From an uncultured Gammaproteobacteria bacterium (lineage in GTDB: Bacteria; Patescibacteriota; Microgenomatia; Daviesbacterales; UBA10151): DNA of 64,000 bases. Under the pieces are notes generated by a model. The model saw only the letters and a list, made by a program, of their open reading frames with translations, was not told the DNA's origin and did not search any database. The position numbers and the translations under genes were made by a program. Numbering within the stretch: position 1 is the stretch's first letter; each line of letters begins with the position of its first letter. This document shows positions 1 through 64,000 of this stretch, in pieces. Location of the stretch: positions 61,992 through 125,991 of the forward strand of contig CAZKCV010000001.1 in assembly GCA_964551605.1 (NCBI GenBank). The letters are read 5' to 3'.

Positions 1-52
1 ATAATTTTTAGCGTAAAGTGTTAAGGGAGAAGGGTTAAGTTGACTTTACCCT

Positions 53-811
53 TTACGCTTCCCCCTTTACCCTAGCTAATGCTTTTTTTAAGTCCTCCGG
101 CAGGGGGCTTTCAAATTCCACCCACTCTCCGCTTACCGGGTGCTTAAAACCAATTTTGGCCGCATGTAAAAATATCCTGGGACACCATCTTTTATCTAGC
201 CTGGAAACCTTGCGGCCGGCGTATTTTTCATCAGCGACAACCGGATGGTTGATGTATTTTAAGTGTACCCTGATTTGATGCGTTCGTCCAGTTTTTGGCA
301 AACACCTTAAAAGAGTAAAGAGTTCATAGTTCATAGTTCGTAGTTTCTTAAGCTGAATCTTGTTAAAGCTTTCGAATATCTTTTCTACCAACTCTGAACT
401 CATAACTAATAACTTAATTGGCTCATACTCAGTCACTGCTTCTTTGCCTTCCGGCAAAACTATAAATTTCTCCCGGTTGCCGGGGTTTCTGCCCACGTTA
501 CCCTCCACTACTCCGGCTTCTCCAATGCTGCCGTGAACCAGGGCTAAATATTCCTTCCTGACGACTCTCTCCTGAAACTGTTTCTGCAAGCTTTCCAAAG
601 CTACGGCAGTTTTAGCTGCCAGGATTACACCTGAGGTATCCTTATCCAACCGATGTACGATCCCCCCTCTGGGAAGATTAATCTTAAATTCTTTCTGTAA
701 AATGCCGGCTAAGGTTTCTCCCTTGACGGTCTCTGCCGGATCCACTACTAATCCGGGGGGTTTATCCAAAACCAGCAACTGGTCATCTTCGTAAATTATT
801 TGAGGAATCAT
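53..811 (-). CDS. RluA-family pseudouridine synthase (RluD-like) with an in-frame ~30-aa insertion
   Basis: HRLDKDTSGVILAAKT catalytic-Asp block and TGRTHQIRVH block are present. An extra segment MSSELVEKIFESFNKIQLKKLRTMNYELF lies between the conserved blocks and is encoded by DNA carrying inverted AGTTNNT heptad arrays at 321-345 and 390-414. Confidence 0.85.
   Translation of the reverse strand: MIPQIIYEDDQLLVLDKPPGLVVDPAETVKGETLAGILQKEFKINLPRGGIVHRLDKDTSGVILAAKTAVALESLQKQFQERVVRKEYLALVHGSIGEAGVVEGNVGRNPGNREKFIVLPEGKEAVTEYEPIKLLVMSSELVEKIFESFNKIQLKKLRTMNYELFTLLRCLPKTGRTHQIRVHLKYINHPVVADEKYAGRKVSRLDKRWCPRIFLHAAKIGFKHPVSGEWVEFESPLPEDLKKALARVKGEA
321..414. mobile_element. MITE-like insertion: two inverted AGTTNNT heptad arrays (321-345; 390-414) around a ~45-bp core, in-frame inside the rluA-family CDS
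   Basis: agttcatagttcatagttcgtagtt faces its near-reverse-complement aactctgaactcataactaataact. The same array family occurs intergenically at 1215-1247, 3570-3637 and 24681-24717. Confidence 0.5.
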
Positions 812-814
812 GAA

Positions 815-1198
815 TCAACCGGCCTTCTGCAGATAGCTTCTGACTTCCGTTAACACCTGGTCAGGATTTAAGGCAGACTTTATCAGGTAGCCGTTTGCCC
901 CCAGCTCAAAACATTCCCGGATAACTGTATCCTGCCCCAAGTTTGTTAAAACAACAATTGTCTGAGGTGATTTAGGCGGAGACGCCTTCAAATCCCTTAA
1001 TATCTGGACACCATCTTTTTTAGGCAGCATCAGGTCTAAAAGAACCAGATTATAGGCGTTGTTTTGAATCTTTGTTAAACCTGTTTCACCTTCAGCTGCC
1101 GTATCAATGGTATAACCTTCAGCTACGAGCAGCTCTTCGTAAAATTCCCGTAAGAACTGATCATCTTCAACTATCAAGATCTTCTTCTGTTGATCCAT
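815..1198 (-). CDS. single-domain response regulator (CheY-like receiver)
   Basis: KILIVEDDQFLREFYEELL...LVLLDLMLPKKDG receiver motifs. It lies 47 bp downstream of the histidine kinase gene on the same strand. Confidence 0.8.
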   Translation of the reverse strand: MDQQKKILIVEDDQFLREFYEELLVAEGYTIDTAAEGETGLTKIQNNAYNLVLLDLMLPKKDGVQILRDLKASPPKSPQTIVVLTNLGQDTVIRECFELGANGYLIKSALNPDQVLTEVRSYLQKAG

Positions 1199-1214
1199 AT
1201 AACCTTTATACCAT

Positions 1215-1247
1215 AAACTACCAACTACGAACTACTAACTCATAACT
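1215..1247. repeat. AGTTNNT heptad array (reverse orientation) in the HK-RR intergenic spacer
   Basis: aaactaccaactacgaactactaactcataact has 7-bp periodicity and is the reverse complement of AGTTATG AGTTAGT AGTTCGT AGTTGGT. Confidence 0.6.
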
Positions 1248-2217
1248 AAATAGCCACCGGTTCTAAACCCTTAACTTCACCTTTTGGTTTTACCCTAAAG
1301 CTATCAATATTTTGTAAATTCTCTGCTGTTGCCACCGGCAATGATACTACAAAAGTAGAACCTTTGTTTATGCCTGCCGAATAAGCTTTAATTCTGCCGT
1401 GCATAAGCTCAATTAAGCTTTTGGAAATAAACAGCCCGAGACCGGTTCCGCCGGAAGTAGCAGTAGCTGTATAAGAATTATCCAACCGGCTGAACTTATG
1501 GAACAGCTTACCTAAATCTTCTCTTGACATGCCGACACCGGTATCAGAAACCGCAATTTCCACTGTTTTACCGTCACAGAAGAAATCGAAGCTAATTTTT
1601 CCTCCATGAGGCGTAAACTTCAAAGAATTTCCTACTAAGTTTAAGAATACCTGCCTAAGCTTCTCCGGATCGGCAAATATCTTGGGACACCGTTTTTCTA
1701 AAACCTCAAATTGTATGGTTTTTTCCTGGGACTTTGAATAATAAACCTCATCAACAATATCCTTAATCAGCAGCAGCGGGTCAATTTGTTCAGGGTTGAT
1801 CTCAATCTTATTCGCCTCAATCCGGGACACGTTTAACATATCGTTAACCAGGTTAATCAAGCGCTCGGTTGACATCAATACCCTGACTAAATACCTTTCC
1901 AGAGTCTTTGATAGCGGCACATCGCTCCGATTAAGCGCCATCCAGGCATAAGAGCGAATAGCGGTCATGGGTGTCCGCAGTTCATGGGAAGCAATGGATA
2001 CAAAATCATCCTTTAACCGGTCAAGTTCTTTTAACCTGTCATTGGCCTGCGCTAAAAGAGCCAGGGTATTGCGCAACTCCTGGTTTACTCTTTCATTTTC
2101 CTGTGTCAAGAGCGTTAGTCTCTTATTTTGTTCTTCCAGATCTTTAGTTTTTTTATTGTAGAAAAAATTAATAATTAAGATAACAACCAGGAGGCCAACG
2201 CTGATAATGATGATCAT
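1246..2217 (-). CDS. sensor histidine kinase (membrane-anchored, HisKA + HATPase_c)
   Basis: N-terminal TM helix and coiled coil. H-box FVSIASHELRTPMTAIRSY. G2 box GTGLGLFISKSLIELMHG. Confidence 0.85.
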   Translation of the reverse strand: MIIIISVGLLVVILIINFFYNKKTKDLEEQNKRLTLLTQENERVNQELRNTLALLAQANDRLKELDRLKDDFVSIASHELRTPMTAIRSYAWMALNRSDVPLSKTLERYLVRVLMSTERLINLVNDMLNVSRIEANKIEINPEQIDPLLLIKDIVDEVYYSKSQEKTIQFEVLEKRCPKIFADPEKLRQVFLNLVGNSLKFTPHGGKISFDFFCDGKTVEIAVSDTGVGMSREDLGKLFHKFSRLDNSYTATATSGGTGLGLFISKSLIELMHGRIKAYSAGINKGSTFVVSLPVATAENLQNIDSFRVKPKGEVKGLEPVAI

Positions 2218-2253
2218 TAGATCAGATTACTACAATAATGAAGGCATTGGCAA

Positions 2254-2610
2254 TTACTTAAGCTTAGAGGAGCAGGCCAGGCAATATTGGGCTGTCGGCA
2301 TAGCCCAAATCCTGCCGATTTCTATTTGTTTGTTGCATTTCTCGCATTTGCCGTAAACCCCGTTTTTGAGCTTAAACAGGGCTGCTTTAATGCTGGTCTT
2401 GGCCTTTTTAAGTTGCTGCTCCAATACTACTGTTTTAGCGTGCGTATCGGCAATGTAAGAATCAGTTCCCGGCTCGGAAGATTCTGCCAGGGAGGGACTT
2501 AGCACCGGATCGCCGTCGCTGACATCTTTGAGATTCTTATCAATCTCTTTTTCTTTTCTACGCAGTGTGTCCTTAATAAATTTAAGGGTTTTCTTGGGTA
2601 AACTTAACAT
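2254..2610 (-). CDS. DksA/TraR-family C4 zinc-finger protein
   Basis: C-x2-C-x17-C-x2-C motif (CEKCNKQIEIGRIWAMPTAQYCLAC) at the C-terminus, preceded by a coiled-coil region. Confidence 0.7.
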   Translation of the reverse strand: MLSLPKKTLKFIKDTLRRKEKEIDKNLKDVSDGDPVLSPSLAESSEPGTDSYIADTHAKTVVLEQQLKKAKTSIKAALFKLKNGVYGKCEKCNKQIEIGRIWAMPTAQYCLACSSKLK

Positions 2611-3544
2611 TTATCCTCCTTAACAGTTTTTTTATACCGCCGGAATTCTTCTTTAAACTCCTGAGCTTCCAGCCGATTATAGTTTTTTGATTATACCAGC
2701 TTTTAGATAAATTTTGCAGTACCCTTTTTCTGGTCTCGGGATCAACCGTCAGTTGTACTAAAAACCTTCTGAGAAGTTTAAGGTGGATTAAAGGATTTTG
2801 TTTCGTGACTCTATAATAAATAGTTAAGCCCAAAAGAATAAAAACCGGGGAAAACATCCTGCCTGAATGATCCTGTCTTAGGGGATCAAGGATCAGGGTA
2901 ATGATGCCCACATACAAAAACCCCAAAGCGGCAATCTTGCCCCTCTGGTGGAAATGGGTAGCTTTTGACCAGATTTTCAGTAAACCCAGAGTCAGTAGCA
3001 CAGCTTCAATTAACTGGACCGGCCACCTTTTTCCCAAGGCTCCGACTATTGAAATGCCAAAAATTGAATTGGTAGGGGTGCCAATATTACAGCCTCCTAA
3101 AAAGCAACCGAAGTCGGATAATACCATTCCGCCCAATATGCCTACGAAGGCAATATCAGCCAGCTGCCAGAAATCCAGGCGCTTCCGCCGGGCAAAGTAA
3201 TACAAGGTCAGCCAACCTCCCAAAATCCCGCCCCAAAAAGATAATCCCGTAACTTTATTAATTAACAGCAGATTAAGCGGTGAAGTTATGAAAATAGGCA
3301 GGTTTTCAATGGCAAAATAAACCCTCGCACCAACTATGGCACCAAAAACGGTCAATAAAGTCAGATCCAAAATTTTTTCCTCGTCTAAATCCCAGGCTCT
3401 GGCTAACCTCCAAACCAAAAACATTCCCAGTAAAAATCCTAATATTAAAAATATCCCGAAAGATGATACAGGCCATCCCCCGATTGAAAAAAGTACCGGT
3501 AACATGTTGCCAAATAGCCTACCATAACAGTTGGTTTGAATCAA
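2582..3544 (-). CDS. lgt: prolipoprotein diacylglyceryl transferase
   Basis: N-terminal LFSIGGWPVSSFGIFLILGFLLGMFLVWRLA and WGGILGG / GCFLGGCNIGTPTNSIFG blocks resemble the Lgt signature. Multi-TM. The ORF starts at TTG; an ATG at 3505 is an alternative start. Confidence 0.75.
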   Translation of the reverse strand: MIQTNCYGRLFGNMLPVLFSIGGWPVSSFGIFLILGFLLGMFLVWRLARAWDLDEEKILDLTLLTVFGAIVGARVYFAIENLPIFITSPLNLLLINKVTGLSFWGGILGGWLTLYYFARRKRLDFWQLADIAFVGILGGMVLSDFGCFLGGCNIGTPTNSIFGISIVGALGKRWPVQLIEAVLLTLGLLKIWSKATHFHQRGKIAALGFLYVGIITLILDPLRQDHSGRMFSPVFILLGLTIYYRVTKQNPLIHLKLLRRFLVQLTVDPETRKRVLQNLSKSWYNQKTIIGWKLRSLKKNSGGIKKLLRRINVKFTQENP

Positions 3545-3569
3545 ATGGACAAACAGGGTATACTTAAAT

Positions 3570-3637
3570 AGTTAGTAGTTATGAGTTCATAGTTCGTAGA
3601 CAAAACACTACGAACTACCAACTCCGAACTCAATACT
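3570..3637. repeat. palindromic pair of AGTTNNT heptad arrays with an 8-bp spacer (hairpin-capable) in a divergent intergenic region
   Basis: agttagtagttatgagttcatagttcgtag + acaaaaca + ctacgaactaccaactccgaactcaatact. The arms are near-perfect reverse complements. Confidence 0.65.
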
Positions 3638-3642
3638 CAATT

Positions 3643-4089
3643 ATGACTGCAACCGCACATGCATTAATAGGAGGAGCTATTGCCGCTTCCACTCCGGGAA
3701 ATCCTGCTTTGGGTTTAACACTGTCCGCGCTTTCCCATCCTCTGGTTGATTTAATCCCTCACTGGGATTTCGGGATCGGCTGGCAAAAGAAAGGTAAAAC
3801 TGTGCTCCTGCTACAATCTCTGGCTGATTTGGCTATCGGAGTCGGTCTAGCTTTTTTGATTTTTGGAAATTCCACCAATTATCTCTATCTGGCTCTTTGT
3901 ATATTAATGGCTGAATCCTTTGACATCCTGCAAATGCCTTATTTATTATTTAATTGGAAATTTCTGCCTTTTTCAGCCTTTTATCATTTCGGACACAGTA
4001 CCAATGGCCGGGCCAAAATGCCCTGGGGAATTGTCACACAGGCAGCCACTGTTTCAGGCCTTATTTTAGCCTTGCGGGTTCTGCACTAA
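3643..4089 (+). CDS. small His-rich integral membrane protein, possibly YdjM/DUF457-like metal-dependent hydrolase
   Basis: MTATAHALIGGAIAAS N-terminus, several TM segments, conserved-looking His residues. The family assignment is from memory only. Confidence 0.4.
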   Translation: MTATAHALIGGAIAASTPGNPALGLTLSALSHPLVDLIPHWDFGIGWQKKGKTVLLLQSLADLAIGVGLAFLIFGNSTNYLYLALCILMAESFDILQMPYLLFNWKFLPFSAFYHFGHSTNGRAKMPWGIVTQAATVSGLILALRVLH

Positions 4090-4956
4090 CTCATTTAAAT
4101 ACTCGGTAAATTCTTCACCTATCTCCGGATGCTTCTTGGCTAAATCAACCACGGTTTTCATGTACTCCAATTTATTGCCGGTATCATAATATTTGGCATT
4201 TTTCACCTCCACCGTATAAAGAGGAATGCCTTCATCACGCAGTAAGTTTATGGCATCAACCAGCCAGATTTCCCCGCCTTGACCCGGTTGGACCCTTTTG
4301 AGGGCCGAAAAAATTTCCGGAGGCAGGATATAAGCACCATGGGTAGCCAGGTTAGAAGGAGCTTTATCAGGATCCGGTTTTTCTACTATTGACTTAATCT
4401 TGTAGACATTGCCTTCTACCGGCTCAAGGTCTGCTATGCCGTAGCTGCTTAGATCCTCTTTTTTCTCAATTCTAACCCCGGAAATAACCATCCCCCCGTA
4501 TTTTTCATAGACATCAATCATTTGTTTTAACCGGGGCGGCTCTGCCAAAATAAACTCATCCCCCCAAACCACCGCAAAAGGCTCATCTTCAATGACCGAT
4601 TCCCCGGAAAGAACAGGTGTACCGTTGCCATAGGAACCTTTTTGGCGGATGTATATAAAATTAGCCATCTCCGAGATGTTTTTTAACTGCTCCAGGATCT
4701 TCTCTTTATTGCCGTTTACCAGGTTTTGAACCAAATCCTCGCTTGGCATATCAAAATGATCTTCAATGGCCCGCTTGGTGGCACCGGTCACCATAATAAT
4801 ATTGTCTATCCCGGAGCCGACTATTTCTTCCACCACATATTGGATAACAGGTTTATCCACAATGGGCAACATCTCCTTGGGCATGGCCTTGGTTTGGGGG
4901 AGGAAACGGGTTCCAAACCCGGCGGCAGGTATTAAAGCCTTAGTTATTTTTTTCAT
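4066..4956 (-). CDS. galU: UTP--glucose-1-phosphate uridylyltransferase
   Basis: KALIPAAGFGTRFLPQTKAMPKEMLPIVDKPVIQYVVEE is the classic GalU N-terminus. Length 296 aa. Confidence 0.9.
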   Translation of the reverse strand: MKKITKALIPAAGFGTRFLPQTKAMPKEMLPIVDKPVIQYVVEEIVGSGIDNIIMVTGATKRAIEDHFDMPSEDLVQNLVNGNKEKILEQLKNISEMANFIYIRQKGSYGNGTPVLSGESVIEDEPFAVVWGDEFILAEPPRLKQMIDVYEKYGGMVISGVRIEKKEDLSSYGIADLEPVEGNVYKIKSIVEKPDPDKAPSNLATHGAYILPPEIFSALKRVQPGQGGEIWLVDAINLLRDEGIPLYTVEVKNAKYYDTGNKLEYMKTVVDLAKKHPEIGEEFTEYLNELVQNPQG

Positions 4957-5516
4957 TTGACTCTTTCGATATATTGTCCTGACCTTGTATCTACTTTAAC
5001 ACGTTCTCCAACTTTCATAAACATAGGGACTTTAACTACTAAACCATTATCTAAAATGGCTTCCTTAAACACATTGGATACCGTATTACCCTTCTCTCCC
5101 GGTCCGGTTTCCGTGATTGTGTAGTTTAAACTTAAGGGAAGTTCTAAGCCTAATGCTTCACCGTCTGAAACAATCAAAATTACTTCCAAACCGTCTTTTA
5201 AATATTTGGCTTGGGTTAATAAAACGCTTGCAGGAATGGTAAATTGTTCAAAGCTTACAGGATCCATAAAGTTAAAACTGTCTCCCTCCCGGTAAAGAAA
5301 CTGGGCTTTTTTCTTTTCTACACTAGCCTCATCTACCCTGGCTCCGGTAATAAAAGATTTCTCAACCACTGAGCCGGTCCGGATACTTCTGACTTTAACC
5401 TTGATATTGCCGGAACCCCGGCCGGTTTTAACATGTTCATATGTCAAAACCAAAAGGATATCTTTCCCTTCCTTAAAGAAAGTACCATTCTTAAGATCAG
5501 TTACATTCAATGCCAT
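4953..5516 (-). CDS. efp: elongation factor P (start moved to the internal MALNVTDLKNG; Arg at the modified-loop tip)
   Basis: Homology runs over the full length (KOW-like N-domain + two OB domains), 187 aa from the ATG at 5516. Loop reads HVKTGRGSG where E. coli has KPGKG. Confidence 0.9.
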   Translation of the reverse strand: MALNVTDLKNGTFFKEGKDILLVLTYEHVKTGRGSGNIKVKVRSIRTGSVVEKSFITGARVDEASVEKKKAQFLYREGDSFNFMDPVSFEQFTIPASVLLTQAKYLKDGLEVILIVSDGEALGLELPLSLNYTITETGPGEKGNTVSNVFKEAILDNGLVVKVPMFMKVGERVKVDTRSGQYIERVK

Positions 5517-5564
5517 AAGTAAAAATTCTACCAGAAACATTATATGAAATCCATCAGCCCATAG

Positions 5565-5987
5565 TTGACAAAGATAGATTTTTGCCGTATACTTACCAAA
5601 CAAATGAGAAAAGAACGTCTAATATTGAGTGGTTTGGCAATATCGGGTTTAGGATTGGCCGCTGCATGCGGAAGAACTCCTGACGCAGCTGACAGCCTCC
5701 TTGTACAATGCCAGGCCAAGAATCAAGAAACAGTAAGTAAAGACTTAGAACTGTCAAATGGTCAGCGTTTTAATGCTGGAGATAGACTGGTAGAAGTTTT
5801 AGCTCATGGAAGAATACGTATCACAACCAAATCAATAGACCTTCAAGATGGATCTGCAATTCTGGCAGGGGACGGTCTTGGTTTCGGATCTTTGTTTTAC
5901 AATAAAGACTTAGCTCTAGGAGTTAAATCAGCTCAAGATAAAACTATACTCACTCTCACACTTAACTGCTTAAGCCCACAAAAATAG
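5565..5987 (+). CDS. hypothetical lipoprotein/secreted protein
   Basis: Signal-peptide-like N-terminus ending LAAACG (lipobox-like). No recognisable domain. Confidence 0.35.
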   Translation: MTKIDFCRILTKQMRKERLILSGLAISGLGLAAACGRTPDAADSLLVQCQAKNQETVSKDLELSNGQRFNAGDRLVEVLAHGRIRITTKSIDLQDGSAILAGDGLGFGSLFYNKDLALGVKSAQDKTILTLTLNCLSPQK

Positions 5988-6070
5988 TACACCCTAAATA
6001 TCACTCTCTTCCATTTCCAACCCCCGGTGTTAAATAGCTTCCAACCTAAGGTTTTAATAATACCTAATAC

Positions 6071-6104
6071 CACCCTAGGGGTGAACATAGGTTGACACCC
6101 CAGG
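6071..6104. repeat. 34-bp CTAG-palindrome dispersed repeat, copy A
   Basis: caccctaggggtgaacataggttgacaccccagg. Copies B (14668-14701) and C (27205-27238) match it at about 90%. It is built from CCCTAGGG and AACCTAGGTT palindromes. Confidence 0.7.
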
Positions 6105-6214
6105 AAAGAATCTGTCCACCCTTACATACACCCTTGGGTGCGGGTTAATTCTGGTTCAAGAATAAACTCATAGTAGTTGCAATAACACATTGCCTGTGAT
6201 AAACTTGGCAACTT

Positions 6215-6595
6215 ATGCATGAATTAGTTGATAAAGCTCTCTATTGGACTGGATTTAGAGGCAAAGAATATGCAATTCGTACCCAACAAATAGGCAACGA
6301 GCAACAAGGCAACTCAATTTCTTTTTCAGTCTACGATGGTAAAAGGTTTAAAGAAACAATAGGACCATTCTCGGCCTTTAATATGGTATCAAGGATTGAC
6401 AGAAAAAGAATCATAGGAAGATTGGAGTGGACCAGCGGGATAAGCAGCGCACTAGGAGGCTCTGCTTTGGTAATCAGCAGTGGACAATTATTACCTGGTC
6501 TAGGTTTTGTTGTATTAGGGATTTTACTTACAAAAGACGGTAAGGAAAGAAGGGATCTCGCATCATCGATCATCAATAACTTCACTAGAAAATAG
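6215..6595 (+). CDS. hypothetical protein
   Basis: ORF only; hydrophobic C-terminal segment. No recognisable motif. Confidence 0.3.
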   Translation: MHELVDKALYWTGFRGKEYAIRTQQIGNEQQGNSISFSVYDGKRFKETIGPFSAFNMVSRIDRKRIIGRLEWTSGISSALGGSALVISSGQLLPGLGFVVLGILLTKDGKERRDLASSIINNFTRK

Positions 6596-6600
6596 CTCTT

Positions 6601-9165
6601 TTACAATTTCTGTAAAAAGTCAGCAATTTTCTTTCCGTCTCTTTTTAACCATTCGGCATTGGAATAAATCTGTTCCAGGGCTTGAGCGATAGTTCTTTTG
6701 GCTTCCGGAACCGGGTTTTTCTTTACAAAGCCTTCAATATCTTTGGCATCCTCTTTTTTGGTAAACTGCCCGGCTGGACCAAATACTTTAGTAAAATAAT
6801 GTCCTCCGGCATACCTTTCTTTAAGTAATCTCCAGTTCTTTTTTACAAATTCCCAAGCTAAATATCGCCCGACAGGATTGCTCCAAACAGCAGCGATGAT
6901 TTGCAAACTATTTTGGAATCTGACATGCTTGGAAATGGAAAAATCCAGGGTTTTAGAAAGTAACTGTTTACTATTAAACTTACCTAATGCCCTTCCAATT
7001 CTATCTTTTTCCTGTTGATTATCTTTCTCTTTATACATCTTCATTAAAGTCTCAAATTCTGCTTTGCTGCCATTTTCAGCCACTAAATTGTAAACTACAG
7101 CCTTTAGATCAGGGTCAATTTTCTTACCGAATAAACTTTGGGCGGTTTTTATAGTTTCCTGATCTCCGAATCCTCCCAGCATATTCAAGACCATGCCCCG
7201 AAGCAAGGAATCAGTATGTTTCTCGCCTTTTCTAGTTTTCCAGCCCAGCTTTCCGGCTATACCTTTATAAATACTTATGCCATATTTTTTGAAATCTTTG
7301 TAAAAAGACTTTTGTGCCAACAAAGAATCAAGTTGTAACAACTTTCCTGTCAACTCAGCCCAAACCGTGTAATCTTCTTCATCCCTATAACTTTTAGCCA
7401 GCTCCAAAGACAAAGTAGTCGGGCTTTGGCCTGATTCTGCCAAAGAAAAAGAGTCCCTGATAAGGCCTAATCTGTCCGGTGCCGGGAGTTTATTTTTCTT
7501 AACAGCCTGTTCCAGGTTTTTAAGATAGGAATGAGGATAATCAATTCTGACCATGGATACTTCTCCCATGTTAAGTTTTTCTCCTTTGTCAGGGATACTC
7601 ATTTGTTTTTTCTCCATCAGAAACTGTTCGCTACCTATTCTTAGAGGTATATTCCAAATAGTGTTATCTTTCGTTTCTTTTTTAGAAATTGGACTGGAGA
7701 AAAATCTGGATTGAATTAATTCCAGCTTCCCCCTTTCCCCTTTATGCTTTACCCTTATCAACGGATGTCCCGGCTTTGAAGTCCAGTTTTTCATTACTTT
7801 AGTAACCGGCTTACCGCTTTTTTCCTCCAGCGCTTTCCATAAATCTTCTGTTCTGGTATTGGAATAAGCATGTCTTTTCAGATAATGCTGCAGGCCTTTT
7901 TGGAAATCCTTATCCCCTAAATATTGCCAAAGCATCCGCAGCACCGAGGCCCCTTTGGCATAAGAAACACTGTCAAAGATTTCGGAAATTTCCGCCGGGT
8001 GGCCAACTTCCACTTCAATCGGGTGGGTATTTTTTAGAGCATCAAGAGAAAGAGCCTCGGCCAGCTCAGTTCCCACAAACTGAGTCCAAATATCCCATTC
8101 CGGAAAAATATTATTGATAGCCAAATACTCTATAAAACAAGCAAAACCTTCATTCAGCCAAAGGTGAGTCCACCACTCCATGGTAACTAAATTGCCAAAC
8201 CACTGGTGGGCCAGCTCATGGGCAATTACCAATGCCACCCGTTGCTTGTTTTCTGTAGATGAGACTTCTTCATGAACCAAAAGAGCTGACTCCCGGTAAG
8301 TCACTGCTCCCCAGTTTTCCATAGCCCCGGCTGCAAAATCAGGAATAGCAATCATATCTAAAACAGGTAATGGGTAAGGGGTACCAAAATAATTGTCATA
8401 AAAATCTAAACATTTGCCGGCCACCTCCAGGGCAAACCTGGCCTGCTCTTTTTTGCCGGGAGAAGTAAAAACCCTGACTAAAACCCCATTCTTGGTTTTG
8501 CCTTCAATATATTCAAAATCCCCTACAATAAAGGCTAAAAGATAGGTAGACATCTTGGGAGTAGGAACAAATTCCACTATTTTGTAACCGGATTCATGCT
8601 CGGAAATATTAGACGGCACCGTGTTTGAAATAGCTGCCATCCCGGCCGGAACCATCAAAGTCACATCAAAGATGGCTTTTTGGGCCGGTTCATCAAAAGA
8701 AGGAAATGCCCTCCTCGCATCAGTTGACTCAAACTGGGTAGTTGCCAGATGCTTTGATACTCCACTCACTTCATAGCGGGAACGGTAAAAACCCCGCATC
8801 TTATCATTCAAAATTCCCTGAAAGGTAAGTTTTAACTGTCCCTTGCCTTTTTGAATGTTTTTAGGAAAGCTAAAGGTGGCAGTTTCTGCCTTTTTGTCGT
8901 AGCTGATCTTCCCAGCCCAAATTTCTTTGTTTTTATGAACAAACTCAGCACTTTCTATTTCCAGCTCCACAGCATGAAGCGTGATTTGTTTGGAGGGTTT
9001 GTCTAAAGATAAAAAAATTGTCTCTTCTCCGGTAAAAGTAAACTCATTCAAATCCGGCTTGAGCATGATCTTGTAACGCTCCGGCTTAACATGAACCGGC
9101 AGTCTAATACTAATTTTATTTTTCATAATTTGTAACTTATATCTGAATCTCCATCGCTTGTCCAT
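6601..9165 (-). CDS. pepN: aminopeptidase N (M1 family)
   Basis: GAMEN motif (AAGAMENWGAV) and HEXXH-18-E zinc site (HELAHQWFGNLVTMEWWTHLWLNEGFA). An ATG at 9126 is an alternative start. Confidence 0.9.
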   Translation of the reverse strand: MDKRWRFRYKLQIMKNKISIRLPVHVKPERYKIMLKPDLNEFTFTGEETIFLSLDKPSKQITLHAVELEIESAEFVHKNKEIWAGKISYDKKAETATFSFPKNIQKGKGQLKLTFQGILNDKMRGFYRSRYEVSGVSKHLATTQFESTDARRAFPSFDEPAQKAIFDVTLMVPAGMAAISNTVPSNISEHESGYKIVEFVPTPKMSTYLLAFIVGDFEYIEGKTKNGVLVRVFTSPGKKEQARFALEVAGKCLDFYDNYFGTPYPLPVLDMIAIPDFAAGAMENWGAVTYRESALLVHEEVSSTENKQRVALVIAHELAHQWFGNLVTMEWWTHLWLNEGFACFIEYLAINNIFPEWDIWTQFVGTELAEALSLDALKNTHPIEVEVGHPAEISEIFDSVSYAKGASVLRMLWQYLGDKDFQKGLQHYLKRHAYSNTRTEDLWKALEEKSGKPVTKVMKNWTSKPGHPLIRVKHKGERGKLELIQSRFFSSPISKKETKDNTIWNIPLRIGSEQFLMEKKQMSIPDKGEKLNMGEVSMVRIDYPHSYLKNLEQAVKKNKLPAPDRLGLIRDSFSLAESGQSPTTLSLELAKSYRDEEDYTVWAELTGKLLQLDSLLAQKSFYKDFKKYGISIYKGIAGKLGWKTRKGEKHTDSLLRGMVLNMLGGFGDQETIKTAQSLFGKKIDPDLKAVVYNLVAENGSKAEFETLMKMYKEKDNQQEKDRIGRALGKFNSKQLLSKTLDFSISKHVRFQNSLQIIAAVWSNPVGRYLAWEFVKKNWRLLKERYAGGHYFTKVFGPAGQFTKKEDAKDIEGFVKKNPVPEAKRTIAQALEQIYSNAEWLKRDGKKIADFLQKL

Positions 9166-9188
9166 AGTCCACTCTGTAATCCCTCATT

Positions 9189-9217
9189 CATTTGTACCAC
9201 GGTCGGAGGACATTTGT
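9189..9217. promoter_or_regulatory. direct-repeat copy 1 (operator-like) between the PaaX-like gene and the pepN start
   Basis: catttgtaccacggtcggaggacatttgt. A near-identical copy at 9721-9749 sits 8 nt upstream of the PaaX-like start codon. Confidence 0.5.
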
Positions 9218-9218
9218 T

Positions 9219-9713
9219 TCAACCTCTAACATTATCGGATTCAATAACCATCACCCAGTCCTCTATCCCGACTTGCTTAATAAAATCTCTTAGTAATCTC
9301 GTGCAATTGATTTTTGAAGCCCAGATGCTTTGCTGCCACTGTTTAAAGCCTAACTGTTTAAGTTTAAACCTCAAAAGATCTCTAGCTTGTCTTCTCTTCT
9401 CTGGAATATCCCACACCACCAACCTCCATTTCCCATCCCATTTTTCATCTCCACTTCTCATTTTGGCCCACAATGCTCTATCTTTACCTGAATCTGTTAA
9501 TCGCAAAAATAACTCTTCATCGCTGACAAATTCAACAAAACCCTTTTCTCTTAAGCGTTTAACCACTTGAGAAAGAACTGACTTTTTAACAGGTCTTTCC
9601 AATAAAGGATTGTAAATAAAATCTTCAAATACTACATATCCATCGATTGATTTCTCTAAAGCTAGCAGAACTAAATCCGTCAAAAACTTACGCTTGCTGG
9701 GAGGCCTTGGCAT
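9219..9713 (-). CDS. PaaX-like transcriptional regulator (short form: wHTH + PaaX middle-domain motif)
   Basis: WDGKWRLVVWDIPEKRRQARDLLRFKLKQLGFKQWQQSIWAS resembles the PaaX WDGKW...PE...R segment. A paralogue lies at 51999-52499. Confidence 0.6.
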   Translation of the reverse strand: MPRPPSKRKFLTDLVLLALEKSIDGYVVFEDFIYNPLLERPVKKSVLSQVVKRLREKGFVEFVSDEELFLRLTDSGKDRALWAKMRSGDEKWDGKWRLVVWDIPEKRRQARDLLRFKLKQLGFKQWQQSIWASKINCTRLLRDFIKQVGIEDWVMVIESDNVRG

Positions 9714-9720
9714 CTTATCA

Positions 9721-9749
9721 CAAATGTACCACGGTCGGAGGATATTTGT
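9721..9749. promoter_or_regulatory. direct-repeat copy 2 (operator-like) immediately upstream of the PaaX-like start
   Basis: caaatgtaccacggtcggaggatatttgt matches 9189-9217 at about 27 of 29 positions. Confidence 0.5.
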
Positions 9750-9795
9750 ACAGAAACCAATTACTTGTACAATTCTTTCTTCGCCAACTTTAAAT

Positions 9796-9804
9796 TGGTA
9801 TAAT
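9796..9804 (+). promoter_or_regulatory. extended -10 promoter (TGgTATAAT) for tRNA-Leu
   Basis: tggtataat lies 18 nt upstream of the tRNA 5' end. No good -35 element. Confidence 0.55.
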
Positions 9805-9821
9805 ACCCCAAGTACTTAAAA

Positions 9822-9905
9822 GCCGGGGTGGCGGAATGGCAGACGCGAAGGTCTCAAAAACCTTTGGTCCTAAAGATCATGAGGGTTCGACTCCCTCCCC
9901 CGGCA
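9822..9905 (+). tRNA. tRNA-Leu(CAA), class II with long variable arm
   Basis: Acceptor GCCGGGG/CCCCGGC. Anticodon stem AAGGT/ACCTT with loop CTCAAAA (anticodon CAA). Long variable arm. T-arm GAGGG-TTCGACT-CCCTC. Discriminator A. No encoded CCA. Confidence 0.85.
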
Positions 9906-9907
9906 CA

Positions 9908-11266
9908 CTATGCAGCTGCAGCCAATTCTTTAGATTCTTCCTTAGGTTTACCCCTGGTTTTTTCCATACCATAGAATTTAGTCCTATCAGCCCTGAAAAC
10001 CAGGTTTATCTCCCCTGTTGGACCATTTCTGTGTTTTTGAATATCTAATATCACCTGTTCCGGGTGCTCCGGATCTTCCCGCCAGATAAACATCACTACA
10101 TCAGCATCCTGTTCAATTGCTCCCGACTCCCGAAGGTCGGCCAGCTGCGGCTTTTTTATCCCTCTTTGCTCTACTGCCCGGGATAGTTGTGAAATGGCCA
10201 GGACCGGAATTTTTAACTCCCTGGCCAAATTTTTTAAATTCTGGGAGATTTCCGAAACCTCCTGAACCCTGTTATCCAAGTTTCTCCCTTTTATAAGCTG
10301 CAGATAATCTACAATTAAGAATTTCAAACCATGTTCAATTTGTAACCTTCTGGCCTTTGTCCTCATCTCGGAAATGGTAATCCCCGGGGTATCATCTATA
10401 AAAATGGGGGCCTCTGCCAGCTCTCCCATGGCCAGGGACAGCTTATCAAAATCCTTTTCATCAAGCCTCCCGGTTTTTAACTTCCAGGCATCTATGTCAG
10501 CCTGCCCCACCAATAACCTGTCTACCAGTTCTTCCTGGCTCATTTCCAGAGAAAAAATCCCCACCGGCAGTCCGGCAGTAACCGCTACATATTGGGCAAT
10601 ATTTAATGCCATGGAAGTTTTACCCTGGCCGGGGCGGGAAGCCAGGATTATCAAATTGGAATTCTGCATGCCGGCTAATTTATTATCCAAATCCCTAAAA
10701 CCTGTCGGTACACCGCGCAATTTTCCGGAAGATTTTTGTAACTCATCCAGCCTGTCGAAGGATTCAGTCAAGGCATCTTTAATCGGCAAAAAATCCCGGC
10801 TGACATGTTCCTGTGAGATAGAAAAGATACCTGCTTCAGCAGATTCCAGCAGTTCTTCAACGGATTCTCCTTCATCATACGCCCGTTGTATCAAAGCAGT
10901 GGCCTGGGCAATTAAACTCCTCCTGACGGCATGGTCTTTAACAATCCTGGCATAATGTTCAATATGGGCCGAGGTAGGAACAATATTAATTAAGGAGGTT
11001 AAATATGCGGACCCGCCGACTTTGTCATAAACGCTTTTTCTCTTAAGCTCTTCTGTTACGGTAACCAAATCTATCGGTTCCCGCCTTTCAAACAAGCTCT
11101 GAATGGCTTCATAAATAAAACCATGCTGTTCTGAGCGGTAAAAGTAAGTCGGGTGCAGTATTTCCGAAATCCGGACTATTGCATCTTTGTCAATCAGAAG
11201 CGCCCCCAAAAGGGATTGCTCAGCATCAATGTTTTGTGGAGGAAGTTTTGTTATTGGCTGCGCCAT
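9908..11266 (-). CDS. dnaB: replicative DNA helicase DnaB
   Basis: Walker A in LIILASRPGQGKTSMALNIAQ. DnaB N-terminal domain present. 452 aa with no intein. Convergent with the tRNA-Leu gene, 2-bp gap. Confidence 0.9.
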   Translation of the reverse strand: MAQPITKLPPQNIDAEQSLLGALLIDKDAIVRISEILHPTYFYRSEQHGFIYEAIQSLFERREPIDLVTVTEELKRKSVYDKVGGSAYLTSLINIVPTSAHIEHYARIVKDHAVRRSLIAQATALIQRAYDEGESVEELLESAEAGIFSISQEHVSRDFLPIKDALTESFDRLDELQKSSGKLRGVPTGFRDLDNKLAGMQNSNLIILASRPGQGKTSMALNIAQYVAVTAGLPVGIFSLEMSQEELVDRLLVGQADIDAWKLKTGRLDEKDFDKLSLAMGELAEAPIFIDDTPGITISEMRTKARRLQIEHGLKFLIVDYLQLIKGRNLDNRVQEVSEISQNLKNLARELKIPVLAISQLSRAVEQRGIKKPQLADLRESGAIEQDADVVMFIWREDPEHPEQVILDIQKHRNGPTGEINLVFRADRTKFYGMEKTRGKPKEESKELAAAA

Positions 11267-11385
11267 AATTCGGTTATCGGTTTTCTGTTTTCAGTTTTCG
11301 GATGAAAGTTGGCCGGTTTTCAGTTAACCGGTTAACAGACAACTGAAAAACCTGAATCTGATAACCGACAACTGAGAACTGATAA
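11267..11385. repeat. complex nested palindromes upstream of dnaB
   Basis: GGTTTTCAGTT-AACCGGTTAAC-AGACAACTGAAAAACC inverted repeat. ATCGGTTATCGGTT is paired with GATAACCGACAAC. gttttcag occurs three times. Confidence 0.55.
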
Positions 11386-12042
11386 CTAACTCTTCCCTAA
11401 CACCACCACCTGTGGCTCTTCCGGCAGCTTCTCTTTTGTAATCGATAACTTCGGGACCGGAACCACCCCTTCAGCTCCCATCTCTTTTAAGAAATTCTCC
11501 ACCCCTTCCAGATCAAATTTTAATCCGTCTATTTTATAGTGCATGGGGATGATAATTTTCGGTTCCAGCTGGGCGACAATTTCCGAGGCCACTTTGGCAT
11601 CAATGGTATAAACCGAGCCCACCGGAATTAAAAGAATATCTGTCTGGCCGATCTGGGCCACCTGTTCTTCTGTTAATTTTGTCTGTCCTAAATCTCCTAA
11701 ATGCACAATGTCTAATCCGTCAAAAAGTATATGAAAAATAGTATTGGCTCCGCGCTCGCTTCCCTCTGAATTATCATGGAATGAGTTAATGCCGGTTACT
11801 ACCACTCCGGCTACTTCATACTCCCCGGGCCTTGAAAAAACCATCGGCCGGCTGCCTTGGGCGCTAACAACCGGAGAACTAAAATTATGATCTTCATGCT
11901 CATGGGAAGTCAACACCATATCGGCCTGCAGATCTTTAGGGAGTTTAAGTCCGGTAAATTCCGGGCTGAATGGATCTATAATGACAGCGGCATTTTTACC
12001 CTTTATCTTAAAGCATGCTTGTCCATACCAATAAATATCCAT
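11386..12042 (-). CDS. MBL-fold metal-dependent hydrolase (UPF0173-like)
   Basis: N-terminal MDIYWYGQACFKIKGK and HEHEDH metal-binding motif. Start moved to the internal ATG at 12042. Confidence 0.8.
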   Translation of the reverse strand: MDIYWYGQACFKIKGKNAAVIIDPFSPEFTGLKLPKDLQADMVLTSHEHEDHNFSSPVVSAQGSRPMVFSRPGEYEVAGVVVTGINSFHDNSEGSERGANTIFHILFDGLDIVHLGDLGQTKLTEEQVAQIGQTDILLIPVGSVYTIDAKVASEIVAQLEPKIIIPMHYKIDGLKFDLEGVENFLKEMGAEGVVPVPKLSITKEKLPEEPQVVVLGKS

Positions 12043-12093
12043 CGCGAAAGATATTAGCAAAAACTTCAAATCCAAACAACCCCTCAAATCAAT

Positions 12094-12546
12094 ATGCTAA
12101 AATGTTGTCAGATGAAGTTAACCAGGAAATTATCCAAAAAGGTCTTTTTTATTTCCCAGCTTTTAATTCTGATTTTCGGTTTAATATTCATAGGCGGGCT
12201 TTATTATATTCTAAATATCCAGTATGAAGAGCCAAACAGGCCTTTTTTAGCCGGGCCCGTAACTACCCCTCCCAAAAGCCTGCGCTTGGATCTGGACCAG
12301 CCTGAACCGGATATTCTATCTTACAGTCCGTCAATTATTGTTTCCGGCAAAACCGGACCCTCCCGGGAAGTTTTAATTTTTACCGATACCGATGATCTGG
12401 TAATAAAATCCAAAGCCGACGGCTCCTTTTCCACTGTCTTAAACTTGGATGAAGGAGTAAATAAAATTACTGCCGTGGTTTTTGATGCAACCGGCGATTT
12501 CCGGTCAGCCGAAAGGATAGTTTATTATTCTAAGGAGAAAATATGA
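12094..12546 (+). CDS. hypothetical membrane-anchored protein (possible leaderless start at the ATG at 12112)
   Basis: N-terminal TM helix plus a beta-rich extracytoplasmic region. A TGcTAAAAT extended -10 at 12095-12103 sits immediately before the ATG at 12112. Confidence 0.4.
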   Translation: MLKCCQMKLTRKLSKKVFFISQLLILIFGLIFIGGLYYILNIQYEEPNRPFLAGPVTTPPKSLRLDLDQPEPDILSYSPSIIVSGKTGPSREVLIFTDTDDLVIKSKADGSFSTVLNLDEGVNKITAVVFDATGDFRSAERIVYYSKEKI

Positions 12547-13319
12547 AAAGCGTCAAGGGGAAAGCGTCAAGGGGAAAGGTAATAATTTTAACTATACTAT
12601 TATTATTTTTAATTCTTCACCCTTCACCCTTCACCCTTCACCCTATTTTAGCTGCCGAAGGCAGCCCATCAGCCGAGATCAAATCCAAACTCGAGGAGCT
12701 AAAGAGAGATATTGCCTCAAAGGCCGCTAAATTAAAACAAGAGGTAAACCGCAAACTAAAAGATAAAGCTTATGTCGGAACTATTCAGGCCAAGTCAGAT
12801 ACTTCCTTAACCCTGGCAACTGCATCCGGCCCGAAAATGGTCAGTTTTAATGAGGATACAATTTTTGAAAACAAGAAAGGAGTCACCTCCAAAACTCAAA
12901 GATCCATAGTCACTGCCAAATCTCTAACCCAGGATGACTATATTGCCGCTTTAGGAGACAGCGATGAAACAGGGGTGCTGCTGACCAGAAAAATTATATT
13001 ACTGCCAACTCCGGACTCTGAACTCAAAACTTATTTATGGGGCCAGGTAGTCTCGCGTTCAGATAATTTGGTGAATATAAAAGATAAGGGTTCCGAAAAC
13101 ATTGCTGCCAGCTTGCCTGAACCCCCTAAGATCAGCTTAAATGACATTGTGATATTAACCGGCAGTAAAAATGAAGAGGAAATCTTTGAAGCAGAATTTG
13201 TTCATGTCATTCCCCAAAGCGGAATGATTAAGCCAAAAAAAATTGCTACTCCCTCTGCCAGAATCGCCAGTCCCTCTGCTGAGCAAAGCTCGCGGACTTC
13301 GCCCACTAAACCCCGTTAG
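12543..13319 (+). CDS. hypothetical secreted protein with tandem-repeat-encoded N-terminus
   Basis: Signal-peptide-like N-terminus. The DNA carries (aaagcgtcaagggg)x2 at 12547-12574 and (caccctt)x4 at 12618-12645 inside the 5' end of the CDS. Confidence 0.4.
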   Translation: MKSVKGKASRGKVIILTILLLFLILHPSPFTLHPILAAEGSPSAEIKSKLEELKRDIASKAAKLKQEVNRKLKDKAYVGTIQAKSDTSLTLATASGPKMVSFNEDTIFENKKGVTSKTQRSIVTAKSLTQDDYIAALGDSDETGVLLTRKIILLPTPDSELKTYLWGQVVSRSDNLVNIKDKGSENIAASLPEPPKISLNDIVILTGSKNEEEIFEAEFVHVIPQSGMIKPKKIATPSARIASPSAEQSSRTSPTKPR

Positions 13320-14023
13320 CTAAAATCTTCTTTGCCATTGGTTAAAAATTCCTCTGCCTCTGATTTATCTTTGACAACGTCAACAGCCCGCCAAAATCCT
13401 TCATCCTTAAACCCCAAAAATTTCTCCTTGGGGATTTTGGGAAAGGTTTCCTTTTCATGATCCCCCTTCTCAGGCAAAAGAGGCTCAACATCTTTGTTAA
13501 AAAGATAAATTCCCCCGTTTATCCAATAAGGCAGTTTGGGTTTTTCTTCAAAACCGGTAATATGGTCGTCTTCGTCAACCTTTACCACACCCCATCTGGA
13601 AATATAAGGCACCAGGAGCAGGCTGACTAAGGCTTGCTGATCCAGATGTTTTTTGATCATGTCAGATAGATTTAATTTGGTGATAATGTCACCGTTACAA
13701 ACCACCACATCTGTTTCACCGATAATAAGAGGGCTCTGAAAAGCTTTCTTGATTCCCCCACCCCTACCTAAAGGGGTTTCTTCAATGGAATAATCAACTT
13801 CTATTCCGAATTTTGAGCCGTCCCCGAAATATTCCTGAACAACGTGATACATATAACTGACTGTTAAAACAAATTTGGTAATTCCGTGGGATTTAAGCCA
13901 TTCTATCTGCCAGGCTAAAATGGGCTTGCCGTTAATTTCCACCATCACCTTGGGCCTGTCATTGGTGTAAGGCCGGAGCCTCTCCCCCTTCCCCCCTGCC
14001 AAAATTATTGCCGTCTTAACCAT
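13316..14023 (-). CDS. sugar-phosphate nucleotidyltransferase (NTP_transferase family)
   Basis: MVKTAIILAGGKGERLRPYTNDRPKVMVEINGKPIL has the G-x-G-x-R-L motif. Start moved to the ATG at 14023. Confidence 0.75.
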   Translation of the reverse strand: MVKTAIILAGGKGERLRPYTNDRPKVMVEINGKPILAWQIEWLKSHGITKFVLTVSYMYHVVQEYFGDGSKFGIEVDYSIEETPLGRGGGIKKAFQSPLIIGETDVVVCNGDIITKLNLSDMIKKHLDQQALVSLLLVPYISRWGVVKVDEDDHITGFEEKPKLPYWINGGIYLFNKDVEPLLPEKGDHEKETFPKIPKEKFLGFKDEGFWRAVDVVKDKSEAEEFLTNGKEDFS

Positions 14024-14109
14024 AAGTAGATATATACCATAAACAAAAATTCTGAAAAAGTCCAGCATTTTAGTTTGCAAATAGAAGGTCCTGAGACTAA
14101 AATTCCTAT

Positions 14110-14637
14110 ATGAGTGATAGAGATGTAGCTAATTCTCCAAATGCCGGCGTAATCAATATGGCAAATACGAACTCTCGTACCCGGGCCAGGTCATTTAACA
14201 TCAGGAAAGTGCCTACCCATAATTATGCTCAATATGTCCGAACCGTAAAAGCCTATGCCCTGGCCGGCATGACTTTTGAAGATATTGCCAATGCCGGAGA
14301 TTTTCTGGAAGATGAAGTGGAAAGATTAGAAATTGATGCTCCGCTTCAACAGGACTGGAAAAATATGGCCGGAGAAGTAGCAGAAGATGAAAGCAAGATA
14401 TTAGCCTGGCAAGCCAGGGGGGAAACAGTTTCCATTACTGACCAACTATCTTCTCCGGCCGGCAATACAGGTAAAGAAGTTATGATAATCTCCAAAGACC
14501 TGGTCACTGTTGAACAAAATACAGAACAAACTATAGAGGTTATAGAAGGAATAAAAGTGTCGCTGGAGGTGGATTCACAGTTAGAAAATAATCCCTACCT
14601 TCAATCAATTGTGGGAGATCTCAAAAAAGCAGCTTAA
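14110..14637 (+). CDS. hypothetical acidic protein
   Basis: ORF only. No recognisable motif. Confidence 0.35.
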   Translation: MSDRDVANSPNAGVINMANTNSRTRARSFNIRKVPTHNYAQYVRTVKAYALAGMTFEDIANAGDFLEDEVERLEIDAPLQQDWKNMAGEVAEDESKILAWQARGETVSITDQLSSPAGNTGKEVMIISKDLVTVEQNTEQTIEVIEGIKVSLEVDSQLENNPYLQSIVGDLKKAA

Positions 14638-14667
14638 TTATGTTGGACATGCCTTGGACACCCAGGA

Positions 14668-14701
14668 CACCCTAGGGGTGGGTGTAGGTTGCCACCCCAG
14701 G
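14668..14701. repeat. 34-bp CTAG-palindrome dispersed repeat, copy B
   Basis: caccctaggggtgggtgtaggttgccaccccagg, with a partial extra ggacacccagg immediately upstream. Confidence 0.7.
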
Positions 14702-14724
14702 TAATTTATTAACCGATAGTAAAT

Positions 14725-14752
14725 TTGACAACAGAAATTTTTGTGGTATACT
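14725..14752 (+). promoter_or_regulatory. sigma-70-type promoter TTGACA-16-TGgTATACT driving the leader RNA
   Basis: ttgaca at 14725-14730. Extended -10 tggtatact at 14744-14752. Confidence 0.6.
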
Positions 14753-14758
14753 GTATTT

Positions 14759-14940
14759 ACAACTTAATAACCAAAGACGTTTGTACCGAAGTCACGACTC
14801 GGGAGTCGAGAGCCAAATACTCTACGGAAGTTTAACCGTTAAATGAAACAGACGATGTTGGAAAACCAAAGTCGCCACTAAGAGTCATGAACCGTAATGG
14901 TTCGTGGAAACAGGATGGGACCGCGGGAGGTCCTTTTTTT
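14759..14940 (+). ncRNA. candidate T-box riboswitch leader (tRNA-His type) ending in an intrinsic terminator
   Basis: GGATGGGACCGCGG at 14913-14926 matches the T-box core GGGTGGNACCGCGG at 12 of 14. The variable N is G, complementary to discriminator C73 of tRNA-His. The motif overlaps the 5' arm of the terminator hairpin. hisS lies downstream. Confidence 0.4.
14917..14940 (+). terminator. intrinsic terminator (GGGACC-gcgggag-GGTCC + T7)
   Basis: A 5-6 bp GC stem followed by a run of 7 T. Confidence 0.55.
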
Positions 14941-15090
14941 GAGCTCATGAGTATGAGCGCAGTCGAATACCTTCCGTTCCTTGTTCACTATTTGTCATCC
15001 CGGACTTGATCACACGTGTCAAGAGCCAACGGGATCCATACAGATAATGGGCAAAGAACGGGAGGTTTTTTTGTGGTTAGAAAGGAAGAT

Positions 15091-15756
15091 ATGAAATTAA
15101 ATAAATATTTAATAGCAGATGGTAATTCTACCCTTCTAGTTAAGAGTTATAAGTCTTGTGAGAAAGAAACAATCATTAGAAAATACCTGGGAGAGGTTGA
15201 ACAAATAGGATTTATTTCCTATCCAAGGGGAATCCCCAAACTTTTGATGATGGGGAACGAATTAAGTATTAATGCAACTCTTGCTCTGGCTGCAATGCTA
15301 TCCAATAAATCCGGAAGACTACTATCAAGTGGTTATAAAGGATTTGTACAATATGAGAACCAGAAACAATACACGAAAATACGACTAAGCATTGCATACG
15401 AAAAATTCGACAATACCGCGCTCTTAAATGGCATTGGATATGTATTTCTAAAGAGAAATAAACAAATAAACAAAAATTATTTATCCGGCTTATGTTCCAA
15501 ATATAATCTTCCTGCTTTTGGGGCAATTTTCTATAAGAAAAATCGACTAATTCCCTATGTGTATGTCAAACAAACAAATTCCTTATTTAAAGAAACTGCT
15601 TGTGGTTCAGCTAGCATTGTCCTAAACATCTTGACTGGAAAAAAATTTATCACTCAACCAACTGGAGAAATCATTACTGTAGAAAAAAACGGAAATGATT
15701 TTACAATTTCAGCAGAAATAACCAAAAAAATAACGGGAGGTTTTTTAAAACTATGA
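15091..15756 (+). CDS. DapF/PhzF-fold protein (diaminopimelate-epimerase-like) lacking the first catalytic Cys
   Basis: YLIADGNSTLLVK resembles the DapF GNDFVVV start. ELSINATLALAAML occupies the EMCGNGxRCxA site but with Ser in place of Cys. KETACGSASIV matches the second-Cys block GETLACGTGA. SD aaaggaag precedes the ATG at 15091. Confidence 0.4.
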   Translation: MKLNKYLIADGNSTLLVKSYKSCEKETIIRKYLGEVEQIGFISYPRGIPKLLMMGNELSINATLALAAMLSNKSGRLLSSGYKGFVQYENQKQYTKIRLSIAYEKFDNTALLNGIGYVFLKRNKQINKNYLSGLCSKYNLPAFGAIFYKKNRLIPYVYVKQTNSLFKETACGSASIVLNILTGKKFITQPTGEIITVEKNGNDFTISAEITKKITGGFLKL

Positions 15757-16124
15757 CAGAAAGACAGTTTGATATTGCAAAAGTAAATTTCGAATCATTC
15801 AGAAACCTGACTGAAGATATCGTCACAGCCATTATCTTTGATGATGACACCAAAGAGCATTTAATGGTGGGATTTATGAATAGAACAGCTTTAGAAATGA
15901 CTTTGGAACGGAGAAAAGTTGTATTCTACTCGCGTAGTCGCAAAGCATTATGGTTCAAAGGTGATACTTCTGGGAACCGATTCTTATTAAGAAGAATTGT
16001 ACCAGATTGTGACGGGGATGCTTTAGATATATACGTAGAACCATTAGGCCCAGCCTGTCATACAGGTATGAGAACATGCTTTATTGAACCACCTTCTATT
16101 GAAGAAGGTAAAGAAAGGATATAA
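15753..16124 (+). CDS. hisI: phosphoribosyl-AMP cyclohydrolase (HisI, PRA-CH domain only)
   Basis: LMVGFMNRTALEMTLERRKVVFYSRSRKALWFKGDTSGN, DCDGDALD and GPACHTG..TCF align closely with E. coli HisI. ATGA overlap with the upstream gene. SD gggagg. Confidence 0.85.
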   Translation: MTERQFDIAKVNFESFRNLTEDIVTAIIFDDDTKEHLMVGFMNRTALEMTLERRKVVFYSRSRKALWFKGDTSGNRFLLRRIVPDCDGDALDIYVEPLGPACHTGMRTCFIEPPSIEEGKERI

Positions 16125-16131
16125 TAAATAA

Positions 16132-17376
16132 ATGATTAAAGCACAAACATTAAAAGGATTTCGGGATTTTTTACCGGGTGAAGCCCGCAAGCGTCAGTAT
16201 GTCATAAATAAGTTAAAAGGAGTTTTTGAGTCCTTTGGGTTTGAACCTCTGGAAACTCCGGCTCTGGAATATGAAGAAGTGCTTCTCGGAAAATACGGAG
16301 AAGAAGGCGATAAACTAATGTACCGTTTTACAGATAACGGTGGTCGTAAAGTGGCTTTAAGATACGACCAAACTGTACCTTTAGCCAGAGTGGCAGCCCA
16401 GTATCAAAACGAGTTGCCAATGCCTTTTAAAAGATATCAAATCCAGCCTGTCTGGAGGGCTGAGAATACCCAAAAAGGCCGATTTAGGGAATTTTTGCAG
16501 TGTGATATTGATACAGTTGGCACCACTTCTCCCCTTGCAGATGCAGAAATAATTGCTGCTGCCGCAAAATCTCTACAGGAATTGGGATTTAAGAATTTTA
16601 AGATTATTATTAATGACCGTAATATCTTTGCTCTTCTTTTAAAACGTAAGGCTTTCAGTGAAAAGTCCTTACAAATTATCATAAAAACCATGGATAAATT
16701 GAAAAAGATTGGCCGGGAAGCGGTTTTAGATGAAATGATTGAGAAAGGCATCCCTTCTGAGCAGGCCACTTATGCTATCCAAACTATTGAACAAATGCAG
16801 CCGACTGATAATTTACGGCAGATTTTTGATTTACTGGTAAACCTGGGTGTTGATAAATCCAGATTCGAATTTTCCCCCACTTTAGCCAGAGGCCTGGACT
16901 ATTACACCGGCATGATTTTTGAACTGGAAGTTGAAGGTTATACAGCCGGTTCAGTAGCAGGTGGCGGGAGATTTGATAATCTGATTGGTTTATTTACCGG
17001 CAAGAGTCTTCCGGCAGTAGGTGTAGCTTTTGGATTTGATCGCTTAATCGAGGCCATGGACCAACTTAATCTGTTCCCAAATGATTTAGCCACATCCAAG
17101 GTTCTAATAACGATATTTTCTTCTGAGTTAGAAGAAAAATCTATAGAAATTAGTTCTCGCTTGCGCTCGAACAATATAAACTCTGAACTCTGGCTGGATC
17201 CGGAAACTAAACTGGAAAAACAATTAAAATATGCCGACCAAAAAGGCATCCCTTATGTAATTATCATTGGCCCGGAGGAGGCTGAAGCAAACAAAGTAAC
17301 ATTAAAAAATCTGGAAAGCCAAACCCAGGATAAACTGATTACACTTGACGAAGCTATCCGAAAACTGACATCATAA
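16132..17376 (+). CDS. hisS: histidine--tRNA ligase
   Basis: Class II aaRS motifs in FRDFLPGEARKRQYVINKL, RYDQTVPLARV and GGGRFDNLIG. C-terminal anticodon-binding domain present. Confidence 0.9.
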   Translation: MIKAQTLKGFRDFLPGEARKRQYVINKLKGVFESFGFEPLETPALEYEEVLLGKYGEEGDKLMYRFTDNGGRKVALRYDQTVPLARVAAQYQNELPMPFKRYQIQPVWRAENTQKGRFREFLQCDIDTVGTTSPLADAEIIAAAAKSLQELGFKNFKIIINDRNIFALLLKRKAFSEKSLQIIIKTMDKLKKIGREAVLDEMIEKGIPSEQATYAIQTIEQMQPTDNLRQIFDLLVNLGVDKSRFEFSPTLARGLDYYTGMIFELEVEGYTAGSVAGGGRFDNLIGLFTGKSLPAVGVAFGFDRLIEAMDQLNLFPNDLATSKVLITIFSSELEEKSIEISSRLRSNNINSELWLDPETKLEKQLKYADQKGIPYVIIIGPEEAEANKVTLKNLESQTQDKLITLDEAIRKLTS

Positions 17377-17380
17377 TAGT

Positions 17381-18319
17381 GTGAGTTCACAAATTCTTAA
17401 AAGTCCCCTTCCGTATATTGCCCTGATTGTTGCGCATCTCATCTGGGGAGGTAATGTGGTAGTAGCAAAAATTACCTTACAGGAATTTCCGCCGATGACA
17501 CTGGCACTTCTCCGCTTTGCCTTTGCTTCCCTGCTGTTAGCTCCTTTTTTCCTGGCAGAAACGAAAAAAGTAAAAATTGACAAAAAAGATCTGCCTAAGC
17601 TGATTGCCATTGGGGTTTTTATCATCACCTTAAACATAACTTTCTTTTTTGAAGGCATCAAAAGAACTACCGCTATAGATGCCTCTATTTTGGGCCTAAT
17701 CGTCCCCATACTTTCAGTACTCCTGGGCTGGTGGTTTTTGAAGGAGAAAATTTACCTGATCAATCTTGGCGGCATTAGCTTAGGTTTAATCGGAGCTCTG
17801 ATCATCTTAGGTTTGCCTAATTTATTTTCCGGGAGTGCTTCACTGGAAAAAGTCACCGGCAATATACTGATTATTATGGCCTCAATCAGTTGGGTAATTG
17901 GGGCAGTTATATCCCGGAAAATTTTATCTAAATACTCCTCTTTGGTAGTGACCGCTGTAGCCTTCTTAGTTGGGACAATAACCTTTTTTATCCCGGCAGC
18001 TCTGGAATATATTCAAAATCCGGGCTGGATTAGCCAGATTACTACCCTGGGAATTTTGGGCTTAATCTATATGACACTGCTTTCTTCCATTTCTGCATTC
18101 TTCCTGTTAGAGTGGGGCTTGTCTAAAACATCCGTAATTACTGCTGACCTGTTTAAATATATAGAGCCTTTTGTGACTACAACATTAGCTGTCCTTATTT
18201 TAGCTGAGAAGCTATCCAGCCAATTCTGGATAGGAGCTTTGCTGATCGCCATCGGAGCCTACTTGGGAACCCTAGCTAAAGAAGCCCACCATAGACACCA
18301 TAAGGCTCACAGGGTGTGA
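17381..18319 (+). CDS. DMT-superfamily (EamA) transporter, 10 TM
   Basis: Two EamA-like halves with multiple TM helices. 4-bp gap after hisS. Confidence 0.75.
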   Translation: MSSQILKSPLPYIALIVAHLIWGGNVVVAKITLQEFPPMTLALLRFAFASLLLAPFFLAETKKVKIDKKDLPKLIAIGVFIITLNITFFFEGIKRTTAIDASILGLIVPILSVLLGWWFLKEKIYLINLGGISLGLIGALIILGLPNLFSGSASLEKVTGNILIIMASISWVIGAVISRKILSKYSSLVVTAVAFLVGTITFFIPAALEYIQNPGWISQITTLGILGLIYMTLLSSISAFFLLEWGLSKTSVITADLFKYIEPFVTTTLAVLILAEKLSSQFWIGALLIAIGAYLGTLAKEAHHRHHKAHRV

Positions 18320-18402
18320 GCCTTGCGATAGTTCCACCACCTTCGGTGGTGTAATAACTATCTAAAGGCCCACAGAGTCTAGGTATTTTAAGCCTAGACT
18401 CT
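18304..18402. repeat. cluster of three perfect stem-loops after the transporter gene
   Basis: ggctcacagggtgtgagcc; ccaccaccttcggtggtg; agagtctagg-tattttaag-cctagactct (10-bp stem with CTAG cores). No trailing U-run. Confidence 0.5.
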
Positions 18403-18428
18403 TGACTCTCGACTCTAGCCACTATTTT

Positions 18429-18437
18429 TGCTATACT
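18429..18437 (+). promoter_or_regulatory. extended -10 promoter (TGcTATACT) placing the TSS at or next to the rpmE ATG (leaderless candidate)
   Basis: -10 ends at 18437 and the ATG is at 18445. No SD sequence. Confidence 0.45.
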
Positions 18438-18444
18438 ACTCTCC

Positions 18445-18771
18445 ATGAAAGCTAATATTCACCCGCAATGGCATCCGGAGGCTACAGTTACTTGTGCCTG
18501 CGGCAATACTTTTGTAACCGGCTCGACAGTGCCGGCAATTCGCGTGGAAATTTGCAGCGCCTGCCATCCGTTTTTTACCGGCCAGCAAAAATTTGTAGAT
18601 ACCCTAGGCCAGGTTGACAGATTCATCAAGAAAACAGAAACCTCTAAAGTAAAACAGATCGAGCGAAAGAAAATTTTAGAAGCCAGAAAGTCCAAAGTAG
18701 AAGAGAAGAAGAAAGACCGGCCGACATTAAAAGACCTGCTCCTGCAAGCCAGAAAACAAGTCTCTTCTTAG
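18445..18771 (+). CDS. rpmE: 50S ribosomal protein L31 (Zn-ribbon type) with Lys-rich C-terminal extension
   Basis: [23 protein letters not shown]...[14 protein letters not shown]. Confidence 0.85.
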
Positions 18772-18882
18772 ATACCTCCCACTGTCATTCCAGACTTGAT
18801 CTGGAATCTATATAGATTCCTGCTTTCGCAGGAATGACAAGGTATAATAATCCTAAGAGCGATTAGCTCGCAAGATTTTCTT

Positions 18883-19818
18883 ATGAATCAAGATTACCTA
18901 AAAGAACAAATTGATCAGATAAACAGACGCATCCAGGACATCAAGTCTTTGCTGGAAGATCCGGAAATGGCTGAACTGGCAGCAGAGGAAATTACCGAGC
19001 TGGAAAGACAAAAAGAGGAATTGCAGTCATCAGTCGTCAGTCATCAGTCGTCAGATGATTCAAACAGTCTGACAGCTGACAGCGAAGCGATACTGAAATC
19101 TGACAGCTGTATATTAGAAATCCGCTCAGCAGCCGGCGGAGATGAAGCCGGGCTTTTTGCCGGAGATTTGCTGCGGATGTATACCAAGTTTGCTCTAAAT
19201 AAAAAGTGGAAGATTGAGGAACTGGACAGATCAGAGGGAAAATTAGGGCAAATTAAGGAAATTGTACTCAAAATAGTCGGAAAAGGCTGTTTTGACTTAT
19301 TAAAATATGAATCCGGTGTACACCGGGTACAAAGGGTACCCACCACTGAATCTTCCGGCCGGATTCACACTTCAACTTCCACCGTAGCAGTACTCCCCCA
19401 TGTCACGGAAGCACAGGTTGCTATTAATCCGGGAGATATAGAATTTGAGGCTTTCAGAAGCGGAGGCGCAGGAGGACAAAATGTTAATAAAGTCTCCACA
19501 GCCGTCAGACTAAAACACATCCCCACAGGAATCACAGTCACTGCCCAAACCGAGCGTTCACAGTTACAAAACAGGGGAAATGCCCTTTCGCTCCTTAGAG
19601 CCAAGCTCTGGGAAATGGAGCAGCAAAAAACTGTCGGAGATATTGAAACACAAAGATCTACTCAAGTGGGAACCGGTGAAAGATCGGAAAAAATCAGGAC
19701 ATATAATTTTCCCCAAAACCGGGTGACTGACCACCGGATCAACAAATCCTGGCATAATTTAGACAGGATCTTAGAAGGAGACCTGGATGATATCATCCAA
19801 ACCCTCTCAGTACATTAA
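18883..19818 (+). CDS. prfA: peptide chain release factor 1
   Basis: GGQ motif ([18 protein letters not shown]). Codon-recognition tripeptide region [17 protein letters not shown] is PxT-type. Contains the 7-bp tandem (cagtcrt)x4 at 19024-19054. Confidence 0.85.
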
Positions 19819-20500
19819 GGGCTGGGTAGAATTTTACAAGTTAAAGTTTAAAGTTACCCCTGATGTTTTAATCCCCCGCCCGGAAACAGAATTATTAGTA
19901 GATGAGGTTTTACGGTACTGTAACCTGTACCCTGAAACCTGTAACCTGATTCTGGACCTTGGTACCGGCTCCGGAAATATTGCCATTTCCATTGCCAAAA
20001 ACTTACGTTTACACCCTTGGGGTGTAAACGTAACAATTGTTGCTACCGATATTTCCCAAAAAGCCCTTAAAGTAGCCAAACAAAATGCGAAGGTGTATGG
20101 AGTCTCCGACCGGATTATCTTTCTCCAGTCTGATCTGCTTAATTATTCAAAAAGTCGACGATCGTCAGATTTTTGTCAACTTGTTCCTGATATTATTGTT
20201 ACGAATCTGCCTTATATCCCGTCCGCCCGGATTCCCTACCTGGACTCTTCAGTCAAGGATTTTGAACCGCATGTCGCGTTGGATGGTGGTGAAAACGGCT
20301 TTAAGCTTTATAGAAAGCTTTTTCAACAGCTTAAATATAGGAACTGGACACCCAAATTACTCATTGGCGAAATCGACTACACTCATGGGGAACTGGCAGC
20401 AAATGAGGCACAAAAGTATTTTCCTGAAGCCTTAATTGAAGTTAAAAAAGACCTGGCTCACTTACAAAGGATCTTAACAATCGAGCATTTCACTGATTAG
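19787..20500 (+). CDS. prmC: release-factor glutamine N5-methyltransferase PrmC/HemK (short N-terminus)
   Basis: NPPY-type motif [12 protein letters not shown]-binding [12 protein letters not shown]. Overlaps the prfA 3' end by 32 bp. Confidence 0.75.
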
Positions 20501-21614
20501 GTAACTCCTGCAGTGCAGCGGTTAGTTCCCTTTCCCGACCATCATTCCAAACAGTCAAACTTAACCTGTCACCAATTTTCTTGCTGGCTATCGTATCCGA
20601 GATTTTTTTCTCTGAATCCACCGCCTGGCCATCGATTTTGGTAATAATGTCGCCTTCCCGTAAACCAGCCTCATCTGCCGATGAATCTGCCACCACTTCC
20701 TGAATAAATGCTCCCTGGGGCACTTCATTTAAGATTGCTACGTCTTTGGAGATAAACCTGTATCTTATCCCTAAGAAGGGCCGGGACACCGAACCTGTTT
20801 GAATGAATTCTTCCGTGATTTTCTTGACAGCATTAATCGGAATGGCAAAGCCGATATTTTGGGCCCCTTCAGTAGTAGCCACACTTACTCCGATAACCTG
20901 CCCGGCGGAATTCAAAAGCGGCCCGCCTGAATTGCCCGGATTAATGGCTGCATCTGTTTGAACCAAATCATCCAGACTTTCTGCTGTCCCTGAAAACGGG
21001 TCGCCTGCCACTACCCTCCTGCCCATCCCTGATACCACGCCGGTGGTCACTGTATTGGTAAACCGGCCCAAGGCATTACCGATGGCAATGACTGTCTGAC
21101 CAACCTTAAGCTTTGAAGAATCTCCCAGCTCTACTGCCTTTAAGCCACTGGCATCTATTTGAACAATGGCTAAATCCAAAATCGGATCCCGGTAAACCTT
21201 CCTGATCTCATACTTCGTACCCTCTTTTGTAACCACGTTATATTTAATATTCTGATCATCTATTACATGTTTATTGGTCACAATGATTCCCTTATCGGAA
21301 ACCACAAAACCCGTGCCGATGGTGCTGCTTTGGCTGCGGGGGACAGAAAAGGGGTCAAAGGGATTAAAAGTCCTGGTGGTAGCGCCAATAGCCACTACTG
21401 AAGGTGAAACTTTGTCAGCTGCGGAGATAACCGCATTTTCTTCGGAAACAACCCTCCTGGTTTCCTGGGTTTGCAGGTTGGGTAGCTTCACACCCGTAAA
21501 AGGCAGCCACCCCCTGACTTGTGCCTGATAGACTAAAGCGGCTGCCAATACACCTAAGCCGATGGCTATGGCAATCCCGCTTAAATTTGGCCTTGGTAGT
21601 TTTGAATAATCCAT
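20490..21614 (-). CDS. HtrA/DegP-family serine protease (trypsin-like + PDZ)
   Basis: GNSGGPLLNSAGQVIGV catalytic-Ser block, His/Asp blocks, C-terminal PDZ. N-terminal TM anchor. Confidence 0.85.
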   Translation of the reverse strand: MDYSKLPRPNLSGIAIAIGLGVLAAALVYQAQVRGWLPFTGVKLPNLQTQETRRVVSEENAVISAADKVSPSVVAIGATTRTFNPFDPFSVPRSQSSTIGTGFVVSDKGIIVTNKHVIDDQNIKYNVVTKEGTKYEIRKVYRDPILDLAIVQIDASGLKAVELGDSSKLKVGQTVIAIGNALGRFTNTVTTGVVSGMGRRVVAGDPFSGTAESLDDLVQTDAAINPGNSGGPLLNSAGQVIGVSVATTEGAQNIGFAIPINAVKKITEEFIQTGSVSRPFLGIRYRFISKDVAILNEVPQGAFIQEVVADSSADEAGLREGDIITKIDGQAVDSEKKISDTIASKKIGDRLSLTVWNDGRERELTAALQELPNQ

Positions 21615-21616
21615 TA

Positions 21617-22861
21617 TTACAACAGTTCCAGCGCTTTTTCCAGCTGCAAATCCTTGGCCGGCTCTGCTGTCTCTTCTGCCGGTACTAAACTTTGTTTCTC
21701 ATTTTCTATTTTAACATCAGGTTCAAGGCCCTGGGTATCATTCACCCACCTGCCATCAGGGGTTAACCATTTGGCTACCGTAATATGAATCCCTGTCCCC
21801 TCAGCCAATTCCTGGGCCTCCTGGATAGTGCCTTTGCCAAAAGATTTTTCTCCCACTAACTGAGCCCTTTTCCGATCCTGCAAGGCACCGGCAACGATCT
21901 CCGAAGCAGAAGCAGAACCTTTGTTAATCAGCGCGATTAGCGGAAGCTTTGTCAATCTGCCTGTTCTGTTAACCTTAAATGACGTCCTGACTTTATCTTT
22001 GTTCTCCTGCAAAACCACATCCCCTCCTTCTAAAAACTCCGAGCCGATAAAGACTGCGCCTTCCAAAAACCCGCCGGGATTATTCCTGAGGTCAAGGATA
22101 ATTGCCTCTGCATTAGCTGTTAGCAACCCTGAAACCCCTTCATTCCATTCCTCTTCCGTCCTCTCTCCAAACCGGGACAGCTTAACAATTGCCACCTTCT
22201 TACCTGAGCTTGTTTCCTTAAATGAAACCTCAACGCTTTTGACGATGATGGTATCCCTGGTCAAATTAAATTCCCTGGTATCAGAATCCCCCTCCCTAAA
22301 AATGGTCAGCTTAACTTCGCTGCCTTTAGGACCACGGATCAGGTTTACTGCTTCCGGAAGCGTCATATTGGCAGTATCTTTGTCATCAATTTTGACAATT
22401 TGGTCCTGGGGCAAGAGGCCGGCCTTTTGGGCGGGAGTACCGGAAAGCGGTGCCATTACCACTAATCTTTTGTCCTTATCAAACCCCAGCTGAATCCCCA
22501 CCCCTTCGAAACTTCCGTTTAATTCATCCTTGGAGAACTTTTGTTGCTCCGGCGGTAAAAAGACGGTATAGGGATCACCCAAAGCAGCCACCATCCCGGA
22601 AATCGCTCCGTAAAATAATTTTTTGGCATCGATGGCCTGCTTATCATAGTAGGAACGTGATAATAAATCCCAGGTGTCCCAGAAAAGTTGAAAATCCAAA
22701 TCAATTTTCTCAGGAGGAACTTTATTTTTTATGGTAACAGTCGGCCGGTAAGCTGCCCATTTAATCTCTACATCCCGATGGCCTGCCTGCCAACCTAATA
22801 AAAAGGCCAGTACCACTATTAAAACCAACTTGGTATTGATATTACGGAAGAAAGATTTCAC
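21617..22861 (-). CDS. C-terminal processing peptidase (S41, Ctp/Prc-like) with PDZ
   Basis: KGSASASEIVAGALQDRKRAQLVGEKSFGKGTIQ is the S41 catalytic Ser/Lys region. N-terminal TM anchor. Confidence 0.85.
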   Translation of the reverse strand: MKSFFRNINTKLVLIVVLAFLLGWQAGHRDVEIKWAAYRPTVTIKNKVPPEKIDLDFQLFWDTWDLLSRSYYDKQAIDAKKLFYGAISGMVAALGDPYTVFLPPEQQKFSKDELNGSFEGVGIQLGFDKDKRLVVMAPLSGTPAQKAGLLPQDQIVKIDDKDTANMTLPEAVNLIRGPKGSEVKLTIFREGDSDTREFNLTRDTIIVKSVEVSFKETSSGKKVAIVKLSRFGERTEEEWNEGVSGLLTANAEAIILDLRNNPGGFLEGAVFIGSEFLEGGDVVLQENKDKVRTSFKVNRTGRLTKLPLIALINKGSASASEIVAGALQDRKRAQLVGEKSFGKGTIQEAQELAEGTGIHITVAKWLTPDGRWVNDTQGLEPDVKIENEKQSLVPAEETAEPAKDLQLEKALELL

Positions 22862-22872
22862 AAATACAAACT

Positions 22873-23997
22873 CTACCCTATTACCTCAAGATTCGCAACT
22901 GGTACCTGCAGTTTTCGCCTCTTGGTTTCCACTGTGGCCAGGGAAATTCGCAGTCCGGAAGGCAAAAGGGTCGGCGACTGGTCAATGGCAACAAGTTTCC
23001 CCTGCTCTCCGGGATAAGAATTGCCAATAATCCTAACCTTTAAGCCAATCCTTAATTCCGTTTTATCCGCAGGCAGAGATTCTTCTGAATTGGATAATTT
23101 AGTCCCCTTTACTTTTTCCAAGCTGGAAGAATAGGGTGAAGGAAGGCTGATCATACCCTTATTCCCGTCAATGAAAACAAATTTCCCCTCATATTCGGAT
23201 AAAACTTCAAATATATCCTCACCCAAAGGGATTGAACCAAATCCTTCGCAAACCACCACTGAAATACCGATGTCGTTATCTAATTTTTTGGGAAACATTA
23301 AGTGGCCGCCTGCCATTGACCGGTAATCTTTTGCCTCTATGCCTCCGGTAATAATGCCGCTAACCCCGTTGGAGATAGCGGCAGCAATAGTCTCCTTAAA
23401 AAATAAACTGCCGCCCACCAGTATATAGCCGTCATAATCTTTTTGTACCTCACTTTTAGCAATCAAATTATCCTGCTTGCTTAAGATATGCAGGGTACCG
23501 TCGCGGAAGTGTCCGGACCCGAACATGCCATATATGCGGCTGACCAGGGTCTTAATCTTTACCTGCCCTTTTTCTTTATCCACCTCTTCCACTAAGCCGT
23601 GGACGCCGGCCGGCAGTTTTGATTTTTTCGGCAGAAAAGCAATCCGGACTTCGCCGGTTTCCTGATTAAAAAAGTCCAACACTCCGTCAGTAGGAGAGGT
23701 AATTACCTTTTTACCAAACAGCCAATCCTTTTTATAGGCCAACAGTTCGCCCTTAAATATCCTTTTGTTTAATTTACCAACCAGGTATTTTTCCACCTGA
23801 TGCGGCGTGACTGCCAATAAGTGAGCCAAATTGATGATCCGAAACCCGGAAGAAATACTGGCTTCACCAATAATTTCATCAGGTGAAACCTGTTGCCCCT
23901 CCTTAACAAAGAGCACGCCTTTTCCTTTTAATACCCTGGTAACTAAAGTGACCGCGTCTTTCTCCACCCTTTTCCTGAGACTAACCAAATTATTCAC
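22873..23997 (-). CDS. hypothetical protein (barrel-sandwich-hybrid-like N-region, KOW/SH3-like C-terminus)
   Basis: VKEGQQVSPDEIIGE lipoyl/hybrid-like motif; LKVRIIGNSYPGEQGKLVAI KOW-like. No family call possible. 11-bp gap to ctp. Confidence 0.35.
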   Translation of the reverse strand: MNNLVSLRKRVEKDAVTLVTRVLKGKGVLFVKEGQQVSPDEIIGEASISSGFRIINLAHLLAVTPHQVEKYLVGKLNKRIFKGELLAYKKDWLFGKKVITSPTDGVLDFFNQETGEVRIAFLPKKSKLPAGVHGLVEEVDKEKGQVKIKTLVSRIYGMFGSGHFRDGTLHILSKQDNLIAKSEVQKDYDGYILVGGSLFFKETIAAAISNGVSGIITGGIEAKDYRSMAGGHLMFPKKLDNDIGISVVVCEGFGSIPLGEDIFEVLSEYEGKFVFIDGNKGMISLPSPYSSSLEKVKGTKLSNSEESLPADKTELRIGLKVRIIGNSYPGEQGKLVAIDQSPTLLPSGLRISLATVETKRRKLQVPVANLEVIG

Positions 23998-24659
23998 AAA
24001 GACCTCCCGTCAATGATCAGGCCCAGTTTTCCGCCGTATACTTCAACCGCACTTTCTTGTTTGCCCAAAAACTTGCCGTTTCGCAAAGAATATTCTATCT
24101 CACACCGCTCTTTCGGACAGCGGATTACCCGGAAACTACCCTGTTTAACCTCGTATTTTTCACTCTTAAACTTTAGCCTGATCTTACCGCTGCTGTCTTC
24201 AAACTGCGGCAGTAAAACAGAGCCGACTATTTCATCAACATCATTGGTTAGCACAATTGTCCAGACATCCTCAAAAAAATCCTGCCTGGCCCGGCCCAAC
24301 AGCAAGCCGTCAATAAAGCTCAGGGTCAAACTTTCCAAATCAGGCACAAATTCCAAAAATCGCTTCGGTATTAAGATTTTCCGCAGGGTGATGTTTAAGA
24401 AAGGGTTGCTACCAAGCAAAGTATTGTTGTTCTTGCCTGTATCTTCTGGCCCGTTAAGTTTAAGAGCCTCACGGAGTATAGCCAGGTCAATCTGCATATC
24501 ATATTCTGTAAGAGGCAAGGCAGCCGGGTATAAGATTTTATTTGCCAAATAATTTTCCAACCTGTTGGCAGCCGGGATTGGCTTAAGCCAGAGGGCTATA
24601 GCTTCAGGGGAGATTTGATCTAAATTATCAAAGCTGTCAAAAAGTCCGGCAGTGGGCAT
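23994..24659 (-). CDS. hypothetical protein
   Basis: ORF with 4-bp overlap (ATGA) to the downstream gene. No motif recognised. Confidence 0.35.
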   Translation of the reverse strand: MPTAGLFDSFDNLDQISPEAIALWLKPIPAANRLENYLANKILYPAALPLTEYDMQIDLAILREALKLNGPEDTGKNNNTLLGSNPFLNITLRKILIPKRFLEFVPDLESLTLSFIDGLLLGRARQDFFEDVWTIVLTNDVDEIVGSVLLPQFEDSSGKIRLKFKSEKYEVKQGSFRVIRCPKERCEIEYSLRNGKFLGKQESAVEVYGGKLGLIIDGRSL

Positions 24660-24662
24660 GAA

Positions 24663-24717
24663 TCTAGTGTACCACTAGATAGTTATGAGTTGGTAGTTAT
24701 TAGTTCGTAGTAATTTC
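24663..24717. repeat. perfect CTAG hairpin (tctagtg-tac-cactaga) plus AGTTNNT heptad array directly upstream of the 24659 start
   Basis: agttatg agttggt agttatt agttcgt agtaatt at 24681-24717. Confidence 0.6.
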
Positions 24718-24718
24718 T

Positions 24719-25048
24719 CTACAACTTAGGAACAAAGGGAAGCAGGGCTAAATGACGGGCGTATTTTATGTTCCTGGCCACTGCCCGCTGGTGTTTGCTG
24801 CAGAGACTGCTCTTGGCGCGGGCCACGATCTTAACCCGGTCTGTAGTGAAACGGCGAAGAACCGCCATATCAGTATAGGAAGGCTCTGTTTTACCTTTGC
24901 AAAATAAACAAACCCTTTTTGTTCTGCCTGTATCCTTAGAGTCTGTTTCCTCAACTTCTGATACTTTTGATACCTCTTCTTCCTTTGATACTTTTTCCTT
25001 CACAGCAATCTTGGATATAACTTTTCTGGTAATTTTCTTTTCTGCCAT
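24719..25048 (-). CDS. rpsR: 30S ribosomal protein S18 (N-terminally extended)
   Basis: RVCLFCKGKTEPSYTDMAVLRRFTTDRVKIVARAKSSLCSKHQRAVARNIKYARHLALLPF. Confidence 0.85.
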   Translation of the reverse strand: MAEKKITRKVISKIAVKEKVSKEEEVSKVSEVEETDSKDTGRTKRVCLFCKGKTEPSYTDMAVLRRFTTDRVKIVARAKSSLCSKHQRAVARNIKYARHLALLPFVPKL

Positions 25049-25072
25049 TGGGGAATTATATATTAAATCTTA

Positions 25073-25564
25073 CTAGAATGGAAGATCGTCTTCTACTTCT
25101 TCTTTAGGGGCTGTTTTTTCTTTCTTTTCTTTCTCCGGCTCTTCCTCTACTGCTGAAACATCTTCTTTTGGCTCATCTTTTTTAACCGGCTCTACATCCA
25201 AATCACCAGGAGCCGCATAATCACTATTTCCCTTCGGAGTAAGCAAAATCATGTCTTCTATGACTATTTCCGTTACCTGCCTGGTCTGGCCATCCTGTCC
25301 TTCCCAGGACCTGGTCTGCAATCTTCCGGATACAAAAACGCGGTTTCCTTTTTTAAGAAGTTGGTTACAAAGTTCAGCCAGTTTATTCCAGGCCACTAAA
25401 CGGTGAAAATCTGCTTCTTCTTTTCTCTCGCCCTCTGTGACGTAAGTCCGGTTGGTAGCCATGCCAAAAGTACAAACAGCAGCGCCATTAGGGGTATATC
25501 GAAGTTCTGGGTCCCGGGTCAGATTACCTATTAGTTCAACTCTATTCCAAGATCTCGATGCCAT
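25073..25564 (-). CDS. ssb: single-stranded DNA-binding protein
   Basis: OB-fold N-domain RVELIGNLTRDPELRYTPNGAAVCTFGMATNRTY. Acidic C-terminal tail ending DDLPF. Confidence 0.9.
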   Translation of the reverse strand: MASRSWNRVELIGNLTRDPELRYTPNGAAVCTFGMATNRTYVTEGERKEEADFHRLVAWNKLAELCNQLLKKGNRVFVSGRLQTRSWEGQDGQTRQVTEIVIEDMILLTPKGNSDYAAPGDLDVEPVKKDEPKEDVSAVEEEPEKEKKEKTAPKEEVEDDLPF

Positions 25565-25570
25565 TTTTGT

Positions 25571-25598
25571 TTAGAAATTAGAAATTAAAAATTAAAAA
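25571..25598. repeat. 7-bp tandem array (ttagaaa)2(ttaaaaa)2 in the ssb-rpsF spacer
   Basis: The same array type is found at 56010-56037. Confidence 0.6.
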
Positions 25599-25604
25599 TT
25601 TCCG

Positions 25605-25886
25605 TTATCTTCTGATTAAGAGATAACGGAGAATATCTTCTTCTACTTTCAAAGTTTTGTCAAGGCCTTTTACATCCTTAGGGTCAGCGGAAATTTCAAT
25701 ATGGGCATAGTAGCCGGAAGTGTTCCTTTTGATGGTATAAGCTAAAGAACGGACCCCCCAAAGGTCTTCTTTCACAATCTTCCCTTCACTGCCGACTATT
25801 TTCTTGGTCATAGAATCAAGAAGAGTTTTCCTTTCTTTCTCTTCCAGCTCTGGTTTTAAGACTAAAGTTAAATAATATGAATTCAT
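25605..25886 (-). CDS. rpsF: 30S ribosomal protein S6
   Basis: MNSYYLTLVLKPELEEKERKTLLDSMTKKIVGSEGKIVKEDLWGVRSLAY. Start moved to the internal ATG at 25886. Confidence 0.8.
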   Translation of the reverse strand: MNSYYLTLVLKPELEEKERKTLLDSMTKKIVGSEGKIVKEDLWGVRSLAYTIKRNTSGYYAHIEISADPKDVKGLDKTLKVEEDILRYLLIRR

Positions 25887-25953
25887 GCTGGAAGGTATTG
25901 TACTAGGAAGCGGAAGATAATTCAATAGCTTAAGAATGTCAACTCCTGATTAA

Positions 25954-27087
25954 TTACCATCTGCTGCGCTGAGAAGCAAATCTTTCCATAAGGTCACGGT
26001 AATAACGTCGCTCTCCCAGACGTACATATGATGGGTCAAGGTTGGCAATGTTTGCGATTACCCAATCCATCGGATTTATCTTAACTTTCTGCCCACATGC
26101 AGCTTCCTGAGCCTCTCTTGTTCTTACTTTCCAAACTTCCCAAACCTCAGAAGATGGGTAACATTCCCCGACTACCATACTAACTAAATGCCTAAATCCT
26201 GGTATTAATTCTTTCCTTAGAAGAGGAGGATCCTGACCGGGTGGATTGAATTCTTTTGTTCCATACATTCTGTATGGAACAACTATGTCATCCCCGTTGC
26301 GTGAAAAAAACCAGGAAAACTCTTTTTTGGGTTCACTCAAAAAACCATCAGAATCGTAAGTCCGGCCACCCTCCACGTAAACCACCAAATGTCTCCTACC
26401 TTCAGACGTAATTTCTAACACCTTCCTCTTAGACTCTTCCCGCATCTCATTAAATACCTTCTTGATGTGTTCTAATGTTTCTTTTTTCTCTTCATCAAGA
26501 TTGTATTTGTGATCCTTATCTTCCAACAATTCCTCTAAATGATTCATATCGCGAGGGGTAACATTATAGAGCAGGTCTTCTGCGCGCATGTACCTCTCAA
26601 TAGGGGGCCTCCTCAACATATTAACGCCTGCTACCCATACTAATTCATCTTCTATTCCCAAACCTCTTCCGTCTTGCTGCAGAAGATATACTGCTCCTGG
26701 GTGATCAGCATCTGCCAAATGGGCCGGGGTAAACTTTAGTCTTTTATTTCCCTCACGGGCGGTCATTATGGCACTTTGTAAATTACCCAGGCCCTCAATT
26801 CCTCCATCCGACAAAACGTTGCTAATATAAAATCGAAACCACCTCCGTATTTTATCAATATGAGGCTGTTCAACTAAACCATCATCAATCTGCCCGCGCA
26901 TAATGCCGGCCTTAATTTTAAGACTAGCAATGGTTGCTATTGGGTCAACAATCTCATCAGATTCTTTATCTAGCTGTTTGATTGGAACGGCCACATCTCT
27001 TCCAATGAAAGGTATAATTATTCCCTGACCTGCAAGTCTTTCTCCAATCTCTCTAATAGGTGCTAGTGGATCTCTTTCAATTGCCAT
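25954..27087 (-). CDS. conserved-looking hypothetical protein (377 aa)
   Basis: No confident family. A short stretch AVYLLQQDGRGLGIEDEL resembles the GTP cyclohydrolase II YLRQ-EGRGIGL block, but the flanks do not match. Confidence 0.35.
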   Translation of the reverse strand: MAIERDPLAPIREIGERLAGQGIIIPFIGRDVAVPIKQLDKESDEIVDPIATIASLKIKAGIMRGQIDDGLVEQPHIDKIRRWFRFYISNVLSDGGIEGLGNLQSAIMTAREGNKRLKFTPAHLADADHPGAVYLLQQDGRGLGIEDELVWVAGVNMLRRPPIERYMRAEDLLYNVTPRDMNHLEELLEDKDHKYNLDEEKKETLEHIKKVFNEMREESKRKVLEITSEGRRHLVVYVEGGRTYDSDGFLSEPKKEFSWFFSRNGDDIVVPYRMYGTKEFNPPGQDPPLLRKELIPGFRHLVSMVVGECYPSSEVWEVWKVRTREAQEAACGQKVKINPMDWVIANIANLDPSYVRLGERRYYRDLMERFASQRSRW

Positions 27088-27204
27088 ATGTAAAGTATTA
27101 TTCTACTATATACCCATAGTAATATCAACCTAACTGCTCCTTTTTGGGAAATATTTTTTGGGAAATATTATTATACAGCAAATTTCAATACCCTGAAAAC
27201 CCGC

Positions 27205-27238
27205 CACCCTAGGGGTGAACCTAGGTTGCCACCCCAGG
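27205..27238. repeat. 34-bp CTAG-palindrome dispersed repeat, copy C
   Basis: caccctaggggtgaacctaggttgccaccccagg. Preceded by the direct repeat (ttttgggaaatatt)x2 at 27142-27169. Confidence 0.7.
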
Positions 27239-27296
27239 AGTTTTGAAATTTGACAAATGTTGTGTGCAGGCATAAACTGCATGAGTAATGGAATGC

Positions 27297-28400
27297 TTAA
27301 GAACCCACCAAAAACTCAACTACATCTCCGTCCTTAACCTCATAATCCTTCCCCTCAGTCCTGATCCAACCTTTTTGCTTGGCTGCTCCGTATGACCCGG
27401 CTTCAAGTAATTTCTTATATTCAATTACTTCTGCCCTGATGAACTTTTTCTCAAAATCCGTATGGATTACCCCGGCAGCCTGAGGGGCCTTAGTACCCTT
27501 TTTGATAGTCCAGGCCCTGACTTCTTTCTTACCGGCAGTTAAAAATGAAATAAGTCCCAAAAGAGCATAGGCTTTGACAATTAATCTTTCTAACCCTGTC
27601 TGCTCTATTCCCAGCTCTTTCAAATATTCCAGTCGTTCAGCCTCTGATAAATCAACCAACTCTTCTTCCAGTTTTGCACAGATAGCCATCTCATTTTCGG
27701 TTACATTAAGTCGCGATAGCGACTGGTTGTAACCATTTTCAGAAACGTTATATATATACAAAACCGGCTTGATAGTAAGCAATGGTAGCGTCTCAAACCA
27801 TTTTTTAAGGTCTCGGTCTTCCAATTCAAGTTTACTGGTTATCTTCCCTTGCTCAAGATTTCGTTTAATCTCTTCCAAAACCAGTACCATTTTTTCGCTA
27901 TTGCGTAAATTTGGTACCGCCTTTGTTTCCTTCTTCAAATTATCAATCAGTTTGTCTATTACTTGTAAATCCGCCAACCCCAGCTCTGTTTCAGTGGTTA
28001 GCTTATCCGCATCCGGGTTTTCAGAACCTTCCCTGATAATATTGGCATCCTCAAAATCCCTTAAAACATGCACAATCGCATCGACTTCCCGGATATGGGA
28101 TAAAAACTGGTTGCCCAACCCGGCTCCTGTTGAAGCACCCTTAACCAACCCGGCAATATCCACAAATTCTACCACTGCCGGCACAAGCGGCGGCAGATTT
28201 GTCATTTTCTCCTCTTCGCTGACCAGCTGACTTAGCTGATTCAACCGATCATCCGGCACAGCCACCACCCCCACATTCGGTTCAACAGTGGCAAAAGGAT
28301 AATTAGCACTCAAAGCCACTCTCTTTTTCAAAAGGGCATTAAAAAGTGTACTCTTACCCACATTGGGAAGTCCTACTATTCCACATTTTATAGATGACAT
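27297..28400 (-). CDS. ychF: ribosome-binding ATPase YchF (Obg-like)
   Basis: GIVGLPNVGKSTLFNAL P-loop. TGS domain at the C-terminus. Start moved to the ATG at 28400 (the ORF track starts at an upstream TTG). Confidence 0.9.
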   Translation of the reverse strand: MSSIKCGIVGLPNVGKSTLFNALLKKRVALSANYPFATVEPNVGVVAVPDDRLNQLSQLVSEEEKMTNLPPLVPAVVEFVDIAGLVKGASTGAGLGNQFLSHIREVDAIVHVLRDFEDANIIREGSENPDADKLTTETELGLADLQVIDKLIDNLKKETKAVPNLRNSEKMVLVLEEIKRNLEQGKITSKLELEDRDLKKWFETLPLLTIKPVLYIYNVSENGYNQSLSRLNVTENEMAICAKLEEELVDLSEAERLEYLKELGIEQTGLERLIVKAYALLGLISFLTAGKKEVRAWTIKKGTKAPQAAGVIHTDFEKKFIRAEVIEYKKLLEAGSYGAAKQKGWIRTEGKDYEVKDGDVVEFLVGS

Positions 28401-28427
28401 GGAAAGATTATAGATCAATATCTGCTC

Positions 28428-28455
28428 TAATTCCTAATTCCTAATTCCTAATTCC
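28428..28455. repeat. (taattcc)x4 perfect 7-bp tandem repeat upstream of ychF
   Basis: ctaattcctaattcctaattcctaattcc. Confidence 0.7.
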
Positions 28456-28516
28456 AGTAAAACTTTAATATGCGGCATGGTTGTACAACAAGGGTTAGTC
28501 CCCAAATGGTCGATAT

Positions 28517-29044
28517 TCATACAAATTTCTTTTCTCCTGCATAAATTGCCACTGACAAAACATTTTCTTCCGGAGTTATTGGGCAATCCCACCTGTCGTT
28601 ATAAGAACTGTATGGATTATAGGCATAATTAAAGTCAACAATTAGCTTACCTCCTTTTTTAGGAATTTGCAGCATCCTGCCATTTTCATAAGTATCCTTT
28701 CCAGTTGTTTGGTCTCTGAATAATAAATAATATTGAAATTGCTCTTGCTCGGGATCTTCAAAAACTAATGCCTCTATTTCTTTCCCCTCGACTGTAAATG
28801 TAATTTTTCCAGCTCTTAAATAAATCTGTTCCTCTCCACCTGTAGTTTTAATTACCACTTTCTCACCGACACCAGAGATATTTTTATCAAGTTCTAATTC
28901 AAAACTTAAACTTGGATTAGGCGGAAAATAATTTAGACCTTTAAACTGTTTCCTTTGCTCTTTGGTTAAAGGAGACTGCTCATCATTTTTCCAAGCCTCA
29001 TCCTTTTGTTTTCTAAATTCTAAAAGTTTCTTTTCGTCGTACAT
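28517..29044 (-). CDS. DUF1684-family protein
   Basis: C-terminal FNYAYNPYSSYNDRWDCPITPEENVLSVAIYAGEKK matches the DUF1684 hallmark as recalled. Confidence 0.65.
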   Translation of the reverse strand: MYDEKKLLEFRKQKDEAWKNDEQSPLTKEQRKQFKGLNYFPPNPSLSFELELDKNISGVGEKVVIKTTGGEEQIYLRAGKITFTVEGKEIEALVFEDPEQEQFQYYLLFRDQTTGKDTYENGRMLQIPKKGGKLIVDFNYAYNPYSSYNDRWDCPITPEENVLSVAIYAGEKKFV

Positions 29045-29055
29045 AATTATTTTTG

Positions 29056-30402
29056 TTATCCAATATCAAAAAATGCTCTTTGTAGCCATTCTGGTAAAGC
29101 AGGGTGGATATAAACTGAATTTGTAATTGCCTCCACTTTTCCATTTGCCTTCATAGCAACTATGGCCTCATGGATTAAAATGGAAGCATTAGGCCCAATA
29201 ATATGAACGCCTAAAATATTATTCTGCTCCGAAACTAACACTTTCGCTAAACCATTTTCCTGCAAAGCTCCACCCATACCTGTATCTTTAAGTTCTGCTT
29301 TACCAACTTTATAAGATATACCTTCTCTCTTAAGCTCTTGTTCTGTTTTTCCAACCCCTCCAACTTGAGGGGAGGAAAAAACTGCATGGCCAATGGCAAA
29401 GGGGTCAAATGGTACTTTTTTATCGGTAAAAGCGTTTCTGATTGCAAAACCTACCTGATCATTGGCTGCATGTCTGAAAGGTAAAATACCAATTATGTCT
29501 CCAAATGCCCATATCCCATCTACATTTGTTTCTAAATACTCGTTTACTTTAATATATCCTTTATCATCTACTTCTACTCCTGTAGTTTTAACGTCCAGTA
29601 TATCTGTATTGGGTGTTCTTCCTGTAGCAACAAGCAGTTGATCTGCTTCTAATTTATCCCCCTCACCTTTAAGTTTTATTGTAAACTTACTATTTTGATA
29701 TGAAACAGCTTCTGCCTGCACATTAAATAAAATTTCGTACTTCTTAGCAAATCCTTTTGTAAACCAAGCCGCAATCTCCTCATCTTCATTAGAAAGCATG
29801 AGATTTCCCCGGACAAGAATTGTTACTTTAGTTCCTAGTGATCCAAAAAAATGAGCGAGCTCTGCAGCGATATAACCTCCACCTATAACTACTAAATGTT
29901 CAGGCTGTTTTTCTAACCTCAAAGCTTTGGTACTATCAAGATATGGTGTAGTACCTAAACCTGGAAGAGGTGGTATTGAGGGTCTAGTCCCACCCACTAT
30001 AAATACTTTACCTGCCTCAATAGTTTCATTACCAACCTGCATCTGTTTTTGACCGATAAATTTACCATGCACTTTGTAAAGAGTCGGATTGCCACTTTTT
30101 CTTACTGCTTGCTCAATTCCGTTTGAATCCGTATCCACTACTTCTGACACTCTTTTAACAATAGATGCAAAATCAATATTTTCAATCTTACTCTTAATGC
30201 CAAATTTCTCACTGTTTTTAATTGTTTCAGCAATATCCGCTGAGTGAATTAGCATCTTTGATGGAATACAACCACGATTTAGACATGTTCCACCCAGCGG
30301 ACCCTCTTCCACTATTGCCACAGACAAACCTTTTTCAGCGGCAAATGAAGCCACCTCTAAACCTGCTCCCGAACCTACAACAATTACATCAAACTTTTTC
30401 AT
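29056..30402 (-). CDS. class I pyridine-nucleotide-disulfide oxidoreductase (dihydrolipoyl dehydrogenase/glutathione-reductase-like)
   Basis: FAD site DVIVVGSGAGL. Redox-active CxxxxC in GGTCLNRGCIPSK. NAD(P) site VVIGGGYIAAE. C-terminal HP...E dyad (IHPALPE). No C-terminal Cys pair, so not MerA. Confidence 0.8.
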   Translation of the reverse strand: MKKFDVIVVGSGAGLEVASFAAEKGLSVAIVEEGPLGGTCLNRGCIPSKMLIHSADIAETIKNSEKFGIKSKIENIDFASIVKRVSEVVDTDSNGIEQAVRKSGNPTLYKVHGKFIGQKQMQVGNETIEAGKVFIVGGTRPSIPPLPGLGTTPYLDSTKALRLEKQPEHLVVIGGGYIAAELAHFFGSLGTKVTILVRGNLMLSNEDEEIAAWFTKGFAKKYEILFNVQAEAVSYQNSKFTIKLKGEGDKLEADQLLVATGRTPNTDILDVKTTGVEVDDKGYIKVNEYLETNVDGIWAFGDIIGILPFRHAANDQVGFAIRNAFTDKKVPFDPFAIGHAVFSSPQVGGVGKTEQELKREGISYKVGKAELKDTGMGGALQENGLAKVLVSEQNNILGVHIIGPNASILIHEAIVAMKANGKVEAITNSVYIHPALPEWLQRAFFDIG

Positions 30403-30418
30403 AGTAGATAACTAAATT

Positions 30419-30601
30419 TTAGCATATCTCACAGCTATGCTCCTGCATCTTATCAGCTGTTTTTGCTTTTAAGCCACACTTTGAGCAGATCATTGAATGT
30501 TCTTGTTGTTGAACCGCTTGTTGAGTTGGATGATTATGCTCTTTATGTATTTCACAAGGGCATGAACATGTCATACAAGTATTTGTATTTTGATCGTTCA
30601 T
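30419..30601 (-). CDS. small Cys/His-rich protein (8 Cys in 60 aa; putative metal- or redox-active)
   Basis: CMTCSCPC ... CSKCG ... CEIC. Strong SD aaaggagg 9 nt upstream. Confidence 0.45.
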   Translation of the reverse strand: MNDQNTNTCMTCSCPCEIHKEHNHPTQQAVQQQEHSMICSKCGLKAKTADKMQEHSCEIC

Positions 30602-30814
30602 TGTTTTAATATACCTCCTTTCTATTTATATAAATCTGTGTCTGGATGAAATGCGGCCCAGGCAAACCAGAATAATCTAATAGGTTTGTTGATTAAGCTG
30701 ATTATCAACTTTAAATCTACTCTCAAAGGTAGTTGCAATTACAATTAAAGATACAGCAATGAAAATATTAAATGGTTTCATAATTTTGCAAAAAATTTCA
30801 GGCTCTGCTTATGA

Positions 30815-31183
30815 TTACTTAAATCTTTCAAGAAAGCTTGAAAATTTGTTTTTCTTCTTACCGTTACTTAAGGAGTAACAAATTAATTGCCCACAGCGGT
30901 AACTTTCCACCAGTCCTAATTTTTTTAGATCAGCTAGCGCATGGGATACAGCAGATTGGGAAAGGCCTAAAATTTGAGTCATATCTGTTACAGGCATTGC
31001 TTTAACTTTTGCGAGCAGCAGGTAGATCTTAGATTTAGTAGGATCAGAAAGATTATGTATGATTCTTAAAAAGCCTTCTTCTTCAACAGAAAATTTTATT
31101 CTTTTTTGTAAGGATAAAATCTTGGAGTCTATTATATAATGAGGATGCCCCTTATGCGGTTGTACATATGAACGATTGAGCAT
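30815..31183 (-). CDS. ArsR/SmtB-family metalloregulatory transcriptional repressor
   Basis: wHTH region IYLLLAKVKAMPVTDMTQILGLSQSAVSHALADLKKLGLVESYRCGQLICYSL. Confidence 0.75.
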   Translation of the reverse strand: MLNRSYVQPHKGHPHYIIDSKILSLQKRIKFSVEEEGFLRIIHNLSDPTKSKIYLLLAKVKAMPVTDMTQILGLSQSAVSHALADLKKLGLVESYRCGQLICYSLSNGKKKNKFSSFLERFK

Positions 31184-31348
31184 ATATTAAAGTTTATCAT
31201 AGCCTGGTGTGCTGTCAAGATCTAAATGGTCTACAGGTTAAAATTTACTGATGGTAGTTTTGAGGTGTGTTGTGTTTCCCTACTCTCATGAATCATAGTG
31301 TACCAAAAACCTTCCTTTTTTGCCTGATCATGTTTATCCAAGGCAACC

Positions 31349-31678
31349 TTGTTTTCTCTTAAGGTTTTTGGTATACTTCATTGCACAAAGATGATCATTG
31401 GCCCCTCAAAAACAACAGATGACAGGAAGCTAGCTCTCTTAAAAGCTCAGGCAGCAAAAGATAAATTATTTAAGCTGGTGGTTAAAATTATCAGCTGGGA
31501 ATCAGGTTCTTTAGACAGTGCCGTAGTTAAATCATTAAATAAAATTACCGAGACAGAGTGGTTAAATTATCGAAAGTATACTTTAAATATTTCCACTTCT
31601 CAAAGCCTGGATAAGGTTAAGGAAAAATTATCCCAAACTTACAAAAACATCCAAGCCCACGGCGGCTTCGCTAAATAG
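31349..31678 (+). CDS. hypothetical protein
   Basis: ORF only. Confidence 0.25.
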   Translation: MFSLKVFGILHCTKMIIGPSKTTDDRKLALLKAQAAKDKLFKLVVKIISWESGSLDSAVVKSLNKITETEWLNYRKYTLNISTSQSLDKVKEKLSQTYKNIQAHGGFAK

Positions 31679-31687
31679 TTACTCCTG

Positions 31688-32155
31688 CTAATTTAGCATG
31701 ACAATTGCCAAGTTTAAAACAGCAGCAAAACTGACCCAAAGAAGATACGGTATTAATAAATTACCGGCTGATCTGTTTATCCTGTAGAAAGATTTTATTG
31801 TCAAAAAAATTGCCAGCCATAAAGCTACAATATCCACTAAAGCTAAGATGGGATTCTTCATCCCAAAAAAGAAGATGGACCATAAAACATTAAGTCCTAA
31901 CTGAACAAAGAATAAATTAAAAGCATTTTGTTTTAACTTAAATCTAGAAGTCCAAACTAAATATAAAGAAATTCCCATCAAGATATAAAGAATGGTCCAG
32001 GCTGGCCCGAAGACCCAATTCGGCGGAGAAAAGACAGGTTTATTTAAAGTAGCATACCAGGTAGGAATGGAGGAAACCGTAAAGAATGACCCTAAAACTC
32101 CTGCTCCTAAACAAAGGCCTATGGATAAAATTAACTGCGGAATCTTAATGGGCAT
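31688..32155 (-). CDS. tspO: TspO/MBR-family tryptophan-rich sensory protein
   Basis: TWYATLNKPVFSPPNWVFGPAWTILYILMGISLYLVW. Five TM helices. Confidence 0.8.
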   Translation of the reverse strand: MPIKIPQLILSIGLCLGAGVLGSFFTVSSIPTWYATLNKPVFSPPNWVFGPAWTILYILMGISLYLVWTSRFKLKQNAFNLFFVQLGLNVLWSIFFFGMKNPILALVDIVALWLAIFLTIKSFYRINRSAGNLLIPYLLWVSFAAVLNLAIVMLN

Positions 32156-32180
32156 TACAATCAGTATAGCAAATTCTAGA

Positions 32181-32942
32181 CTACTTTAGCTCTACCCAAT
32201 TGCCAGGAACTCCGCTGTTTTCAAAATATGGCCCATTATCTCTGTATGTACAGGGGTTTTTATCCCTCTCTTCTTTGCTTAAAATTATATTTTCTTTGGT
32301 AATACCTCTTTTCTCAAACTGGGCTAAAACCTCATCCGACATATGGTTAAAAATAGAATCCAAGTTTCCAAATGGAGAATTCCAGTTATCCAAAGTCTTC
32401 ATTGGCAACCCCATTGTCCCGTAAATTACATCAAAAGTAGGATCAGATCTTTCTGCTACCAGAAAAGAAGCATAACCAATCAACTCTCCGGCTTTCACTT
32501 TAGACCCCATCCTCAAATCCTTTCTTGGCTGCATATGTTCAAAACTAAACATCCAGAGGTTAAAAGGCGGAAGTATGGTCAGTATTCCTCTATCCGGCGC
32601 AATCCAAATCTCCCCCTCCAATTTCTCTGCCATATCCGCCCGGATAACCGATATGTATCCGTCATAAGGAGAATATAGCTCTACTGTATCTTCCTTTTTA
32701 TATTCAGGGTATACCTCAATATAGTGCTTCATGTTTCTTTTCATCTCCCGGCCGTCTTGCGGTACAACTGTGTGCCCGGCACAGGACCGGTATTTGGAAA
32801 GCTGTTTTATCTTACTTATATCCATAAAATTAGCCACCAGCTCTGGAGGAGGCTGGCTTTGATTTAATTTAAGAGAAAGAAAAAATGCTGATATCAAAAT
32901 CAAAATGAAAACTCCAATACCAATAAGAATTTTTCCTACCAT
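32181..32942 (-). CDS. hypothetical membrane-anchored exported protein
   Basis: N-terminal TM helix. No confident motif; M23-peptidase-like features are not convincing. Confidence 0.35.
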   Translation of the reverse strand: MVGKILIGIGVFILILISAFFLSLKLNQSQPPPELVANFMDISKIKQLSKYRSCAGHTVVPQDGREMKRNMKHYIEVYPEYKKEDTVELYSPYDGYISVIRADMAEKLEGEIWIAPDRGILTILPPFNLWMFSFEHMQPRKDLRMGSKVKAGELIGYASFLVAERSDPTFDVIYGTMGLPMKTLDNWNSPFGNLDSIFNHMSDEVLAQFEKRGITKENIILSKEERDKNPCTYRDNGPYFENSGVPGNWVELK

Positions 32943-33021
32943 ACTTTAAGTTAAACAGTTCTTATCGGTAGTTGTCAAATAATATAGGCGGACTTCAGGC
33001 CTTTTGGGAAATTTAAATTAT

Positions 33022-34341
33022 TTAAAAGCCGACTAAAGCTTCAGTAATGGGATGCTCTGAAGAATAGATTCCCGGAGCAGCTTGTTTTCTCTTTAGCAGT
33101 TTATCAAACAGTTTGAGGAATTTTAATGTAGCATGCGGCAGCAAAAATCTGTTTCTGACAGACTCATGAGCATTTTCACCCATATTTTCCCGAAGCTGAG
33201 GATTATTTAGTACATGAATAATTTTTTCAGCCGTTTCTTCAATAGAGTTAACCAGAAAACCGTTCTTACCATCCTGGATTTGAGCTTTTATGCCGCCCAC
33301 ATCCCCCCCTATTACTACTGTCCCTTTCCACATTGCCTCTGTCACAGTTAAACTAAACCCTTCCCTGATTGATTTTTGCAGGATAATGTCAGAGCCTGTC
33401 TGAAAAGCGTTAACTGCTCTGTCATTTTCCGGCAGATTAACCAGCAGGAAAATTCCTTTTTCTCCCTTGATATGTTTTTCTGCTTCAATGCGTAGTCTTT
33501 CTCCTTCCGGATCATCAGCAGCTGATTGGGCTACCATAGCTAATTGCAAATCCGATACTCTTAACTTTGCCGACCGGTAAGCATCAATAACACCCAGCGG
33601 ATCCTTCCAGGGATCCAGCCGGGAAACTTGGGTAATTAAAGGTTTATTAGTGTCTATCCCGAACCTACGAATATAACCTTTAGCCTCATCTTTACTTATT
33701 AAGGTATTTTTTGGAGAAAGCGGGTCAATCACCGGAGTAAAAATACTTAAATCCTCCTCCGAGAAGCCGCTATGCATATATTCGGGCATGGTAAAAATAT
33801 GATGATCATAGAAGTTAAGAAAAGGAGACAAAAATTCCCACATGGCCTGATTGGGAGAAGTAGTATCAATATGACAACGCCATAAAGCAAATTCCGGTCT
33901 GTTTAATCCCAAGAAACTAACTACCGGTGCTGACTGAGGATCATGCACTATTAATATATCCGACTGCGGTTTTAAGTCTAACAGAGAATGAGCTATGGAT
34001 CTGTTTACCTGCAGATAAATTTCTTTTTCTTCTGTTTCCAGCTCACCCGGCTGCCCTTGTAGCAGATTATGAATCTTCTTGGTAACTTCAAAAAAATCTT
34101 GGTTAGGAGAAATTACATACCAGCGGGAATCCAATCCGATATTATTCTGTAGAGATACTTCTGACCGAAGCATCTCGGCTACACCTCCACCCACTGCAGT
34201 AGCATTAAGGTGCACAACCCTTAGACCCTGCAGACTTAAAGGCATATCCTGGATCTCTTTTACCACATCCCGCGCAAACACCCGATAATCCTCGAGCGAT
34301 TTAGGAGAAGTCGCAACTTGTTGCAGATCCTTAGCACCCAT
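33022..34341 (-). CDS. GT4-family glycosyltransferase (TreT/trehalose-synthase-like)
   Basis: C-terminal EGFSLTVTEAMWKGTVVIGGDVGGI...GKNGFLV is a typical GT-B/GT4 E-x7-E region. Confidence 0.7.
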   Translation of the reverse strand: MGAKDLQQVATSPKSLEDYRVFARDVVKEIQDMPLSLQGLRVVHLNATAVGGGVAEMLRSEVSLQNNIGLDSRWYVISPNQDFFEVTKKIHNLLQGQPGELETEEKEIYLQVNRSIAHSLLDLKPQSDILIVHDPQSAPVVSFLGLNRPEFALWRCHIDTTSPNQAMWEFLSPFLNFYDHHIFTMPEYMHSGFSEEDLSIFTPVIDPLSPKNTLISKDEAKGYIRRFGIDTNKPLITQVSRLDPWKDPLGVIDAYRSAKLRVSDLQLAMVAQSAADDPEGERLRIEAEKHIKGEKGIFLLVNLPENDRAVNAFQTGSDIILQKSIREGFSLTVTEAMWKGTVVIGGDVGGIKAQIQDGKNGFLVNSIEETAEKIIHVLNNPQLRENMGENAHESVRNRFLLPHATLKFLKLFDKLLKRKQAAPGIYSSEHPITEALVGF

Positions 34342-34495
34342 TTGTTGTAGTATTTTATTAATTAAATCCTAGAACTATGTTAAGAAAAGGCAAGAAAACA
34401 TTAAGAGTCTCAGTTAAATTTTGAAGAGCAGTAATACCTGTACGTTTCCCGTTAAGATTCTTTATGATTAGAATAAATTATGATTAGAATAAATA

Positions 34496-34717
34496 ATGAA
34501 GCTTGAAGTGATCGTTCATCCTAATTCTAAAAAAGAAAAAGTAGAAAAAGATCTGTTGGGAACATTACATGTCTATGTTCACGAACCGCCTTTGGAAGGA
34601 AAGGCCAACCGGGCCACGATTTCTTCTTTAGCAGACTATTTTAATATCAGTAAATCAAATATTAATTTAATTTCCGGAGTTAAATCGAAATATAAGTCTT
34701 TTGAGATTTCTCAGTAA
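34496..34717 (+). CDS. DUF167 (YggU-like) family protein
   Basis: KLEVIVHPNSKKEKVE...LHVYVHEPPLEGKANRATISSLADYF. Preceded by the direct repeat (tatgattagaataaat)x2. Confidence 0.6.
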   Translation: MKLEVIVHPNSKKEKVEKDLLGTLHVYVHEPPLEGKANRATISSLADYFNISKSNINLISGVKSKYKSFEISQ

Positions 34718-34958
34718 TTTATTAGGAAAAAATAAATAAGGCCATATAATATTCCTCCTATTATCAAATAAATTAATACCCACTGCCAAAGCGGCCTTTT
34801 ACTATAACTTTTTTTATTATCTTCTTCCATAAACCTGGCATAATAATAAATCTTATTTGTAAAAGAAAAAAATGAAACCGGTAAGAAACTCAATAGAAAT
34901 TGCTGCTTGTTTTTAGCTTGACAAAGTTCTATTTTTACATTATTCTGACTGCTCTTAA

Positions 34959-36947
34959 ATGAAAACCTGCCTTAAATTTTTATCATTCATCCTTGTTTTC
35001 ATTACCCTACTGCCTTTTGGTCCTACTTTTGCACAATCTTCCCAAGCTTTACCACTCTCTTCTGAATATGTCCCCGGAGAATTAATTGTTAAGTTTAAGA
35101 CTACTACTCCGGCAGAAAATGAATTGGTCAGCAAATATCAGCTTCGTTCTGCCAGAAAAGTCTTGCGTGAGCTGGAACGGGCAGAGAAACACCAAGACAG
35201 AATCCAGGTTTTTAGGAATAAGGGGTTAGATAAGCTTTTTGTAGCTTCCACTGAACAAGAAAAGCTGCCCGAGCTTTTACAAAAGCTGAAAAACGACCCG
35301 GAAGTGGAATATGCCGAACCCAATTTTATTCTCCGTACCAGCCAGCTGCCCAATGACCCTCTTTTTGTTAATTTATGGGGACTTCATAATAGCGGACAGA
35401 CCGGTGGCACTACTGATGCGGATATTGACGCACCTGAGGCATGGGATACTCCATACGGCAGCAGTATGACAGTGGGAATAATTGATACCGGCATTGACTA
35501 TAACCACGAAGACTTAAGAGCCAATATGTGGACCAATAGCCCGGAAGCTGCCGGACAGCCGGGAGTTGATGACGACGGCAATGGTTTTATTGATGATGTT
35601 TATGGCTATGACTTTATTAATAATGATCCTGACCCGATGGATGACCACGGCCATGGTACTCATGTGGCAGGTACTATAGCTGCAGTGGGCGAAAACGGGG
35701 TAGGTGTAGCCGGTATAAATTACCACGGTAAAGTAGCGGCCCTGAAATTCCTAAGCGGCAGCGGCTCCGGCACTACTGACGGCGCTATTCGGGCAATTCA
35801 ATATGCCACCATGATGGGCTTTAAGATCACTAACAATAGTTGGGGCGGCGGAAGTTTTTCCCAATCTTTATACAATGCTATCTCTGCTGCAAATGATGCC
35901 GGGAATTTATTTGTAGCAGCAGCGGGTAATAACGGCAGAAATACGGATACTACTCCCTCCTATCCTGCCTCTTATAATCTGCCTAATATAATCTCCGTTG
36001 CCGCCACGGATAAATATGACAACCTGGCCTCTTTCTCAAACTTTGGCACCAGCTCTGTTGATTTAGGAGCACCCGGAGTCAGTATTTTCTCTACCGTACC
36101 AAAAGGCAGCTGCGGCAGCTGTGACCCCAGTGGTTACCGAGTCATGAGCGGCACTTCTATGGCCAGCCCGCATGCAGCCGGCGCGGCAGCCTACCTTTGG
36201 GGAGTGTCAAATTCCTTGTCTTACCTTCAGATCAAAGATAAACTGCTTACCTCATCCGATCCGACAGCAGCTTTATCAGGTAAAACCTTAAGTGGGAAAA
36301 GATTAAACTTAAAAAATACCATGCCAACTCCTGTCCCTACGCCAACCCCGGAACCGACGCCGGTGCCGATTCCTGAGCCTACCCCTACCCCGACTCCGAC
36401 ACCTGTCCCTGTCCCTGTCCCATCTCCTACCCCGGCCCCAACCCCGGTACCTGGTACACCTCTGACGGCTAATGCCGGAGCAGACAGGACGGAATTCTTA
36501 AATACTTCAGTTACTTTCCAGGGAATAGCCGGCGGAGGCCAAAGCCCTTACACCTATAACTGGAATTTTGGTGACGGCACCTCCGGAACCGGACAAACAA
36601 TAAATAAAACTTACAGCAAAACCGGCACTTTCACAGTCACTTTAACAGTCAAAGATGCAGGTTTAGCCAGTGTTCAGGATACAGCCGTAGTTAAGATAAT
36701 TAAAGATACTGTCAAAATCACTTCTGCCACCTACTCCACTTCCAAAAGACAACTAATAGTAAAGGCCACCAGTACCACCAACGGCAAAGCCACCTTAACT
36801 GTCAGAAATTACGGGACTATGACTTATAATTCTGGTTCTTTGTCTTATGAGCTGACTAAAGATGGGGTATTTACCAAACCAAGTTATGTAATAATTTCCT
36901 CTACTTCCGGGAGCCAAGTCCTCCGGACAGTCGCCCGTATCCCTTAA
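34959..36947 (+). CDS. secreted subtilisin-like serine protease (S8) with Pro/Thr linker and C-terminal PKD domain
   Basis: Signal peptide. Catalytic D (VGIIDTGID), H (HGTHVAGTIAA) and S (GTSMASPHAAGAAA). PTPVPTPTPEPTPVP linker. PKD-like YTYNWNFGDGTSG. Confidence 0.9.
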   Translation: MKTCLKFLSFILVFITLLPFGPTFAQSSQALPLSSEYVPGELIVKFKTTTPAENELVSKYQLRSARKVLRELERAEKHQDRIQVFRNKGLDKLFVASTEQEKLPELLQKLKNDPEVEYAEPNFILRTSQLPNDPLFVNLWGLHNSGQTGGTTDADIDAPEAWDTPYGSSMTVGIIDTGIDYNHEDLRANMWTNSPEAAGQPGVDDDGNGFIDDVYGYDFINNDPDPMDDHGHGTHVAGTIAAVGENGVGVAGINYHGKVAALKFLSGSGSGTTDGAIRAIQYATMMGFKITNNSWGGGSFSQSLYNAISAANDAGNLFVAAAGNNGRNTDTTPSYPASYNLPNIISVAATDKYDNLASFSNFGTSSVDLGAPGVSIFSTVPKGSCGSCDPSGYRVMSGTSMASPHAAGAAAYLWGVSNSLSYLQIKDKLLTSSDPTAALSGKTLSGKRLNLKNTMPTPVPTPTPEPTPVPIPEPTPTPTPTPVPVPVPSPTPAPTPVPGTPLTANAGADRTEFLNTSVTFQGIAGGGQSPYTYNWNFGDGTSGTGQTINKTYSKTGTFTVTLTVKDAGLASVQDTAVVKIIKDTVKITSATYSTSKRQLIVKATSTTNGKATLTVRNYGTMTYNSGSLSYELTKDGVFTKPSYVIISSTSGSQVLRTVARIP

Positions 36948-39550
36948 GTTAGGTGCGTTAAGAACTTTCCGGATTTTAGGCTGTAATCTTTCAAGATGTC
37001 ATAAATTAAGAGGATAAGTAACACCGGGCCCAATAATACCCCCCAGCTATAAATATCCAAAGGCGCTGTCTCAAAGATTAGTCGGGCACTGGTATAGAGA
37101 ATAATCAAGGTGGCAATTATAGAAATAAATGAGGCAAAAAATAAGTATTTATTAACAAATGGCGACCTGGATAAACTCTTTTTCCTAAAGGATCGGAAAT
37201 TAAAAGCACTGGCAATTTCCAAAAGTATTAACCCGACCAAAGCGGCTGTCCTTGAAATCTCCAAACTTTGACTTAAGATATTGAAGAAAACAAAGTAAAT
37301 AGACAAAGTAAATAAAGCCATTAAAGCTCCATTGAATAAAACGAGTAAAATCAGTTCTCTGCTTAAAATTCTGGTATCCTTCCGGGGTTTTTCCTGCATG
37401 ATATCTTTTGAAGCCGGATTAAATCCTAACGTGACAGCCGGCAGGTTATCCGTTATCAAATTCATAAATAAGATATGCAAGGCCAAAAGCAGCGGCACTG
37501 CCCAACCCAAAAGCGGTGACAGCAAAACGCCGAAAAACAGGATTGCCAGTTCTGCCAAGTTACAAGACAGTTGGTAACTGACAAATTTGCGGATATTGTT
37601 AAAAATGGTCCTGCCTTCCTTGACTGCTTCGACAATGGTAGCAAAATTGTCGTCCTTAAGCGTTAGATCAGCCACCGAGCGGGAAACATCCGTACCGCTT
37701 TTGCCCATGGCCACTCCGATATGGGCTTCCTTTAGCGCCGGGGCATCATTAACCCCGTCCCCTGTCATGGTCACTACCTCTCCCTTTTGCTTTAATAATT
37801 TAACTATCCTTAATTTGTGTTCCGGGTTAACACGCGCAAAGACAACAGTTTTATCTAAAGCTGCTGATAATTCCTGATCGCTTAGACCATTCAGCTCGGC
37901 ACCGTCCAGGACCTGTCCTTCCAGACCGATTTGGGATGCAATTGATTGAGCTGTCTGCTTGTTATCTCCTGTAATCATCACCACCTTAATATTGGCCTTT
38001 TTGCAAAGCCCGATAGCCTCCGGCACTTCCTCCCGAGGCGGATCTTCCATACCCGCTAACCCCAGGAAAATCAGATCATTTTCATCCAACTTCTCGCTGC
38101 TTACCTTCTTATAGGCAAAAGCTAAAGTACGTAAAGCTTCGGAATTCATTTGATGGTTTGTTTTCAGGATTATTTGTTTTTCTTCACCGGTCAGTTTACA
38201 TTTTTCTAAAATTACTTCCGGTGCCCCTTTGCTGAAAACGAAAAGGTCCTTGTCTTTAATCAACACAGACATCATTTTTCTTTCGGAATTAAACGGCATC
38301 TCCTCCAGTCTTTTTTCCTTTAAGTCTTCCTGAAAAAAATTTGCCTTTGCAGCCAGTATCAACAAGGCTCCCTCTGTCGGACTACCGCTGACCTTATATT
38401 CCATGTCCTCACCGGTCCGTTCAATCCTGCCGTCATTGCAGGATAATGCAGTTGTTAAAAGCAATTTTAAGTTTTCATCCAGCAAGGGGTCCACTTGTTT
38501 GCCACCCTTTAGAAAATCACCTTTTCCTTCAAACCCTGACCCGCTGACATCTAAGAAGCCTCCATTTACGAATACCCTTTTTACCGTCATTTCTCCTTTC
38601 GTTAAGGTACCTGTTTTATCGGAACAAATAATGGTAGTTTCTCCTAAAGTCTCAATAATAGACATCCGGTTTACAATCGCATTCTTTTTCGCCATATTGG
38701 CTACCCCGGCTGCCAGGGTGGCAACCAAAACTACCGGAAAGCCTTCCGGGAAAGCCGAGACGGAAAGTGCGATCACCAAGATTAGGATATTTGTAATTAC
38801 TTCAGGTGTTATAGCCTCCGCTTTGGTAAACATTAAAAACCCTGTCAGGACTGAAACAATTACGGCAATGGCGGCCATGTATTTTGAAATCTGGTTAACT
38901 TTATTTTGCAGTGGCAGTTCCTTTTCCGCAGTGGAAATCATGCCGGCAATCTGACCAAACTTCGTTCTCATTCCCGTCTGCATTATCTTTGCCACAGCCC
39001 GGCCATTAACAATAAATGTTCCCATAAAAAGCATATTCTCTTCATTTACATTTTTTTCTGATTTTGCCTCTTCCTTTTTTATTTCTTTTGACTCACCGGT
39101 TAGGACTGATTCATTTATTCTCAATTCACTTTCTTCTAAGATAAGGCAATCTGCCGGGATCTTTTCCCCATTTCCTAATATCACCACATCCCCTGGAACC
39201 AGCTCTTTTGAAAGAATTTCTTGCCTCTTTCCGTCCCGGATGACAATCGATACCGGCATGATCATCTTTTTTAAGGAACTAATAGCTTTTTCCGCCCGGT
39301 ATTCCTGAATAAAGCCAACCACGACAACCATAAAAATAACTGCGGAAATGGTATAACCGGTCACCGGTTTGCCTACAAAAAAAGAAATTAACGTTGCTAC
39401 AATCAGCAGATAGATAATAAAATTCTTCTTTACCTGCCGAAAAAGAATTGTTAAAAATGAAATACGATGAAGATCCCTAATCTCATTAGACCCATACTCT
39501 TTGAGTCTCTCGACAGCCTCCGTATCTGTAATACCGGTTAATTCAGTCAT
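36944..39550 (-). CDS. P-type cation-transporting ATPase (P2-type, Ca2+/Mg2+-like)
   Basis: DKTGTLT phosphorylation site, MITGDN, GDGVNDAPALKEAHIGVAMG. 10 TM helices. Confidence 0.9.
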   Translation of the reverse strand: MTELTGITDTEAVERLKEYGSNEIRDLHRISFLTILFRQVKKNFIIYLLIVATLISFFVGKPVTGYTISAVIFMVVVVGFIQEYRAEKAISSLKKMIMPVSIVIRDGKRQEILSKELVPGDVVILGNGEKIPADCLILEESELRINESVLTGESKEIKKEEAKSEKNVNEENMLFMGTFIVNGRAVAKIMQTGMRTKFGQIAGMISTAEKELPLQNKVNQISKYMAAIAVIVSVLTGFLMFTKAEAITPEVITNILILVIALSVSAFPEGFPVVLVATLAAGVANMAKKNAIVNRMSIIETLGETTIICSDKTGTLTKGEMTVKRVFVNGGFLDVSGSGFEGKGDFLKGGKQVDPLLDENLKLLLTTALSCNDGRIERTGEDMEYKVSGSPTEGALLILAAKANFFQEDLKEKRLEEMPFNSERKMMSVLIKDKDLFVFSKGAPEVILEKCKLTGEEKQIILKTNHQMNSEALRTLAFAYKKVSSEKLDENDLIFLGLAGMEDPPREEVPEAIGLCKKANIKVVMITGDNKQTAQSIASQIGLEGQVLDGAELNGLSDQELSAALDKTVVFARVNPEHKLRIVKLLKQKGEVVTMTGDGVNDAPALKEAHIGVAMGKSGTDVSRSVADLTLKDDNFATIVEAVKEGRTIFNNIRKFVSYQLSCNLAELAILFFGVLLSPLLGWAVPLLLALHILFMNLITDNLPAVTLGFNPASKDIMQEKPRKDTRILSRELILLVLFNGALMALFTLSIYFVFFNILSQSLEISRTAALVGLILLEIASAFNFRSFRKKSLSRSPFVNKYLFFASFISIIATLIILYTSARLIFETAPLDIYSWGVLLGPVLLILLIYDILKDYSLKSGKFLTHLT

Positions 39551-39608
39551 AATGCGGGTATTAACTTATGGTAGCATAATAGAGACAAACTATTGAGAGT
39601 ATCTTATC

Positions 39609-40520
39609 CTAAGGATACTTCATTCTAGCCTCCTCGGGGCTCAAAACTTCCCTTATAGAATGATCGTCATTAATTACTGCCACCTGCTGGGTATGGACAC
39701 TGTCATGGGCTAAATTTTTAATCTGGATGGCCGGGTGAACAGACCGCCAGAAATAATAGACAAATTCTTTAATTTGCCCTTTGCTCATCCCCTTTCCCTG
39801 TGCCCGCAAAACTTCCTCGGCCTGGTCTCTCCATTTCAAAGATATCCGGTAGTCAGGCACATATAATACATTCATAAAATCGATCATCTCCCACAGGGGT
39901 AAGTATTCATCTAATTTCCGATTAATATCCTGGGCAAACTGGATGTGTTCAGGTGTATCCAAAGCCGGCAAACCGCTTTCAAAAACAGACTCATCCTCCA
40001 CCCTTCTGGCACCCAGCATCCACCCGTCATAAAGAATAAAATCCGGTTTTTTTGAAATGGTTTTCCATCCTACCCGATCCCCATCTCCCTGCTGTGCTCC
40101 CTTATCATATATGGGAATTTTCACTTCCATGCCGTCTGTCATTGTCTGCAAATCTTCTAAGTTTTGTATAGCCAACGGGATATCGTGGGTAGCACCCCTT
40201 CGTATAAATCTGGGGTCTTTTTCCCTTAATCTATTGAGTTCCTGATGGGTAACATAGTGGTCATCAATAGACAAAGAAATTGAGGAGTAACCAAAATGCG
40301 AAAGCAGAATTTCCATAACCTCACCCTGCGTGGTTTTACCCGCCCCCTGAATGGCTGAAACCCCTACAATTAGACCATTTGAACTAACCCTTTGCCGTTT
40401 GATAGCGATTAATTTCTCAACATATGGATAGTAATATAGGTCCAAATCACGTTCTAAACCCTCCCGTGATATTTCCGGCCGTTTGGCAAAAAAAGCATCA
40501 AAATTAATACCTTCAATCAT
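39609..40520 (-). CDS. P-loop kinase of the uridine-kinase/PRK superfamily resembling D-glycerate 3-kinase (GLYK/TDA10-like)
   Basis: Walker A GVSAIQGAGKTTQ. RRGATHDIPL and IPIYDKGAQQGDGDR blocks recall the GLYK RG-PGTHD / YDKS...GDR motifs (from memory). Confidence 0.5.
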   Translation of the reverse strand: MIEGINFDAFFAKRPEISREGLERDLDLYYYPYVEKLIAIKRQRVSSNGLIVGVSAIQGAGKTTQGEVMEILLSHFGYSSISLSIDDHYVTHQELNRLREKDPRFIRRGATHDIPLAIQNLEDLQTMTDGMEVKIPIYDKGAQQGDGDRVGWKTISKKPDFILYDGWMLGARRVEDESVFESGLPALDTPEHIQFAQDINRKLDEYLPLWEMIDFMNVLYVPDYRISLKWRDQAEEVLRAQGKGMSKGQIKEFVYYFWRSVHPAIQIKNLAHDSVHTQQVAVINDDHSIREVLSPEEARMKYP

Positions 40521-41293
40521 AGTTTTTGATTAATTTGGCTGGCAACTTTTTTACTCAGCACTAATACCTTGTTTAAGGGAATATTCAATTCTGTTATAAA
40601 TTCTCCGGCCACCATTTTATTTAAAGGATAGGTTAAAACCAGTTTTATCTTTGGCAGCATTTCTTTGTGGCTACCGATAATAATAAAATGAATACCCTTC
40701 CCTTTTATAAATTCCTTTGTTTTTTCCACAATCAGCTTAAGATGACTTCGTAAATCATCTTCTATATGGCGGAAGATTTTGTCATCTCTGCCATAATCTA
40801 TTTTTTTTGCTTTTACCTTTTGGGGGACAAGACCTACAAAAATATCCTTGTGTTCTTCAATTTCCCCTAAATGAACCGTGAAAAACCTGGCTTTTGACCG
40901 GTCTGCCAAGAGTACCAGGTATTTGCGGTATGTGTTTAAGGCTTTCTCTATCGGTTGCAAATATGGTGAATGCGAAATCACAGCTTTAGGGGCAAGGAAA
41001 AATTCAAACCTTAACACTTCCCATAAATTCTTGCCTGCAGAAAAGAATGCGGTTGTCCGGATATTTGACCGGTCAAATGATTCATGTAAATACTTTTCAA
41101 TACGGGCAATATCTTTTTGCCAAAACCTTTGCTCCTCTTCTGATAAATTCTGGTGGATTAAAGAATGTAACTGGGAAAGACAAAAGGAAAGTTGCGGCGG
41201 CCTTTTTTCAGCACAACCTAAGGAAACTGTCAAAATGGGAAAGGTTGCGTTTCTATAAGCCTTAAGTCTTGCTACCACATTAACTTCTTCCAT
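40517..41293 (-). CDS. hypothetical protein, possibly eRF1/Pelota-like (baeRF-type) fold
   Basis: No GGQ motif. Weak architectural resemblance only. Start moved to the ATG at 41293, preceded by GAGGA. 4-bp overlap with the kinase gene and 1-bp gap to hpf. Confidence 0.3.
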   Translation of the reverse strand: MEEVNVVARLKAYRNATFPILTVSLGCAEKRPPQLSFCLSQLHSLIHQNLSEEEQRFWQKDIARIEKYLHESFDRSNIRTTAFFSAGKNLWEVLRFEFFLAPKAVISHSPYLQPIEKALNTYRKYLVLLADRSKARFFTVHLGEIEEHKDIFVGLVPQKVKAKKIDYGRDDKIFRHIEDDLRSHLKLIVEKTKEFIKGKGIHFIIIGSHKEMLPKIKLVLTYPLNKMVAGEFITELNIPLNKVLVLSKKVASQINQKL

Positions 41294-41294
41294 A

Positions 41295-41702
41295 TTACCA
41301 TCCTCTGACAGAACTGTGATCCGGATATTCGCTCTCATCGGGAAAATGCAAGTCTTTATATTTTTCCAGTTTCTCAAAAAGACGTTCAAAACCTAAATTA
41401 ATGCACTCATCAATGGTCATCCCTTTAAAATGTGCATAAAAACTGTTTTTATTAAGCCGGAAAGCCATTGAGCCTTCAAAAAAGGCAAGCTCGGGTTTCA
41501 GATCAGCATAACTTCTATGCGGGTGGGGGTGGACTCTCGGGGGGTGGTATTTGTCAATATTTTTTTTGATAGTTAACCTAAGTACAATCAAGTCGCTTGC
41601 TACATTAGGAAGTGCCTGCGTAATCTTTGTTAAATGCTTATTTATGTGGTTACTTAACTTATCTGAAACCCGGCAATTTTTAGCAGTCAGTTGAAAAATC
41701 AT
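41295..41702 (-). CDS. hpf: ribosome hibernation promoting factor (HPF/YfiA family) with His/Pro-rich insertion
   Basis: MIFQLTAKNCRVSDKLSNHINKHLTKI...VLRLTIKK and FEGSMAFRL...FYAHFKGMTIDECINLGFERLFEKLEKYKD match the HPF beta-alpha-beta-beta-beta-alpha fold. Insertion YHPPRVHPHPH. Confidence 0.65.
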   Translation of the reverse strand: MIFQLTAKNCRVSDKLSNHINKHLTKITQALPNVASDLIVLRLTIKKNIDKYHPPRVHPHPHRSYADLKPELAFFEGSMAFRLNKNSFYAHFKGMTIDECINLGFERLFEKLEKYKDLHFPDESEYPDHSSVRGW

Positions 41703-41807
41703 AAATTCACTAATTTCATTCTAAAATCAGACAATCATAAATCCTTGAGAAAACAGTAAGAGGATGGCAAGGTTTTTACCTAAACCTTACATTTTTCATA
41801 TTTTATT

Positions 41808-42272
41808 TTGTTTCAATTGAGGCATACTAAACTTTTAACAGGAATGATGAGAAAAATTATTGTTGGGACTAATAAATTAAAACAAGTGGTAAATATCACT
41901 CCCCAGGTGGAAAATATGCTTAAAAGATATCCGGCCAGAGACGGTATGATCCACCTTTACCTAAGGCATGCTACAGCAGCATTAACCACGGCTTTTATAG
42001 AAGAGGGTTTGGATTTAGAGATGATCGGCGCATTTGAAGTTATGCTTCCCACCTTGGCCCTCCCGAGATCCGAAAGTGCACATACCCACCATATCGGACA
42101 CTTACCTGCTCACATTGTGGCATCGCTTCTGGGACCACATTTGGCAATTCCTGTTACGAAAAACAAACTAATGCTTGGGGTATTTCAAAGCGTAGTTTTA
42201 GTTGAATTAAATGGCCCCAGGAAAAGGGAGATACTGGTTGACTACAGAGAAAAACCAAGGTGGGAAAAATGA
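41808..42272 (+). CDS. YjbQ-family protein (UPF0047, secondary thiamine-phosphate synthase-like)
   Basis: HLYLRHATAALTTAFIEEGLD...HIGHLPAHIVASLLGPHLAIPVTKNKLMLGVFQSVVLVELNGPRKREI. Confidence 0.7.
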   Translation: MFQLRHTKLLTGMMRKIIVGTNKLKQVVNITPQVENMLKRYPARDGMIHLYLRHATAALTTAFIEEGLDLEMIGAFEVMLPTLALPRSESAHTHHIGHLPAHIVASLLGPHLAIPVTKNKLMLGVFQSVVLVELNGPRKREILVDYREKPRWEK

Positions 42273-42367
42273 CGTTTAAAGATCGAGTCGATGTTGAGGT
42301 GCCTACTATTCTAGCAACCAGGGAATTTTGTCGAAGATAAAGATGTGATTACAAAGGTAAACATAAG

Positions 42368-43063
42368 ATGAAAAACTTGGACGTCCCAAAGGATAACCGG
42401 GACAAGAAATTTACTGTCACTATACCCATGAACGGCATTTCTGTTGAAGGGCTGCTCCGGGTTCCCCATACTCCCAGGGGAATTGTCCTTTTTGCCCACG
42501 GCAGCGGCAGCGGCAGATACAGTCCCAGAAATAACTTCGTGGCAGGGGTTTTAAGAAAAGCCAGGATTGCCACCTTGCTTTTTGATTCATTAACTGAAGA
42601 GGAGGATTTGGTATATGAGAATAGGTTTGACATCAAACTTTTAACAAACAGGTTGATGGCTGCCACAAATTGGGTAAAAAAACAGGATCAGCTGAAAAAT
42701 TTGAAAATCGGCTATTTTGGAGCATCTACCGGTACCGCTTCAGCCCTAAAAGCAGCGGCTAAAATAGGTTCTGATGTCAGGGCAGTTGTCTCAAGAGGAG
42801 GCAGGCCGGATCTGGCAATGGATGAAATAAAGAAAGTTAAATCACCCGTACTTTTAATAGTCGGGGGAAATGATCCGGAAGTAATTGAACTCAACCGTCT
42901 GGCGTATGCGGCTTTAAATACCACAAAAAAGCTGGAAATTGTGGAAGATGCGAGCCATTTATTTGAAGAACCGGGCACTTTGGAAAAGGCAGCCGAACTG
43001 GCCTCAGATTGGTTTAAAAAATATTTAACCCACAATTTTAAGGAGGGATTCAGACACCCATGA
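42368..43063 (+). CDS. dienelactone-hydrolase-like alpha/beta hydrolase
   Basis: VLFAHGSGSGRYSPRNNFVAGVL and catalytic-Ser region GYFGASTGTASAL. Confidence 0.7.
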   Translation: MKNLDVPKDNRDKKFTVTIPMNGISVEGLLRVPHTPRGIVLFAHGSGSGRYSPRNNFVAGVLRKARIATLLFDSLTEEEDLVYENRFDIKLLTNRLMAATNWVKKQDQLKNLKIGYFGASTGTASALKAAAKIGSDVRAVVSRGGRPDLAMDEIKKVKSPVLLIVGGNDPEVIELNRLAYAALNTTKKLEIVEDASHLFEEPGTLEKAAELASDWFKKYLTHNFKEGFRHP

Positions 43064-44031
43064 AACTTATCTTTGTGGGAGACGTCATGATAGGCAGAGG
43101 AGTCAATGCTATTTTAAGACATAACCCGCCTTCCTATCCTTGGGGTAACACCTTAAGTTTTTTCCATGATGCTGATTTAAAGGTTTGCAACCTGGAGTGT
43201 GTTATCGCGGATACCGGAAAACCATGGCCCGGCAAAACTTTTCATTTTCAGACAGATCCAAAAAATGTTGAAGTTCTAAAAATTGCCCGCTTTTCTCCCA
43301 TATCCATAGCTAATAATCATACATTGGATTTTGATGCGGAAGCCTTGGAACAGATGACAAATATCCTCAAATCAAACTCGGTAAATTTTGCCGGTGCCGG
43401 AGAGAATATTGTTGAAGCTTCGATGCCGGTCTTAGAAGATGGTGAGAGAAATTACGTCGGGATGGTTGCTTTTACTGACAACGAACCTGATTGGGAAGCA
43501 GGCAACGAAACACCGGGAATTTTTTATGTACCCATTAATTTAGAAAACAGCAGAGCCAAAATGCTTTTTAATATCATCAAAAAAACCCGTGATGATGTCA
43601 AAGTTTTAATAGTTTCCGCTCACTGGGGCCCTAACTGGGGCTATGAAGTACCAAAAGAACATATCAGTTTCGCCCATGCTCTGGTTGATGCGGGAGTTGA
43701 TATTATCTACGGTCATTCACCCCATGTCTTCAGAGGTATTGAGATTTACCGGGGAAAACCAATACTTTATTCCGCCGGGAATTTTATTGACGATTATGCT
43801 ATAGATGAAAGGGAACGAAACGACCAGTCCTTTATTTTCATTGTAGAAATCGAACCGCCCAATTTTAAAAAGCTGACGCTCTTCCCCACAATCATTAGGG
43901 ATTATCAAGCAAGACTGGCAGAAGAATCTGAAGCGGAAGAGATCGCATCTAAGATGAAAAATCTTTGTGAGTCACTTCATACAAAATCAATCTGGAATCC
44001 GGACTTAAAATGTCTCGAGATTGGAGTCTAG
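43060..44031 (+). CDS. CapA/PgsA-like metallophosphatase (poly-gamma-glutamate/capsule synthesis family)
   Basis: MKLIFVGDVMIGRGVN N-terminus, GNHTLDF, SAHWGPNWGYE. Confidence 0.7.
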   Translation: MKLIFVGDVMIGRGVNAILRHNPPSYPWGNTLSFFHDADLKVCNLECVIADTGKPWPGKTFHFQTDPKNVEVLKIARFSPISIANNHTLDFDAEALEQMTNILKSNSVNFAGAGENIVEASMPVLEDGERNYVGMVAFTDNEPDWEAGNETPGIFYVPINLENSRAKMLFNIIKKTRDDVKVLIVSAHWGPNWGYEVPKEHISFAHALVDAGVDIIYGHSPHVFRGIEIYRGKPILYSAGNFIDDYAIDERERNDQSFIFIVEIEPPNFKKLTLFPTIIRDYQARLAEESEAEEIASKMKNLCESLHTKSIWNPDLKCLEIGV

Positions 44032-44644
44032 AATGGATGTTTGGACAATTATTACTATTTTAATTTTTGCTTCTTTTACCTGGCCACTAATAAAAAATCG
44101 GTTAGACCTTTATAAAAGGCTTTCCATTATTAAGCAAATTGAGTCAGAACGCAAATCCCGGGTCATCACTATGATTCACCGCCAAGAAACCTTAAGTTTG
44201 TTAGGCATACAAGATGCAGTCTTGGGTTCGCTGGATCCGATTATCACCAGTGCCGGAGGCAGTTTTTATCCGGCCGTCTCGATTTTAAGTGCCTTATCAA
44301 TACCAAACAGAAACAGGGATGATACTACTTTGATTTTAGGAGATGTTGCTCAAAAGGCCATGAAACAAATCAAAGAAATCGTCTATTCTCTCTTATTAAG
44401 ACACCAAAGCACAAAAAGGGCTTCCCGGATGGCCAGCTTTTTGGTCAGCGGAGAGCGCACTCATGATTTTCCTCTAACCTTTGAAAATATTAAAGGCCTG
44501 GGGCTATCTGTTTCCGATTATCTACCAAAAGCCGTCAGTCAATTAATGGCTCTTTATCCTCAACCTTCTATGAAACAACAGTCTGTGGAATTTATACCTA
44601 CGCCATACTTTCCGCAGATTCCAAAGAGGGGTAAACAGATGTGA
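44021..44644 (+). CDS. hypothetical membrane-anchored protein
   Basis: N-terminal TM helix. Weak resemblance to membrane-bound ClpP-fold (SDH-type) proteins; not confident. Confidence 0.35.
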   Translation: MESRMDVWTIITILIFASFTWPLIKNRLDLYKRLSIIKQIESERKSRVITMIHRQETLSLLGIQDAVLGSLDPIITSAGGSFYPAVSILSALSIPNRNRDDTTLILGDVAQKAMKQIKEIVYSLLLRHQSTKRASRMASFLVSGERTHDFPLTFENIKGLGLSVSDYLPKAVSQLMALYPQPSMKQQSVEFIPTPYFPQIPKRGKQM

Positions 44645-44762
44645 AACAAATTATTCTTACTCAAATTGGCAAGTCCGCGCCACATCACGAGCAGTTTCAA
44701 AAAGAAGTCACCAAAATCTGTCCTAAAACTGTAGTTGCTTATGATAAACTCAAATTATCCAT

Positions 44763-45791
44763 ATGAATTTAAGTGTAATATTATTTTTAGGTTACCTGAT
44801 AGGTTCCCTTTCACCAGGTTATTTTTTCGGACAACTTGTCAAACATATCGATATCCGCCGGTTTGGCAATAAGAATACCGGAGCCACCAATACTTATCAT
44901 GTAGTAGGCCCTGTCTTTGGCATCCTGACAGGAATTTTTGATTTTGCCAAAGCACCTTTGGCCTATTATCTGACAGCTTCCGGCAGCTTGCCCTTCCTGC
45001 CCAGGATTGAACCGGATCTGGCCATCTTGGCCGGCCTGGCAGTAGTAGTCGGGCATATTAAACCTTTCTATCTTAACTTCAAGGGTGGTATGGGAGTGGC
45101 ACCTCTTTGGGGGCTTTGTATGGTTACTATTCTCTATACCCGCTCCATTTTTGCTTTACTGCTTATTTCCGGAACCGTTATTTATACTATTCACGTTTCC
45201 AGAAGCTTAAAGTTTACCCATCCTCTTCGCCAAGTTCTAAAGCTTGGTATGTTGGTTATACCCCTCGCCGCAATCTGGGTTCCTAAAGACTTTATCCTCC
45301 TCATAATCCTGTTGCTTTTTTTGCTCTTTGCGCTCCTTGATGTTATTCGCGTTATTAACCCAAATATTAACAAGCGTTATCTTAACCTGAAAATCTTTGC
45401 CAAAGAGAAAGAAAGATTCCGGCCATCCGGTTCAACCCTACTTTTCTTAAGTGCCTTATTGGTATTTTGGTTATTCTCTGAAGATATAGCCGTTATCTCT
45501 TTGGCCTGTTTCCTGGTAGGAGACTCTCTTGCTCCGATGGGTCAACGGTTTCTTTCCGTTCAATTGCTTGGCAGCAAAACCCTGGGTGGTGCCCTGGTGG
45601 TCTTCTTCGCTTCCCTTCTTACAGGTTTATTCCTCCAATCACTAACTCCGCTTAGCTTGTCTTTTACCTTAATTATCACTGCTGCAGTATCAATAGCCAC
45701 ATTGGACCAATTTTCCTTTCTTATAGACGATAATTTGTTGGTGCCATTCGGCACTGCCGTGGCCTTAACAATTTTACGGATTCCGGCTTAA
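44763..45791 (+). CDS. membrane fusion protein: PlsY-like acyltransferase N-domain + CTP_transf_1-like (CdsA/dolichol-kinase-family) C-domain
   Basis: PlsY motif FGNKNTGATNTYHVVG near the N-terminus. C-terminal LVGDSLAPMGQRFLSVQLLGSKTLGGALVVF resembles the CdsA-family GD..A..iG..fG....KT.EG block. Confidence 0.5.
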   Translation: MNLSVILFLGYLIGSLSPGYFFGQLVKHIDIRRFGNKNTGATNTYHVVGPVFGILTGIFDFAKAPLAYYLTASGSLPFLPRIEPDLAILAGLAVVVGHIKPFYLNFKGGMGVAPLWGLCMVTILYTRSIFALLLISGTVIYTIHVSRSLKFTHPLRQVLKLGMLVIPLAAIWVPKDFILLIILLLFLLFALLDVIRVINPNINKRYLNLKIFAKEKERFRPSGSTLLFLSALLVFWLFSEDIAVISLACFLVGDSLAPMGQRFLSVQLLGSKTLGGALVVFFASLLTGLFLQSLTPLSLSFTLIITAAVSIATLDQFSFLIDDNLLVPFGTAVALTILRIPA

Positions 45792-45923
45792 ATTTTTCAC
45801 CTAATTCTTACAAGATTTTTACCCTTTTCTAATAAAATTTATCTAGAATAGATTTTCGTCTCCCTGTGGCTTGATCTTATGGGTTAAATTTGCTAAAATT
45901 CGCATTCAAGAAAAATTTTTACT

Positions 45924-46526
45924 ATGATAGCACAAAAAGAACGAAATACCCGTGAAGGGAATGTAATATTTTTAGTGCCTTCAGCAAAGATAGTAGTAAG
46001 GGAAATTTTCCCTGGTGAAACTACTGCCTTAGATCCGGGTAAGGATGTAGGCTATTGGCTTGGCCAGTGGCCGGCCGAGTCTGCGTTAAGTCAGTTCGAT
46101 CACCTCAGACTTAAAATGGGTCTTGAGCTTCCAAAATATCACCCCCGCAGGGTTGACCGACTACTCAATGGGTACAGTGCTACCCTGCTGCCCCAAACTG
46201 AAACTCAAGCCAGGAAAATCCTGGAGGAAGATCCACATGCGCTTATCCTGTTGGCCGGCGCCTCGTATACTTTCACACCCGAATTAAGGCAACTTCATAG
46301 AGGACTAATCAATATTCGTCCTTATCAACTCGATAAATATGGAGAAATTATGCTGGATGAAAATGGCAACCCGATAGAAACACCTAAGACAGAAGTTTGG
46401 TATATACCCGGCATCGACCGATCTAACATCTTATTAGGGCGATCATGTGAAGCTGGCGTAGTCAGTTTAATAACGAGAGCCAAGCAGGATCCACATTTCG
46501 ACCCTGGCCTCCCCCCAGCAGCTTAA
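45924..46526 (+). CDS. hypothetical protein
   Basis: ORF only. TGcTAAAAT extended -10-like element about 30 nt upstream. Confidence 0.35.
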   Translation: MIAQKERNTREGNVIFLVPSAKIVVREIFPGETTALDPGKDVGYWLGQWPAESALSQFDHLRLKMGLELPKYHPRRVDRLLNGYSATLLPQTETQARKILEEDPHALILLAGASYTFTPELRQLHRGLINIRPYQLDKYGEIMLDENGNPIETPKTEVWYIPGIDRSNILLGRSCEAGVVSLITRAKQDPHFDPGLPPAA

Positions 46527-46580
46527 GCCTTTGTAAACCCTTCCAGACGGTAGCTTAAGCAAGTATAATGGGAACACAAA

Positions 46581-48110
46581 GTGTATAAATACCTCATACT
46601 AACCTGTATTTTACTTTTCGGGCTTTTTTTAAGATTCGAAAATATTAAAGGGGCCAATATTGTTTTTGATTACGATCAAACAGAGGACCTTTTCTATACC
46701 TACAAAATAGCAGTGGACCTGGATTTCCCGATCATCGGCCGGGCCATCTACGGTGACCCCCGGCTTCACCATGGGGTATTTTATTATTACTACAATACCT
46801 TTCCTTTCTTAATTTCCGGCGGTAATCTTTTCACCAGTGCCTATTGGAACAGCCTCTTTAATGTAGCCACTTTATTTATCCTTTTTTTCTTAAGCCGGGC
46901 TATGTTTAAGAGTATCCGGCCCGGAATACTGACGGCAATTATTGTGGCTTCTTCTTTTGAATTTATTAAATTCTCCAATTGGTTAACTATTGATACGGTT
47001 ACAATTTTTACAGTCCCCCTATTTTACCTGGGGCTCTGGCTTCTTTTCCAAAAAAAGGGCTGGGGATTAATGCTTTCAGCCACTAGCTTAGGACTTTCCA
47101 TACAGGCAGACCTTACATTTTTATATCTTATCCCGGTCTTTATCATTTATTTACTTATATTCAAGCCGGGGTTTCCAAATTTGAAATTATTTTTATATTC
47201 TTTGATGGCGTTTATTGCCACAACCGCTACCCTAATCTTAACCGAAATCAAATTAAATTTTATCGGTGTTAAAACTTTATTAAATTTCTCAAATACATTC
47301 AGCGACACTAAGTTGCCGATTATGCAAAGACTGCAGCTTTTTTGGCAGGATTTTGGAATAAACTTTTCCCGCAATTTACTGCCTGACAGACCTGAGCTGG
47401 GTATCTATCTGGCCGCTATAGTAACTTTAGGGGCATTGTATTTTCTGCTTAAGCCTGATACTGCAAAACAGGAAAGATTTGCCATTTACTTTTTACTGTT
47501 ATATCTTTTCTCACCTGCTATTACCCTCTTGCTGGGATACCATCAAAAACCTTGGTTTTTAATCGGCTTGCCTCCTGCTATTGCGCTTATTTCCGGGTAT
47601 GTTATTTCCAAACTAAAATATTTACCTTTAATCCTATTGGTCATTTTAGTTATTATCTTCACTAATACCAATGTCGTCCTGAACAGGCCGCAGAAAGCCT
47701 ACCAGTTATTCGATTCAATATATGACTCTACTTCTTACCTTGACTACCAACTGGAGGTAATTGACTATACTTATAAAAACTCCGGCGGAAAGCCGTTTGA
47801 CATTAATGCCGTAACCTACCCGCTTTATTATAACGGGATGTGGGCATATCTTTATAACTGGTATGGCAGGAGTAAATTTGGTTATGTACCGGGTTGGCTG
47901 GGCGGAGACCAACTTCATCCTTATGATCTATTACCAAAGGCAAAACAAGAGTCTGAAATTTTCTATGTCCTGATTTCTGAAACCAGCAGGATACCGGAGG
48001 TTTTCAAAAATCAGGGTAAAAGCTGGGGAGACGACAAAGGTAGACTTATTGAAGAAAAAAATTTCCCTGGCTTTACTGTCAGAAAATATGCAAAATCACA
48101 GGCTATATAA
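46581..48110 (+). CDS. polytopic membrane glycosyltransferase (GT39/GT83, ArnT/PMT-like)
   Basis: More than 10 TM helices. N-terminal loop ...DYDQTEDLFYTYKIAVDLDFP... resembles the DE-motif loop of PMT/ArnT-family enzymes. Confidence 0.5.
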   Translation: MYKYLILTCILLFGLFLRFENIKGANIVFDYDQTEDLFYTYKIAVDLDFPIIGRAIYGDPRLHHGVFYYYYNTFPFLISGGNLFTSAYWNSLFNVATLFILFFLSRAMFKSIRPGILTAIIVASSFEFIKFSNWLTIDTVTIFTVPLFYLGLWLLFQKKGWGLMLSATSLGLSIQADLTFLYLIPVFIIYLLIFKPGFPNLKLFLYSLMAFIATTATLILTEIKLNFIGVKTLLNFSNTFSDTKLPIMQRLQLFWQDFGINFSRNLLPDRPELGIYLAAIVTLGALYFLLKPDTAKQERFAIYFLLLYLFSPAITLLLGYHQKPWFLIGLPPAIALISGYVISKLKYLPLILLVILVIIFTNTNVVLNRPQKAYQLFDSIYDSTSYLDYQLEVIDYTYKNSGGKPFDINAVTYPLYYNGMWAYLYNWYGRSKFGYVPGWLGGDQLHPYDLLPKAKQESEIFYVLISETSRIPEVFKNQGKSWGDDKGRLIEEKNFPGFTVRKYAKSQAI

Positions 48111-48726
48111 AACTTGGAGCAAAGTTCCGGTAAATTATTATCAAAGCGGGGTTAAAGATAATTTCTTCCAGTGGCTCTGGCATACCTCAAAACTTAAGCT
48201 GGCAAAAAGAATCATTAATGGCCTTAAGTTTACCAATTGTCTTGATGTAGGATGCGCTTCAGGCTTTATGATTTCGGAGATTGCTAAATCTTATCCCCAG
48301 GCAAGCTACTTCGGGATAGATGTTTACGATAAGGCAATAGCCTCCGCTAAAAAAAGTTATCCTAAAATAAAGTTTGAAGTTGCATCAGCTGATAAACTGC
48401 CTTACCGGAAAGACTTTTTTGACTTGATCACTTTCTATGAAACAATCGAACATGTAGAGGATCCTACCGGGTGCTTAAAGGAAGTTAAGAGGGTGCTTAA
48501 AAAAAATGGTACTTTAATTTTAACTATGGATTCAGGCAGTTTACTTTTTCGGATTGTCTGGTTTATCTGGGAAAATACCAAAGGTAAAGTCTGGCAAGAA
48601 GCTCATCTGCACCCTTTTAATCATAATCAATTAGAAGATCTTATTAAAGATTCCGGTTTTATTGTTAAGGATAAAATATTTTCTTTTCTCGGTATGGAAG
48701 TAACTTTCATACTGAGCAGGGCCTGA
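48088..48726 (+). CDS. class I SAM-dependent methyltransferase
   Basis: Motif I LDVGCASGFM, motif post-I FGIDVYD, motif II region. Start moved to an internal ATG; the ORF-track start overlaps the upstream gene. Confidence 0.7.
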   Translation: MQNHRLYKTWSKVPVNYYQSGVKDNFFQWLWHTSKLKLAKRIINGLKFTNCLDVGCASGFMISEIAKSYPQASYFGIDVYDKAIASAKKSYPKIKFEVASADKLPYRKDFFDLITFYETIEHVEDPTGCLKEVKRVLKKNGTLILTMDSGSLLFRIVWFIWENTKGKVWQEAHLHPFNHNQLEDLIKDSGFIVKDKIFSFLGMEVTFILSRA

Positions 48727-48729
48727 TTT

Positions 48730-49608
48730 CTAATATTTGGCCAGATTAGTTTGCTCCAATAATTCCAAAAGGTCAGGGCCCACTTTCCCACCCGGCCTAA
48801 GCCTGTAGAAGAAAAACCTGTTAATATCCTGGGCAAAGATACCGGGCACAATTGTAACAGCAGCAGTAAAACCGGATTTTTTAACTATATCTAGAGTAAC
48901 ATTATCAAAAGCTCCATATGGATAGGCAAAAGAGGTTACCCGGATGTTAAAAGTTTTTTCCAGGTATTTTTTACTTTGCTCTACTTCATATTGGACTTTT
49001 TCCAAAGGTAATCCGCTTAAATAAGTATGGTTCATGGTATGTGCACCTATTTCTACTAAACCGCTTTTGATAATTTCAGAAATCATCCAGCCGGTTAAAT
49101 TATCCGGCCTGTCTATAAAATTAGGAATTACAAAAACCACCGCCTTAGCCTGGTATTTTTTAAGAATGGGATAGACATCCGTATAAAAGTCCCTGTAGCC
49201 GTCATCAAAAGTTAAAATAACTGATTTGGGATTCAAGTTATTTTTGTTATCCAAAGCCTCTGCCAACTCAGATAAAGTAATAAAGCTGTAACCGGCTTCC
49301 TTTAAAGTCTTTATCTCCAATTCAAAAACATGAGGCTCCAGATTAAGGGATTTCCTGATAGTATCACCCTGATCTTTAACATATTCAACATAGTGATACA
49401 TCAGTATCGGTACCCTAAAAGTTTTCTGCGGTTTAACATTTTTAATTGATTCCTGCACTTCTTTAGGTATTTCGACAACATCAGGAATTGGTTTGTTAAA
49501 ACCTGATCCTTTAACGATCAGGAACACCGCACTAAATAACAAAATTACTATAACAAGCAAAGATACACCGGATTGCTTCAATGAACTGCGCTTTTTTCTT
49601 TTCTTCAT
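48730..49608 (-). CDS. polysaccharide deacetylase (NodB/CE4 domain), membrane-anchored
   Basis: ILTFDDGYRDFYTDVYPILKKYQAKAVVFVI, HTMNH, N-terminal TM helix. Confidence 0.8.
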   Translation of the reverse strand: MKKRKKRSSLKQSGVSLLVIVILLFSAVFLIVKGSGFNKPIPDVVEIPKEVQESIKNVKPQKTFRVPILMYHYVEYVKDQGDTIRKSLNLEPHVFELEIKTLKEAGYSFITLSELAEALDNKNNLNPKSVILTFDDGYRDFYTDVYPILKKYQAKAVVFVIPNFIDRPDNLTGWMISEIIKSGLVEIGAHTMNHTYLSGLPLEKVQYEVEQSKKYLEKTFNIRVTSFAYPYGAFDNVTLDIVKKSGFTAAVTIVPGIFAQDINRFFFYRLRPGGKVGPDLLELLEQTNLAKY

Positions 49609-49663
49609 TTCTTCTAGTTTAAGTTGATACTGTATAGTTTATAATGGTATATTAAACAAATCC

Positions 49664-50779
49664 ATGGCCGATAACAAACAATCTATTACTTATTCAGAGG
49701 TTGGAGATGATTATGACACTAAGGATCCGATTAAAAAATTAGCCCAAACTGCTGCTGCCCAGACTGCGAAAAATTTAGCAAAACTTAATTATAAAGAAAT
49801 ATCAGACAGTCGCGGAGAATCGGCATTTGTTTGGCAAATCACCGAGAATACATTTATGGCCTCAGTCATTGAAGGCTTAGGAACAAAAAACCTCATTGCT
49901 GATGAGATGAGAGCAGTTACCGGGAAGACTTATTATGACATTATCGCCCACGATACCGTGGCTTCCATCATAAATGATCTTTCCTCCTCAGGCGCCAAAC
50001 CATTTGCCCTGTATGCATACTGGGCGATTGAGGATAATAGTTGGCTGCAAGACGAGCAGCGCATGAAGGATTTGATCCGAGGTTGGAAAGCTGCTTGTGA
50101 TCTCTCAGGAGTAACTTGGGGTGGCGGTGAAACGCCTACGCTCAAAGGAATTATTGAACCGGGGACCGTAGACCTGGCCGGATCAGCAATAGGAATTATA
50201 AACCAGGATAAAAGAAGAATAAGGGCAGAGAGACTGAAAAAGGGAGATCGAATTATTTTCTTAAAAAGCAACGGCATTAATGCAAACGGTGTTTCACTTG
50301 CCAGAGCGGTTTCTAAAGAATTACCAGAAGGATATGCAACAAAACTATCCGACAACACAATGTTTGGAGATGCCCTTCTGACAAAAACCAATATCTATGC
50401 AAACTTAATTCAAGACTTATTAGATCAGGATGTAGATATCCACTATATCTCCAACATTACAGGTCACGGACTCCGCAAGTTGATGCGTGCGCCGCAAAAT
50501 TTTATTTACGCAGTAGAAAAAGTGTACCCTGTATCAGAACTATTTTTGTTTATTCAAAAACAGGCAAATTTATCAGATAGTGAAATGTATGGAACATATA
50601 ACATGGGACAAGATTATGCCCTATTTTTACCGGCAGAAGATGTAAGAAAAGCAGAGGAAATTATTAAAGAAAATGGCTTTGAAAGTTTAGATGCAGGATA
50701 TTTAGAAGAGGGTGAAAGGAAAGTGGTTATTGAACCAAAAAATATTACCTTCGGGGGCGAAACTCTTTCACTGCGTTAA
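49664..50779 (+). CDS. purM: AIR-synthase-family protein, PurM-like (phosphoribosylformylglycinamidine cyclo-ligase candidate)
   Basis: SVIEGLGTKNLIAD resembles DGVGTK. IAHDTVASIINDLSSSGAKPFALYAYWA resembles GiDLVAMcVNDl..GAePLfFLDY. GGGETPTLKG resembles GGETAEMPG. Confidence 0.6.
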   Translation: MADNKQSITYSEVGDDYDTKDPIKKLAQTAAAQTAKNLAKLNYKEISDSRGESAFVWQITENTFMASVIEGLGTKNLIADEMRAVTGKTYYDIIAHDTVASIINDLSSSGAKPFALYAYWAIEDNSWLQDEQRMKDLIRGWKAACDLSGVTWGGGETPTLKGIIEPGTVDLAGSAIGIINQDKRRIRAERLKKGDRIIFLKSNGINANGVSLARAVSKELPEGYATKLSDNTMFGDALLTKTNIYANLIQDLLDQDVDIHYISNITGHGLRKLMRAPQNFIYAVEKVYPVSELFLFIQKQANLSDSEMYGTYNMGQDYALFLPAEDVRKAEEIIKENGFESLDAGYLEEGERKVVIEPKNITFGGETLSLR

Positions 50780-50799
50780 TCCTGAGCGGAGCCGAAGGG

Positions 50800-51780
50800 T
50801 TAGTTTCTTTCTTCTTTGTGGGACTTAGGAATTAATTTCTCAGATATTGAATCACCTTTATAAATACAATTTATAGCTTCTGCTAAAAGTTTAGCAACAG
50901 AAATTACAACAAACTTAGGATTTTCCAAAACTTCTTTTCTAAGCGGCACTGTATCTGTAATAAAAATTTTTTCAAGAGGCGAATCATTAATCCTTTTTAA
51001 TGCCGGGTCAGAAAAAAGTCCATGTGTCGCAGCAGCCGAAACACTTTTGGCTCCCCTCTTCTTAATTAATCTGGCTGCTTCACAGATGGTTCCGGCAGTA
51101 TCAATCATATCATCTACCAATAATACATCTTTGCCTTTGACATCACCGATCATGTCCAAAACCTTGCTTTCATTTTTCTTCATCACATCCCTTTCCTTAA
51201 AAACAATGGCTACCCCTTCTGCATTTAGTAAATCTGCATAAAATGCAGCCTTTAATACACCGCCTTTATCTGGTGAGGCTATGACTAAATTTGAACTAAA
51301 GACTTTTTTAAGTTCCGGGAGAAAAGAATAACTACTGTAGAGATTATCCCAGGGGATTTCCACAAAGCCCGGTTCCTGTTCGCTGTGGATATCCACAGTC
51401 AAAATTCTATCAGCTCCGGAAAATTCAATTAGTCTGGCAATTAAAGAAGCTGAGATTGGCACCCGGGGCCTGTCTTTACGGTCCTGCCGGGAATAACCAA
51501 AATAAGGAATGATGGCTGAAACCTCCGAAGCGGAAGACCTTTTTGCTGCATCTATAATTAAAAGCAATTCCATTATATTAGCATCTACCGGCGGACAAGT
51601 TGGTTGGATAATAAAAACATCTCTTTTCCTTAAATTCTCGGGGATAACAATTCTTTTCTCGCCGTCTGCAAAAACAGTGACAGTTTCATCCGCATCTTTA
51701 CCTAAATTTTTGGCAATTTCTTTGGCTAATTTTAAGTTGGCAGTTCCTGTCAGTAGTACAAAACCGTTATCGTTAGCCAT
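50800..51780 (-). CDS. prs: ribose-phosphate pyrophosphokinase
   Basis: PRPP-binding loop VLLVDDMIDTAGTICEAARLI. N-terminal FVLLTGTANLKLAKEIAKNLG. Confidence 0.9.
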   Translation of the reverse strand: MANDNGFVLLTGTANLKLAKEIAKNLGKDADETVTVFADGEKRIVIPENLRKRDVFIIQPTCPPVDANIMELLLIIDAAKRSSASEVSAIIPYFGYSRQDRKDRPRVPISASLIARLIEFSGADRILTVDIHSEQEPGFVEIPWDNLYSSYSFLPELKKVFSSNLVIASPDKGGVLKAAFYADLLNAEGVAIVFKERDVMKKNESKVLDMIGDVKGKDVLLVDDMIDTAGTICEAARLIKKRGAKSVSAAATHGLFSDPALKRINDSPLEKIFITDTVPLRKEVLENPKFVVISVAKLLAEAINCIYKGDSISEKLIPKSHKEERN

Positions 51781-51961
51781 AGAGATTAGATTAAACCATT
51801 ATACCATGAGTTCAATACACACCCTCAAGCTTACTTAAAGTTTCTCTCCTTTATTGAAAAATTGATTTTCTCAACCATATAGCAAATAATACTATATCTT
51901 ATAGTTATCGTCAAGTACCGATACTCAGGTTTTATTATTCTGATAACACAACTTTACTCGT

Positions 51962-51999
51962 TTAGGCCGATCGGTCTATTTGTCTAAAGTTAGAGATTC
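51962..51999. promoter_or_regulatory. direct-repeat copy (operator-like) between the PaaX-like paralogue and the prs start
   Basis: ttaggccgatcggtctatttgtctaaagttagagattc. Partner at 52525-52562 (ttgggccgatcgtcaagtttgactaaagtcagatattc) contains palindromes GTCAAnnTTGAC and TGACTnnAGTCA. Confidence 0.5.
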
Positions 52000-52499
52000 T
52001 AAGCTACATCAGTACCAACCACTACCCTCACCCAATCAGACAAACCAACCTCTTTAATAAAATTCCGCAAGGGACTTGTTACATCCTTTTTACCGGCCCA
52101 GACACTTTTCTGCCAAGGCTCAAACTCCCACTCCCTAAATTTACTCCGCAAGATTTTTCTTAATTTCCGGTGCTTTTCCGGGATATCAAAAATGACAATC
52201 CTCCACTTCCCATCCCATTTATCCTCTGCTAAAAGCTTTTTTATTATTGCTTCCTCCCTACCTCTATCTGTTAATTTCAACATAATTTTCCCACCGTCTT
52301 TTTTGGTTTCAATAAAACCTTTTTCACGCAAATCCCTAACCGCTTGATAAAGAGCTCCGTAATTTATTTCTCTTGGATCTCGTCCCGGATAAACATACCA
52401 GTGGGAGTTGTAGGCAAAATCAATTAGCAAAACACCACTCTGAATCGATTTCTCCAAACCAAGAAGCAAAAAATAACTTAATGAATTTTTCTTAATCAT
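51999..52499 (-). CDS. PaaX-like transcriptional regulator (paralogue of 9219-9713)
   Basis: WDGKWRIVIFDIPEKHRKLRKILRSKFREWEFEPWQKSVWAG. N-terminal wHTH. Confidence 0.6.
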   Translation of the reverse strand: MIKKNSLSYFLLLGLEKSIQSGVLLIDFAYNSHWYVYPGRDPREINYGALYQAVRDLREKGFIETKKDGGKIMLKLTDRGREEAIIKKLLAEDKWDGKWRIVIFDIPEKHRKLRKILRSKFREWEFEPWQKSVWAGKKDVTSPLRNFIKEVGLSDWVRVVVGTDVA

Positions 52500-52524
52500 G
52501 AGTACATTCTCAAACTATACTTAT

Positions 52525-52562
52525 TTGGGCCGATCGTCAAGTTTGACTAAAGTCAGATATTC
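52525..52562. promoter_or_regulatory. direct-repeat copy (operator-like) in the divergent region between the PaaX-like paralogue and the GNAT gene
   Basis: Matches 51962-51999 at about 31 of 38 positions. Starts 26 nt upstream of the regulator start codon. Confidence 0.5.
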
Positions 52563-52588
52563 CTTATCTCCTATGGTAAAATGAACAT

Positions 52589-53143
52589 ATGAAACCAGGA
52601 ACAATTGTTTATACAGGTAAATCAAAGTCAAGAAAAGAGATAGTTTTCCGCTATCCTAATAAAAATGACCTAAGATCTTTATGGGAATACATTAATAAGA
52701 TCTCTAAAGAGAAAACCTTTATTACTTTTCAGGGGGAAGAAATGACTTTGGAAGGAGAAAATAAGTGGCTGGAAGGAGAACTTAAAAAAATTGCTGAGGG
52801 AAAAGCTGTTCAACTATTGGTTTTTTCTGATAATAAACTAATTGGTGTTTCCGGAATTACTATGAAAGAAAGAGCGGAAAAGCATGTTGGCATTTTTGGC
52901 ATTACTATAGCAAAGAGGTTCCGAGATGACGGCATTGGAGCGCTTCTAATGGAAACTGTTTTAAAAGAGGCAAAGAAAAATCTCAAAGACTTAAAGATTG
53001 TTACCTTAGGAGTTTTTGGCAACAACGCTGTTGCTCAGAAATTATATAAGAAAATGGGTTTTATTGAATATGGGAACTTACCAAAAGGAGCTATCCACAA
53101 TGGCGTCCCTGTTGATCATGTCTACATGTACAAAGAAGTTTAG
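52589..53143 (+). CDS. GNAT-family N-acetyltransferase
   Basis: Acetyl-CoA motif A region RFRDDGIGALLMETVLKEAKK ... LYKKMGF. Confidence 0.7.
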   Translation: MKPGTIVYTGKSKSRKEIVFRYPNKNDLRSLWEYINKISKEKTFITFQGEEMTLEGENKWLEGELKKIAEGKAVQLLVFSDNKLIGVSGITMKERAEKHVGIFGITIAKRFRDDGIGALLMETVLKEAKKNLKDLKIVTLGVFGNNAVAQKLYKKMGFIEYGNLPKGAIHNGVPVDHVYMYKEV

Positions 53144-54132
53144 ACTACCTCTTTCAGATTATTTTTAATTCTAAGATCTACATTTTTTAATAGATCCGGC
53201 ACAAATTTTTTGCCGGTGATTTTTTCGTAAATCCCCATATAAAGCATACTCATTTTAGCAATAAATTCAGGCGGCATTTTGGGAATCTTACCCTTTCCGG
53301 TGAATCCATGTTCTTTGAACCAAATTCTTAAAGGTTCTTTATCATAGCTTTCCGGTTCTTTGCCGGATAAGAATCTTTTATAGTAGGTTTTTTTAATCCA
53401 GTATCTGGAGGAGTCTGGAGTGTGAATTTCATCAACTAAAATTAGTTTTCCATTAAGACCGTTAGGTCGCAAGCTCTGCTTATCATCCAAACCAAATTCA
53501 TACTTGGTATCTACTAAAATAATTCCTGCTTTATCACAAATTTTTTGCCCTCTTTCAAAAAGAGCTAAAGCTGCTTTTTTCATCTGCTTCCAGATTAAGG
53601 GTGACGCAATCTTTTTTTTAATAATATCTTCTTCCGTTAATCTTTCATCATGTCCGGCTTCTGCCTTGGTGGTAGGCGTAATCACCGGCTTAGGCAGCTT
53701 TTGATTTTTCTTTAAACCTTCCGGAAATTTAATACCATAAATTATTCTCTCCCCTTTTTCATACGAACCCCAGATCGACGTATCCGTCACCCCAGTAATA
53801 TAACCCCTCACAACCATTTCAATCGGAATAACCTTACAGTTTTTAACCACCATCACATTGGGATCCGGGACAGACAGCAGATGATTTTGAATAATATCTG
53901 AAGTTTGCTTAAACCAAAACTCTGAAAGACGCGTCAATACCTGGCCTTTAAAGGGAATCAGTCCCAAAACTCTGTCAAAAGCAGACTGGCGATCTGTAGT
54001 AATTATTATCCGTTTTTCTTTTAAGGCATAACTGTCACGCACTTTACCCTGGTGCTTTTTTTCAAGATTGGGAAGGTTTACGGTTTTAAGGGCAAGGGGA
54101 ATATTTTCAATAACTTTTTGCTTACTGATCAT
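53140..54132 (-). CDS. purC: phosphoribosylaminoimidazole-succinocarboxamide synthase (long form)
   Basis: GKVRDSY, IPIEMVVRGYITGV, LVDTKYEFG blocks. Confidence 0.85.
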   Translation of the reverse strand: MISKQKVIENIPLALKTVNLPNLEKKHQGKVRDSYALKEKRIIITTDRQSAFDRVLGLIPFKGQVLTRLSEFWFKQTSDIIQNHLLSVPDPNVMVVKNCKVIPIEMVVRGYITGVTDTSIWGSYEKGERIIYGIKFPEGLKKNQKLPKPVITPTTKAEAGHDERLTEEDIIKKKIASPLIWKQMKKAALALFERGQKICDKAGIILVDTKYEFGLDDKQSLRPNGLNGKLILVDEIHTPDSSRYWIKKTYYKRFLSGKEPESYDKEPLRIWFKEHGFTGKGKIPKMPPEFIAKMSMLYMGIYEKITGKKFVPDLLKNVDLRIKNNLKEVV

Positions 54133-54610
54133 TTTCTATCTTTTGGGCTTTTTCTTCGACACCAGCTGCTAAATTATTTTTATATTCCGCTAACTTTTCT
54201 TCCAAACTTTTATCGGAAGTCGCCAAAATCTGCACTGCCAAAAGACCGGCGTTTTTAGCACCATTTATAGCAACTGTGGCTACCGGAATTCCCGGAGGCA
54301 TCTGCATAGTAGAAGCTAATGCATCTACTCCACTTAAGACCCCACTTTCCAACGGCACCCCGATAACCGGTAGCGGGAAACGGGCTGCAATTACACCGGC
54401 CAAATGGGCTGCCATTCCAGCTCCGGCAATTATTACTTTTATGCCACGGGTACTGGCATCTATTACTAACTCCTCTGTCCTATCAGGTGACCTATGGGCA
54501 GAAGAGATTGTCAGGTCATATTCCACACCGAAATCTTCCAGCACTTTTGCAGCTTCTTTCATTACCGGCAAATCAGAATCTGAACCAGTAATAATTAGAA
54601 CTTTTTTCAT
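54122..54610 (-). CDS. purE: AIR carboxylase catalytic subunit / N5-CAIR mutase (PurE)
   Basis: VLIITGSDSDLPVMKEAAKVLEDFGVEYDLTISSAHRSP ... IIAGAGMAAHLAG. No purK nearby, so the class is undetermined. Confidence 0.9.
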   Translation of the reverse strand: MKKVLIITGSDSDLPVMKEAAKVLEDFGVEYDLTISSAHRSPDRTEELVIDASTRGIKVIIAGAGMAAHLAGVIAARFPLPVIGVPLESGVLSGVDALASTMQMPPGIPVATVAINGAKNAGLLAVQILATSDKSLEEKLAEYKNNLAAGVEEKAQKIENDQ

Positions 54611-56001
54611 AATGTTATTTTCTTAATTTGTTCTGCTAATGTCAACGCTTTTTCGCTGGCACAACCAATATGATTTTTGGCATCCAGCAGCTGCACTATT
54701 TCAATTGGCTTTAAGTATTGCCCGATGACAGGATTTTCCGACATTAAATCTTCCATGGGATTTACATTACCTTCCTGAATGGATTCCCAGGCTTTCATGG
54801 AAATCTCCCTTAATTCCTCATGCATTTTTTGCCTGTCTGCTCCCCTTTTAACTGCTTCTAAAATCACACTTTCTGTAGCCGAAAAAGGCCAGTAAGTTTC
54901 CAGATTCTTCTTAATTTTTCTCTCATTAATAATGAGGCCATCCAGAATATTAATAGAAGAATTTAGTATCTCATCAACAGCCAGAAATATTTCCGGAAGC
55001 ATTACTCTTCTACTGGCTGAATCATCTAATGTTCTTTCCAGCAATATATAGGCGGCATTATCCCAACTAATCTTCGATAAATGAGCTACCAATCTGGCCA
55101 ATGAACAGATCTGTTCAGATTTTACGGGATTTTTCTTAAACGGCATAGCTGAGGAGCCGACTTGGGATTTTCCGAAAGGTTCCTGCCACTCACCAAATCC
55201 CGGTGATTGCATAATCCTTAGATCAAAAGCAAATTTATTTAAAGATTGGGCTATTCCTGCCAGCACATTACCAACTAACACTTCAATTTTCCGGGGAGCA
55301 GTTTGGTTGGTAATTTCAAATGCTTCTATGCTTAATTCCTTAAGTACCGAAGCCTCCATTTCGTTTGCCTTTTTATTATCCGATAACTTTACATAACTTG
55401 CTGCTGTTCCCACGGCCCCCTTTAAACCCTTACTTTTTAAGTTCTTTTTTACAAATCGCAGGAGTTCCAAATCCAGCAGTAAATCCTGGGCATAAAAGGC
55501 AAATCTATAGCCTAAAGTTGTAGGCTCTGCCGGCTGAAGGTGCGTATAACCCATACACACAAAATCTGCATATTGGTTAATCTTTTTCCCAAATATTTTT
55601 AGCAAGTTTATCAGTTGCTTCTCTATAATGGAAAGCGCTTCAGTAATCCTGATGGTTTCAGCATTGTCTGAAACATCCATACTGGTAGCACCTAAGTGAA
55701 TTTTCCCTCCGCCTACTTTAGCTTTTTCAGCAAACTCTTTTATAGCTGCTACCACATCATGTCGGGTATCTTTTTCAATCTCCCAAATTCTTTCAATGTC
55801 TATTTCATCCTGATGCTTTTTTAAATCTGCTAACTCTTCCTCTGAAACTAAGCCTTCTTTAGCCTGCGCTTCTGCTAAAGCTACCCAGACTTTTCTCCAT
55901 AATCTGTATTTGTTTTCTTCAGAAAAAATCTGCCGCATCTTTTCGGACCCGTAACGCCAGGAAAATGGTGATTGGTAGGTTGAAAAATTAATGTTTTTCA
56001 T
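54607..56001 (-). CDS. purB: adenylosuccinate lyase
   Basis: Fumarate-lyase signature GSSAMPFKKNPVKSE. Confidence 0.85.
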   Translation of the reverse strand: MKNINFSTYQSPFSWRYGSEKMRQIFSEENKYRLWRKVWVALAEAQAKEGLVSEEELADLKKHQDEIDIERIWEIEKDTRHDVVAAIKEFAEKAKVGGGKIHLGATSMDVSDNAETIRITEALSIIEKQLINLLKIFGKKINQYADFVCMGYTHLQPAEPTTLGYRFAFYAQDLLLDLELLRFVKKNLKSKGLKGAVGTAASYVKLSDNKKANEMEASVLKELSIEAFEITNQTAPRKIEVLVGNVLAGIAQSLNKFAFDLRIMQSPGFGEWQEPFGKSQVGSSAMPFKKNPVKSEQICSLARLVAHLSKISWDNAAYILLERTLDDSASRRVMLPEIFLAVDEILNSSINILDGLIINERKIKKNLETYWPFSATESVILEAVKRGADRQKMHEELREISMKAWESIQEGNVNPMEDLMSENPVIGQYLKPIEIVQLLDAKNHIGCASEKALTLAEQIKKITL

Positions 56002-56009
56002 TTTTTTGA

Positions 56010-56037
56010 TTAGAAATTAAAAATTAGAAATTAGAAA
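56010..56037. repeat. 7-bp tandem array ttagaaa-ttaaaaa-ttagaaa-ttagaaa between the purH stop and the purB start
   Basis: Same array type as 25571-25598. Confidence 0.6.
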
Positions 56038-56040
56038 TTT

Positions 56041-57576
56041 TTAATGTCTAAAAGCCCTCCTGCCGGTAAAGACCATTGGTATACCGGCTTTATCAGCTGC
56101 GTCAATTGAGGCCTGATCATTTACAGAACCCCCCTGCTCCAGTATATCTCCGATCCCGCATTTTGCCGACATCTCCACGGAATCTTCAAAAGGAAAGAAA
56201 CTATCACTTACTAATATACCACCCCTTGCTGATTTTCCTGCTTGTTCCAATGCGATTTTAGTAGCACCTACCCGGGATGTTTGACCGGAACCAATTCCCC
56301 GGGTCATCGGGATATCTTTATCAATTACAATGACAGCATTGGATCTGACTGCCTTAACTGCCTTAAAACCAAATTTCATCTGTTCCAGTTGTTTCGCAGT
56401 CGGTTTTTTCTTGGTTACAACTTTCCAATCCTTAAAACTCTTTTCTACATCGTCATCAAAATCCTGAAGCAGAACTGCTCCGGCAAAGTATTTCAAATCC
56501 CAGTTTTCGCTTCTTCTAATTTCTATCGGTCCGAAGGTGTAAACTCCCATGCTCTTTCTGACTTTCTTCAAAAGCTCTAAAGCATCTTCAGAAATTGAAG
56601 GTACTGCCACTATATCAGTATTTCCCTCCCGTTCATTTTTAAAAGTGGCAATATTTTTTGCAGCTTTTAAATCCATGTGTTTATTTAATACGACTACTCC
56701 GCCAAAGGCTGAAACCGGATCTGCTTCAGTAGCCCGGTACAATGCTTCATATGCATCTTTGCCGGTTGCAATCCCACAAGGGCTTAAATGTTTTATTACA
56801 GCAGCAGCCGGTTCCTTAAATTGCCTGACTGTTTCCAGTCCGGCATGAATATCACCAATGTTAGTGCCACTTAGCTCCCTGCCCCAGAGATGTTTTAATT
56901 TAGAAAAAGGAGAATTTGTTTTTGGCATCAGGTATAAAGCTCCCTCCTGATGTGGATTTTCACCGTAACGGAGGACATTAGTCTTCCGAAGAGGAACTGT
57001 TAACTCTTTCGGAAACTTCTCTTCCGAGAAAAAGTTACCGATTTGGGAATCATAAAATGACAGATGATAAAACGCTTTAGCTGCCATCTTTTGTCTTAAT
57101 TCCTTTGATACTTTTGATACCTTAACTGCCTTTGATACTTCTTCATAATCTTTGGGGGTTACTACCACTAAGACATTCTCATAATTTTTAGCCGCTGCCC
57201 TAATCATGGTTGGCCCCCCGACATCTATTGTTTCGATACCGGGTTTTTCTTCAAAAGGGTAAAGATTACAAACCACGATATCAATTTGCGGCATCCCCAA
57301 TTTCCGGGCCTCTTTTACATGCTTGGGGTTTTTTCTGTCAAACAAAATTCCTGACTCAATCTGGAAACTGATGGTTTTCATCCGGCCGTCAAATGCGTCC
57401 CGGGGGTTTCCGGTGATTTCATCAATGGGAATAACTTTTATGCCTTCTTTTTTTAATAACTCGAAAGTCCCGCCGGTAGAAATAATTGCATAACCTGCTT
57501 TTTCCAAAACTTTTGCAAAATCAGCTATTCCGCTTTTATCATAAACGCTAACTAATGCAAATTTTTGAGAGCTCAT
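56041..57576 (-). CDS. purH: bifunctional AICAR transformylase / IMP cyclohydrolase
   Basis: MGS-like N-domain ALVSVYDKSGIADFAKVLEKAGYAIISTGGT and AICARFT C-domain, 511 aa. Confidence 0.9.
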   Translation of the reverse strand: MSSQKFALVSVYDKSGIADFAKVLEKAGYAIISTGGTFELLKKEGIKVIPIDEITGNPRDAFDGRMKTISFQIESGILFDRKNPKHVKEARKLGMPQIDIVVCNLYPFEEKPGIETIDVGGPTMIRAAAKNYENVLVVVTPKDYEEVSKAVKVSKVSKELRQKMAAKAFYHLSFYDSQIGNFFSEEKFPKELTVPLRKTNVLRYGENPHQEGALYLMPKTNSPFSKLKHLWGRELSGTNIGDIHAGLETVRQFKEPAAAVIKHLSPCGIATGKDAYEALYRATEADPVSAFGGVVVLNKHMDLKAAKNIATFKNEREGNTDIVAVPSISEDALELLKKVRKSMGVYTFGPIEIRRSENWDLKYFAGAVLLQDFDDDVEKSFKDWKVVTKKKPTAKQLEQMKFGFKAVKAVRSNAVIVIDKDIPMTRGIGSGQTSRVGATKIALEQAGKSARGGILVSDSFFPFEDSVEMSAKCGIGDILEQGGSVNDQASIDAADKAGIPMVFTGRRAFRH

Positions 57577-58664
57577 GTTAGTATTTTATTTAATTTCCCC
57601 TTTTCTATTGCTTCTTTTATTTCCAAAGCTACCCGTTTTCCCATTGAGATATTTTCTCCATATAAATACATACCATAAGGGGTGGCAAAAATACCAGGGG
57701 ATCCGGGCATCCGGGGAGATACATCAAAAACAATGATCTCCTTTTTAGGTGGGCCGGCAGTAATCATAGTTTGCAGACCAAAGGGGCCAATCACACCAGG
57801 AGCAACCATTTTCTGAGAAGCCTGTACAAATCTTTCTCCCATTGCAAATGCATCTTCAAGTAAAGATTCCAGAACAGTCACTGCAATATGTCCGGCTTCT
57901 TCATACTTTATTCTTCCACCCATGTCCCGGAATTGCTGCTGGTATTCTGGAGATAATTTCGAAAGTCCTTCATGGTTAGTCTGGCGCCGTGTATCGGTAC
58001 CAATTAATTCCAGTCGCTGATTAATTGGATCATAAAAGAAATTAAAGTTAACTTGCACTCCAACGATAAACTCTTCAATAACAGCGTGTTTTAAATGTTC
58101 CTCTGTAATTTCCCCTTTTCCAATTCTTTCCTCTATTTTTTTCTCATATTCCTTAAAATTATTAACTAAGAAAAATGCCCTTTCAAAACCTCTTTCTTTT
58201 TCCAGAACTTTTACAATACAAAGCCTGTCTATATCTTTAGGATCTTTAAATTGTTTGGGGTAGCGGATTTTGGCAGCATCCAATAAATCATATTGATTTG
58301 GTTTTACACCCCGCTCTTCAGCTTTAAGCAAAAACCTGTTTCCAAACATCGGCACTTTAAATTTTTTCTCAATGGCGTTGTAATCATTAATGTAAACTTC
58401 AAATGACCTGTGGGGAATAAAAATAGAATTTCTCTTCAATAATTCTTGTTGGACTTTTTCACTGAGTATCTCTTTGAATTCATCCAATATAATTACTTCA
58501 TCTACACAACCTAATTGGCCTTCAGACGCGTAATATTTTTTGTATGTTTTCTCTCTGCCCTTTTTACAAATAACTAATGTCTTAAATCCTAAATCCTTTG
58601 CGCCGCGGCACACATCTAAGGCAGAATGACTTCCTAAAACGGCAATTGTATACTGTTTGCCCAT
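57573..58664 (-). CDS. purP: PurP-family ATP-grasp protein (archaeal-type FAICAR synthetase paralogue)
   Basis: YTIAVLGSHSALDVCRGAKDLGF, PHRSFEVY, NFFYDPI. Paralogue of the adjacent gene. Confidence 0.75.
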   Translation of the reverse strand: MGKQYTIAVLGSHSALDVCRGAKDLGFKTLVICKKGREKTYKKYYASEGQLGCVDEVIILDEFKEILSEKVQQELLKRNSIFIPHRSFEVYINDYNAIEKKFKVPMFGNRFLLKAEERGVKPNQYDLLDAAKIRYPKQFKDPKDIDRLCIVKVLEKERGFERAFFLVNNFKEYEKKIEERIGKGEITEEHLKHAVIEEFIVGVQVNFNFFYDPINQRLELIGTDTRRQTNHEGLSKLSPEYQQQFRDMGGRIKYEEAGHIAVTVLESLLEDAFAMGERFVQASQKMVAPGVIGPFGLQTMITAGPPKKEIIVFDVSPRMPGSPGIFATPYGMYLYGENISMGKRVALEIKEAIEKGKLNKILT

Positions 58665-59683
58665 TAGTCCAGCACCTCTTTTAGTTTATTCATTTTTATC
58701 GCATCCTTAATCTCTTTTGCAATACGTCTTCCGGTTGACATTGGTTCATCATAATTTAAATAAGTATAAGGCGAGCCATTAATAAAACAATTAGTTCCTG
58801 CTACAATTCTGGCAGAAATTTCTATCACATAAATTTCTTCAGTTGAGGTAATAATGGCTTCTAAACAAAAAGGGCCAAAAAGACCCTTAGTTGATATAAG
58901 CTTTTGGGAACTCTTAACTACCCGTTCAGCCATAGCCACAGCTTCTGCTAAAAGGGATTCCCTGATAGCCATTGGGATATTAGCTACCACTTCAAAAGAA
59001 GGCTCTATATTTAAACCTCTCTGGTTTTTGGCAGGAATCCTGCCAAGGGAATCAACATTTGTTTCATAGCGTTTATCAATACTCATGATCTCCACTCTTT
59101 TGGTTAAAGGAGAATAGAAGAAATGAAAATATACCGGCACTCCGATGACATATTCCTGGACGATAAATCTTTCTTCACTGTAGTTTTTTAACTTCTCATC
59201 AAACTCTTTTTGGTTTCTGGCAGTAAAATAACCCTTACCCCCGGAAGCACCATAAGACTTTACAATTACCGGGCGGTCAATCTTATCGCCTCTTTTAAAG
59301 CGATGCGGCACTTTAATCCCTGATTCCTCCATCCAGGTCCTCTGCATCTTGCGGTTTTCCTCCCAATCCAAAACTTTCTTGTTGCCAAAATACAAAGCAT
59401 TCATATTTTTATTTTGGTCCAGCCCTAAGTAAGCTACAAATGAGCCATGAGGAATAATAATTGCATTTTTCTTGATAAGTTGTTTTTCAAGAGATGGAAA
59501 ATTTTTCCAGGAGTCGATTTCTAAAACTTCATCAATAAAATTACTGTAGGAATTGTAAAGAGTGAATCGATCCGGTGTGGCTACTACTGCAGTTTTAAAA
59601 CCCTCGTCTTTTGCCCCTTTAAGAATTTGCAGGGCGGAGTGAGAACCTAAAGTGACAATGGTATAGTCTTTTATAATTCCCAT
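58664..59683 (-). CDS. purP: 5-formaminoimidazole-4-carboxamide ribonucleotide synthetase PurP (archaeal-type, formate/ATP-dependent)
   Basis: YTIVTLGSHSALQILKGAKDEGF, PHGSFVAYLG, FHFFYSPL, MSIDKRYETNVDSLGRIPAKNQ and GPFCLEAI align along the full length with the M. jannaschii PurP sequence as recalled. Confidence 0.85.
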   Translation of the reverse strand: MGIIKDYTIVTLGSHSALQILKGAKDEGFKTAVVATPDRFTLYNSYSNFIDEVLEIDSWKNFPSLEKQLIKKNAIIIPHGSFVAYLGLDQNKNMNALYFGNKKVLDWEENRKMQRTWMEESGIKVPHRFKRGDKIDRPVIVKSYGASGGKGYFTARNQKEFDEKLKNYSEERFIVQEYVIGVPVYFHFFYSPLTKRVEIMSIDKRYETNVDSLGRIPAKNQRGLNIEPSFEVVANIPMAIRESLLAEAVAMAERVVKSSQKLISTKGLFGPFCLEAIITSTEEIYVIEISARIVAGTNCFINGSPYTYLNYDEPMSTGRRIAKEIKDAIKMNKLKEVLD

Positions 59684-59685
59684 AA

Positions 59686-61014
<1,329 letters not shown>

Positions 61015-61016
61015 GC

Positions 61017-62549
61017 TTATTCCCACTCCATAGTGGCTGGGGGTTTGTTGGTAATGTCGTAAACTACCCTGTTAACTTCTTTTACCTCATTTACAATTCT
61101 GGTTGATATTTTTTCCAAAACATCATATGGCAACTTGGCAAAATTGGCAGACATGGCATCAGTTGCTTCAATAGCCCTAATTGCAATGGTCTCTCCATAA
61201 AACCGCTGGTCACCTCTTACTCCGGTGGTTTTAATGCCGGTAAAGACTGCAAAGAATTGCCAGAGTTTTTTATCTAATCCGGCTTTTTCAATTTCTTCCA
61301 GGACAATTTTATCCGCTCTTCTTAAGATGCTTAATTTTTCTTCCGTTACCTCACCTATAATTCTAACTGCAAGGGCCGGGCCGGGAAAAGGCTGCCGGGC
61401 TATAATCTCATCAGGCAATCCTAAGATGCTGCCAATTTTCCTGACTTCATCTTTATAGAAATTTCGCAGTGGTTCAACCAGCACTAAATTCATATCTTCC
61501 GGGAGTCCTCCGACATTATGATGTGATTTTATCTTCTGTGAATGTTTGCTGCCGGCAGACTCTATCACATCCGGATAAATGGTTCCCTGCACCAAAAATT
61601 TGGCATTAATTTTTTTTGCTTCTTTCTCAAACACTTCTATAAAAGTTTTACCGATTACTTTTCTCTTTTCCTCCGGGTCCACAACTCCTTTTAAGGCTTT
61701 CAAAAAATCTTGTCTGGCATCGACAATATCCACATTCATTTTGTATTTGTTTCGGAAAACTTCCCGCAAAGTTTCTGTCTCACCTTCACGCATTAACCCG
61801 GAGTCAACATAAACAGAAGTTAAATTTTTGCCAATAGCTTTGTGTACCAACAATGCGGCCACTGAGGAATCTACTCCGCCGGACAGGGCACATACAGCTT
61901 TTTCATTCCCTACAGAATCCTTGATATCTTTGATAAGATTTTCTACAAACGCGTTGTTAATTTCCTGTTTCGTAATTTCAATACCACAAATCTCTAAAAA
62001 GTTTTTTAAAAGCTGCTCACCAAACTCGGTATGTACCACTTCCGGATGAAATTGAATACCAAAAAGTTTTTTATTTTTATTTTCAATAATGGCATGTGGG
62101 ATTGTTTCAGTTTTACCTAAAGTTTCAAATCCTTCCGGAATTTTTATTACCTGATCTCCATGACTCATCCATGCAGTAAATTTTTCTGGAATATCTTTCA
62201 ACAACTGTACCCTGTACCCTGTACCCTGTACCCTAACTTCTGCTGGTCCGTATTCTCTTTTTCGTCCGGCTACCACTTCTCCTTCTAACAAATGACACAT
62301 CAATTGTTGTCCGTAACAAATTCCTAAAACCGGAATTCCTAACTTAAATATTTCCGGATCTATTGTAGGTGACTCTTTTTCAAAAACAGCCGCCGGCCCG
62401 CCTGATAAAATTATTCCCTGTGGTTTTACTTCGCTAACCTTCTGCATGGCAGATTCCGGAATGGTAATTACCACATCGGATCCCAATTCTCGGAGTCTCC
62501 TGAATATCAGATGTGTTGTTTGTGACCCAAAATCAATTAATAAAATCAT
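61017..62549 (-). CDS. guaA: GMP synthase (glutamine-hydrolysing)
   Basis: GATase domain GICYGQQLM. PP-loop SGGVDSSV. Contains (gtaccct)x4 at 62207-62234 encoding VRVQGTGYRVQ. Convergent with purA, 2-bp gap. Confidence 0.9.
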   Translation of the reverse strand: MILLIDFGSQTTHLIFRRLRELGSDVVITIPESAMQKVSEVKPQGIILSGGPAAVFEKESPTIDPEIFKLGIPVLGICYGQQLMCHLLEGEVVAGRKREYGPAEVRVQGTGYRVQLLKDIPEKFTAWMSHGDQVIKIPEGFETLGKTETIPHAIIENKNKKLFGIQFHPEVVHTEFGEQLLKNFLEICGIEITKQEINNAFVENLIKDIKDSVGNEKAVCALSGGVDSSVAALLVHKAIGKNLTSVYVDSGLMREGETETLREVFRNKYKMNVDIVDARQDFLKALKGVVDPEEKRKVIGKTFIEVFEKEAKKINAKFLVQGTIYPDVIESAGSKHSQKIKSHHNVGGLPEDMNLVLVEPLRNFYKDEVRKIGSILGLPDEIIARQPFPGPALAVRIIGEVTEEKLSILRRADKIVLEEIEKAGLDKKLWQFFAVFTGIKTTGVRGDQRFYGETIAIRAIEATDAMSANFAKLPYDVLEKISTRIVNEVKEVNRVVYDITNKPPATMEWE

Positions 62550-63328
62550 CTACTATTCTCCTTCGCGAATTTCACTATGTTTTCAAATAACGGCAAACCA
62601 TCCACTTTCACTGTACCACGTCTCCAGTTAGGATGCTGCTGTTTTCTGATAAAACATTCCGGATGCGGCATCATCCCTAAAATCCTGCCGGTAGTATCAG
62701 TAATTCCGACTATGGCATTTGAGGAACCGTTCGGATTATCCGGATAACTTTGAGTGGAATTTCCCTTTTCATCAACATACCTAAAAGCAACCAGATTTTG
62801 ATCTTCAACTTCTTTTAATGTCTTCTCATCCGTCAGGAATTTTCCTTCACCATGTGCTATAGGCAACCACATTAAACTATCCATACCATTTAGGAATTTG
62901 CTGTTGTTTTTTTTGTTAACTTTAACTTTTATCCACCGACATTCAAAATGTCCGGAATCATTATTGGTTAAAGTGACATCCATTTCGCCGATCTTCCTAA
63001 AAGGCAAAAGCCCAGTTCTGACTAAAACCTGAAACCCATTACAAACCCCGATAATGGCCGTATCTTTTCTTTCAATAAACTTTCTCATTTCCTGACCCAG
63101 GAAGGAGGTTAATTCTATGGCCAGGATCTTTCCGGAAACAATGTCATCTCCGTAAGCAAATCCGCCCGGTAATGCCAGAATCTGATAATCACTCATTTTT
63201 TCTGATCCATTTCTAAGTTCGTTTACATGAACTATCTTCGGATCAGCCCCGGCAACCTTAAAAGCATAAGCCATCTCGGCATCCCGGTTTGTCCCATCAG
63301 CTTTTAATACCAACACCTTAGGCTTCAT
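62546..63328 (-). CDS. purQ: phosphoribosylformylglycinamidine synthase, glutaminase subunit PurQ
   Basis: ILALPGGFAYGDD, GVCNGFQVL, MPHPE class-I GATase motifs. Confidence 0.8.
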   Translation of the reverse strand: MKPKVLVLKADGTNRDAEMAYAFKVAGADPKIVHVNELRNGSEKMSDYQILALPGGFAYGDDIVSGKILAIELTSFLGQEMRKFIERKDTAIIGVCNGFQVLVRTGLLPFRKIGEMDVTLTNNDSGHFECRWIKVKVNKKNNSKFLNGMDSLMWLPIAHGEGKFLTDEKTLKEVEDQNLVAFRYVDEKGNSTQSYPDNPNGSSNAIVGITDTTGRILGMMPHPECFIRKQQHPNWRRGTVKVDGLPLFENIVKFAKENSR

Positions 63329-64000
63329 GAAAATAACCTCCTCATTGGCTCCTGCCAGGCTTTCTTTAAATTACTTATATCTGCACTAAATATTTTCTTT
63401 ACTTCAATAATTTGATTTATTTGAGTATTTCCTAAAATCTTAAACGGAATATTCTTGAAAAGTTGTTTTGCCGTACTTTCATTTTCTACTTCCGCAATAA
63501 AGCAGCCGGCTGTTTCATTAAACAAGAATAAATCCGGACGTTCCACCTCGAAGGAGTCAAAGCCCACCTTCGAGGTGTCTAAGACTACCCCCATTCCCCC
63601 GCCTACACACATCTCAAAAATAGCCCCGATTACTCCGCCTTCTGAAACATCATGACATGACATAATTTTTCCACTCTGAATCCCTTTGTAGATTACATCA
63701 AAAGTTTTCGGCAAAATTTTCAAATCAACTTTCGGAACACTGGATCCCAAAATTCCGTTAATATCATAATAAGTTGACCCACCTAAACTTTTATCCATTT
63801 TTCCGACCAAAACAATTGTTGAACTATTACTTTTAAAATCTGCGGTAACTGTTTTTGTAGCATCCGGAATTCTTCCTAAAACCGATATACAAAGTACCGG
63901 CGGGATTTTAATTACTTGTCCGCTTTTACTCCTGTAAGTGGAAGACAGACTGTCTTTACCGGAAATCACCGGAAGTTTAAAAACTCTCATGAAATCCACC
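63325..64000 (-). CDS. purL: phosphoribosylformylglycinamidine synthase PurL, 3' portion (gene runs past the window end)
   Basis: C-terminal PurM-like half with HDVSEGGVIGAIFEM. The ORF is open at the window edge. Confidence 0.7.
   Translation of the reverse strand, partial: VDFMRVFKLPVISGKDSLSSTYRSKSGQVIKIPPVLCISVLGRIPDATKTVTADFKSNSSTIVLVGKMDKSLGGSTYYDINGILGSSVPKVDLKILPKTFDVIYKGIQSGKIMSCHDVSEGGVIGAIFEMCVGGGMGVVLDTSKVGFDSFEVERPDLFLFNETAGCFIAEVENESTAKQLFKNIPFKILGNTQINQIIEVKKIFSADISNLKKAWQEPMRRLFS

What the first reader, a model, noticed from the sequence alone, without database searches (positions are those of the whole stretch)
28517..31183. ArsR-family regulator, 8-Cys mini-protein, flavoprotein disulfide reductase and DUF1684: putative thiol/metal redox module
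All four genes lie on the minus strand in this order: an ArsR/SmtB metalloregulator, a 213-bp spacer, a 60-aa protein with 8 Cys and several His (CMTCSCPC...CSKCG...CEIC) behind a strong SD, a class-I pyridine-nucleotide-disulfide oxidoreductase 16 bp further on (GGTCLNRGCIPSK, HP..E dyad, no MerA-type C-terminal Cys pair), and DUF1684 11 bp after that. A Lpd/GR-like enzyme has no obvious substrate in an organism unlikely to own 2-oxoacid dehydrogenase complexes. The Cys-rich mini-protein is a plausible dedicated redox partner or metal chaperone, with expression gated by a metal- or redox-sensing ArsR.
Basis: inference. Interest (0 to 1): 0.6.

Follow-up and report, generated by a model that had tools for sequence, protein, structure and literature searches.

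The report
Eroded thiol-redox operon, CPR bacterium
The four genes are real, but they are the surviving core of a longer stress operon for keeping sulfur (thiol) groups reduced; it is typical of one group of tiny uncultured bacteria, and this genome has deleted its membrane-export half.

Summary
All four ORFs sit at the stated coordinates. The organism is a CPR bacterium (Microgenomates: Daviesbacteria/Levybacteria-like).

In relatives the operon is longer: ArsR, membrane-anchored thioredoxin(s), a CcdA::DUF3179 fusion, small Trx/Grx-like proteins, a zinc-finger mini-protein, the flavoprotein reductase, DUF1684, a 126-aa protein and a DSP phosphatase. The window's "213-bp spacer" is a deletion scar. 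It still holds recognisable fragments of the thioredoxin and CcdA::DUF3179 genes. A DSP phosphatase remnant lies after DUF1684.

The conserved core is mini–reductase–DUF1684: the mini-protein is upstream in 14 of 21 loci and DUF1684 downstream in 17 of 22.

- **Reductase:** closest to mycothione reductases. It has CxxxxC plus the His-Glu dyad and only two Cys. It is distinct from a true MerA paralog in the same lineage.
- **Context:** distant orthologs flank gshA-gshB, and one relative inserts a G6PD::6PGD fusion next to it. No 2-oxoacid-dehydrogenase or glycine-cleavage gene appears in the 50 window ORFs scanned.
- **Mini-protein:** derives from a tandem C2H2 zinc-finger micro-protein. Here the first finger is replaced by an unclassified Cys4His3 module.
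- **ArsR:** lacks both alpha3N and alpha5 sites. It has a conserved wing C-x4-C and an N-terminal His motif.

Most likely this is an NADPH-driven disulfide-reducing stress module. The substrate is unproven.

The parts
31191..31218 (-). Sigma-70-like promoter TTGACA-16-TAAACT (TG-extended). Its -10 box ends 7 nt before the ArsR ATG, suggesting a leaderless or near-leaderless operon transcript.
   Evidence: 10 of 12 matches. The same TTGACA-16/18-TAnAnT architecture, ending 6-8 nt before the ATG, is present in four orthologous loci (L006, L011, L019, L020; read). Function is inferred.
30815..31183 (-). ArsR/SmtB-family winged-helix regulator, 122 aa, first gene of the operon. It lacks alpha3/alpha3N Cys and alpha5 Asp/His ligands. 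It has a conserved N-terminal H-x2-H-P-H motif and a wing C-x4-C (RCGQLICY; C96 and C101).
   Evidence: HTH_5; HTH_metalloreg 66 > 55. (alignment to SmtB and NmtR). (conservation in orthologs). (dN/dS 0.14-0.16).
30602..30814 (-). Deletion scar, not a spacer. It contains three remnants: (1) the N-terminus of the membrane-anchored thioredoxin (MKPFNIFIAVSLIVIA, about 30782-30733); (2) the linker of CcdA::DUF3179 (IATTFESRFKVDNQLNQQ, 30740-30685), fused in frame to the first; (3) the out-of-frame C-terminus of CcdA::DUF3179 (PIRLFWFAWAAFHPDTDLYK*, 30684-30623). The Shine-Dalgarno GGAGG lies at 30618-30614.
   Evidence: tblastn: 83% over 18 aa, and 85-95% over 19-20 aa. blastn mapping onto L006, L009, L011, L016 and L020: 72-85% nucleotide identity, with the segments 1.1 kb and 0.84 kb apart in L006.
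30419..30601 (-). 60-aa Cys/His-rich micro-protein. The N-terminal module is C-x2-C-x-C-x-C-x2-H-x2-H-x-H (unclassified). The C-terminal half is homologous to a C2H2 zinc finger (CSKCG-x11-H), with the last His replaced by C-x2-C.
   Evidence: alignments. (only 29 relatives among 1.84 billion representatives). (relatives pass the Pfam zf-C2H2 cutoffs; the window protein does not). (synteny). (dN/dS 0.2-0.3).
29056..30402 (-). Group-1 flavoprotein disulfide reductase, 448 aa. It has the redox Cys pair C40/C45 and the His-Glu dyad (IHPALPE), no further Cys, and an Arg at the NADPH 2'-phosphate position (ILVRG). It is Mtr/GR/Lpd-like and scores below every NCBIfam equivalog cutoff.
   Evidence: (dN/dS 0.06-0.11).
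28517..29044 (-). DUF1684 protein, 175 aa, with a single invariant Cys (WDCPITPEEN). The first Cys of the haloarchaeal C-x7-C motif is Ser here.
28427..28508 (-). Pseudogene remnant of the dual-specificity phosphatase that ends the operon in relatives (HLGTNPCCTTMPHIKVLLELGIR). It is interrupted by a 7-nt tandem repeat (x4.1, 28427-28455). The 126-aa gene that normally lies between DUF1684 and the phosphatase is absent.
   Evidence: 61% over 23 aa to L020 DSPc residues 18-40. (71-80% nucleotide identity to L009, L011, L016 and L020). (TRF). (DSPc Pfam hit on the L020 protein).

Best explanation
This is the surviving cytoplasmic core of an ArsR-headed thiol-disulfide stress operon typical of Daviesbacteria/Levybacteria (CPR).

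**The full version in relatives.** It reads: ArsR; extracytoplasmic, membrane-anchored thioredoxin(s); the CcdA::DUF3179 transmembrane electron conduit; small cytoplasmic Trx-like and mycoredoxin-like proteins; the zinc-finger micro-protein; the reductase; DUF1684; a 126-aa protein; and a DSP phosphatase.

**Proposed mechanism.**
1. NADPH reduces the FAD of the reductase.
2. The C40/C45 dithiol, assisted by the His-Glu dyad, reduces a disulfide that can reach the active site directly. This is most likely a low-molecular-weight disulfide, or a mixed disulfide carried on a small partner. The enzyme has no auxiliary C-terminal redox centre.
3. DUF1684, nearly always the next gene, acts as a single-cysteine thiol relay or carrier.
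4. The micro-protein is a zinc/thiolate accessory: a redox-sensitive zinc site, or a metal buffer.
5. ArsR represses the operon from a promoter at its own start and is released by a thiol-reactive signal, either an oxidant or a thiophilic metal.

**What happened in this genome.** At least two deletions upstream and one downstream removed the envelope branch. The removed genes are thioredoxin, CcdA::DUF3179, the 126-aa protein and the phosphatase. This placed the ArsR gene next to the micro-protein gene.

**Shown:** the gene content, the scar, the conservation, family affinities and purifying selection.

**Inferred:** the electron path, NADPH use, the substrate class, and the roles of DUF1684, the micro-protein and ArsR.
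For: **Operon architecture in relatives.**

**Scar.**

**Core conservation (my tally).**
- The mini-protein lies within 0.8 kb upstream of the reductase in 14 of 21 assessable Microgenomates loci.
- DUF1684 lies directly downstream, or after one inserted gene, in 17 of 22.

**Reductase.**
- Its best solved relatives are mycothione reductases (274 bits, against 238 for the best Lpd).
- C39/C44, H442/E447 and R199 of Mtr are matched (read against PMC10910545).
- It has only two Cys.
- The NAD(P)H domain is closest to NADPH enzymes.
- A separate paralog in the same lineage is a true MerA: TIGR02053 509 > 454, with a C-terminal SCCI.

**Thiol context.**
- Orthologs at 44-46% identity sit directly before gshA (358 > 294) and gshB (336 > 272).
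- In Thermoplasmatales and Chloroflexota the ortholog is followed by a Grx-like protein. In two of those three loci an FTR-like protein comes next.
- The Grx-like gene of the operon scores best as mycoredoxin (72.5, below the 89.5 cutoff).
- DUF3179 occurs as a UxxC selenoprotein elsewhere (PMC9312934).

**NADPH supply.**
- A G6PD::6PGD fusion lies between the reductase and DUF1684 in L090.
- Transaldolase and Ni-SOD lie near the cluster in L089.

**DUF1684.**
- Haloferax HVO_1043 is an OxsR oxidative-stress target proposed as a thiol relay (PMC9426492).
- Four of five haloarchaeal plasmid loci place DUF1684 beside sulfur or thiol genes.
- In L089 it follows a different flavoprotein disulfide reductase.

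**Regulation and selection.**
- Purifying selection acts on all four genes.
- The promoter upstream of ArsR is conserved. No minus-strand promoter or terminator was predicted between ArsR and DUF1684.
Against: - No activity, cofactor or substrate has been measured.
- The reductase scores below every curated NCBIfam cutoff. Its single best model is a 'dihydrolipoyl dehydrogenase' subfamily (506 against 634).
- The second Arg of the Mtr/GR R-x5-R NADPH motif is Ser.
- The window genome has lost the Trx/Grx/CcdA partners, so the pathway as drawn cannot operate there. The remaining genes may work with partners encoded elsewhere, or be on their way out.
- The micro-protein is unlinked from the reductase in one related genome (L001-L004).
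- DUF1684 is absent beside all ~60 more distant reductase orthologs.
- Bacterial plasmid DUF1684 loci show no consistent redox context.
- No low-molecular-weight thiol pathway is encoded in the window.
Confidence: 0.55

Rival explanations
1. Metal detoxification module. ArsR senses a thiophilic metal. The Cys/His-rich micro-protein binds or delivers the metal, like a metallothionein or an NmerA-like chaperone. The flavoprotein reduces the metal ion, in the manner of RclA or MerA.
For: - The regulator passes the ArsR/SmtB metalloregulator model.
- The micro-protein has 8 Cys and 7 His. Its CxxCxCxC-HxxHxH module recurs alone or duplicated in other 42-59 aa proteins, as expected for a metal-binding unit.
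- MerA, MerC-like and cupredoxin genes are interleaved with the cluster in relatives (L005, L007, L008, L091).
Against: - The reductase keeps the His-Glu dyad of disulfide-reducing enzymes and lacks the C-terminal Cys pair. The MerA paralogs in the lineage have FPTLSE plus SCCI instead.
- RclA and Har models score far lower (220-248 bits) than Lpd/Mtr models (402-506 bits).
- The ancestral micro-protein is a plain 2 x C2H2 zinc finger.
- The constant operon partners are Trx, Grx and CcdA. There is no metal efflux pump.
- ArsR lacks the alpha3N and alpha5 metal sites.
Confidence: 0.15
2. Ordinary dihydrolipoyl dehydrogenase (E3). It serves a lipoylated protein encoded elsewhere in the genome, and the neighbouring genes are unrelated passengers.
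For: - The top NCBIfam hits are PRK06292 'dihydrolipoyl dehydrogenase' models (506 and 469 bits).
- Lpd structures are strong PDB matches (238 bits).
- Actinobacterial Mtrs cluster with archaeal 'DLD' sequences of unknown role (PMC10910545).
Against: - All Lpd models score below their cutoffs.
- There is an Arg, not an acidic residue, at the end of the NAD(P)-domain beta2 strand. That Lpd carries an acidic residue there is from my own knowledge; only shows the Arg shared with Mtr and MerA.
- No E1, E2, H-, T- or P-protein, or lipoate ligase/synthase, appears among the 50 window ORFs scanned. None appears among the genes with Pfam annotation in the related loci fetched with annotation.
- The enzyme is tightly and repeatedly linked to Trx/Grx/CcdA, DUF1684 and, in one locus, G6PD::6PGD.
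Confidence: 0.1
3. A decaying locus. After loss of the envelope branch, the four remaining genes are functionally orphaned and simply not yet degraded.
For: - There are at least three independent deletions and a slipped 7-nt repeat in and around the locus.
- Pseudogene fragments of the 126-aa gene also occur in L085/L086, and a truncated reductase in L019.
- Pairwise dN/dS mostly reflects history before the deletions.
Against: - All four ORFs are full length, with all catalytic and conserved residues intact.
- Minimal versions of the cluster are common in other genomes: mini–reductase–DUF1684 in L085, and reductase–DUF1684 alone in L013. This suggests that the core works on its own.
- The promoter and the SD are intact.
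Confidence: 0.1

Closest known systems
Mycothione reductase (Mtr) with mycoredoxin, Actinobacteria
   Same: It is a homodimer-type group-1 flavoprotein disulfide reductase with CxxxxC, the His-Glu dyad and the first NADPH Arg. Mtr structures are its best PDB matches. The operon's Grx-like gene in relatives scores best as mycoredoxin.
   Different: It scores below both Mtr cutoffs (402 < 501; 356 < 636). The second NADPH Arg is Ser. By my reading of the alignment against the paper, only one of the three Gly described for the alpha3 substrate helix appears matched. No mycothiol genes are in the window. The organism is a CPR bacterium. The partners DUF1684 and the zinc-finger micro-protein are not part of the Mtr system.
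Glutathione reductase
   Same: Same fold and catalytic residues. Orthologs at 44-46% identity in Omnitrophota and Planctomycetes lie directly upstream of gshA-gshB.
   Different: GR models score only 225-293 bits against cutoffs of 480-606. No gshA or gshB is near any Microgenomates copy.
Dihydrolipoyl dehydrogenase (E3 / 'archaeal DLD' group)
   Same: It gives the highest NCBIfam scores (PRK06292 subfamily). It belongs to the sequence neighbourhood that PMC10910545 describes as archaeal DLDs clustering with Mtr.
   Different: It is below the cutoffs. It has an NADPH-type Arg. There is no lipoate-dependent partner in the window or in related loci. The operon context is thiol redox.
TrxB-TrxA-CcdA/DsbD-ResA/CcmG transmembrane reducing pathway
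   Same: The full operon in relatives has the same logic: a cytoplasmic NAD(P)H reductase, a small redoxin, a CcdA membrane conduit and an extracytoplasmic thioredoxin.
   Different: The reductase is a high-Mr GR/Mtr-type enzyme, not low-Mr TrxB. CcdA is fused to DUF3179. In the window the whole membrane and extracytoplasmic part has been deleted.
SmtB-SmtA (ArsR-family repressor plus small Cys/His metal-binding protein)
   Same: An ArsR/SmtB regulator is encoded next to a small Cys/His-rich protein that includes a zinc-finger-like element.
   Different: There is no homology to SmtA or BmtA (no Pfam hit). The adjacency is a secondary result of deletions. The ArsR lacks SmtB's alpha3N and alpha5 sites.
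Zinc-finger micro-proteins of Haloferax volcanii / prokaryotic C2H2 fingers
   Same: It is a <70-aa protein built of CxxCG-type zinc-binding units. Relatives pass the Pfam zf-C2H2 cutoffs. The class is described in PMC11241148 and PMC6562870.
   Different: It is bacterial (CPR). It has tandem C2H2 spacing rather than two C(P)XCG knuckles. In the window the first finger is replaced by a Cys4His3 module with no family. It is fixed next to a disulfide reductase.
DUF1684 protein HVO_1043 of the Haloferax OxsR regulon; PDB 2lnu, 2lok, 4dlh
   Different: The proposed C-x7-C pair is S-x7-C in all Microgenomates copies, which implies single-thiol chemistry. The tight pairing with a group-1 reductase is specific to this CPR lineage.

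Membership tests
ArsR/SmtB metalloregulators | Winged helix-turn-helix of the HTH_5 / HTH_metalloreg type | tested here: met
   PF01022 at 7e-11. NF033788 at 66.1 bits against a cutoff of 55.
ArsR/SmtB metalloregulators | A recognised sensing site: alpha3/alpha3N Cys (ELCVCDL-type) or alpha5 Asp/His/Glu ligands | tested here: not met
   In the alignment to SmtB, MPVTDM replaces LCVGDL, and N107/K replace D104/H106. The conserved candidates instead are H-x2-H-P-H near the N-terminus and C96-x4-C101 in the wing.
Group-1 flavoprotein disulfide reductases (GR/Lpd/Mtr/TryR type) | FAD and NAD(P)H Rossmann domains plus a dimerisation domain; redox-active CxxxxC; C-terminal His-Glu dyad | tested here: met
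   Pyr_redox_2 at 209 bits, Pyr_redox at 71 and Pyr_redox_dim at 85. CLNRGC and IHPALPE align to C39/C44 and H442/E447 of Mtr.
Dihydrolipoyl dehydrogenase (E3) | Score above a curated Lpd model cutoff | tested here: not met
   506 < 634, 469 < 592, 400 < 619 and 361 < 409.
Dihydrolipoyl dehydrogenase (E3) | Lipoylated partner (E2 or H-protein) and lipoate attachment genes in the genome | tested here: inconclusive
   None appears among the 50 window ORFs scanned or among the Pfam-annotated genes of related loci. The rest of the genome was not available.
Mycothione reductase | Score above a curated Mtr cutoff; R-x5-R NADPH motif; mycothiol biosynthesis in the organism | tested here: not met
   402 < 501 and 356 < 636. 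The motif is R-x5-S. No mshA, mshB or mshC is in the window. A MshA/MshC/BshB-like cluster in related genome L001 is below the MshA, MshC and BshB cutoffs; its Cys-ligase-like gene passes only the cysS model.
Mercuric reductase MerA | C-terminal Cys pair, Tyr/Phe in place of the dyad His, score above the TIGR02053 cutoff | tested here: not met
   332 < 454. The enzyme ends ...IHPALPEWLQRAFFDIG with no extra Cys. The paralog in L005 meets all three features (509 > 454; FPTLSE; SCCI).
C2H2 zinc fingers (Pfam zf-C2H2 / zf-C2H2_4) | C-x2-C-x12-H-x3-5-H spacing and a score above the Pfam gathering cutoff | tested here: not met
   The window protein has no zinc-finger hit at E <= 1. Its C-terminal half is C-x2-C-x12-H-x-C-x2-C. 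Homologs P0012 and P0015 and the L012 and L027 proteins do pass (29-41 bits, above 25-27). The window protein aligns to them. It is therefore a divergent derivative, not a demonstrable member.
DUF1684 (PF07920) | Pfam model above cutoff and the fold of PDB 2lnu | tested here: met
DUF1684 as dithiol relay (proposal of PMC9426492) | Conserved C-x7-C pair | tested here: not met
   It is S-x7-C in all 29 aligned Microgenomates sequences. Only C154 is invariant.
CcdA/DsbD-dependent transmembrane reducing pathway | Intact DsbD_TM protein and an extracytoplasmic thioredoxin encoded with the reductase | tested here: not met
   Present in relatives (DsbD_TM at 46 bits, DUF3179 at 298 bits, Thioredoxin at 38 bits). 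In the window only 50-60-nt fragments remain.

The most novel reading that the evidence does not exclude
Daviesbacteria/Levybacteria run a previously undescribed, self-contained NADPH-to-envelope reducing system. In it, an Mtr-like flavoprotein replaces thioredoxin reductase. DUF1684 is a new single-cysteine redox relay that works with flavoprotein disulfide reductases, which would give this orphan fold its first function. The fast-evolving zinc-finger / Cys4His3 micro-protein is a zinc-thiolate switch or substrate adaptor for the enzyme. The system may use a GlcN-Cys-type low-molecular-weight thiol made by the MshA/MshC/BshB-like cluster seen in a related genome.
Probability: 0.2. Interest if true: 0.7.

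Novelty: new variant of a known kind. Interest (0 to 1): 0.45.

Why it matters
- **A starting point for CPR redox biology.** CPR bacteria have tiny genomes. I found nothing in the paper library on a low-molecular-weight thiol in this group. A conserved, regulated operon built around an Mtr/GR-like reductase gives a concrete experimental handle.
- **An assayable partner for DUF1684.** It links the orphan family DUF1684 (solved structures, no function) to a specific enzyme partner that can be tested.
- **The archaeal 'DLD' group.** It bears on the uncharacterised archaeal 'DLD' group that clusters with mycothione reductase (PMC10910545).
- **Reductive evolution caught in the act.** The window copy shows which half of the operon a streamlined genome keeps.
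- **Limits.** All the parts belong to known superfamilies and nothing here overturns current understanding.

Tried and rejected
- **AlphaFold2 of the micro-protein.** The 8-sequence alignment gave pLDDT 55. That is too poor for a fold search. Only a beta-beta-alpha hint appears at residues 37-54.
- **Operator search.** Inverted repeats in 30590-31420 are weak (72-90% over 10-18 nt). None lies at the ArsR promoter, and the ones inside the 'spacer' fall in pseudogene fragments. The promoter spacers of the five orthologs are not conserved. No operator is claimed.
- **MerA reading.** Rejected on residues and on the presence of a separate true MerA paralog.
- **Arsenic reading (ArsR plus a phosphatase-type arsenate reductase).** No ArsB or Acr3 was recognised at any locus, and the phosphatase is a pseudogene here.
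- **Metallothionein (SmtA) homology.** No Pfam hit.
- **LMW-thiol cluster of L001.** Absent from the window.
- **Exact look-up of the window micro-protein's contig.** It failed: not on record.
- **DUF1684 context on plasmids.** Haloarchaeal loci lean towards sulfur and thiol genes. Bacterial loci do not.
- **CPR literature search.** Searches for mycothiol or lipoamide dehydrogenase in CPR returned nothing relevant.
- **Caveat on gene maps.** Gene calls in fetched loci came from my own longest-ORF script, so small genes and start codons in those maps are approximate.

Full report
**1. Observation**

The ORF list shows four minus-strand ORFs at exactly the reported coordinates:
- 30815-31183 (122 aa)
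- 30419-30601 (60 aa)
- 29056-30402 (448 aa)
- 28517-29044 (175 aa)

The gaps are 213, 16 and 11 bp. A GGAGG lies 12 nt before the 60-aa ORF.

Pfam and NCBIfam give these calls:
- ArsR family: HTH_5, and HTH_metalloreg at 66 bits against a cutoff of 55.
- Pyridine-nucleotide disulfide oxidoreductase with a dimerisation domain.
- DUF1684 (131 bits).
- Nothing for the 60-aa protein.

The quoted motifs are present: GGTCLNRGCIPSK, and an HP..E dyad as IHPALPE. The enzyme has only two cysteines, so there is no MerA-type C-terminal pair.

**2. Organism**

The four proteins occur verbatim in an NCBI assembly on a 222,933-bp contig. The reductase has 71-88% identical orthologs in about 20 MAGs. Most are labelled Candidatus Daviesbacteria, Levybacteria (Levyibacteriota), Roizmanbacteria or Microgenomates. 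DUF1684 has 448 homologs. All 120 listed are at least 74% identical, and every named one is Daviesbacteria, Levybacteria or Microgenomates.

The window is therefore from a CPR (Patescibacteria) bacterium. Its gene content fits this: housekeeping genes, purine synthesis, proteases and a P-type ATPase.

**3. The locus is an eroded version of a longer operon**

I called ORFs in the 80 loci found with the reductase, clustered them and mapped families. I added six further loci retrieved through the micro-protein and DUF1684.

In L011 and L020 the operon reads:
1. ArsR
2. one or two membrane-anchored thioredoxins (WCPMC / WCQTC; PF00085)
3. a ~555-aa fusion of a CcdA/DsbD transmembrane domain with DUF3179 (DsbD_TM 46 bits, DUF3179 298 bits)
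4. sometimes a zf-UBP protein
5. a small Trx-like protein (CEHC)
6. a glutaredoxin-like protein (WCPDC; best NCBIfam model mycoredoxin, 72.5 bits, below the 89.5 cutoff)
7. the micro-protein
8. the reductase
9. DUF1684
10. a 126-aa protein with no family
11. a dual-specificity phosphatase

L006, L009, L012, L016, L090 and L091 carry the same backbone with some of these genes absent. Variants add an FMN reductase, a Crp regulator, a DsbA-like protein, or a mer module. The mer module is ArsR, a MerC-like protein and a true MerA (TIGR02053 509 > 454).

The window's 213-bp 'spacer' contains three remnants, in order:
- The first 16 codons of the thioredoxin gene.
- Fused in frame to these, an 18-codon piece of the CcdA::DUF3179 linker. 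It is 83% identical to residues 237-254 of the L006 protein.
- Out of frame, the last 19-20 codons of that gene (85-95% identical).

In L006 these three segments lie 1.1 kb and 0.84 kb apart. L087 and L088 show the immediate precursor arrangement, in which CcdA::DUF3179 runs straight into the micro-protein gene.

Downstream of DUF1684, the 126-aa gene is missing. Only about 23 codons of the phosphatase remain (61% identical). They are followed by a 7-nt repeat present 4.1 times.

So the ArsR gene's adjacency to the micro-protein gene is a product of deletion, not design.

**4. What is conserved**

These tallies are my own counts.
- Among Microgenomates loci where the flank is present, the micro-protein gene lies within 0.8 kb upstream of the reductase in 14 of 21.
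- DUF1684 lies directly downstream, or after one inserted gene, in 17 of 22. The inserted gene is MerC-like in L007 and a G6PD::6PGD fusion in L090.
- None of the ~60 more distant reductase orthologs (57% identity or less) has DUF1684 within 6 kb.
- ArsR orthologs (69-74% identical) head the cluster in L006, L011, L019, L020 and L091.

Pairwise dN/dS of the window genes against relatives is 0.06-0.11 (reductase), 0.06-0.16 (DUF1684), 0.14-0.16 (ArsR) and 0.2-0.3 (micro-protein). All four have been under purifying selection.

**5. The reductase**

It falls below every curated NCBIfam cutoff:
- Best is a 'dihydrolipoyl dehydrogenase' subfamily, 506 against 634.
- Mycothione reductase scores 402 against 501.
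- MerA scores 332 against 454.
- GR scores 293 against 480.

Among solved structures the best matches are mycothione reductases (8qcj, 274 bits), ahead of the best Lpd (238 bits).

The alignment to Mtr shows the redox cysteines, the His-Glu dyad and the first Arg of the NADPH R-x5-R motif. The second Arg is Ser (read against PMC10910545). The isolated NAD(P)H domain is closest to NADPH-using Mtr and MerA, and to the class-I reductases 8ajk/8ajj.

The Mtr paper also notes that Mtrs cluster with a group of archaeal 'DLD' sequences of unknown role. Given its scores, I suspect the window enzyme belongs to that neighbourhood, but I did not test this.

Context elsewhere supports a thiol-disulfide role:
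- In Omnitrophota and Planctomycetes, orthologs at 44-46% identity sit immediately upstream of gshA (358 > 294) and gshB (336 > 272).
- In Thermoplasmatales and Chloroflexota, the ortholog is followed by a Grx-like protein. In two of those three loci a ferredoxin-thioredoxin-reductase-like protein comes next.
- In L090, a G6PD::6PGD fusion is inserted between the reductase and DUF1684. These are the two NADPH-producing steps of the pentose phosphate pathway.
- In L089, transaldolase follows the cluster and a Ni-SOD is nearby.

With no auxiliary redox centre, the substrate must reach C40/C45 directly. That favours a small disulfide or a flexible Cys-bearing peptide (inference).

No E1, E2, glycine-cleavage or lipoate-attachment gene is present among the 50 window ORFs scanned. 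None is present among the Pfam-annotated genes of related loci.

**6. DUF1684**

The only literature link found is Haloferax HVO_1043. It is a top ChIP-seq target of the oxidative-stress regulator OxsR. The authors grouped it with thiol-relay genes because of a C-x7-C motif (PMC9426492). In all Microgenomates copies the first Cys is Ser and a single Cys (WDCPITPEEN) is invariant.

On haloarchaeal plasmids, four of five loci place DUF1684 beside sulfur or thiol genes:
- a CoADR-like flavoprotein with a class-V aminotransferase and DJ-1
- TusA/DsrE/YeeE
- thioredoxin
- serine acetyltransferase

Three bacterial plasmid loci show no such pattern. In L089, DUF1684 follows a different flavoprotein disulfide reductase. 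That enzyme is 34% identical to the window enzyme and has no dyad His. This argues for a link to this enzyme class rather than to one paralog.

**7. The micro-protein**

It has only 8 close homologs. A profile search finds 29 relatives among 1.84 billion representatives.

The commoner form in relatives carries two canonical C2H2 fingers. Several of these pass the Pfam cutoffs. In the window the first finger is replaced by CMTCSCPCEIHKEHNH. In the second, the final His is replaced by C-x2-C.

The Cys4His3 module also occurs alone or duplicated in unrelated 42-59-aa proteins, and it has no Pfam family. All four module combinations exist among close relatives, so this is a rapidly shuffling metal-binding micro-protein.

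In one genome (L001-L004) it is not next to the reductase. Its role is not established.

**8. ArsR and regulation**

Aligned to SmtB and NmtR, the protein lacks the alpha3 Cys and the alpha5 Asp/His ligands. Conserved candidates are H-x2-H-P-H near the N-terminus and C96-x4-C101 in the beta-wing.

A TTGACA-16-TAAACT promoter ends 7 nt before the ArsR ATG. The same layout is found in four orthologous loci, which suggests a leaderless transcript. No minus-strand promoter or terminator is predicted between ArsR and DUF1684. The four genes are therefore probably one transcript (inference). No convincing palindromic operator was found.

**9. Verdict**

The locus is best described as the eroded cytoplasmic core of a lineage-typical thiol-disulfide stress operon. 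The enzyme is best described as an Mtr/GR-like, probably NADPH-dependent, disulfide reductase of unknown substrate.

The E3 reading, the metal-reduction reading and the 'decaying remnant' reading remain possible at lower probability. This is a new variant of known kinds of system. The open points of real interest are the DUF1684 partnership and the micro-protein.

Noticed in passing
L001:1781-5486 (GCA_964396715.1, contig CAYNFQ010000004.1): A related CPR genome clusters four genes:
- a GT4 glycosyltransferase (best model MshA, 290 < 462)
- a histidine phosphatase
- a short 402-aa CysRS-like ligase (cysS 381 > 340, but covering only model positions 1-378 of 466; MshC 318 < 485)
- a PIG-L deacetylase (BshB1 99 < 182)

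This is the gene set expected for a mycothiol- or bacillithiol-like low-molecular-weight thiol. It is not present in the window.
   Followed up: partly
L005:9275-11498; L008:1263-3000; L006:4069-5916: The same lineage carries a separate mer-like module: an ArsR-type regulator, a MerC-like membrane protein, and a core MerA (TIGR02053 509 > 454, C-terminal SCCI, no NmerA domain). A Crp-family gene often follows it.
   Followed up: partly
L090:6610-8997: A 795-aa fusion of glucose-6-phosphate dehydrogenase and 6-phosphogluconate dehydrogenase is inserted between the reductase and DUF1684 in a Levybacteria genome.
   Followed up: no
window 57573-58664 and 58664-59683: Two tandem archaeal-type PurP-like genes (DUF1246 + DUF1297, ATP-grasp) lie within what looks, from ORF starts and Pfam hits on neighbouring genes, like a purine-biosynthesis block. 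This is unusual for a bacterium.
   Followed up: no
window 9219-9713 and 51999-52499: Two small paralogous proteins (164 and 166 aa) carry the PaaX central Cas2-like domain. They lie far apart in the window. Their function is unknown.
   Followed up: no
window 28427-28455: A perfect 7-nt tandem repeat (CTAATTC x 4.1 on the plus strand) lies inside the phosphatase pseudogene remnant, directly upstream of the YchF gene.
   Followed up: yes
P0020, P0024, P0028, P0029, P0030, P0035, P0036, P0039 (metagenomic proteins): The motif C-x-A-C-x-C-P-C-x2-H-K-E-H-x-H occurs once or twice in stand-alone 42-59-aa proteins with no Pfam family. It looks like an undescribed Cys4His3 metal-binding mini-module.
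   Followed up: partly
L027:139-324 (Nitrososphaeraceae MAG): A 61-aa tandem C2H2 zinc-finger protein clusters with the CPR micro-protein family. It lies about 460 bp from an archaeal ortholog of the reductase (45% identity) and is transcribed divergently from it. This is a single case and could be coincidence.
   Followed up: no
window 40517-41389: A 290-aa protein matches baeRF_family10 (bacterial archaeo-eukaryotic release-factor-like). It lies beside a 303-aa ORF with no family.
   Followed up: no
window 31349-31678 (+): A 109-aa plus-strand ORF with no Pfam hit fills the gap between the ArsR promoter region and the TspO gene. A terminator-like hairpin on the plus strand (31339-31351) overlaps its start. 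Whether it is a real gene was not tested.
   Followed up: no

What the first reader, a model, noticed from the sequence alone, without database searches (positions are those of the whole stretch)
39609..41702. Tight operon hpf / eRF1-like(?) protein / glycerate-kinase-like P-loop kinase
An HPF/YfiA-family protein with an unusual His/Pro-rich insertion is followed after 1 bp by a 259-aa protein of unknown family (good SD; no GGQ; overall pattern vaguely reminiscent of Pelota/eRF1-like bacterial proteins). That protein overlaps by 4 bp a P-loop kinase whose blocks (GAGKTT, RRGATHD, IPIYDK...GDGDR) resemble D-glycerate 3-kinase/TDA10-type kinases. Co-transcription of a hibernation factor with a possible ribosome-rescue-fold protein and a small-molecule kinase hints at a stress or dormancy module not described as such.
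Basis: inference. Interest (0 to 1): 0.5.

Follow-up and report, generated by a model that had tools for sequence, protein, structure and literature searches.

The report
HPF plus mini-Balon hibernation gene pair
This is a known type of two-gene ribosome "hibernation" cassette (an HPF/RaiA-like protein plus a shortened Balon/eRF1-like protein) in a Daviesbacteria-like ultrasmall bacterium, and the glycerate-kinase gene behind it is a metabolic neighbour that sits there only in a few close relatives.

Summary

- **Gene 1 (135 aa)** has the HPF/YfiA fold, with a 27-aa insert and a conserved C-terminal tail.
- **Gene 2 (258 aa)** is Pfam baeRF_family10. Its AlphaFold model matches the ribosome-bound hibernation factor Balon best, then aRF1/eRF1. 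It has only the N and middle domains. It lacks the C-terminal, EF-Tu-binding domain, and it lacks the GGW(S/Q) loop motif of full-length family-10 proteins.
- **Gene 3 (303 aa)** belongs to the D-glycerate 3-kinase (GLYK/TDA10) family.

The HPF–baeRF pairing was already published (Burroughs & Aravind 2019; Balon paper 2024). Here an HPF-like gene lies upstream in 19 of 39 related loci.

The kinase is not part of that module. It is absent from 39 of 39 baeRF loci, and only 1 of 32 kinase loci has a baeRF upstream. The trio recurs only in three close relatives. Four-base overlaps are common in this compact genome (9 of 48 gene pairs).

The "undescribed trio module" reading is not supported. This is a new member, and a compact variant, of a known system. 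Interest is modest.

The parts
41756..41790 (-). Conserved non-coding block (GTAAGGTTTAGGTAAAAACCTTGCCATCCTCTTAC), 54-88 nt upstream of the HPF-like start, in the divergent intergenic region shared with a UPF0047/YjbQ gene. It may be a promoter/operator or a leader element. Its function is unknown.
   Evidence: The block is kept in 7 of 9 aligned upstream regions from relatives whose HPF-like proteins are only 50-72% identical. It is not repeated elsewhere in the window above chance. Only a weak 6-pair hairpin was predicted, with essentially no covariation. No Rfam family matched.
41295..41702 (-). HPF/RaiA/YfiA-fold protein, 135 aa. Its layout is beta-alpha-beta, then a 27-aa His/Pro-rich insert (residues 48-74), then beta-beta-alpha, then a conserved but predicted-disordered C-terminal tail (KDLHFPDESEYPDHSSVR).
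   Evidence: Pfam Ribosomal_S30AE scores 22.6 bits, just under the 23.7 cutoff. The profile of 25 homologues hits solved HPF structures at E 0.008-0.07. The AF2 model has pLDDT 75. The top 39 Foldseek PDB hits are all HPF/YfiA/RaiA, including 8rd8_D, the RaiA bound together with Balon. The tail motif is shared by all baeRF-linked HPF-likes, while the insert varies from 0 to 38 aa.
40517..41293 (-). Compact two-domain Balon-like / baeRF-1 family 10 protein, 258 aa. It has an N domain (about residues 1-108) and an RNase-H-fold middle domain (about 110-258). There is no C-terminal eRF1_3/Zn-ribbon domain and no GGQ or GGW motif. A conserved VPQ (156-158) sits at the base of the loop.
   Evidence: Pfam PF18854 scores 58 bits against a cutoff of 27. 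The AF2 model has pLDDT 86.5. Foldseek best hits are Balon Msmeg1130 8v9l/8v9j (E 2e-12 and 3e-12, TMq 0.69-0.72) and P. urativorans Balon 8rd8, followed by aRF1/eRF1. Profile alignments end at residue 236 of 375 in Msmeg1130 and 255 of 416 in aRF1. Relatives of about 380 aa carry an extra eRF1_3 + CxxC..CPxC domain and a GGW(S/Q) loop.
39609..40520 (-). D-glycerate 3-kinase (GLYK/TDA10) family P-loop kinase, 303 aa. It is probably co-transcribed here through the ATGA overlap, but it is not part of the conserved hibernation pair.
   Evidence: The family profile hits PDB 7xpc GLYK at E 3e-32, 6ckg at 1e-23, and 1odf at 2e-17, a yeast hypothetical protein I take to be YGR205W/TDA10. Homologues are 67-83% identical across Microgenomates, and sources name them glycerate kinase. 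The kinase is absent from 39 of 39 baeRF loci, and a baeRF lies upstream in 1 of 32 kinase loci. Its recurrent downstream neighbour elsewhere is a PfkB sugar kinase.
36944..39550 (-). P-type cation-transporting ATPase, 868 aa, 58 bp downstream on the same strand. It may belong to the same transcription unit, and is listed as context only.
   Evidence: Pfam finds E1-E2_ATPase, Cation_ATPase_N/C and Hydrolase domains. No terminator-like site lies between the kinase and this gene. The same ATPase (82% identical) follows the trio in L048, with an HSP20 gene in between.

Best explanation
The conserved functional unit is a two-gene ribosome-hibernation cassette in a Daviesbacteria-like member of the Patescibacteria.

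The HPF/RaiA-fold protein most likely sits in the 30S decoding and tRNA-binding cleft. The compact Balon-like protein (baeRF-1 family 10, N and middle domains only) most likely occupies the A site and reaches toward the peptidyl-transferase centre with its flexible loop. It would act as a non-catalytic plug. Together they would silence and protect idle ribosomes during starvation or stress, as shown experimentally for Balon + RaiA.

Because the Balon C-terminal domain is missing, delivery or stabilisation by EF-Tu is unlikely in this variant.

The third gene is a housekeeping D-glycerate 3-kinase-family enzyme (glycerate to 3-phosphoglycerate, by family assignment). It was placed behind the pair in one narrow sub-clade of a very compact genome. 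It is probably co-transcribed there but is not mechanistically part of the module.

Shown here: the folds, the family assignments, the domain loss, the motif loss and the synteny statistics. Inferred: ribosome binding, the non-catalytic mode of action, independence from EF-Tu and the kinase substrate.
For: Middle protein:
- Pfam baeRF_family10, E 1.4e-15.
- The AF2 model (pLDDT 86.5) matches ribosome-bound Balon structures first (8v9l, 8v9j, 8rd8; E 2e-12 to 2e-11; TMq 0.65-0.72), ahead of aRF1/eRF1 and Pelota.
- The family profile finds Msmeg1130 Balon as the best PDB sequence hit, E 3e-4.

HPF-like protein:
- The model shows the beta-alpha-beta-beta-beta-alpha fold, and all top 39 PDB hits are HPF/YfiA/RaiA.

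Pairing:
- An HPF-like gene lies immediately upstream in 19 of 39 loci with enough flank, and in 17 of 29 two-domain forms. The two ORFs frequently overlap or abut.
- Literature agrees: a conserved baeRF-1/HPF neighbourhood (PMC6514570); Balon and RaiA bind the same ribosome, and Balon genes are most often adjacent to raiA (PMC10901736).

Non-catalytic reading:
- There is no GGQ.
- Full-length family-10 relatives have K(Q/K)GGW(S/Q) at the loop tip, where the compact forms have variable residues (KKID in the window).
- The loop has low pLDDT, 54-60.

Neighbours elsewhere fit the stress and repair contexts reported for Balon: HSP20, PCMT and Archease-RtcB.

Kinase as bystander:
- Kinase present in 0 of 39 baeRF loci; baeRF upstream in 1 of 32 kinase loci.
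- The gene downstream of the baeRF differs from locus to locus: cupin, archease, UPF0047, DUF7670, MscL, SDH protease.
- The kinase usually precedes a PfkB kinase.
- In this window 9 of 48 same-strand gene pairs overlap by exactly 4 bp.
Against: - There is no experimental evidence for any Patescibacteria member of either family.
- The HPF-like protein is just below Pfam's cutoff (22.6 against 23.7 bits).
- The compact protein lacks Balon's C domain. I found no literal HP motif, and it scores far below NCBIfam's Balon-family cutoff (18.8 against 330 bits). It may therefore bind or act differently from Balon.
- Burroughs & Aravind singled out family 10 as possibly catalytic because of a conserved glutamine. 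The compact forms do keep a nearly invariant Gln (Q158).
- The kinase linkage with its 4-bp overlap persists in relatives whose baeRF proteins have diverged to about 60% identity. This is more persistence than a purely accidental junction would suggest.
- Saccharibacteria-type homologues have no HPF-like neighbour.
Confidence: 0.7

Rival explanations
1. The family-10 baeRF protein is an alternative, catalytically active peptidyl-tRNA hydrolase. It would act as a release or rescue factor that frees nascent chains from stalled ribosomes before the HPF-like protein locks them.
For: [quoted passage not shown] In the compact subfamily V156 and P157 are invariant and Q158 is conserved in at least 90% of sequences. 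Loop length is nearly constant, varying by 0 to +2 residues.
Against: Q158 aligns with the variable residue in the VP-x-K entry to the loop of full-length family-10 proteins and of aRF1 (VPGK). That is 7 residues before the GGQ position. The GG(W/Q) tip itself is replaced by variable residues. Msmeg1130 Balon, a proven non-catalytic factor, also has PQ at this position. The domain that recruits a GTPase is absent.
Confidence: 0.12
2. The three genes form a true functional trio. In this reading the GLYK-type kinase is a regulatory or metabolic arm of a dormancy module. It might phosphorylate one of the two factors or a nucleotide-like signal, or it might couple wake-up to carbon entry at 3-phosphoglycerate.
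For: The ATGA overlap between the baeRF gene and the kinase is kept in the window and in three relatives with 60-77% identical baeRF proteins (L046/L050, L048, L049). In L048 an HSP20 gene and the same P-type ATPase follow.
Against: The kinase is present in 0 of 39 species-level baeRF loci, and only 1 of 32 kinase loci has a baeRF upstream. Relatives at a similar distance lack it (L047, L001, L002, L005, L016). The kinase is far more conserved (67-87% identity) than its neighbours. It usually sits beside a PfkB sugar kinase. Four-base overlaps are common in this genome among neighbouring genes generally (9 of 48 pairs), including the dienelactone-hydrolase and PGA_cap genes next door.
Confidence: 0.08
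3. The middle protein works like Pelota/Dom34. It would recognise empty A sites on stalled ribosomes and promote subunit splitting, rather than long-term hibernation.
For: It has the aeRF1-superfamily fold without a catalytic motif, as Dom34 does. Pelota structures appear among the weaker Foldseek hits at E 6e-5 to 6e-3.
Against: Balon structures score far better than Pelota. The N domain is not the Sm-like barrel of Dom34 (PMC6514570). The C domain needed to recruit a GTPase or an ABCE1-type splitting partner is missing. The conserved partner is a hibernation factor, not a GTPase.
Confidence: 0.05

Closest known systems
Balon (P. urativorans AOC03_06830; mycobacterial Msmeg1130/Rv2629), a bacterial aeRF1-like ribosome hibernation factor, usually encoded next to raiA
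   Same: It is the best structural match and the best PDB sequence match to the family profile. Neither protein has GGQ or NIKS. Both have a flexible loop in place of GGQ. Both genes are adjacent to an HPF/RaiA-family gene. Stress and repair neighbours (HSP20, RtcB) occur in related loci.
   Different: The window protein is about 110 residues shorter and lacks the whole C-terminal domain that Balon uses to contact EF-Tu. There is no literal HP dipeptide in its N domain. It scores 18.8 bits against a cutoff of 330 on NCBIfam's Balon-family model. The Balon survey discarded sequences under 300 aa, so this class was not counted there.
baeRF-1 family 10 (Pfam PF18854; Burroughs & Aravind 2019)
   Same: The middle domain matches the Pfam model well above its cutoff. 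The conserved HPF neighbourhood is as described for several baeRF-1 families.
   Different: Full-length family-10 proteins (about 360-400 aa) carry an eRF1_3 domain with a CxxC..CPxC zinc ribbon and a K(Q/K)GGW(S/Q) loop. The window protein and its Patescibacteria relatives have lost both. Forms of about 150 aa with the middle domain only also exist.
HPF / RaiA (YfiA, protein Y) short hibernation factors, Pfam PF02482
   Same: The same beta-alpha-beta-beta-beta-alpha fold, with TM-score up to 0.87 normalised to the target. It is short, with no long-HPF dimerisation domain, and has a C-terminal tail as RaiA/YfiA does.
   Different: It has a 27-aa insert between beta2 and beta3. The His/Pro-rich version is restricted to the Daviesbacteria group, and the insert is 0-38 aa elsewhere. 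A distinctive conserved tail motif, YK(G/D)xHFxSxSEYxDHxxIR, is shared by the baeRF-linked proteins. The sequence falls just below the Pfam cutoff.
D-glycerate 3-kinase (GLYK, EC 2.7.1.31) and yeast TDA10/YGR205W
   Same: Near full-length homology to solved GLYK structures, with the P-loop and other conserved blocks present.
   Different: The substrate has not been tested. Some Patescibacteria homologues carry an extra in-frame insert of about 100 aa. Linkage to hibernation genes is confined to a narrow clade.

Membership tests
HPF/RaiA/YfiA (PF02482 Ribosomal_S30AE) | beta-alpha-beta-beta-beta-alpha fold of about 90-100 residues | tested here: met
   AF2 secondary structure is E2-8, H14-30, E39-47, E75-83, E86-94, H97-116. 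All top 39 Foldseek PDB hits are HPF/YfiA/RaiA/pY.
HPF/RaiA/YfiA (PF02482 Ribosomal_S30AE) | Sequence score above the Pfam or TIGRFAM curated cutoff | tested here: not met
   Pfam gives 22.6 bits against a cutoff of 23.7. TIGR00741 gives 14 against 40.9. The profile of 25 homologues hits solved HPFs at E 0.008-0.07. One homologue (P0247) carries a precomputed PF02482 hit and an NCBI HPF/RaiA name. This is a near miss caused by the insert.
HPF/RaiA/YfiA (PF02482 Ribosomal_S30AE) | Binds the 30S decoding/tRNA cleft and inhibits translation | not testable with these tools
   Needs ribosome binding or cryo-EM.
baeRF-1 family 10 (PF18854) | Middle RNase-H-fold domain matching the family model above the gathering score | tested here: met
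   58.3 bits against a cutoff of 27.1, residues 110-243. All homologues carry PF18854.
baeRF-1 family 10 (PF18854) | Three-domain aeRF1 architecture (N, M, C/eRF1_3 with zinc ribbon or 2-strand insert) | tested here: not met
   The protein ends at the end of the M domain. Family-10 relatives of about 380 aa have about 115 extra residues with eRF1_3 hits and CxxC..CPxC. No split-off C domain is encoded downstream in the window or in 10 related loci.
baeRF-1 family 10 (PF18854) | Conserved glutamine (GG-x-Q-like) at the tip of the catalytic loop | tested here: not met
   Full-length members have K(Q/K)GGW(S/Q). The window has KAKKIDYGRDD, and this stretch is variable across the compact subfamily. 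The conserved Q158 lies at the loop entry, 7 residues before the position aligned to the GGQ glutamine of aRF1.
Balon hibernation factors | aeRF1-like fold that is closest to Balon structures, without GGQ or NIKS | tested here: met
   Foldseek ranks 1-4 and 6 are Balon/Msmeg1130. No GGQ or NIKS occurs in the sequence.
Balon hibernation factors | C-terminal domain with a beta-loop that contacts EF-Tu | tested here: not met
   The domain is absent.
Balon hibernation factors | HP motif in the N domain, lasso loop and bL27 trap (as described in PMC10901736) | tested here: inconclusive
   There is no HP dipeptide in residues 1-108. A flexible loop of low pLDDT replaces GGQ. Residue-level equivalence could not be established without coordinates.
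Balon hibernation factors | Score above the NCBIfam NF052287 (AOC03_06830 family) cutoff | tested here: not met
   18.8 bits against a cutoff of 330, E 9e-4.
Balon hibernation factors | Gene adjacent to an HPF/RaiA-family gene | tested here: met
   A 1-bp gap in the window. An HPF-like gene lies upstream in 19 of 39 related loci.
Balon hibernation factors | Binds the ribosomal A site under stress, independently of mRNA | not testable with these tools
   Needs biochemistry or cryo-EM.
D-glycerate 3-kinase (GLYK/TDA10) | P-loop kinase homologous over most of its length to solved GLYK enzymes | tested here: met
   Profile against PDB: 7xpc at E 3e-32 (profile positions 31-262), 6ckg at 1e-23, 1odf at 2e-17. 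The Walker A motif is GAGKTT.
D-glycerate 3-kinase (GLYK/TDA10) | Phosphorylates D-glycerate to 3-phosphoglycerate | not testable with these tools
   The family name is given by sources. No assay is available.

The most novel reading that the evidence does not exclude
Patescibacteria of the Microgenomates group may use a distinct, EF-Tu-independent form of Balon-type hibernation. A minimal two-domain 'mini-Balon' has lost the EF-Tu-binding domain and the GGW loop. It works only together with a co-evolved HPF variant. That variant's conserved C-terminal tail (SEYxDHxxIR) and variable beta2-beta3 insert would supply the contacts that the lost parts provided. In the Daviesbacteria sub-clade, co-transcription with GLYK could additionally tie the module to carbon status.
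Probability: 0.3. Interest if true: 0.55.

Novelty: new member of a known kind. Interest (0 to 1): 0.3.

Why it matters
Ribosome hibernation in Patescibacteria is almost unstudied, although a review notes that RaiA is required for growth in a cultivated Saccharibacterium (PMC11665869).

The compact Balon-like proteins found here fall under the 300-aa filter used in the Balon survey. Hibernation machinery in these ultrasmall bacteria may therefore be under-counted.

A two-domain form without the EF-Tu-binding domain would be a natural test of which parts of Balon are needed for A-site occupancy.

The practical result for the scan is mostly negative. The cassette is a known type, and the kinase does not define a new stress module.

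Tried and rejected
- **Single-sequence phmmer of the middle protein against PDB** found nothing meaningful. Only the family profile and the predicted structure revealed Balon.
- **PADLOC defence models:** no hit for any of the three proteins, so a defence-system reading was dropped.
- **Rfam at gathering thresholds** over the whole window found one tRNA only, so no known RNA element lies in the operon leader.
- **Promoter and terminator consensus scans** gave counts no higher than shuffled sequence, with no terminator between the genes. The operon inference therefore rests on spacing alone.
- **The conserved upstream block folded as RNA** gave only -3.3 kcal/mol, 6 pairs and no real covariation. 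An RNA-structure reading is not supported.
- **A split-off C domain encoded downstream** was tested and rejected. Downstream genes in 10 related loci are unrelated: cupin, archease, UPF0047, DUF7670, MscL, SDH protease.
- **The longer 290-aa TTG start** for the middle gene was rejected, because homologues align from the ATG and a GAGGA Shine-Dalgarno sequence precedes it.
- **The idea that Q158 is the GGQ glutamine** was examined and judged unlikely.
- **Correction:** an early hand count of HPF-positive loci (22 of 43) was wrong. The script gave 19.
Full report
**Observation**

- A 135-aa ORF lies at 41702..41295.
- A 258-aa ORF has its ATG (41293) 1 bp after the first gene's TAA stop, preceded by GAGGA 7 nt upstream.
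- A 303-aa ORF has its ATG overlapping the second gene's stop as ATGA (40520-40517).

The middle protein has no GGQ. All three have many homologues: 57, 129 and 374 at E<=1e-3. Where a source gives a name, nearly all are from Candidatus Daviesbacteria, Curtissbacteria, Levybacteria and other Patescibacteria. The window therefore most likely comes from a Daviesbacteria-like genome.

**Gene 1**

Pfam Ribosomal_S30AE scores 22.6 bits, just under its 23.7 cutoff. A profile of 25 homologues hits solved HPF structures at E 0.008-0.07. The match splits into residues 1-43 and 80-118, on either side of an insert.

The AlphaFold model (pLDDT 75) has the order beta-alpha-beta, a 27-residue insert, beta-beta-alpha, then a disordered tail. 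Its top 39 Foldseek PDB hits are all HPF/YfiA/RaiA/pY. They include 8rd8_D, the RaiA that sits on the ribosome together with Balon.

I aligned the HPF-like proteins encoded next to baeRF genes in 16 other loci.
- The insert is variable: 0-38 aa, and His/Pro-rich only in the Daviesbacteria group.
- A C-terminal tail motif, YK(G/D)xHFxSxSEYxDHxxIR, is shared by all of them and is absent from E. coli HPF.

**Gene 2**

- Pfam baeRF_family10 matches residues 110-243 at E 1.4e-15.
- NCBIfam's Balon-family model gives a faint hit, far below its cutoff.
- The AlphaFold model (pLDDT 86.5, pTM 0.74) matches ribosome-bound Balon first: Msmeg1130 8v9l and 8v9j at E 2e-12 and 3e-12 (TMq 0.69-0.72), and P. 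urativorans 8rd8. Archaeal and eukaryotic RF1 follow, and Pelota is much weaker.

The family-profile alignments stop at residue 236 of 375 in Msmeg1130 and 255 of 416 in aRF1. An exhaustive profile search of 1.84 billion representatives shows two classes.
- The nearest roughly 50 clusters are 250-275 aa.
- The next tier is about 360-400 aa and aligns only over its first 260 or so residues.

Those longer proteins are also Pfam family 10. They add an eRF1_3 domain with a CxxC..CPxC zinc ribbon, and they have a K(Q/K)GGW(S/Q) motif at the loop tip.

The window protein is therefore a two-domain (N + M) derivative that has lost both the C domain and the GG motif. Its loop tip (KAKKIDYGRDD) is variable within the subfamily and has low pLDDT.

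The nearly invariant VPQ (156-158) lies at the loop entry. It aligns with VPGK of aRF1 and APQE of Msmeg1130, not with GGQ. I read this as a non-catalytic A-site blocker. The catalytic alternative that Burroughs & Aravind raised for family 10 is not excluded.

**Gene 3**

The family profile hits PDB 7xpc (D-glycerate-3-kinase, E 3e-32), 6ckg (D-glycerate 3-kinase) and 1odf, a yeast hypothetical protein that I take to be YGR205W/TDA10. Homologues are 67-83% identical across Microgenomates, and sources call them glycerate kinase. The substrate is inferred.

**Synteny**

I anchored on the baeRF protein and fetched 43 loci from species-representative genomes. Among the 39 with at least 600 nt upstream, an HPF-like gene lies on the same strand upstream in 19. 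It is directly adjacent in all but one, where a PCMT gene intervenes. That is 17 of 29 two-domain forms and 2 of 10 middle-domain-only forms. The two ORFs frequently overlap or abut.

The kinase is found in none of the 39 loci with at least 1 kb downstream. The downstream gene differs from locus to locus: cupin, archease followed by RtcB, UPF0047, DUF7670, MscL, SDH-type protease.

I then anchored on the kinase and fetched 55 metagenome loci. Only 1 of the 32 with enough upstream sequence has the pair. In four of the ten kinase-flanking genes I scanned, the gene directly downstream is a PfkB-family sugar kinase.

The trio, with the same 4-bp overlap, does recur in three close relatives.
- L046/L050: baeRF 77% identical.
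- L048: a Daviesbacteria MAG, with HSP20 and the same ATPase following.
- L049.

Other relatives at about 57-65% identity lack it.

In the window itself about 91% of bases are coding. Nine of 48 same-strand neighbour pairs overlap by exactly 4 bp, including the dienelactone-hydrolase and PGA_cap genes next door. The overlap therefore argues for co-transcription, not for shared function.

**Comparison with what is known**

Burroughs & Aravind (2019, PMC6514570) defined the bacterial aeRF-1 clade. They reported its conserved operonic link to HPF. They described one family that keeps the N domain but loses the C domain, and families reduced to the middle domain. They proposed non-catalytic A-site blockers acting together with HPF.

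Helena-Bueno et al. (2024, PMC10901736) showed experimentally that Balon, a bacterial aeRF1 homologue, is a hibernation factor that binds with RaiA and EF-Tu. They reported that Balon genes are most frequently adjacent to raiA and often near Hsp20, RtcB and other stress genes. Their survey removed sequences under 300 aa.

The cassette here is thus a member of a described system. What is less explicitly described is the Patescibacteria-wide compact form together with its tail-bearing HPF partner.

**Mechanism proposed**

Under starvation or stress the pair is expressed. The HPF-like protein occupies the 30S decoding/tRNA cleft. The mini-Balon occupies the A site, with its loop near the peptidyl-transferase centre. 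The ribosomes are silenced and protected.

- Shown: the folds, the domain and motif loss, and the conserved pairing.
- Inferred from the Balon and RaiA structures: the binding sites and the non-catalytic action.
- Inferred from the absence of the C domain: independence from EF-Tu.

In this sub-clade the kinase, and possibly the P-type ATPase 58 bp downstream, are likely read from the same transcript. No terminator-like site was found, but that scan is weak evidence.

**Verdict**

The novelty claim for a three-gene dormancy module is not supported. This is a new member, and a compact variant, of a known kind. Interest is about 0.3.

Noticed in passing
window 41756-41790 (minus strand); also L046 4552-4576, L048 1080-1103, L005 5488-5513: A block of about 35 nt (GTAAG-N6-GTAAAA-N3-CTTGCCATCCTCTTAC) upstream of the HPF-like gene is conserved in seven relatives, although the divergent upstream gene differs among them. 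It could be an operator/promoter or a leader. GTAAG and CTTAC are reverse complements of each other, and GTAA recurs 11 nt apart.
   Followed up: partly
L075-L090 (e.g. L076 3968-5206, L090 about 3983-5203): A subset of Patescibacteria GLYK-type kinase genes carries an in-frame insert of about 100 aa directly after the GDGDR block, giving proteins of about 405-412 aa. The nature of the inserted domain is unknown.
   Followed up: partly
L028, L029, L031, L033, L035-L039 (baeRF ORFs of about 139-177 aa); P0100-P0120: Patescibacteria also encode family-10 proteins with the middle domain only (about 150 aa). Two of ten such loci still have the tail-bearing HPF-like gene directly upstream.
   Followed up: partly
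L011 5583-8690: A four-gene same-strand cluster: HPF-like, two-domain baeRF, Archease, RtcB. It links the hibernation pair to an RNA-repair ligase system, as reported for some Balon loci.
   Followed up: partly
L024 4902-6735; L014 5506-5910; L048 3380-3790: Protein-repair and chaperone genes sit in or beside the pair in other genomes. A PCMT (isoaspartyl methyltransferase) gene lies between the HPF-like and baeRF genes in L024. HSP20 lies upstream in L014, and after the kinase in L048.
   Followed up: partly
P0397, P0404 (representative proteins of 459 and 481 aa); the related Acidobacteriota loci L042 and L043 (ORFs of 467 and 454 aa) were not scanned: Some three-domain family-10 baeRF proteins carry an N-terminal zf-HC2 (anti-sigma-factor type) zinc finger. 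This suggests a fusion between a ribosome-binding factor and a sigma-factor regulator.
   Followed up: no
window 44033-44644 (+): This 203-aa ORF matches only positions 149-277 of the 286-position ClpP-like SDH-type protease model, so it looks like a truncated or degenerate copy. A full-length SDH protease lies directly downstream of the baeRF gene in L016.
   Followed up: no
L001, L002, L004, L011, L014 and others (record titles): Many loci whose proteins are 50-69% identical to Daviesbacteria/Microgenomates proteins come from MAG records titled 'uncultured Gammaproteobacteria bacterium'. Those titles look like placeholder or wrong taxonomy.
   Followed up: no
L019-L023, L026, L027 (Saccharibacteria/Saccharimonadia loci): Two-domain baeRF homologues in Saccharibacteria (34-39% identity) have no HPF-like neighbour. 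In the ones I scanned (L019, L021, L027), neighbours include a PheRS alpha-like gene upstream and a DUF5666 protein or unassigned small ORFs downstream.
   Followed up: partly

What the first reader, a model, noticed from the sequence alone, without database searches (positions are those of the whole stretch)
44763..45791. Unusual single-polypeptide fusion of a PlsY-like domain with a CdsA/dolichol-kinase-family (CTP_transf_1-like) domain
The N-terminal ~150 aa carry the PlsY glycerol-3-phosphate acyltransferase signature (GNKNTGATN). The C-terminal ~170 aa carry the GD..A..G..F......KT.GG block typical of CTP-dependent lipid cytidylyl/phosphotransferases (CdsA, dolichol/phytol kinase, CarS). 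The two lipid-pathway steps are normally separate proteins that also need PlsC between them. A fusion embedded in a glycan/lipid cluster (CapA, GT39-like, CE4 deacetylase, methyltransferase) suggests a non-canonical membrane-lipid or lipid-carrier activation route in a lineage with minimal lipid biosynthesis.
Basis: partly seen in the sequence, partly recalled or inferred. Interest (0 to 1): 0.5.

Follow-up and report, generated by a model that had tools for sequence, protein, structure and literature searches.

The report
PlsY fused to lipid-kinase-like domain
A membrane protein of an ultra-small (CPR) bacterium joins the acyl-phosphate-binding core of the lipid enzyme PlsY to a domain related to CTP-dependent lipid kinases; this conserved, apparently undescribed fusion may explain how these bacteria, which lack the usual acyl-phosphate-making enzyme, build membrane lipids from scavenged parts.

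The parts
44763..45791 (+). Complete fusion gene, 342 aa plus stop; about 12 predicted TM helices (5 + 7).
   Evidence: ORF list. AF2 model pLDDT 94.8, pTM 0.89 with helix list. Hydropathy and positive-inside analysis.
44763..45212 (+). PlsY-like N-domain (residues 1-150), equivalent to TMH1-TMH5 of Aquifex PlsY; TMH6-7 and Motif 3 are missing.
44865..44900 (+). PlsY Motif 1, GNKNTGATNTYH (residues 35-46). N38, T42 and N43 are kept (aaPlsY N37, T41, N42). N36 replaces Ser35 and H46 replaces Arg45.
   Evidence: Column counts in 71 short fusions: S35 position is N53/Y8/R4/T3/S2; R45 position is R24/H18/F11/Y10; N42 is 71/71. Roles of these residues from PMC5700162.
45054..45101 (+). Acyl-phosphate 'phosphate hole': His98 (aaPlsY H92) through Loop3 GGMGVA (residues 108-113; aaPlsY G102-A107). 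M110 replaces Lys104.
   Evidence: H92 70/71; G102, G103 and A107 71/71; G105 70/71; K104 position R45/K19/M5. Structural roles from PMC5700162.
45198..45245 (+). Domain junction on the cytoplasmic face: Ser146 (possible aaPlsY Ser142 equivalent), then PLRQVLKL (residues 154-161), the fusion-specific version of the kinase R-K-x-x-H 'charged clamp' (R156, K160).
   Evidence: Core-group counts (n=66): S146 46, P154 50, R156 66, L159 57, K160 65. Stand-alone relatives have His at position 160 in 138/147. Clamp role taken from the PfPolK model (bioRxiv 10.1101/2023.07.17.549440).
45216..45788 (+). C-terminal CTP_transf_1-superfamily domain (residues 152-342, 7 TM), kinase-branch-like, with the CdsA fold.
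45339..45413 (+). Conserved D193-x-x-R196 and E217 on cytoplasmic helix ends and loop.
   Evidence: Core group D193 64/66, R196 66/66, E217 66/66. Stand-alone relatives D/E 147/147, R 141/147, E 147/147.
45519..45590 (+). Derived nucleotide-binding motif GDSLAPMGQRFLSVQLLGSKTLGG (residues 253-276). D254, A257, K272, T273 and G276 are kept. The motif's first Gly (+7 from Asp) and its Glu (position 275) are replaced, and P258 is gained.
   Evidence: Core against stand-alone counts: D254 66/66 v 147/147; position 261 Gly 10/66 v 146/147; position 275 G48/A18 v E119/147; P258 65/66 v A94/147. Motif census. Published motif DXXAXXXGXXXGX8KKTXEG (PMC13586052). Yeast Dgk1 D177A is inactive (PMC2459266).
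45705..45746 (+). Conserved acidic cluster: D315, then D322-D323-N324-L-L-V-P328.
   Evidence: Core group D315, D322, D323, N324 and P328 all 66/66. Stand-alone relatives E141, D120/N23, D146, N146, P137 of 147.

Best explanation
SHOWN: the gene encodes one rigid, roughly 12-TM membrane protein made of two known folds. The N-domain is the TMH1-5 core of the acyl-phosphate:glycerol-3-phosphate acyltransferase PlsY. It keeps the acyl-phosphate 'phosphate hole' and acyl-carbonyl contacts. It has lost TMH6-7, Motif 3 (His177, Asn180) and the clamp residues Ser35 and Arg45 that bind G3P in canonical PlsY. The C-domain belongs to the polyprenol/diacylglycerol-kinase branch of the CTP_transf_1 superfamily. 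It starts with its basic 'clamp' exactly where PlsY TMH5 ends on the cytoplasmic side. It keeps every conserved Asp, Glu, Arg and Lys of that family. In this short CPR subgroup it carries fixed replacements: His to Lys, Gly to other residues, Glu to Gly/Ala, Ala to Pro. INFERRED mechanism: the two halves work as one composite, cytoplasm-facing lipid active site. The kinase-like domain uses a nucleoside triphosphate (ancestrally CTP) and its Asp-bound metal to phosphorylate a scavenged lipid at the membrane interface. Most plausibly this is a free fatty acid, giving acyl-phosphate. The product passes laterally into the adjoining PlsY pocket, whose groove the C-domain now lines in place of TMH6-7. 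The PlsY core then transfers the acyl chain to a glycerol-phosphate-type acceptor held by a rebuilt clamp (N36, N38, N43, R/K110, S146, R156, K160), giving a lysophospholipid. This would give CPR and DPANN cells, which lack fatty-acid synthesis and PlsX, a one-protein route from scavenged fatty acid to lysophosphatidic acid.
For: Architecture. A pTM of 0.89 for the whole chain suggests a fixed domain interface. Selection on both halves: the acyl-phosphate site is invariant (H92 70/71; N42, G102, G103, A107 71/71). The C-domain core is invariant in 66/66 (R156, R196, E217, D254, G276, D315, D322, D323, N324, P328), with K272 at 65/66. The replaced positions are themselves conserved (K160 65/66, P258 65/66, G/A275 66/66), which argues for a changed function rather than decay. 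Topology: Motif 1, Loop3, the junction clamp and all conserved C-domain polar residues fall on the K/R-rich cytoplasmic side. The fusion recurs in independent forms: short (CPR, Woesearchaeota) and long (Nealsonbacteria complete genome L038, L039, WOR-3, a DPANN-like contig), where the long forms keep the canonical kinase motif D..A...G...G in 6/6. [quoted passage not shown] Family precedent for CTP-dependent phosphorylation of membrane lipids: yeast Dgk1, DOLK, PfPolK. The window also encodes Lgt, so the cell needs diacylglycerol phospholipid.
Against: No biochemical data exist for any member. Characterised members of this kinase branch phosphorylate lipid alcohols, not carboxylates, so a fatty-acid kinase would be a new chemistry for the fold. 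In the window's own subgroup three published CTP-site features are missing: the motif Gly and Glu and the clamp His. Nucleotide use may therefore be altered or lost. Loss of S35, R45, H177 and N180 may mean G3P is no longer the acceptor. I could not read model coordinates, so adjacency of the two sites and a connecting cavity are untested. I could not test whether genomes with the fusion lack PlsX and FakA. Gene neighbourhood gives no support: no conserved partner. A DegV/patatin/PAP2-like context near one stand-alone relative did not recur.
Confidence: 0.35

Rival explanations
1. Two independent activities on one chain. The N-domain is the cell's ordinary G3P acyltransferase. The C-domain is a separate CTP-dependent lipid-alcohol kinase (undecaprenol/polyprenol, diacylglycerol or monoacylglycerol kinase). 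It recycles carrier lipid or salvages host glycerolipid into phosphatidate or lysophosphatidate. The fusion serves only co-expression and co-localisation.
For: The nearest sequence relatives are stand-alone proteins named dolichol or diacylglycerol/polyprenol kinase. All characterised family members phosphorylate lipid alcohols. Long fusions keep the full kinase motif in 6/6. The window and related loci contain glycan genes that would use polyprenyl phosphate.
Against: It does not explain why PlsY lost TMH6-7, Motif 3 and the S35/R45 clamp precisely in the fused proteins, while a CPR genome with an unfused PlsY keeps Motif 3 (L045). It does not explain the high pTM, which suggests an integrated interface. 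The short subgroup has lost the CTP-motif Gly, Glu and His.
Confidence: 0.25
2. In the short CPR form the C-domain is a non-catalytic scaffold (a pseudoenzyme). It structurally replaces PlsY TMH6-7 and Motif 3 and may contribute R156 and K160 to G3P binding. On this view the protein is functionally just a PlsY.
For: Three near-invariant kinase-family features are lost in this subgroup: D..A...G...G in 2/71, K[ST].EG in 3/71, R[KR]..H in 2/71. The C-domain is less conserved than the N-domain (mean identity to the query 0.46 against 0.58). The C-domain begins exactly where PlsY TMH5 ends.
Against: Eleven polar or structural residues of the kinase-family core are conserved in all or nearly all of the 66 sequences at 41-67% overall identity, including the Asp that is essential in Dgk1 and the DDN cluster. 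A pure scaffold would not be expected to keep a buried acidic cluster. It also leaves the acyl-phosphate source unexplained.
Confidence: 0.15
3. The PlsY-like core no longer acylates G3P. The enzyme uses acyl-phosphate, or another lipid phosphate, with a different acceptor such as glycerol, G1P, a glycerophosphodiester or a lysolipid. Alternatively the whole protein is a lipid kinase or phosphotransferase that uses the PlsY core only as a lipid-phosphate binding site.
For: Four of the six G3P contact residues that are 89-92% conserved in 7,288 PlsY sequences are not kept: S35 is Ser in 2/71, R45 is Arg in 24/71, and H177 and N180 are absent. TIGR00023 is below its equivalog cutoff. The fusion occurs in archaea whose backbone is G1P. 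CPR membranes are reported to be rich in lysolipids.
Against: N37, N42, a basic residue at the K104 position (64/71) and a Ser at the S142-like position (46/66) remain, so a rebuilt G3P site is possible. No positive evidence points to any alternative acceptor.
Confidence: 0.15
4. One reading: the C-domain is a CdsA/CarS-type cytidylyltransferase. It converts the PlsY product (LPA) or PA into a CDP-activated lipid and so bypasses or follows PlsC.
Confidence: 0.07

Closest known systems
PlsY (acyl-phosphate:glycerol-3-phosphate acyltransferase; Aquifex aeolicus structure 5XJ5; PF02660 / TIGR00023)
   Different: Cut after TMH5. No TMH6-7 and no Motif 3 (H177, N180, R183, E189). S35 becomes Asn, R45 is variable, K104 is mostly Arg (Met in the window protein). 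Below the TIGR00023 equivalog cutoff. Always followed by a 190-aa extra domain.
CTP-dependent polyprenol/diacylglycerol kinases of the CTP_transf_1 superfamily (dolichol kinase Sec59/DOLK, phytol kinase VTE5, farnesol kinase, PfPolK, yeast Dgk1; COG0170-type stand-alone bacterial and archaeal proteins)
   Same: Closest sequence relatives (27-31% identity over the whole domain). Same length and 7-TM layout. Shared conserved residues R156, D193, R196, E217, D254, A257, K272, G276, D323, N324, P328, including the Asp equivalent to the essential Dgk1 D177 by motif position.
   Different: Fused to PlsY instead of stand-alone. In the window's subgroup the clamp His becomes Lys, the motif Gly (146/147 in relatives) is lost, the Glu of K-[ST]-x-E-G becomes Gly/Ala, and a Pro follows the motif Ala. 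No direct Pfam hit. Substrate and nucleotide are unknown.
CdsA, CDP-diacylglycerol synthase (Thermotoga maritima 4Q2E)
   Different: No sequence-level match. CdsA signature absent. Different reaction class expected: phosphoryl rather than cytidylyl transfer.
CarS, CDP-archaeol synthase (5GUF)
PlsX and FakA/FakB (the known suppliers of acyl-phosphate to PlsY)
   Same: Would be functional analogues if the best explanation is right: they make the acyl-phosphate that PlsY consumes (PMC7242380 and PMC10146087 abstracts).
   Different: Unrelated soluble or peripheral proteins. PlsX uses acyl-ACP and FakA uses ATP with a FakB-bound fatty acid. No homology to the C-domain.

Membership tests
PlsY (PF02660 / TIGR00023) | Matches the Pfam G3P_acyltransf domain above the gathering score | tested here: met
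   91.2 bits against 24.1, E=1e-25, residues 9-188. The part beyond about residue 150 is hydrophobic overlap with the next domain; the PDB profile alignment stops at aaPlsY residue 139.
PlsY (PF02660 / TIGR00023) | Reaches the NCBIfam equivalog cutoff for PlsY (same function expected) | tested here: not met
   TIGR00023 scores 79.4 bits against a cutoff of 137.2. All other PlsY equivalog models are also far below cutoff.
PlsY (PF02660 / TIGR00023) | Seven-TM fold | tested here: not met
PlsY (PF02660 / TIGR00023) | Acyl-phosphate site: His92, Thr41, Loop3 G102-G103-x-G105-x-A107 | tested here: met
   Window protein has H98, T42, G108, G109, G111, A113. Family counts: H 70/71, T 57/71 (S 7, A 7), G, G and A 71/71.
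PlsY (PF02660 / TIGR00023) | G3P phosphate clamp Ser35, Arg45, Lys104, Asn180, plus Ser142 and His177 | tested here: not met
   Window protein has N36, H46 and M110. Family counts: Ser 2/71, Arg 24/71, Lys 19/71 (Arg 45). Motif 3 H..N[ILVM] in 0/71 against 29/33 canonical controls. A Ser142-like Ser is kept in 46/66.
PlsY (PF02660 / TIGR00023) | Catalyses acyl transfer from acyl-phosphate to G3P | not testable with these tools
   Needs an enzyme assay.
CTP_transf_1 superfamily (PF01148) | Direct match to the Pfam model | tested here: not met
   No hit for the whole protein at E<=1 or for the isolated C-terminal half at E<=10. Transitive support only: P0104 scores 25.3 bits against 24, and 31/150 relatives hit at E<=0.01.
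CTP_transf_1 superfamily (PF01148) | CdsA/CarS-type intramembrane fold | tested here: met
CTP_transf_1 superfamily (PF01148) | Conserved catalytic Asp (Dgk1 D177, conserved in all cytidylyltransferases) | tested here: met
   D254 is invariant in 66/66 core fusions, 5/5 and 6/6 of the other fusion groups, and 147/147 stand-alone relatives. Equivalence to Dgk1 D177 is by motif position (G-D-x-x-A), not by a direct alignment with Dgk1.
Polyprenol/DAG kinase branch (DOLK, VTE5, Dgk1, PfPolK) | CTP-binding motif D-x-x-A-x-x-x-G-x-x-x-G-x(8)-K-[KS]-T-x-E-G | tested here: not met
   The window protein has D254-x-x-A257-P-x-G260...K272-T-L-G-G276. D..A...G...G occurs in 2/71 short fusions (6/6 long, 132/147 stand-alone). 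K[ST].EG occurs in 3/71 (5/6, 115/147). Motif taken from PMC13586052.
Polyprenol/DAG kinase branch (DOLK, VTE5, Dgk1, PfPolK) | N-terminal basic clamp R-K-x-x-H | tested here: inconclusive
   R156 is invariant, position 157 is K/H/R in 55/66, but His is replaced by Lys in 65/66. The charge is kept; the identity is changed.
Polyprenol/DAG kinase branch (DOLK, VTE5, Dgk1, PfPolK) | C-terminal D-D-N-[LIF]-x-[IV]-P cluster and conserved E (E217) and D/R (D193, R196) | tested here: met
   DDN[LIFMV] in 69/71 short fusions and 118/147 stand-alone relatives. E217 and R196 66/66.
Polyprenol/DAG kinase branch (DOLK, VTE5, Dgk1, PfPolK) | CTP-dependent phosphorylation of a membrane lipid | not testable with these tools
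   Needs an enzyme assay.
CdsA (CDP-diacylglycerol synthase) | Signature S-x-[LIVMF]-K-R-x(4)-K-D-x-[GSA]-x(2)-[LIF]-[PGS]-x-H-G-G-[LIVMF]-x-D-R-[LIVMFT]-D (PROSITE PS01315, recalled from memory) | tested here: not met
   Strict pattern and relaxed HGG..DR: 0/71, 0/6, 0/147. Relaxed KR....KD: 0/71, 0/6, 1/147.

The most novel reading that the evidence does not exclude
The C-domain is a membrane-integral, nucleotide-dependent fatty-acid kinase, a reaction not known for the CTP_transf_1 fold. It makes acyl-phosphate in the bilayer and hands it directly to the fused PlsY core. One polypeptide would then convert scavenged free fatty acid plus a glycerol-phosphate-type acceptor into lysophospholipid. 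This would replace the FASII/ACP/PlsX or FakAB routes in CPR bacteria and DPANN archaea, and would account for PlsY without PlsX and for their lysolipid-rich membranes.
Probability: 0.25. Interest if true: 0.8.

Novelty: new variant of a known kind. Interest (0 to 1): 0.6.

Why it matters
CPR/Patescibacteria and DPANN archaea make up a large share of microbial diversity. They have fatty-acyl membranes but no recognisable way to make or activate fatty acids. A published analysis states that their PlsY has no known source of its acyl-phosphate donor (PMC7242380). In many of these lineages, including Nealsonbacteria, what is annotated as 'glycerol-3-phosphate acyltransferase' is in fact a PlsY core welded to a lipid-kinase-like domain, with both active sites remodelled in a conserved way. 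This gives the field a concrete, cloneable candidate for the missing activation step. It also warns against transferring the PlsY function by annotation: the canonical G3P site is not there. The same caution applies to 'lipid divide' phylogenies that treat the archaeal copies as plain PlsY orthologues (PMC6431249). If the coupling is real, it would be a new reaction for the CdsA/dolichol-kinase fold and a minimal pathway for lipid salvage.

Tried and rejected
1. Direct domain searches of the C-terminal half (Pfam at E<=10, NCBIfam at E<=1) found nothing useful. Taken alone, this would have wrongly 'refuted' the finding.
2. Sequence-profile searches of the PDB with the whole family (A1) or the C-domain family (A2) found only PlsY, not CdsA, CarS or any kinase.
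4. The AFDB fold libraries were unavailable, so I could not get annotated structural neighbours such as VTE5, DOLK or Dgk1 models.
5. Exact look-up of the window protein's contig failed, so I could not see the rest of the 222,933-bp source contig (length).
6. Conserved-operon approach: I clustered ORFs from 28 fusion loci. No partner family occurs in more than 7 loci, and those that recur (PRPP synthase, a DsbA-like protein, P-type ATPase, DEAD helicase) are not lipid genes. The 'glycan/lipid cluster' idea is rejected as lineage-local synteny.
7. Rosetta-stone check: are stand-alone C-domain relatives next to plsY or fak genes? One locus (L006) has patatin, a PAP2-like ORF and DegV nearby. Four other contexts do not. 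The ~207-aa ORFs upstream of two relatives are unrelated to each other and to PlsY. Rejected as evidence.
8. The window's other membrane or unannotated ORFs were scanned for plsC, cdsA, plsX, fak and pgsA. None was found; only Lgt, EamA, TspO and similar.
9. Literature searches for the fusion (PlsY with Patescibacteria, CPR, DPANN, dolichol kinase, fusion) found no description. I could not find the Dgk1 R76/K77/G184 mutagenesis I recalled, so I do not use it.
10. The promoter and terminator scan around the gene was uninformative.
11. The first locus scan with alignment A1 failed because the alignment was too diverse; I repeated it with A4.
Full report
**1. Observation**

The window holds an ATG-initiated ORF at 44763-45791 (+) of 342 aa. 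Intergenic gaps are 118 bp upstream and 132 bp downstream. I re-translated every motif coordinate quoted below.

Pfam finds a single family, PF02660 (PlsY, G3P_acyltransf): residues 9-188, E=1e-25, 91.2 bits. NCBIfam's PlsY equivalog TIGR00023 scores only 79.4 bits against a cutoff of 137.2. The C-terminal half alone hits nothing in Pfam at E<=10 or in NCBIfam at E<=1. Deeper evidence shows it is not.

**2. The C-terminal half is a real second domain**

- A database search returned about 75 full-length homologues of 315-362 aa from Daviesbacteria, Yanofskybacteria, Parcubacteria and other Patescibacteria, and from Woesearchaeota. It also returned longer versions of 398-446 aa (WOR-3 and others), and stand-alone proteins of 190-240 aa.
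- The sources name the stand-alone proteins 'dolichol kinase' or 'diacylglycerol/polyprenol kinase family protein'. They align to query residues 152-337 at 27-31% identity. One of them passes the PF01148 (CTP_transf_1) threshold.
- An exhaustive profile search with the C-domain found 9,818 relatives at E<=1e-3 and 857 at E<=1e-30. The best 150 are almost all 180-245 aa stand-alone proteins.
- 31 of those 150 hit PF01148, and no other family recurs.
- AlphaFold2 models are very confident: whole protein pLDDT 94.8 and pTM 0.89; isolated C-domain pLDDT 95.9.
- Foldseek and sequence profiles do not see CdsA or CarS at all.
- No kinase-branch member appeared in any search of solved structures, so fold similarity cannot tell a kinase from a cytidylyltransferase.

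**3. Which branch**

The CdsA signature is absent from all 71 short fusions, all 6 long fusions and essentially all 147 stand-alone relatives (the pattern was recalled from PROSITE). The stand-alone relatives carry the kinase-branch features:

| Feature | Stand-alone (n=147) |
|---|---|
| R-[KR]-x-x-H | 119 |
| D-x-x-A-x-x-x-G-x-x-x-G | 132 |
| K-[ST]-x-E-G | 115 |
| D-D-N-[LIFMV] | 118 |

These correspond to the published dolichol-kinase CTP motif DXXAXXXGXXXGX8KKTXEG (PMC13586052). They also correspond to the Arg-Lys-His 'charged clamp' of the modelled prenol kinase PfPolK (bioRxiv 10.1101/2023.07.17.549440). Yeast Dgk1, a CTP-dependent diacylglycerol kinase of this family, is inactivated by D177A in the G-D-x-x-A motif (PMC2459266). 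The C-domain is therefore related to the CTP-dependent lipid kinases rather than to CdsA.

**4. Both halves are derived, in a conserved way**

*PlsY half.* I used the residue roles and conservation figures of Li et al. 2017 (PMC5700162). I aligned 71 short fusions, 6 long fusions and 33 canonical PlsY sequences from the same hit list.

- The acyl-phosphate site is intact. H92 is His in 70/71. G102, G103 and A107 are 71/71. G105 is 70/71. T41 is T57/S7/A7. N42 is 71/71.
- The G3P clamp is not intact. S35 (92.5% Ser in 7,288 PlsY sequences) is Asn in 53/71 and Ser in 2/71. R45 (92.2% Arg) is R24/H18/F11/Y10. K104 is R45/K19/M5. The window protein has N36, H46 and M110 at these three positions.
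- Motif 3 (H177, N180, R183, E189) is found in 29/33 canonical controls and 0/71 short fusions.
- The profile alignment to 5XJ5 ends at residue 139, so TMH6-7 are gone.
- A Ser142-like Ser remains in 46/66.
- Long fusions keep extra helices and a His-less remnant of Motif 3.

*C-domain.* In the core CPR group (66 sequences, 41-67% identical to the query), R156, R196, E217, D254, G276, D315, D322, D323, N324 and P328 are 66/66. K272 is 65/66 and D193 is 64/66. The group also carries replacements that are themselves fixed:

| Position | Core CPR group (n=66) | Stand-alone (n=147) |
|---|---|---|
| 160 (clamp His) | Lys 65 | His 138 |
| 261 (motif Gly) | Gly 10 | Gly 146 |
| 275 (Glu of K-[ST]-x-E-G) | Gly 48, Ala 18 | Glu 119 |
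| 258 | Pro 65 | Ala 94 |

Because the replacements are fixed, this looks like a change of function, not decay. The more distant short fusions (P0068-73, including Woesearchaeota) and the long fusions keep the Gly and mostly the Glu.

**5. Topology and junction (inferred)**

Model helices and the positive-inside rule place the following on the cytoplasmic face: PlsY Motif 1 (loop 27-49), Loop3 (100-111), the junction (146-164, SRSLKFTHPLRQVLKLG) and all conserved C-domain polar residues.

Deleting two helices (TMH6-7) preserves topology. The C-domain's basic clamp therefore begins on the cytoplasmic side right after TMH5, which is roughly where Motif 3 would sit in PlsY. In aaPlsY the acyl groove is formed by TMH2 and TMH4-6, and the lateral gate lies between TMH2 and TMH5. 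In the fusion the C-domain must therefore line part of that groove.

The high pTM suggests a fixed interface. I could not read coordinates, so site-to-site distances are not tested.

**6. Distribution and context**

A scan of species-representative genomes found 28 loci with the full-length short fusion. They come from Daviesbacteria, eight Yanofskybacteria, Paceibacterota, other Patescibacteria and three Woesearchaeota. Some MAGs carry labels that look wrong. The window's best matches are 66-67% identical (Daviesbacteria), so the window is from a Daviesbacteria-like member of the CPR.

- The PlsY gene of a complete Nealsonbacteria genome (L038) is a long fusion with the canonical kinase motif. 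Another Patescibacterium (L045) has an ordinary 210-aa PlsY with Motif 3.
- One long fusion lies on an archaeal-type contig.
- No neighbouring gene family occurs in more than 7 of 28 loci.
- The Yanofskybacteria context is unrelated to the window's.
- In Daviesbacteria, only the downstream block is syntenic: a membrane protein, a methyltransferase, a CE4 deacetylase, an AIRS-domain protein and PRPP synthase. There, three other genes separate it from the fusion gene.
- The 'glycan/lipid cluster' is therefore local synteny, not a functional unit.
- In the window itself CapA (PGA_cap), the methyltransferase and CE4 are confirmed. The 509-aa membrane protein has no Pfam or PDB sequence match.
- I found no plsC, cdsA, plsX, fak or pgsA among the window ORFs I scanned. 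Lgt is present.

**7. Mechanism**

Probst et al. (PMC7242380) report that CPR genomes lack fatty-acid synthesis and ACP. [quoted passage not shown] They also report lysolipid-rich CPR membranes.

The fused domain belongs to a family that phosphorylates membrane lipids with CTP. The PlsY half-site that stays invariant is exactly the one that binds a lipid phosphate.

My best reading (confidence 0.35) is a composite enzyme. The kinase-like domain generates or positions the phosphorylated lipid, most plausibly acyl-phosphate made from scavenged fatty acid. The PlsY core then acylates a glycerol-phosphate-type acceptor held by a rebuilt clamp.

The architecture, the conservation pattern and the topology are shown. 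The substrate, the nucleotide, the coupling and the acceptor are inferred.

Rivals:
- Two independent activities, PlsY plus a polyprenol/DAG/MAG kinase (0.25).
- A non-catalytic scaffold domain in the short form (0.15).
- A changed acceptor, or a PlsY core that is no longer an acyltransferase (0.15).

**8. Novelty**

Databases annotate these proteins simply as 'glycerol-3-phosphate acyltransferase'. I found no paper that mentions the fused domain. A phylogenetic study of lipid genes treats the DPANN copies as PlsY orthologues (PMC6431249).

Both folds are known, so this is a new variant (architecture plus derived active sites) of known kinds, not a new category. Absence from the searchable literature is not proof that it is undescribed, and domain-architecture databases may already list it.

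**9. Verdict**

- Interest is 0.6. It is a conserved, testable candidate for a stated open question in CPR/DPANN lipid biology, and a caution against annotating these proteins as ordinary PlsY.

Noticed in passing
window 44021-44644 (+): A 207-aa ORF just upstream of the fusion gene matches only the C-terminal half (profile positions 148-277 of 286) of PF01972, the SDH-type ClpP-like serine protease. Its start overlaps the end of the CapA gene by 11 nt. It may be a truncated or N-terminally divergent protease.
   Followed up: no
Together with a SAM methyltransferase and a CE4 polysaccharide deacetylase it forms a block that is syntenic in Daviesbacteria (L004/L011).
   Followed up: partly
window 2582-3544 (-): Prolipoprotein diacylglyceryl transferase Lgt (PF01790, E=1.5e-33). 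Its presence implies the cell needs diacyl-phosphatidylglycerol even though no phospholipid-synthesis genes are visible in the window.
   Followed up: no
window 31688-32155 (-): A TspO/MBR family protein (PF03073, E=4e-53), a tryptophan-rich sensory or porphyrin-binding membrane protein, in a CPR-type genome.
   Followed up: no
window 49664-64000: Judging from the ORF translations and from the Pfam labels of the syntenic Daviesbacteria locus (AIRS/AIRS_C, PRPP synthase, SAICAR synthase), the right-hand part of the window appears to hold a run of purine-biosynthesis genes. I did not verify this with a family search on the window proteins.
   Followed up: no
L006 1761-8085: The closest stand-alone relative of the C-domain (P0081, 6001-6636) sits among lipid-related genes: patatin-like lipase (1761-2612), a membrane ORF with a PAP2-like SRYHLGEH motif (5345-5965) and a DegV/FakB-family fatty-acid-binding protein (7243-8085). 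This context did not recur near four other stand-alone relatives.
   Followed up: partly
L038 9941-11188 (Candidatus Nealsonbacteria complete genome CP179888.1); L039: The PlsY gene of a complete Nealsonbacteria genome is a ~400-aa 'long' fusion that keeps the canonical kinase motif (GDLFSKIFGLLFGQRKFFQQTWEGA...IDDNF). This is the CPR group in which PlsY without PlsX was reported.
   Followed up: partly
L024 1337-2395 and L027 3204-4196: Two different copies of the short fusion (48% and 47% identical to the query) lie on two contigs of the same MAG (CAYIJR01). They are possible paralogues, or the bin may be mixed.
   Followed up: no
L010, L013, L020: MAGs labelled 'uncultured Gammaproteobacteria' and 'Syntrophaceae' carry the CPR-type fusion at 48-66% identity, and L010 shares synteny with the window. 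The labels or the binning are probably wrong.
   Followed up: no
L007 6101-9242: A long fusion (P0074, 413 aa) lies on an archaeal-type contig (GatD, aEF1A-type elongation factor, wyosine synthesis) about 630 bp from a RuBisCO large-subunit gene. This is consistent with presence of the fusion in DPANN archaea.
   Followed up: no
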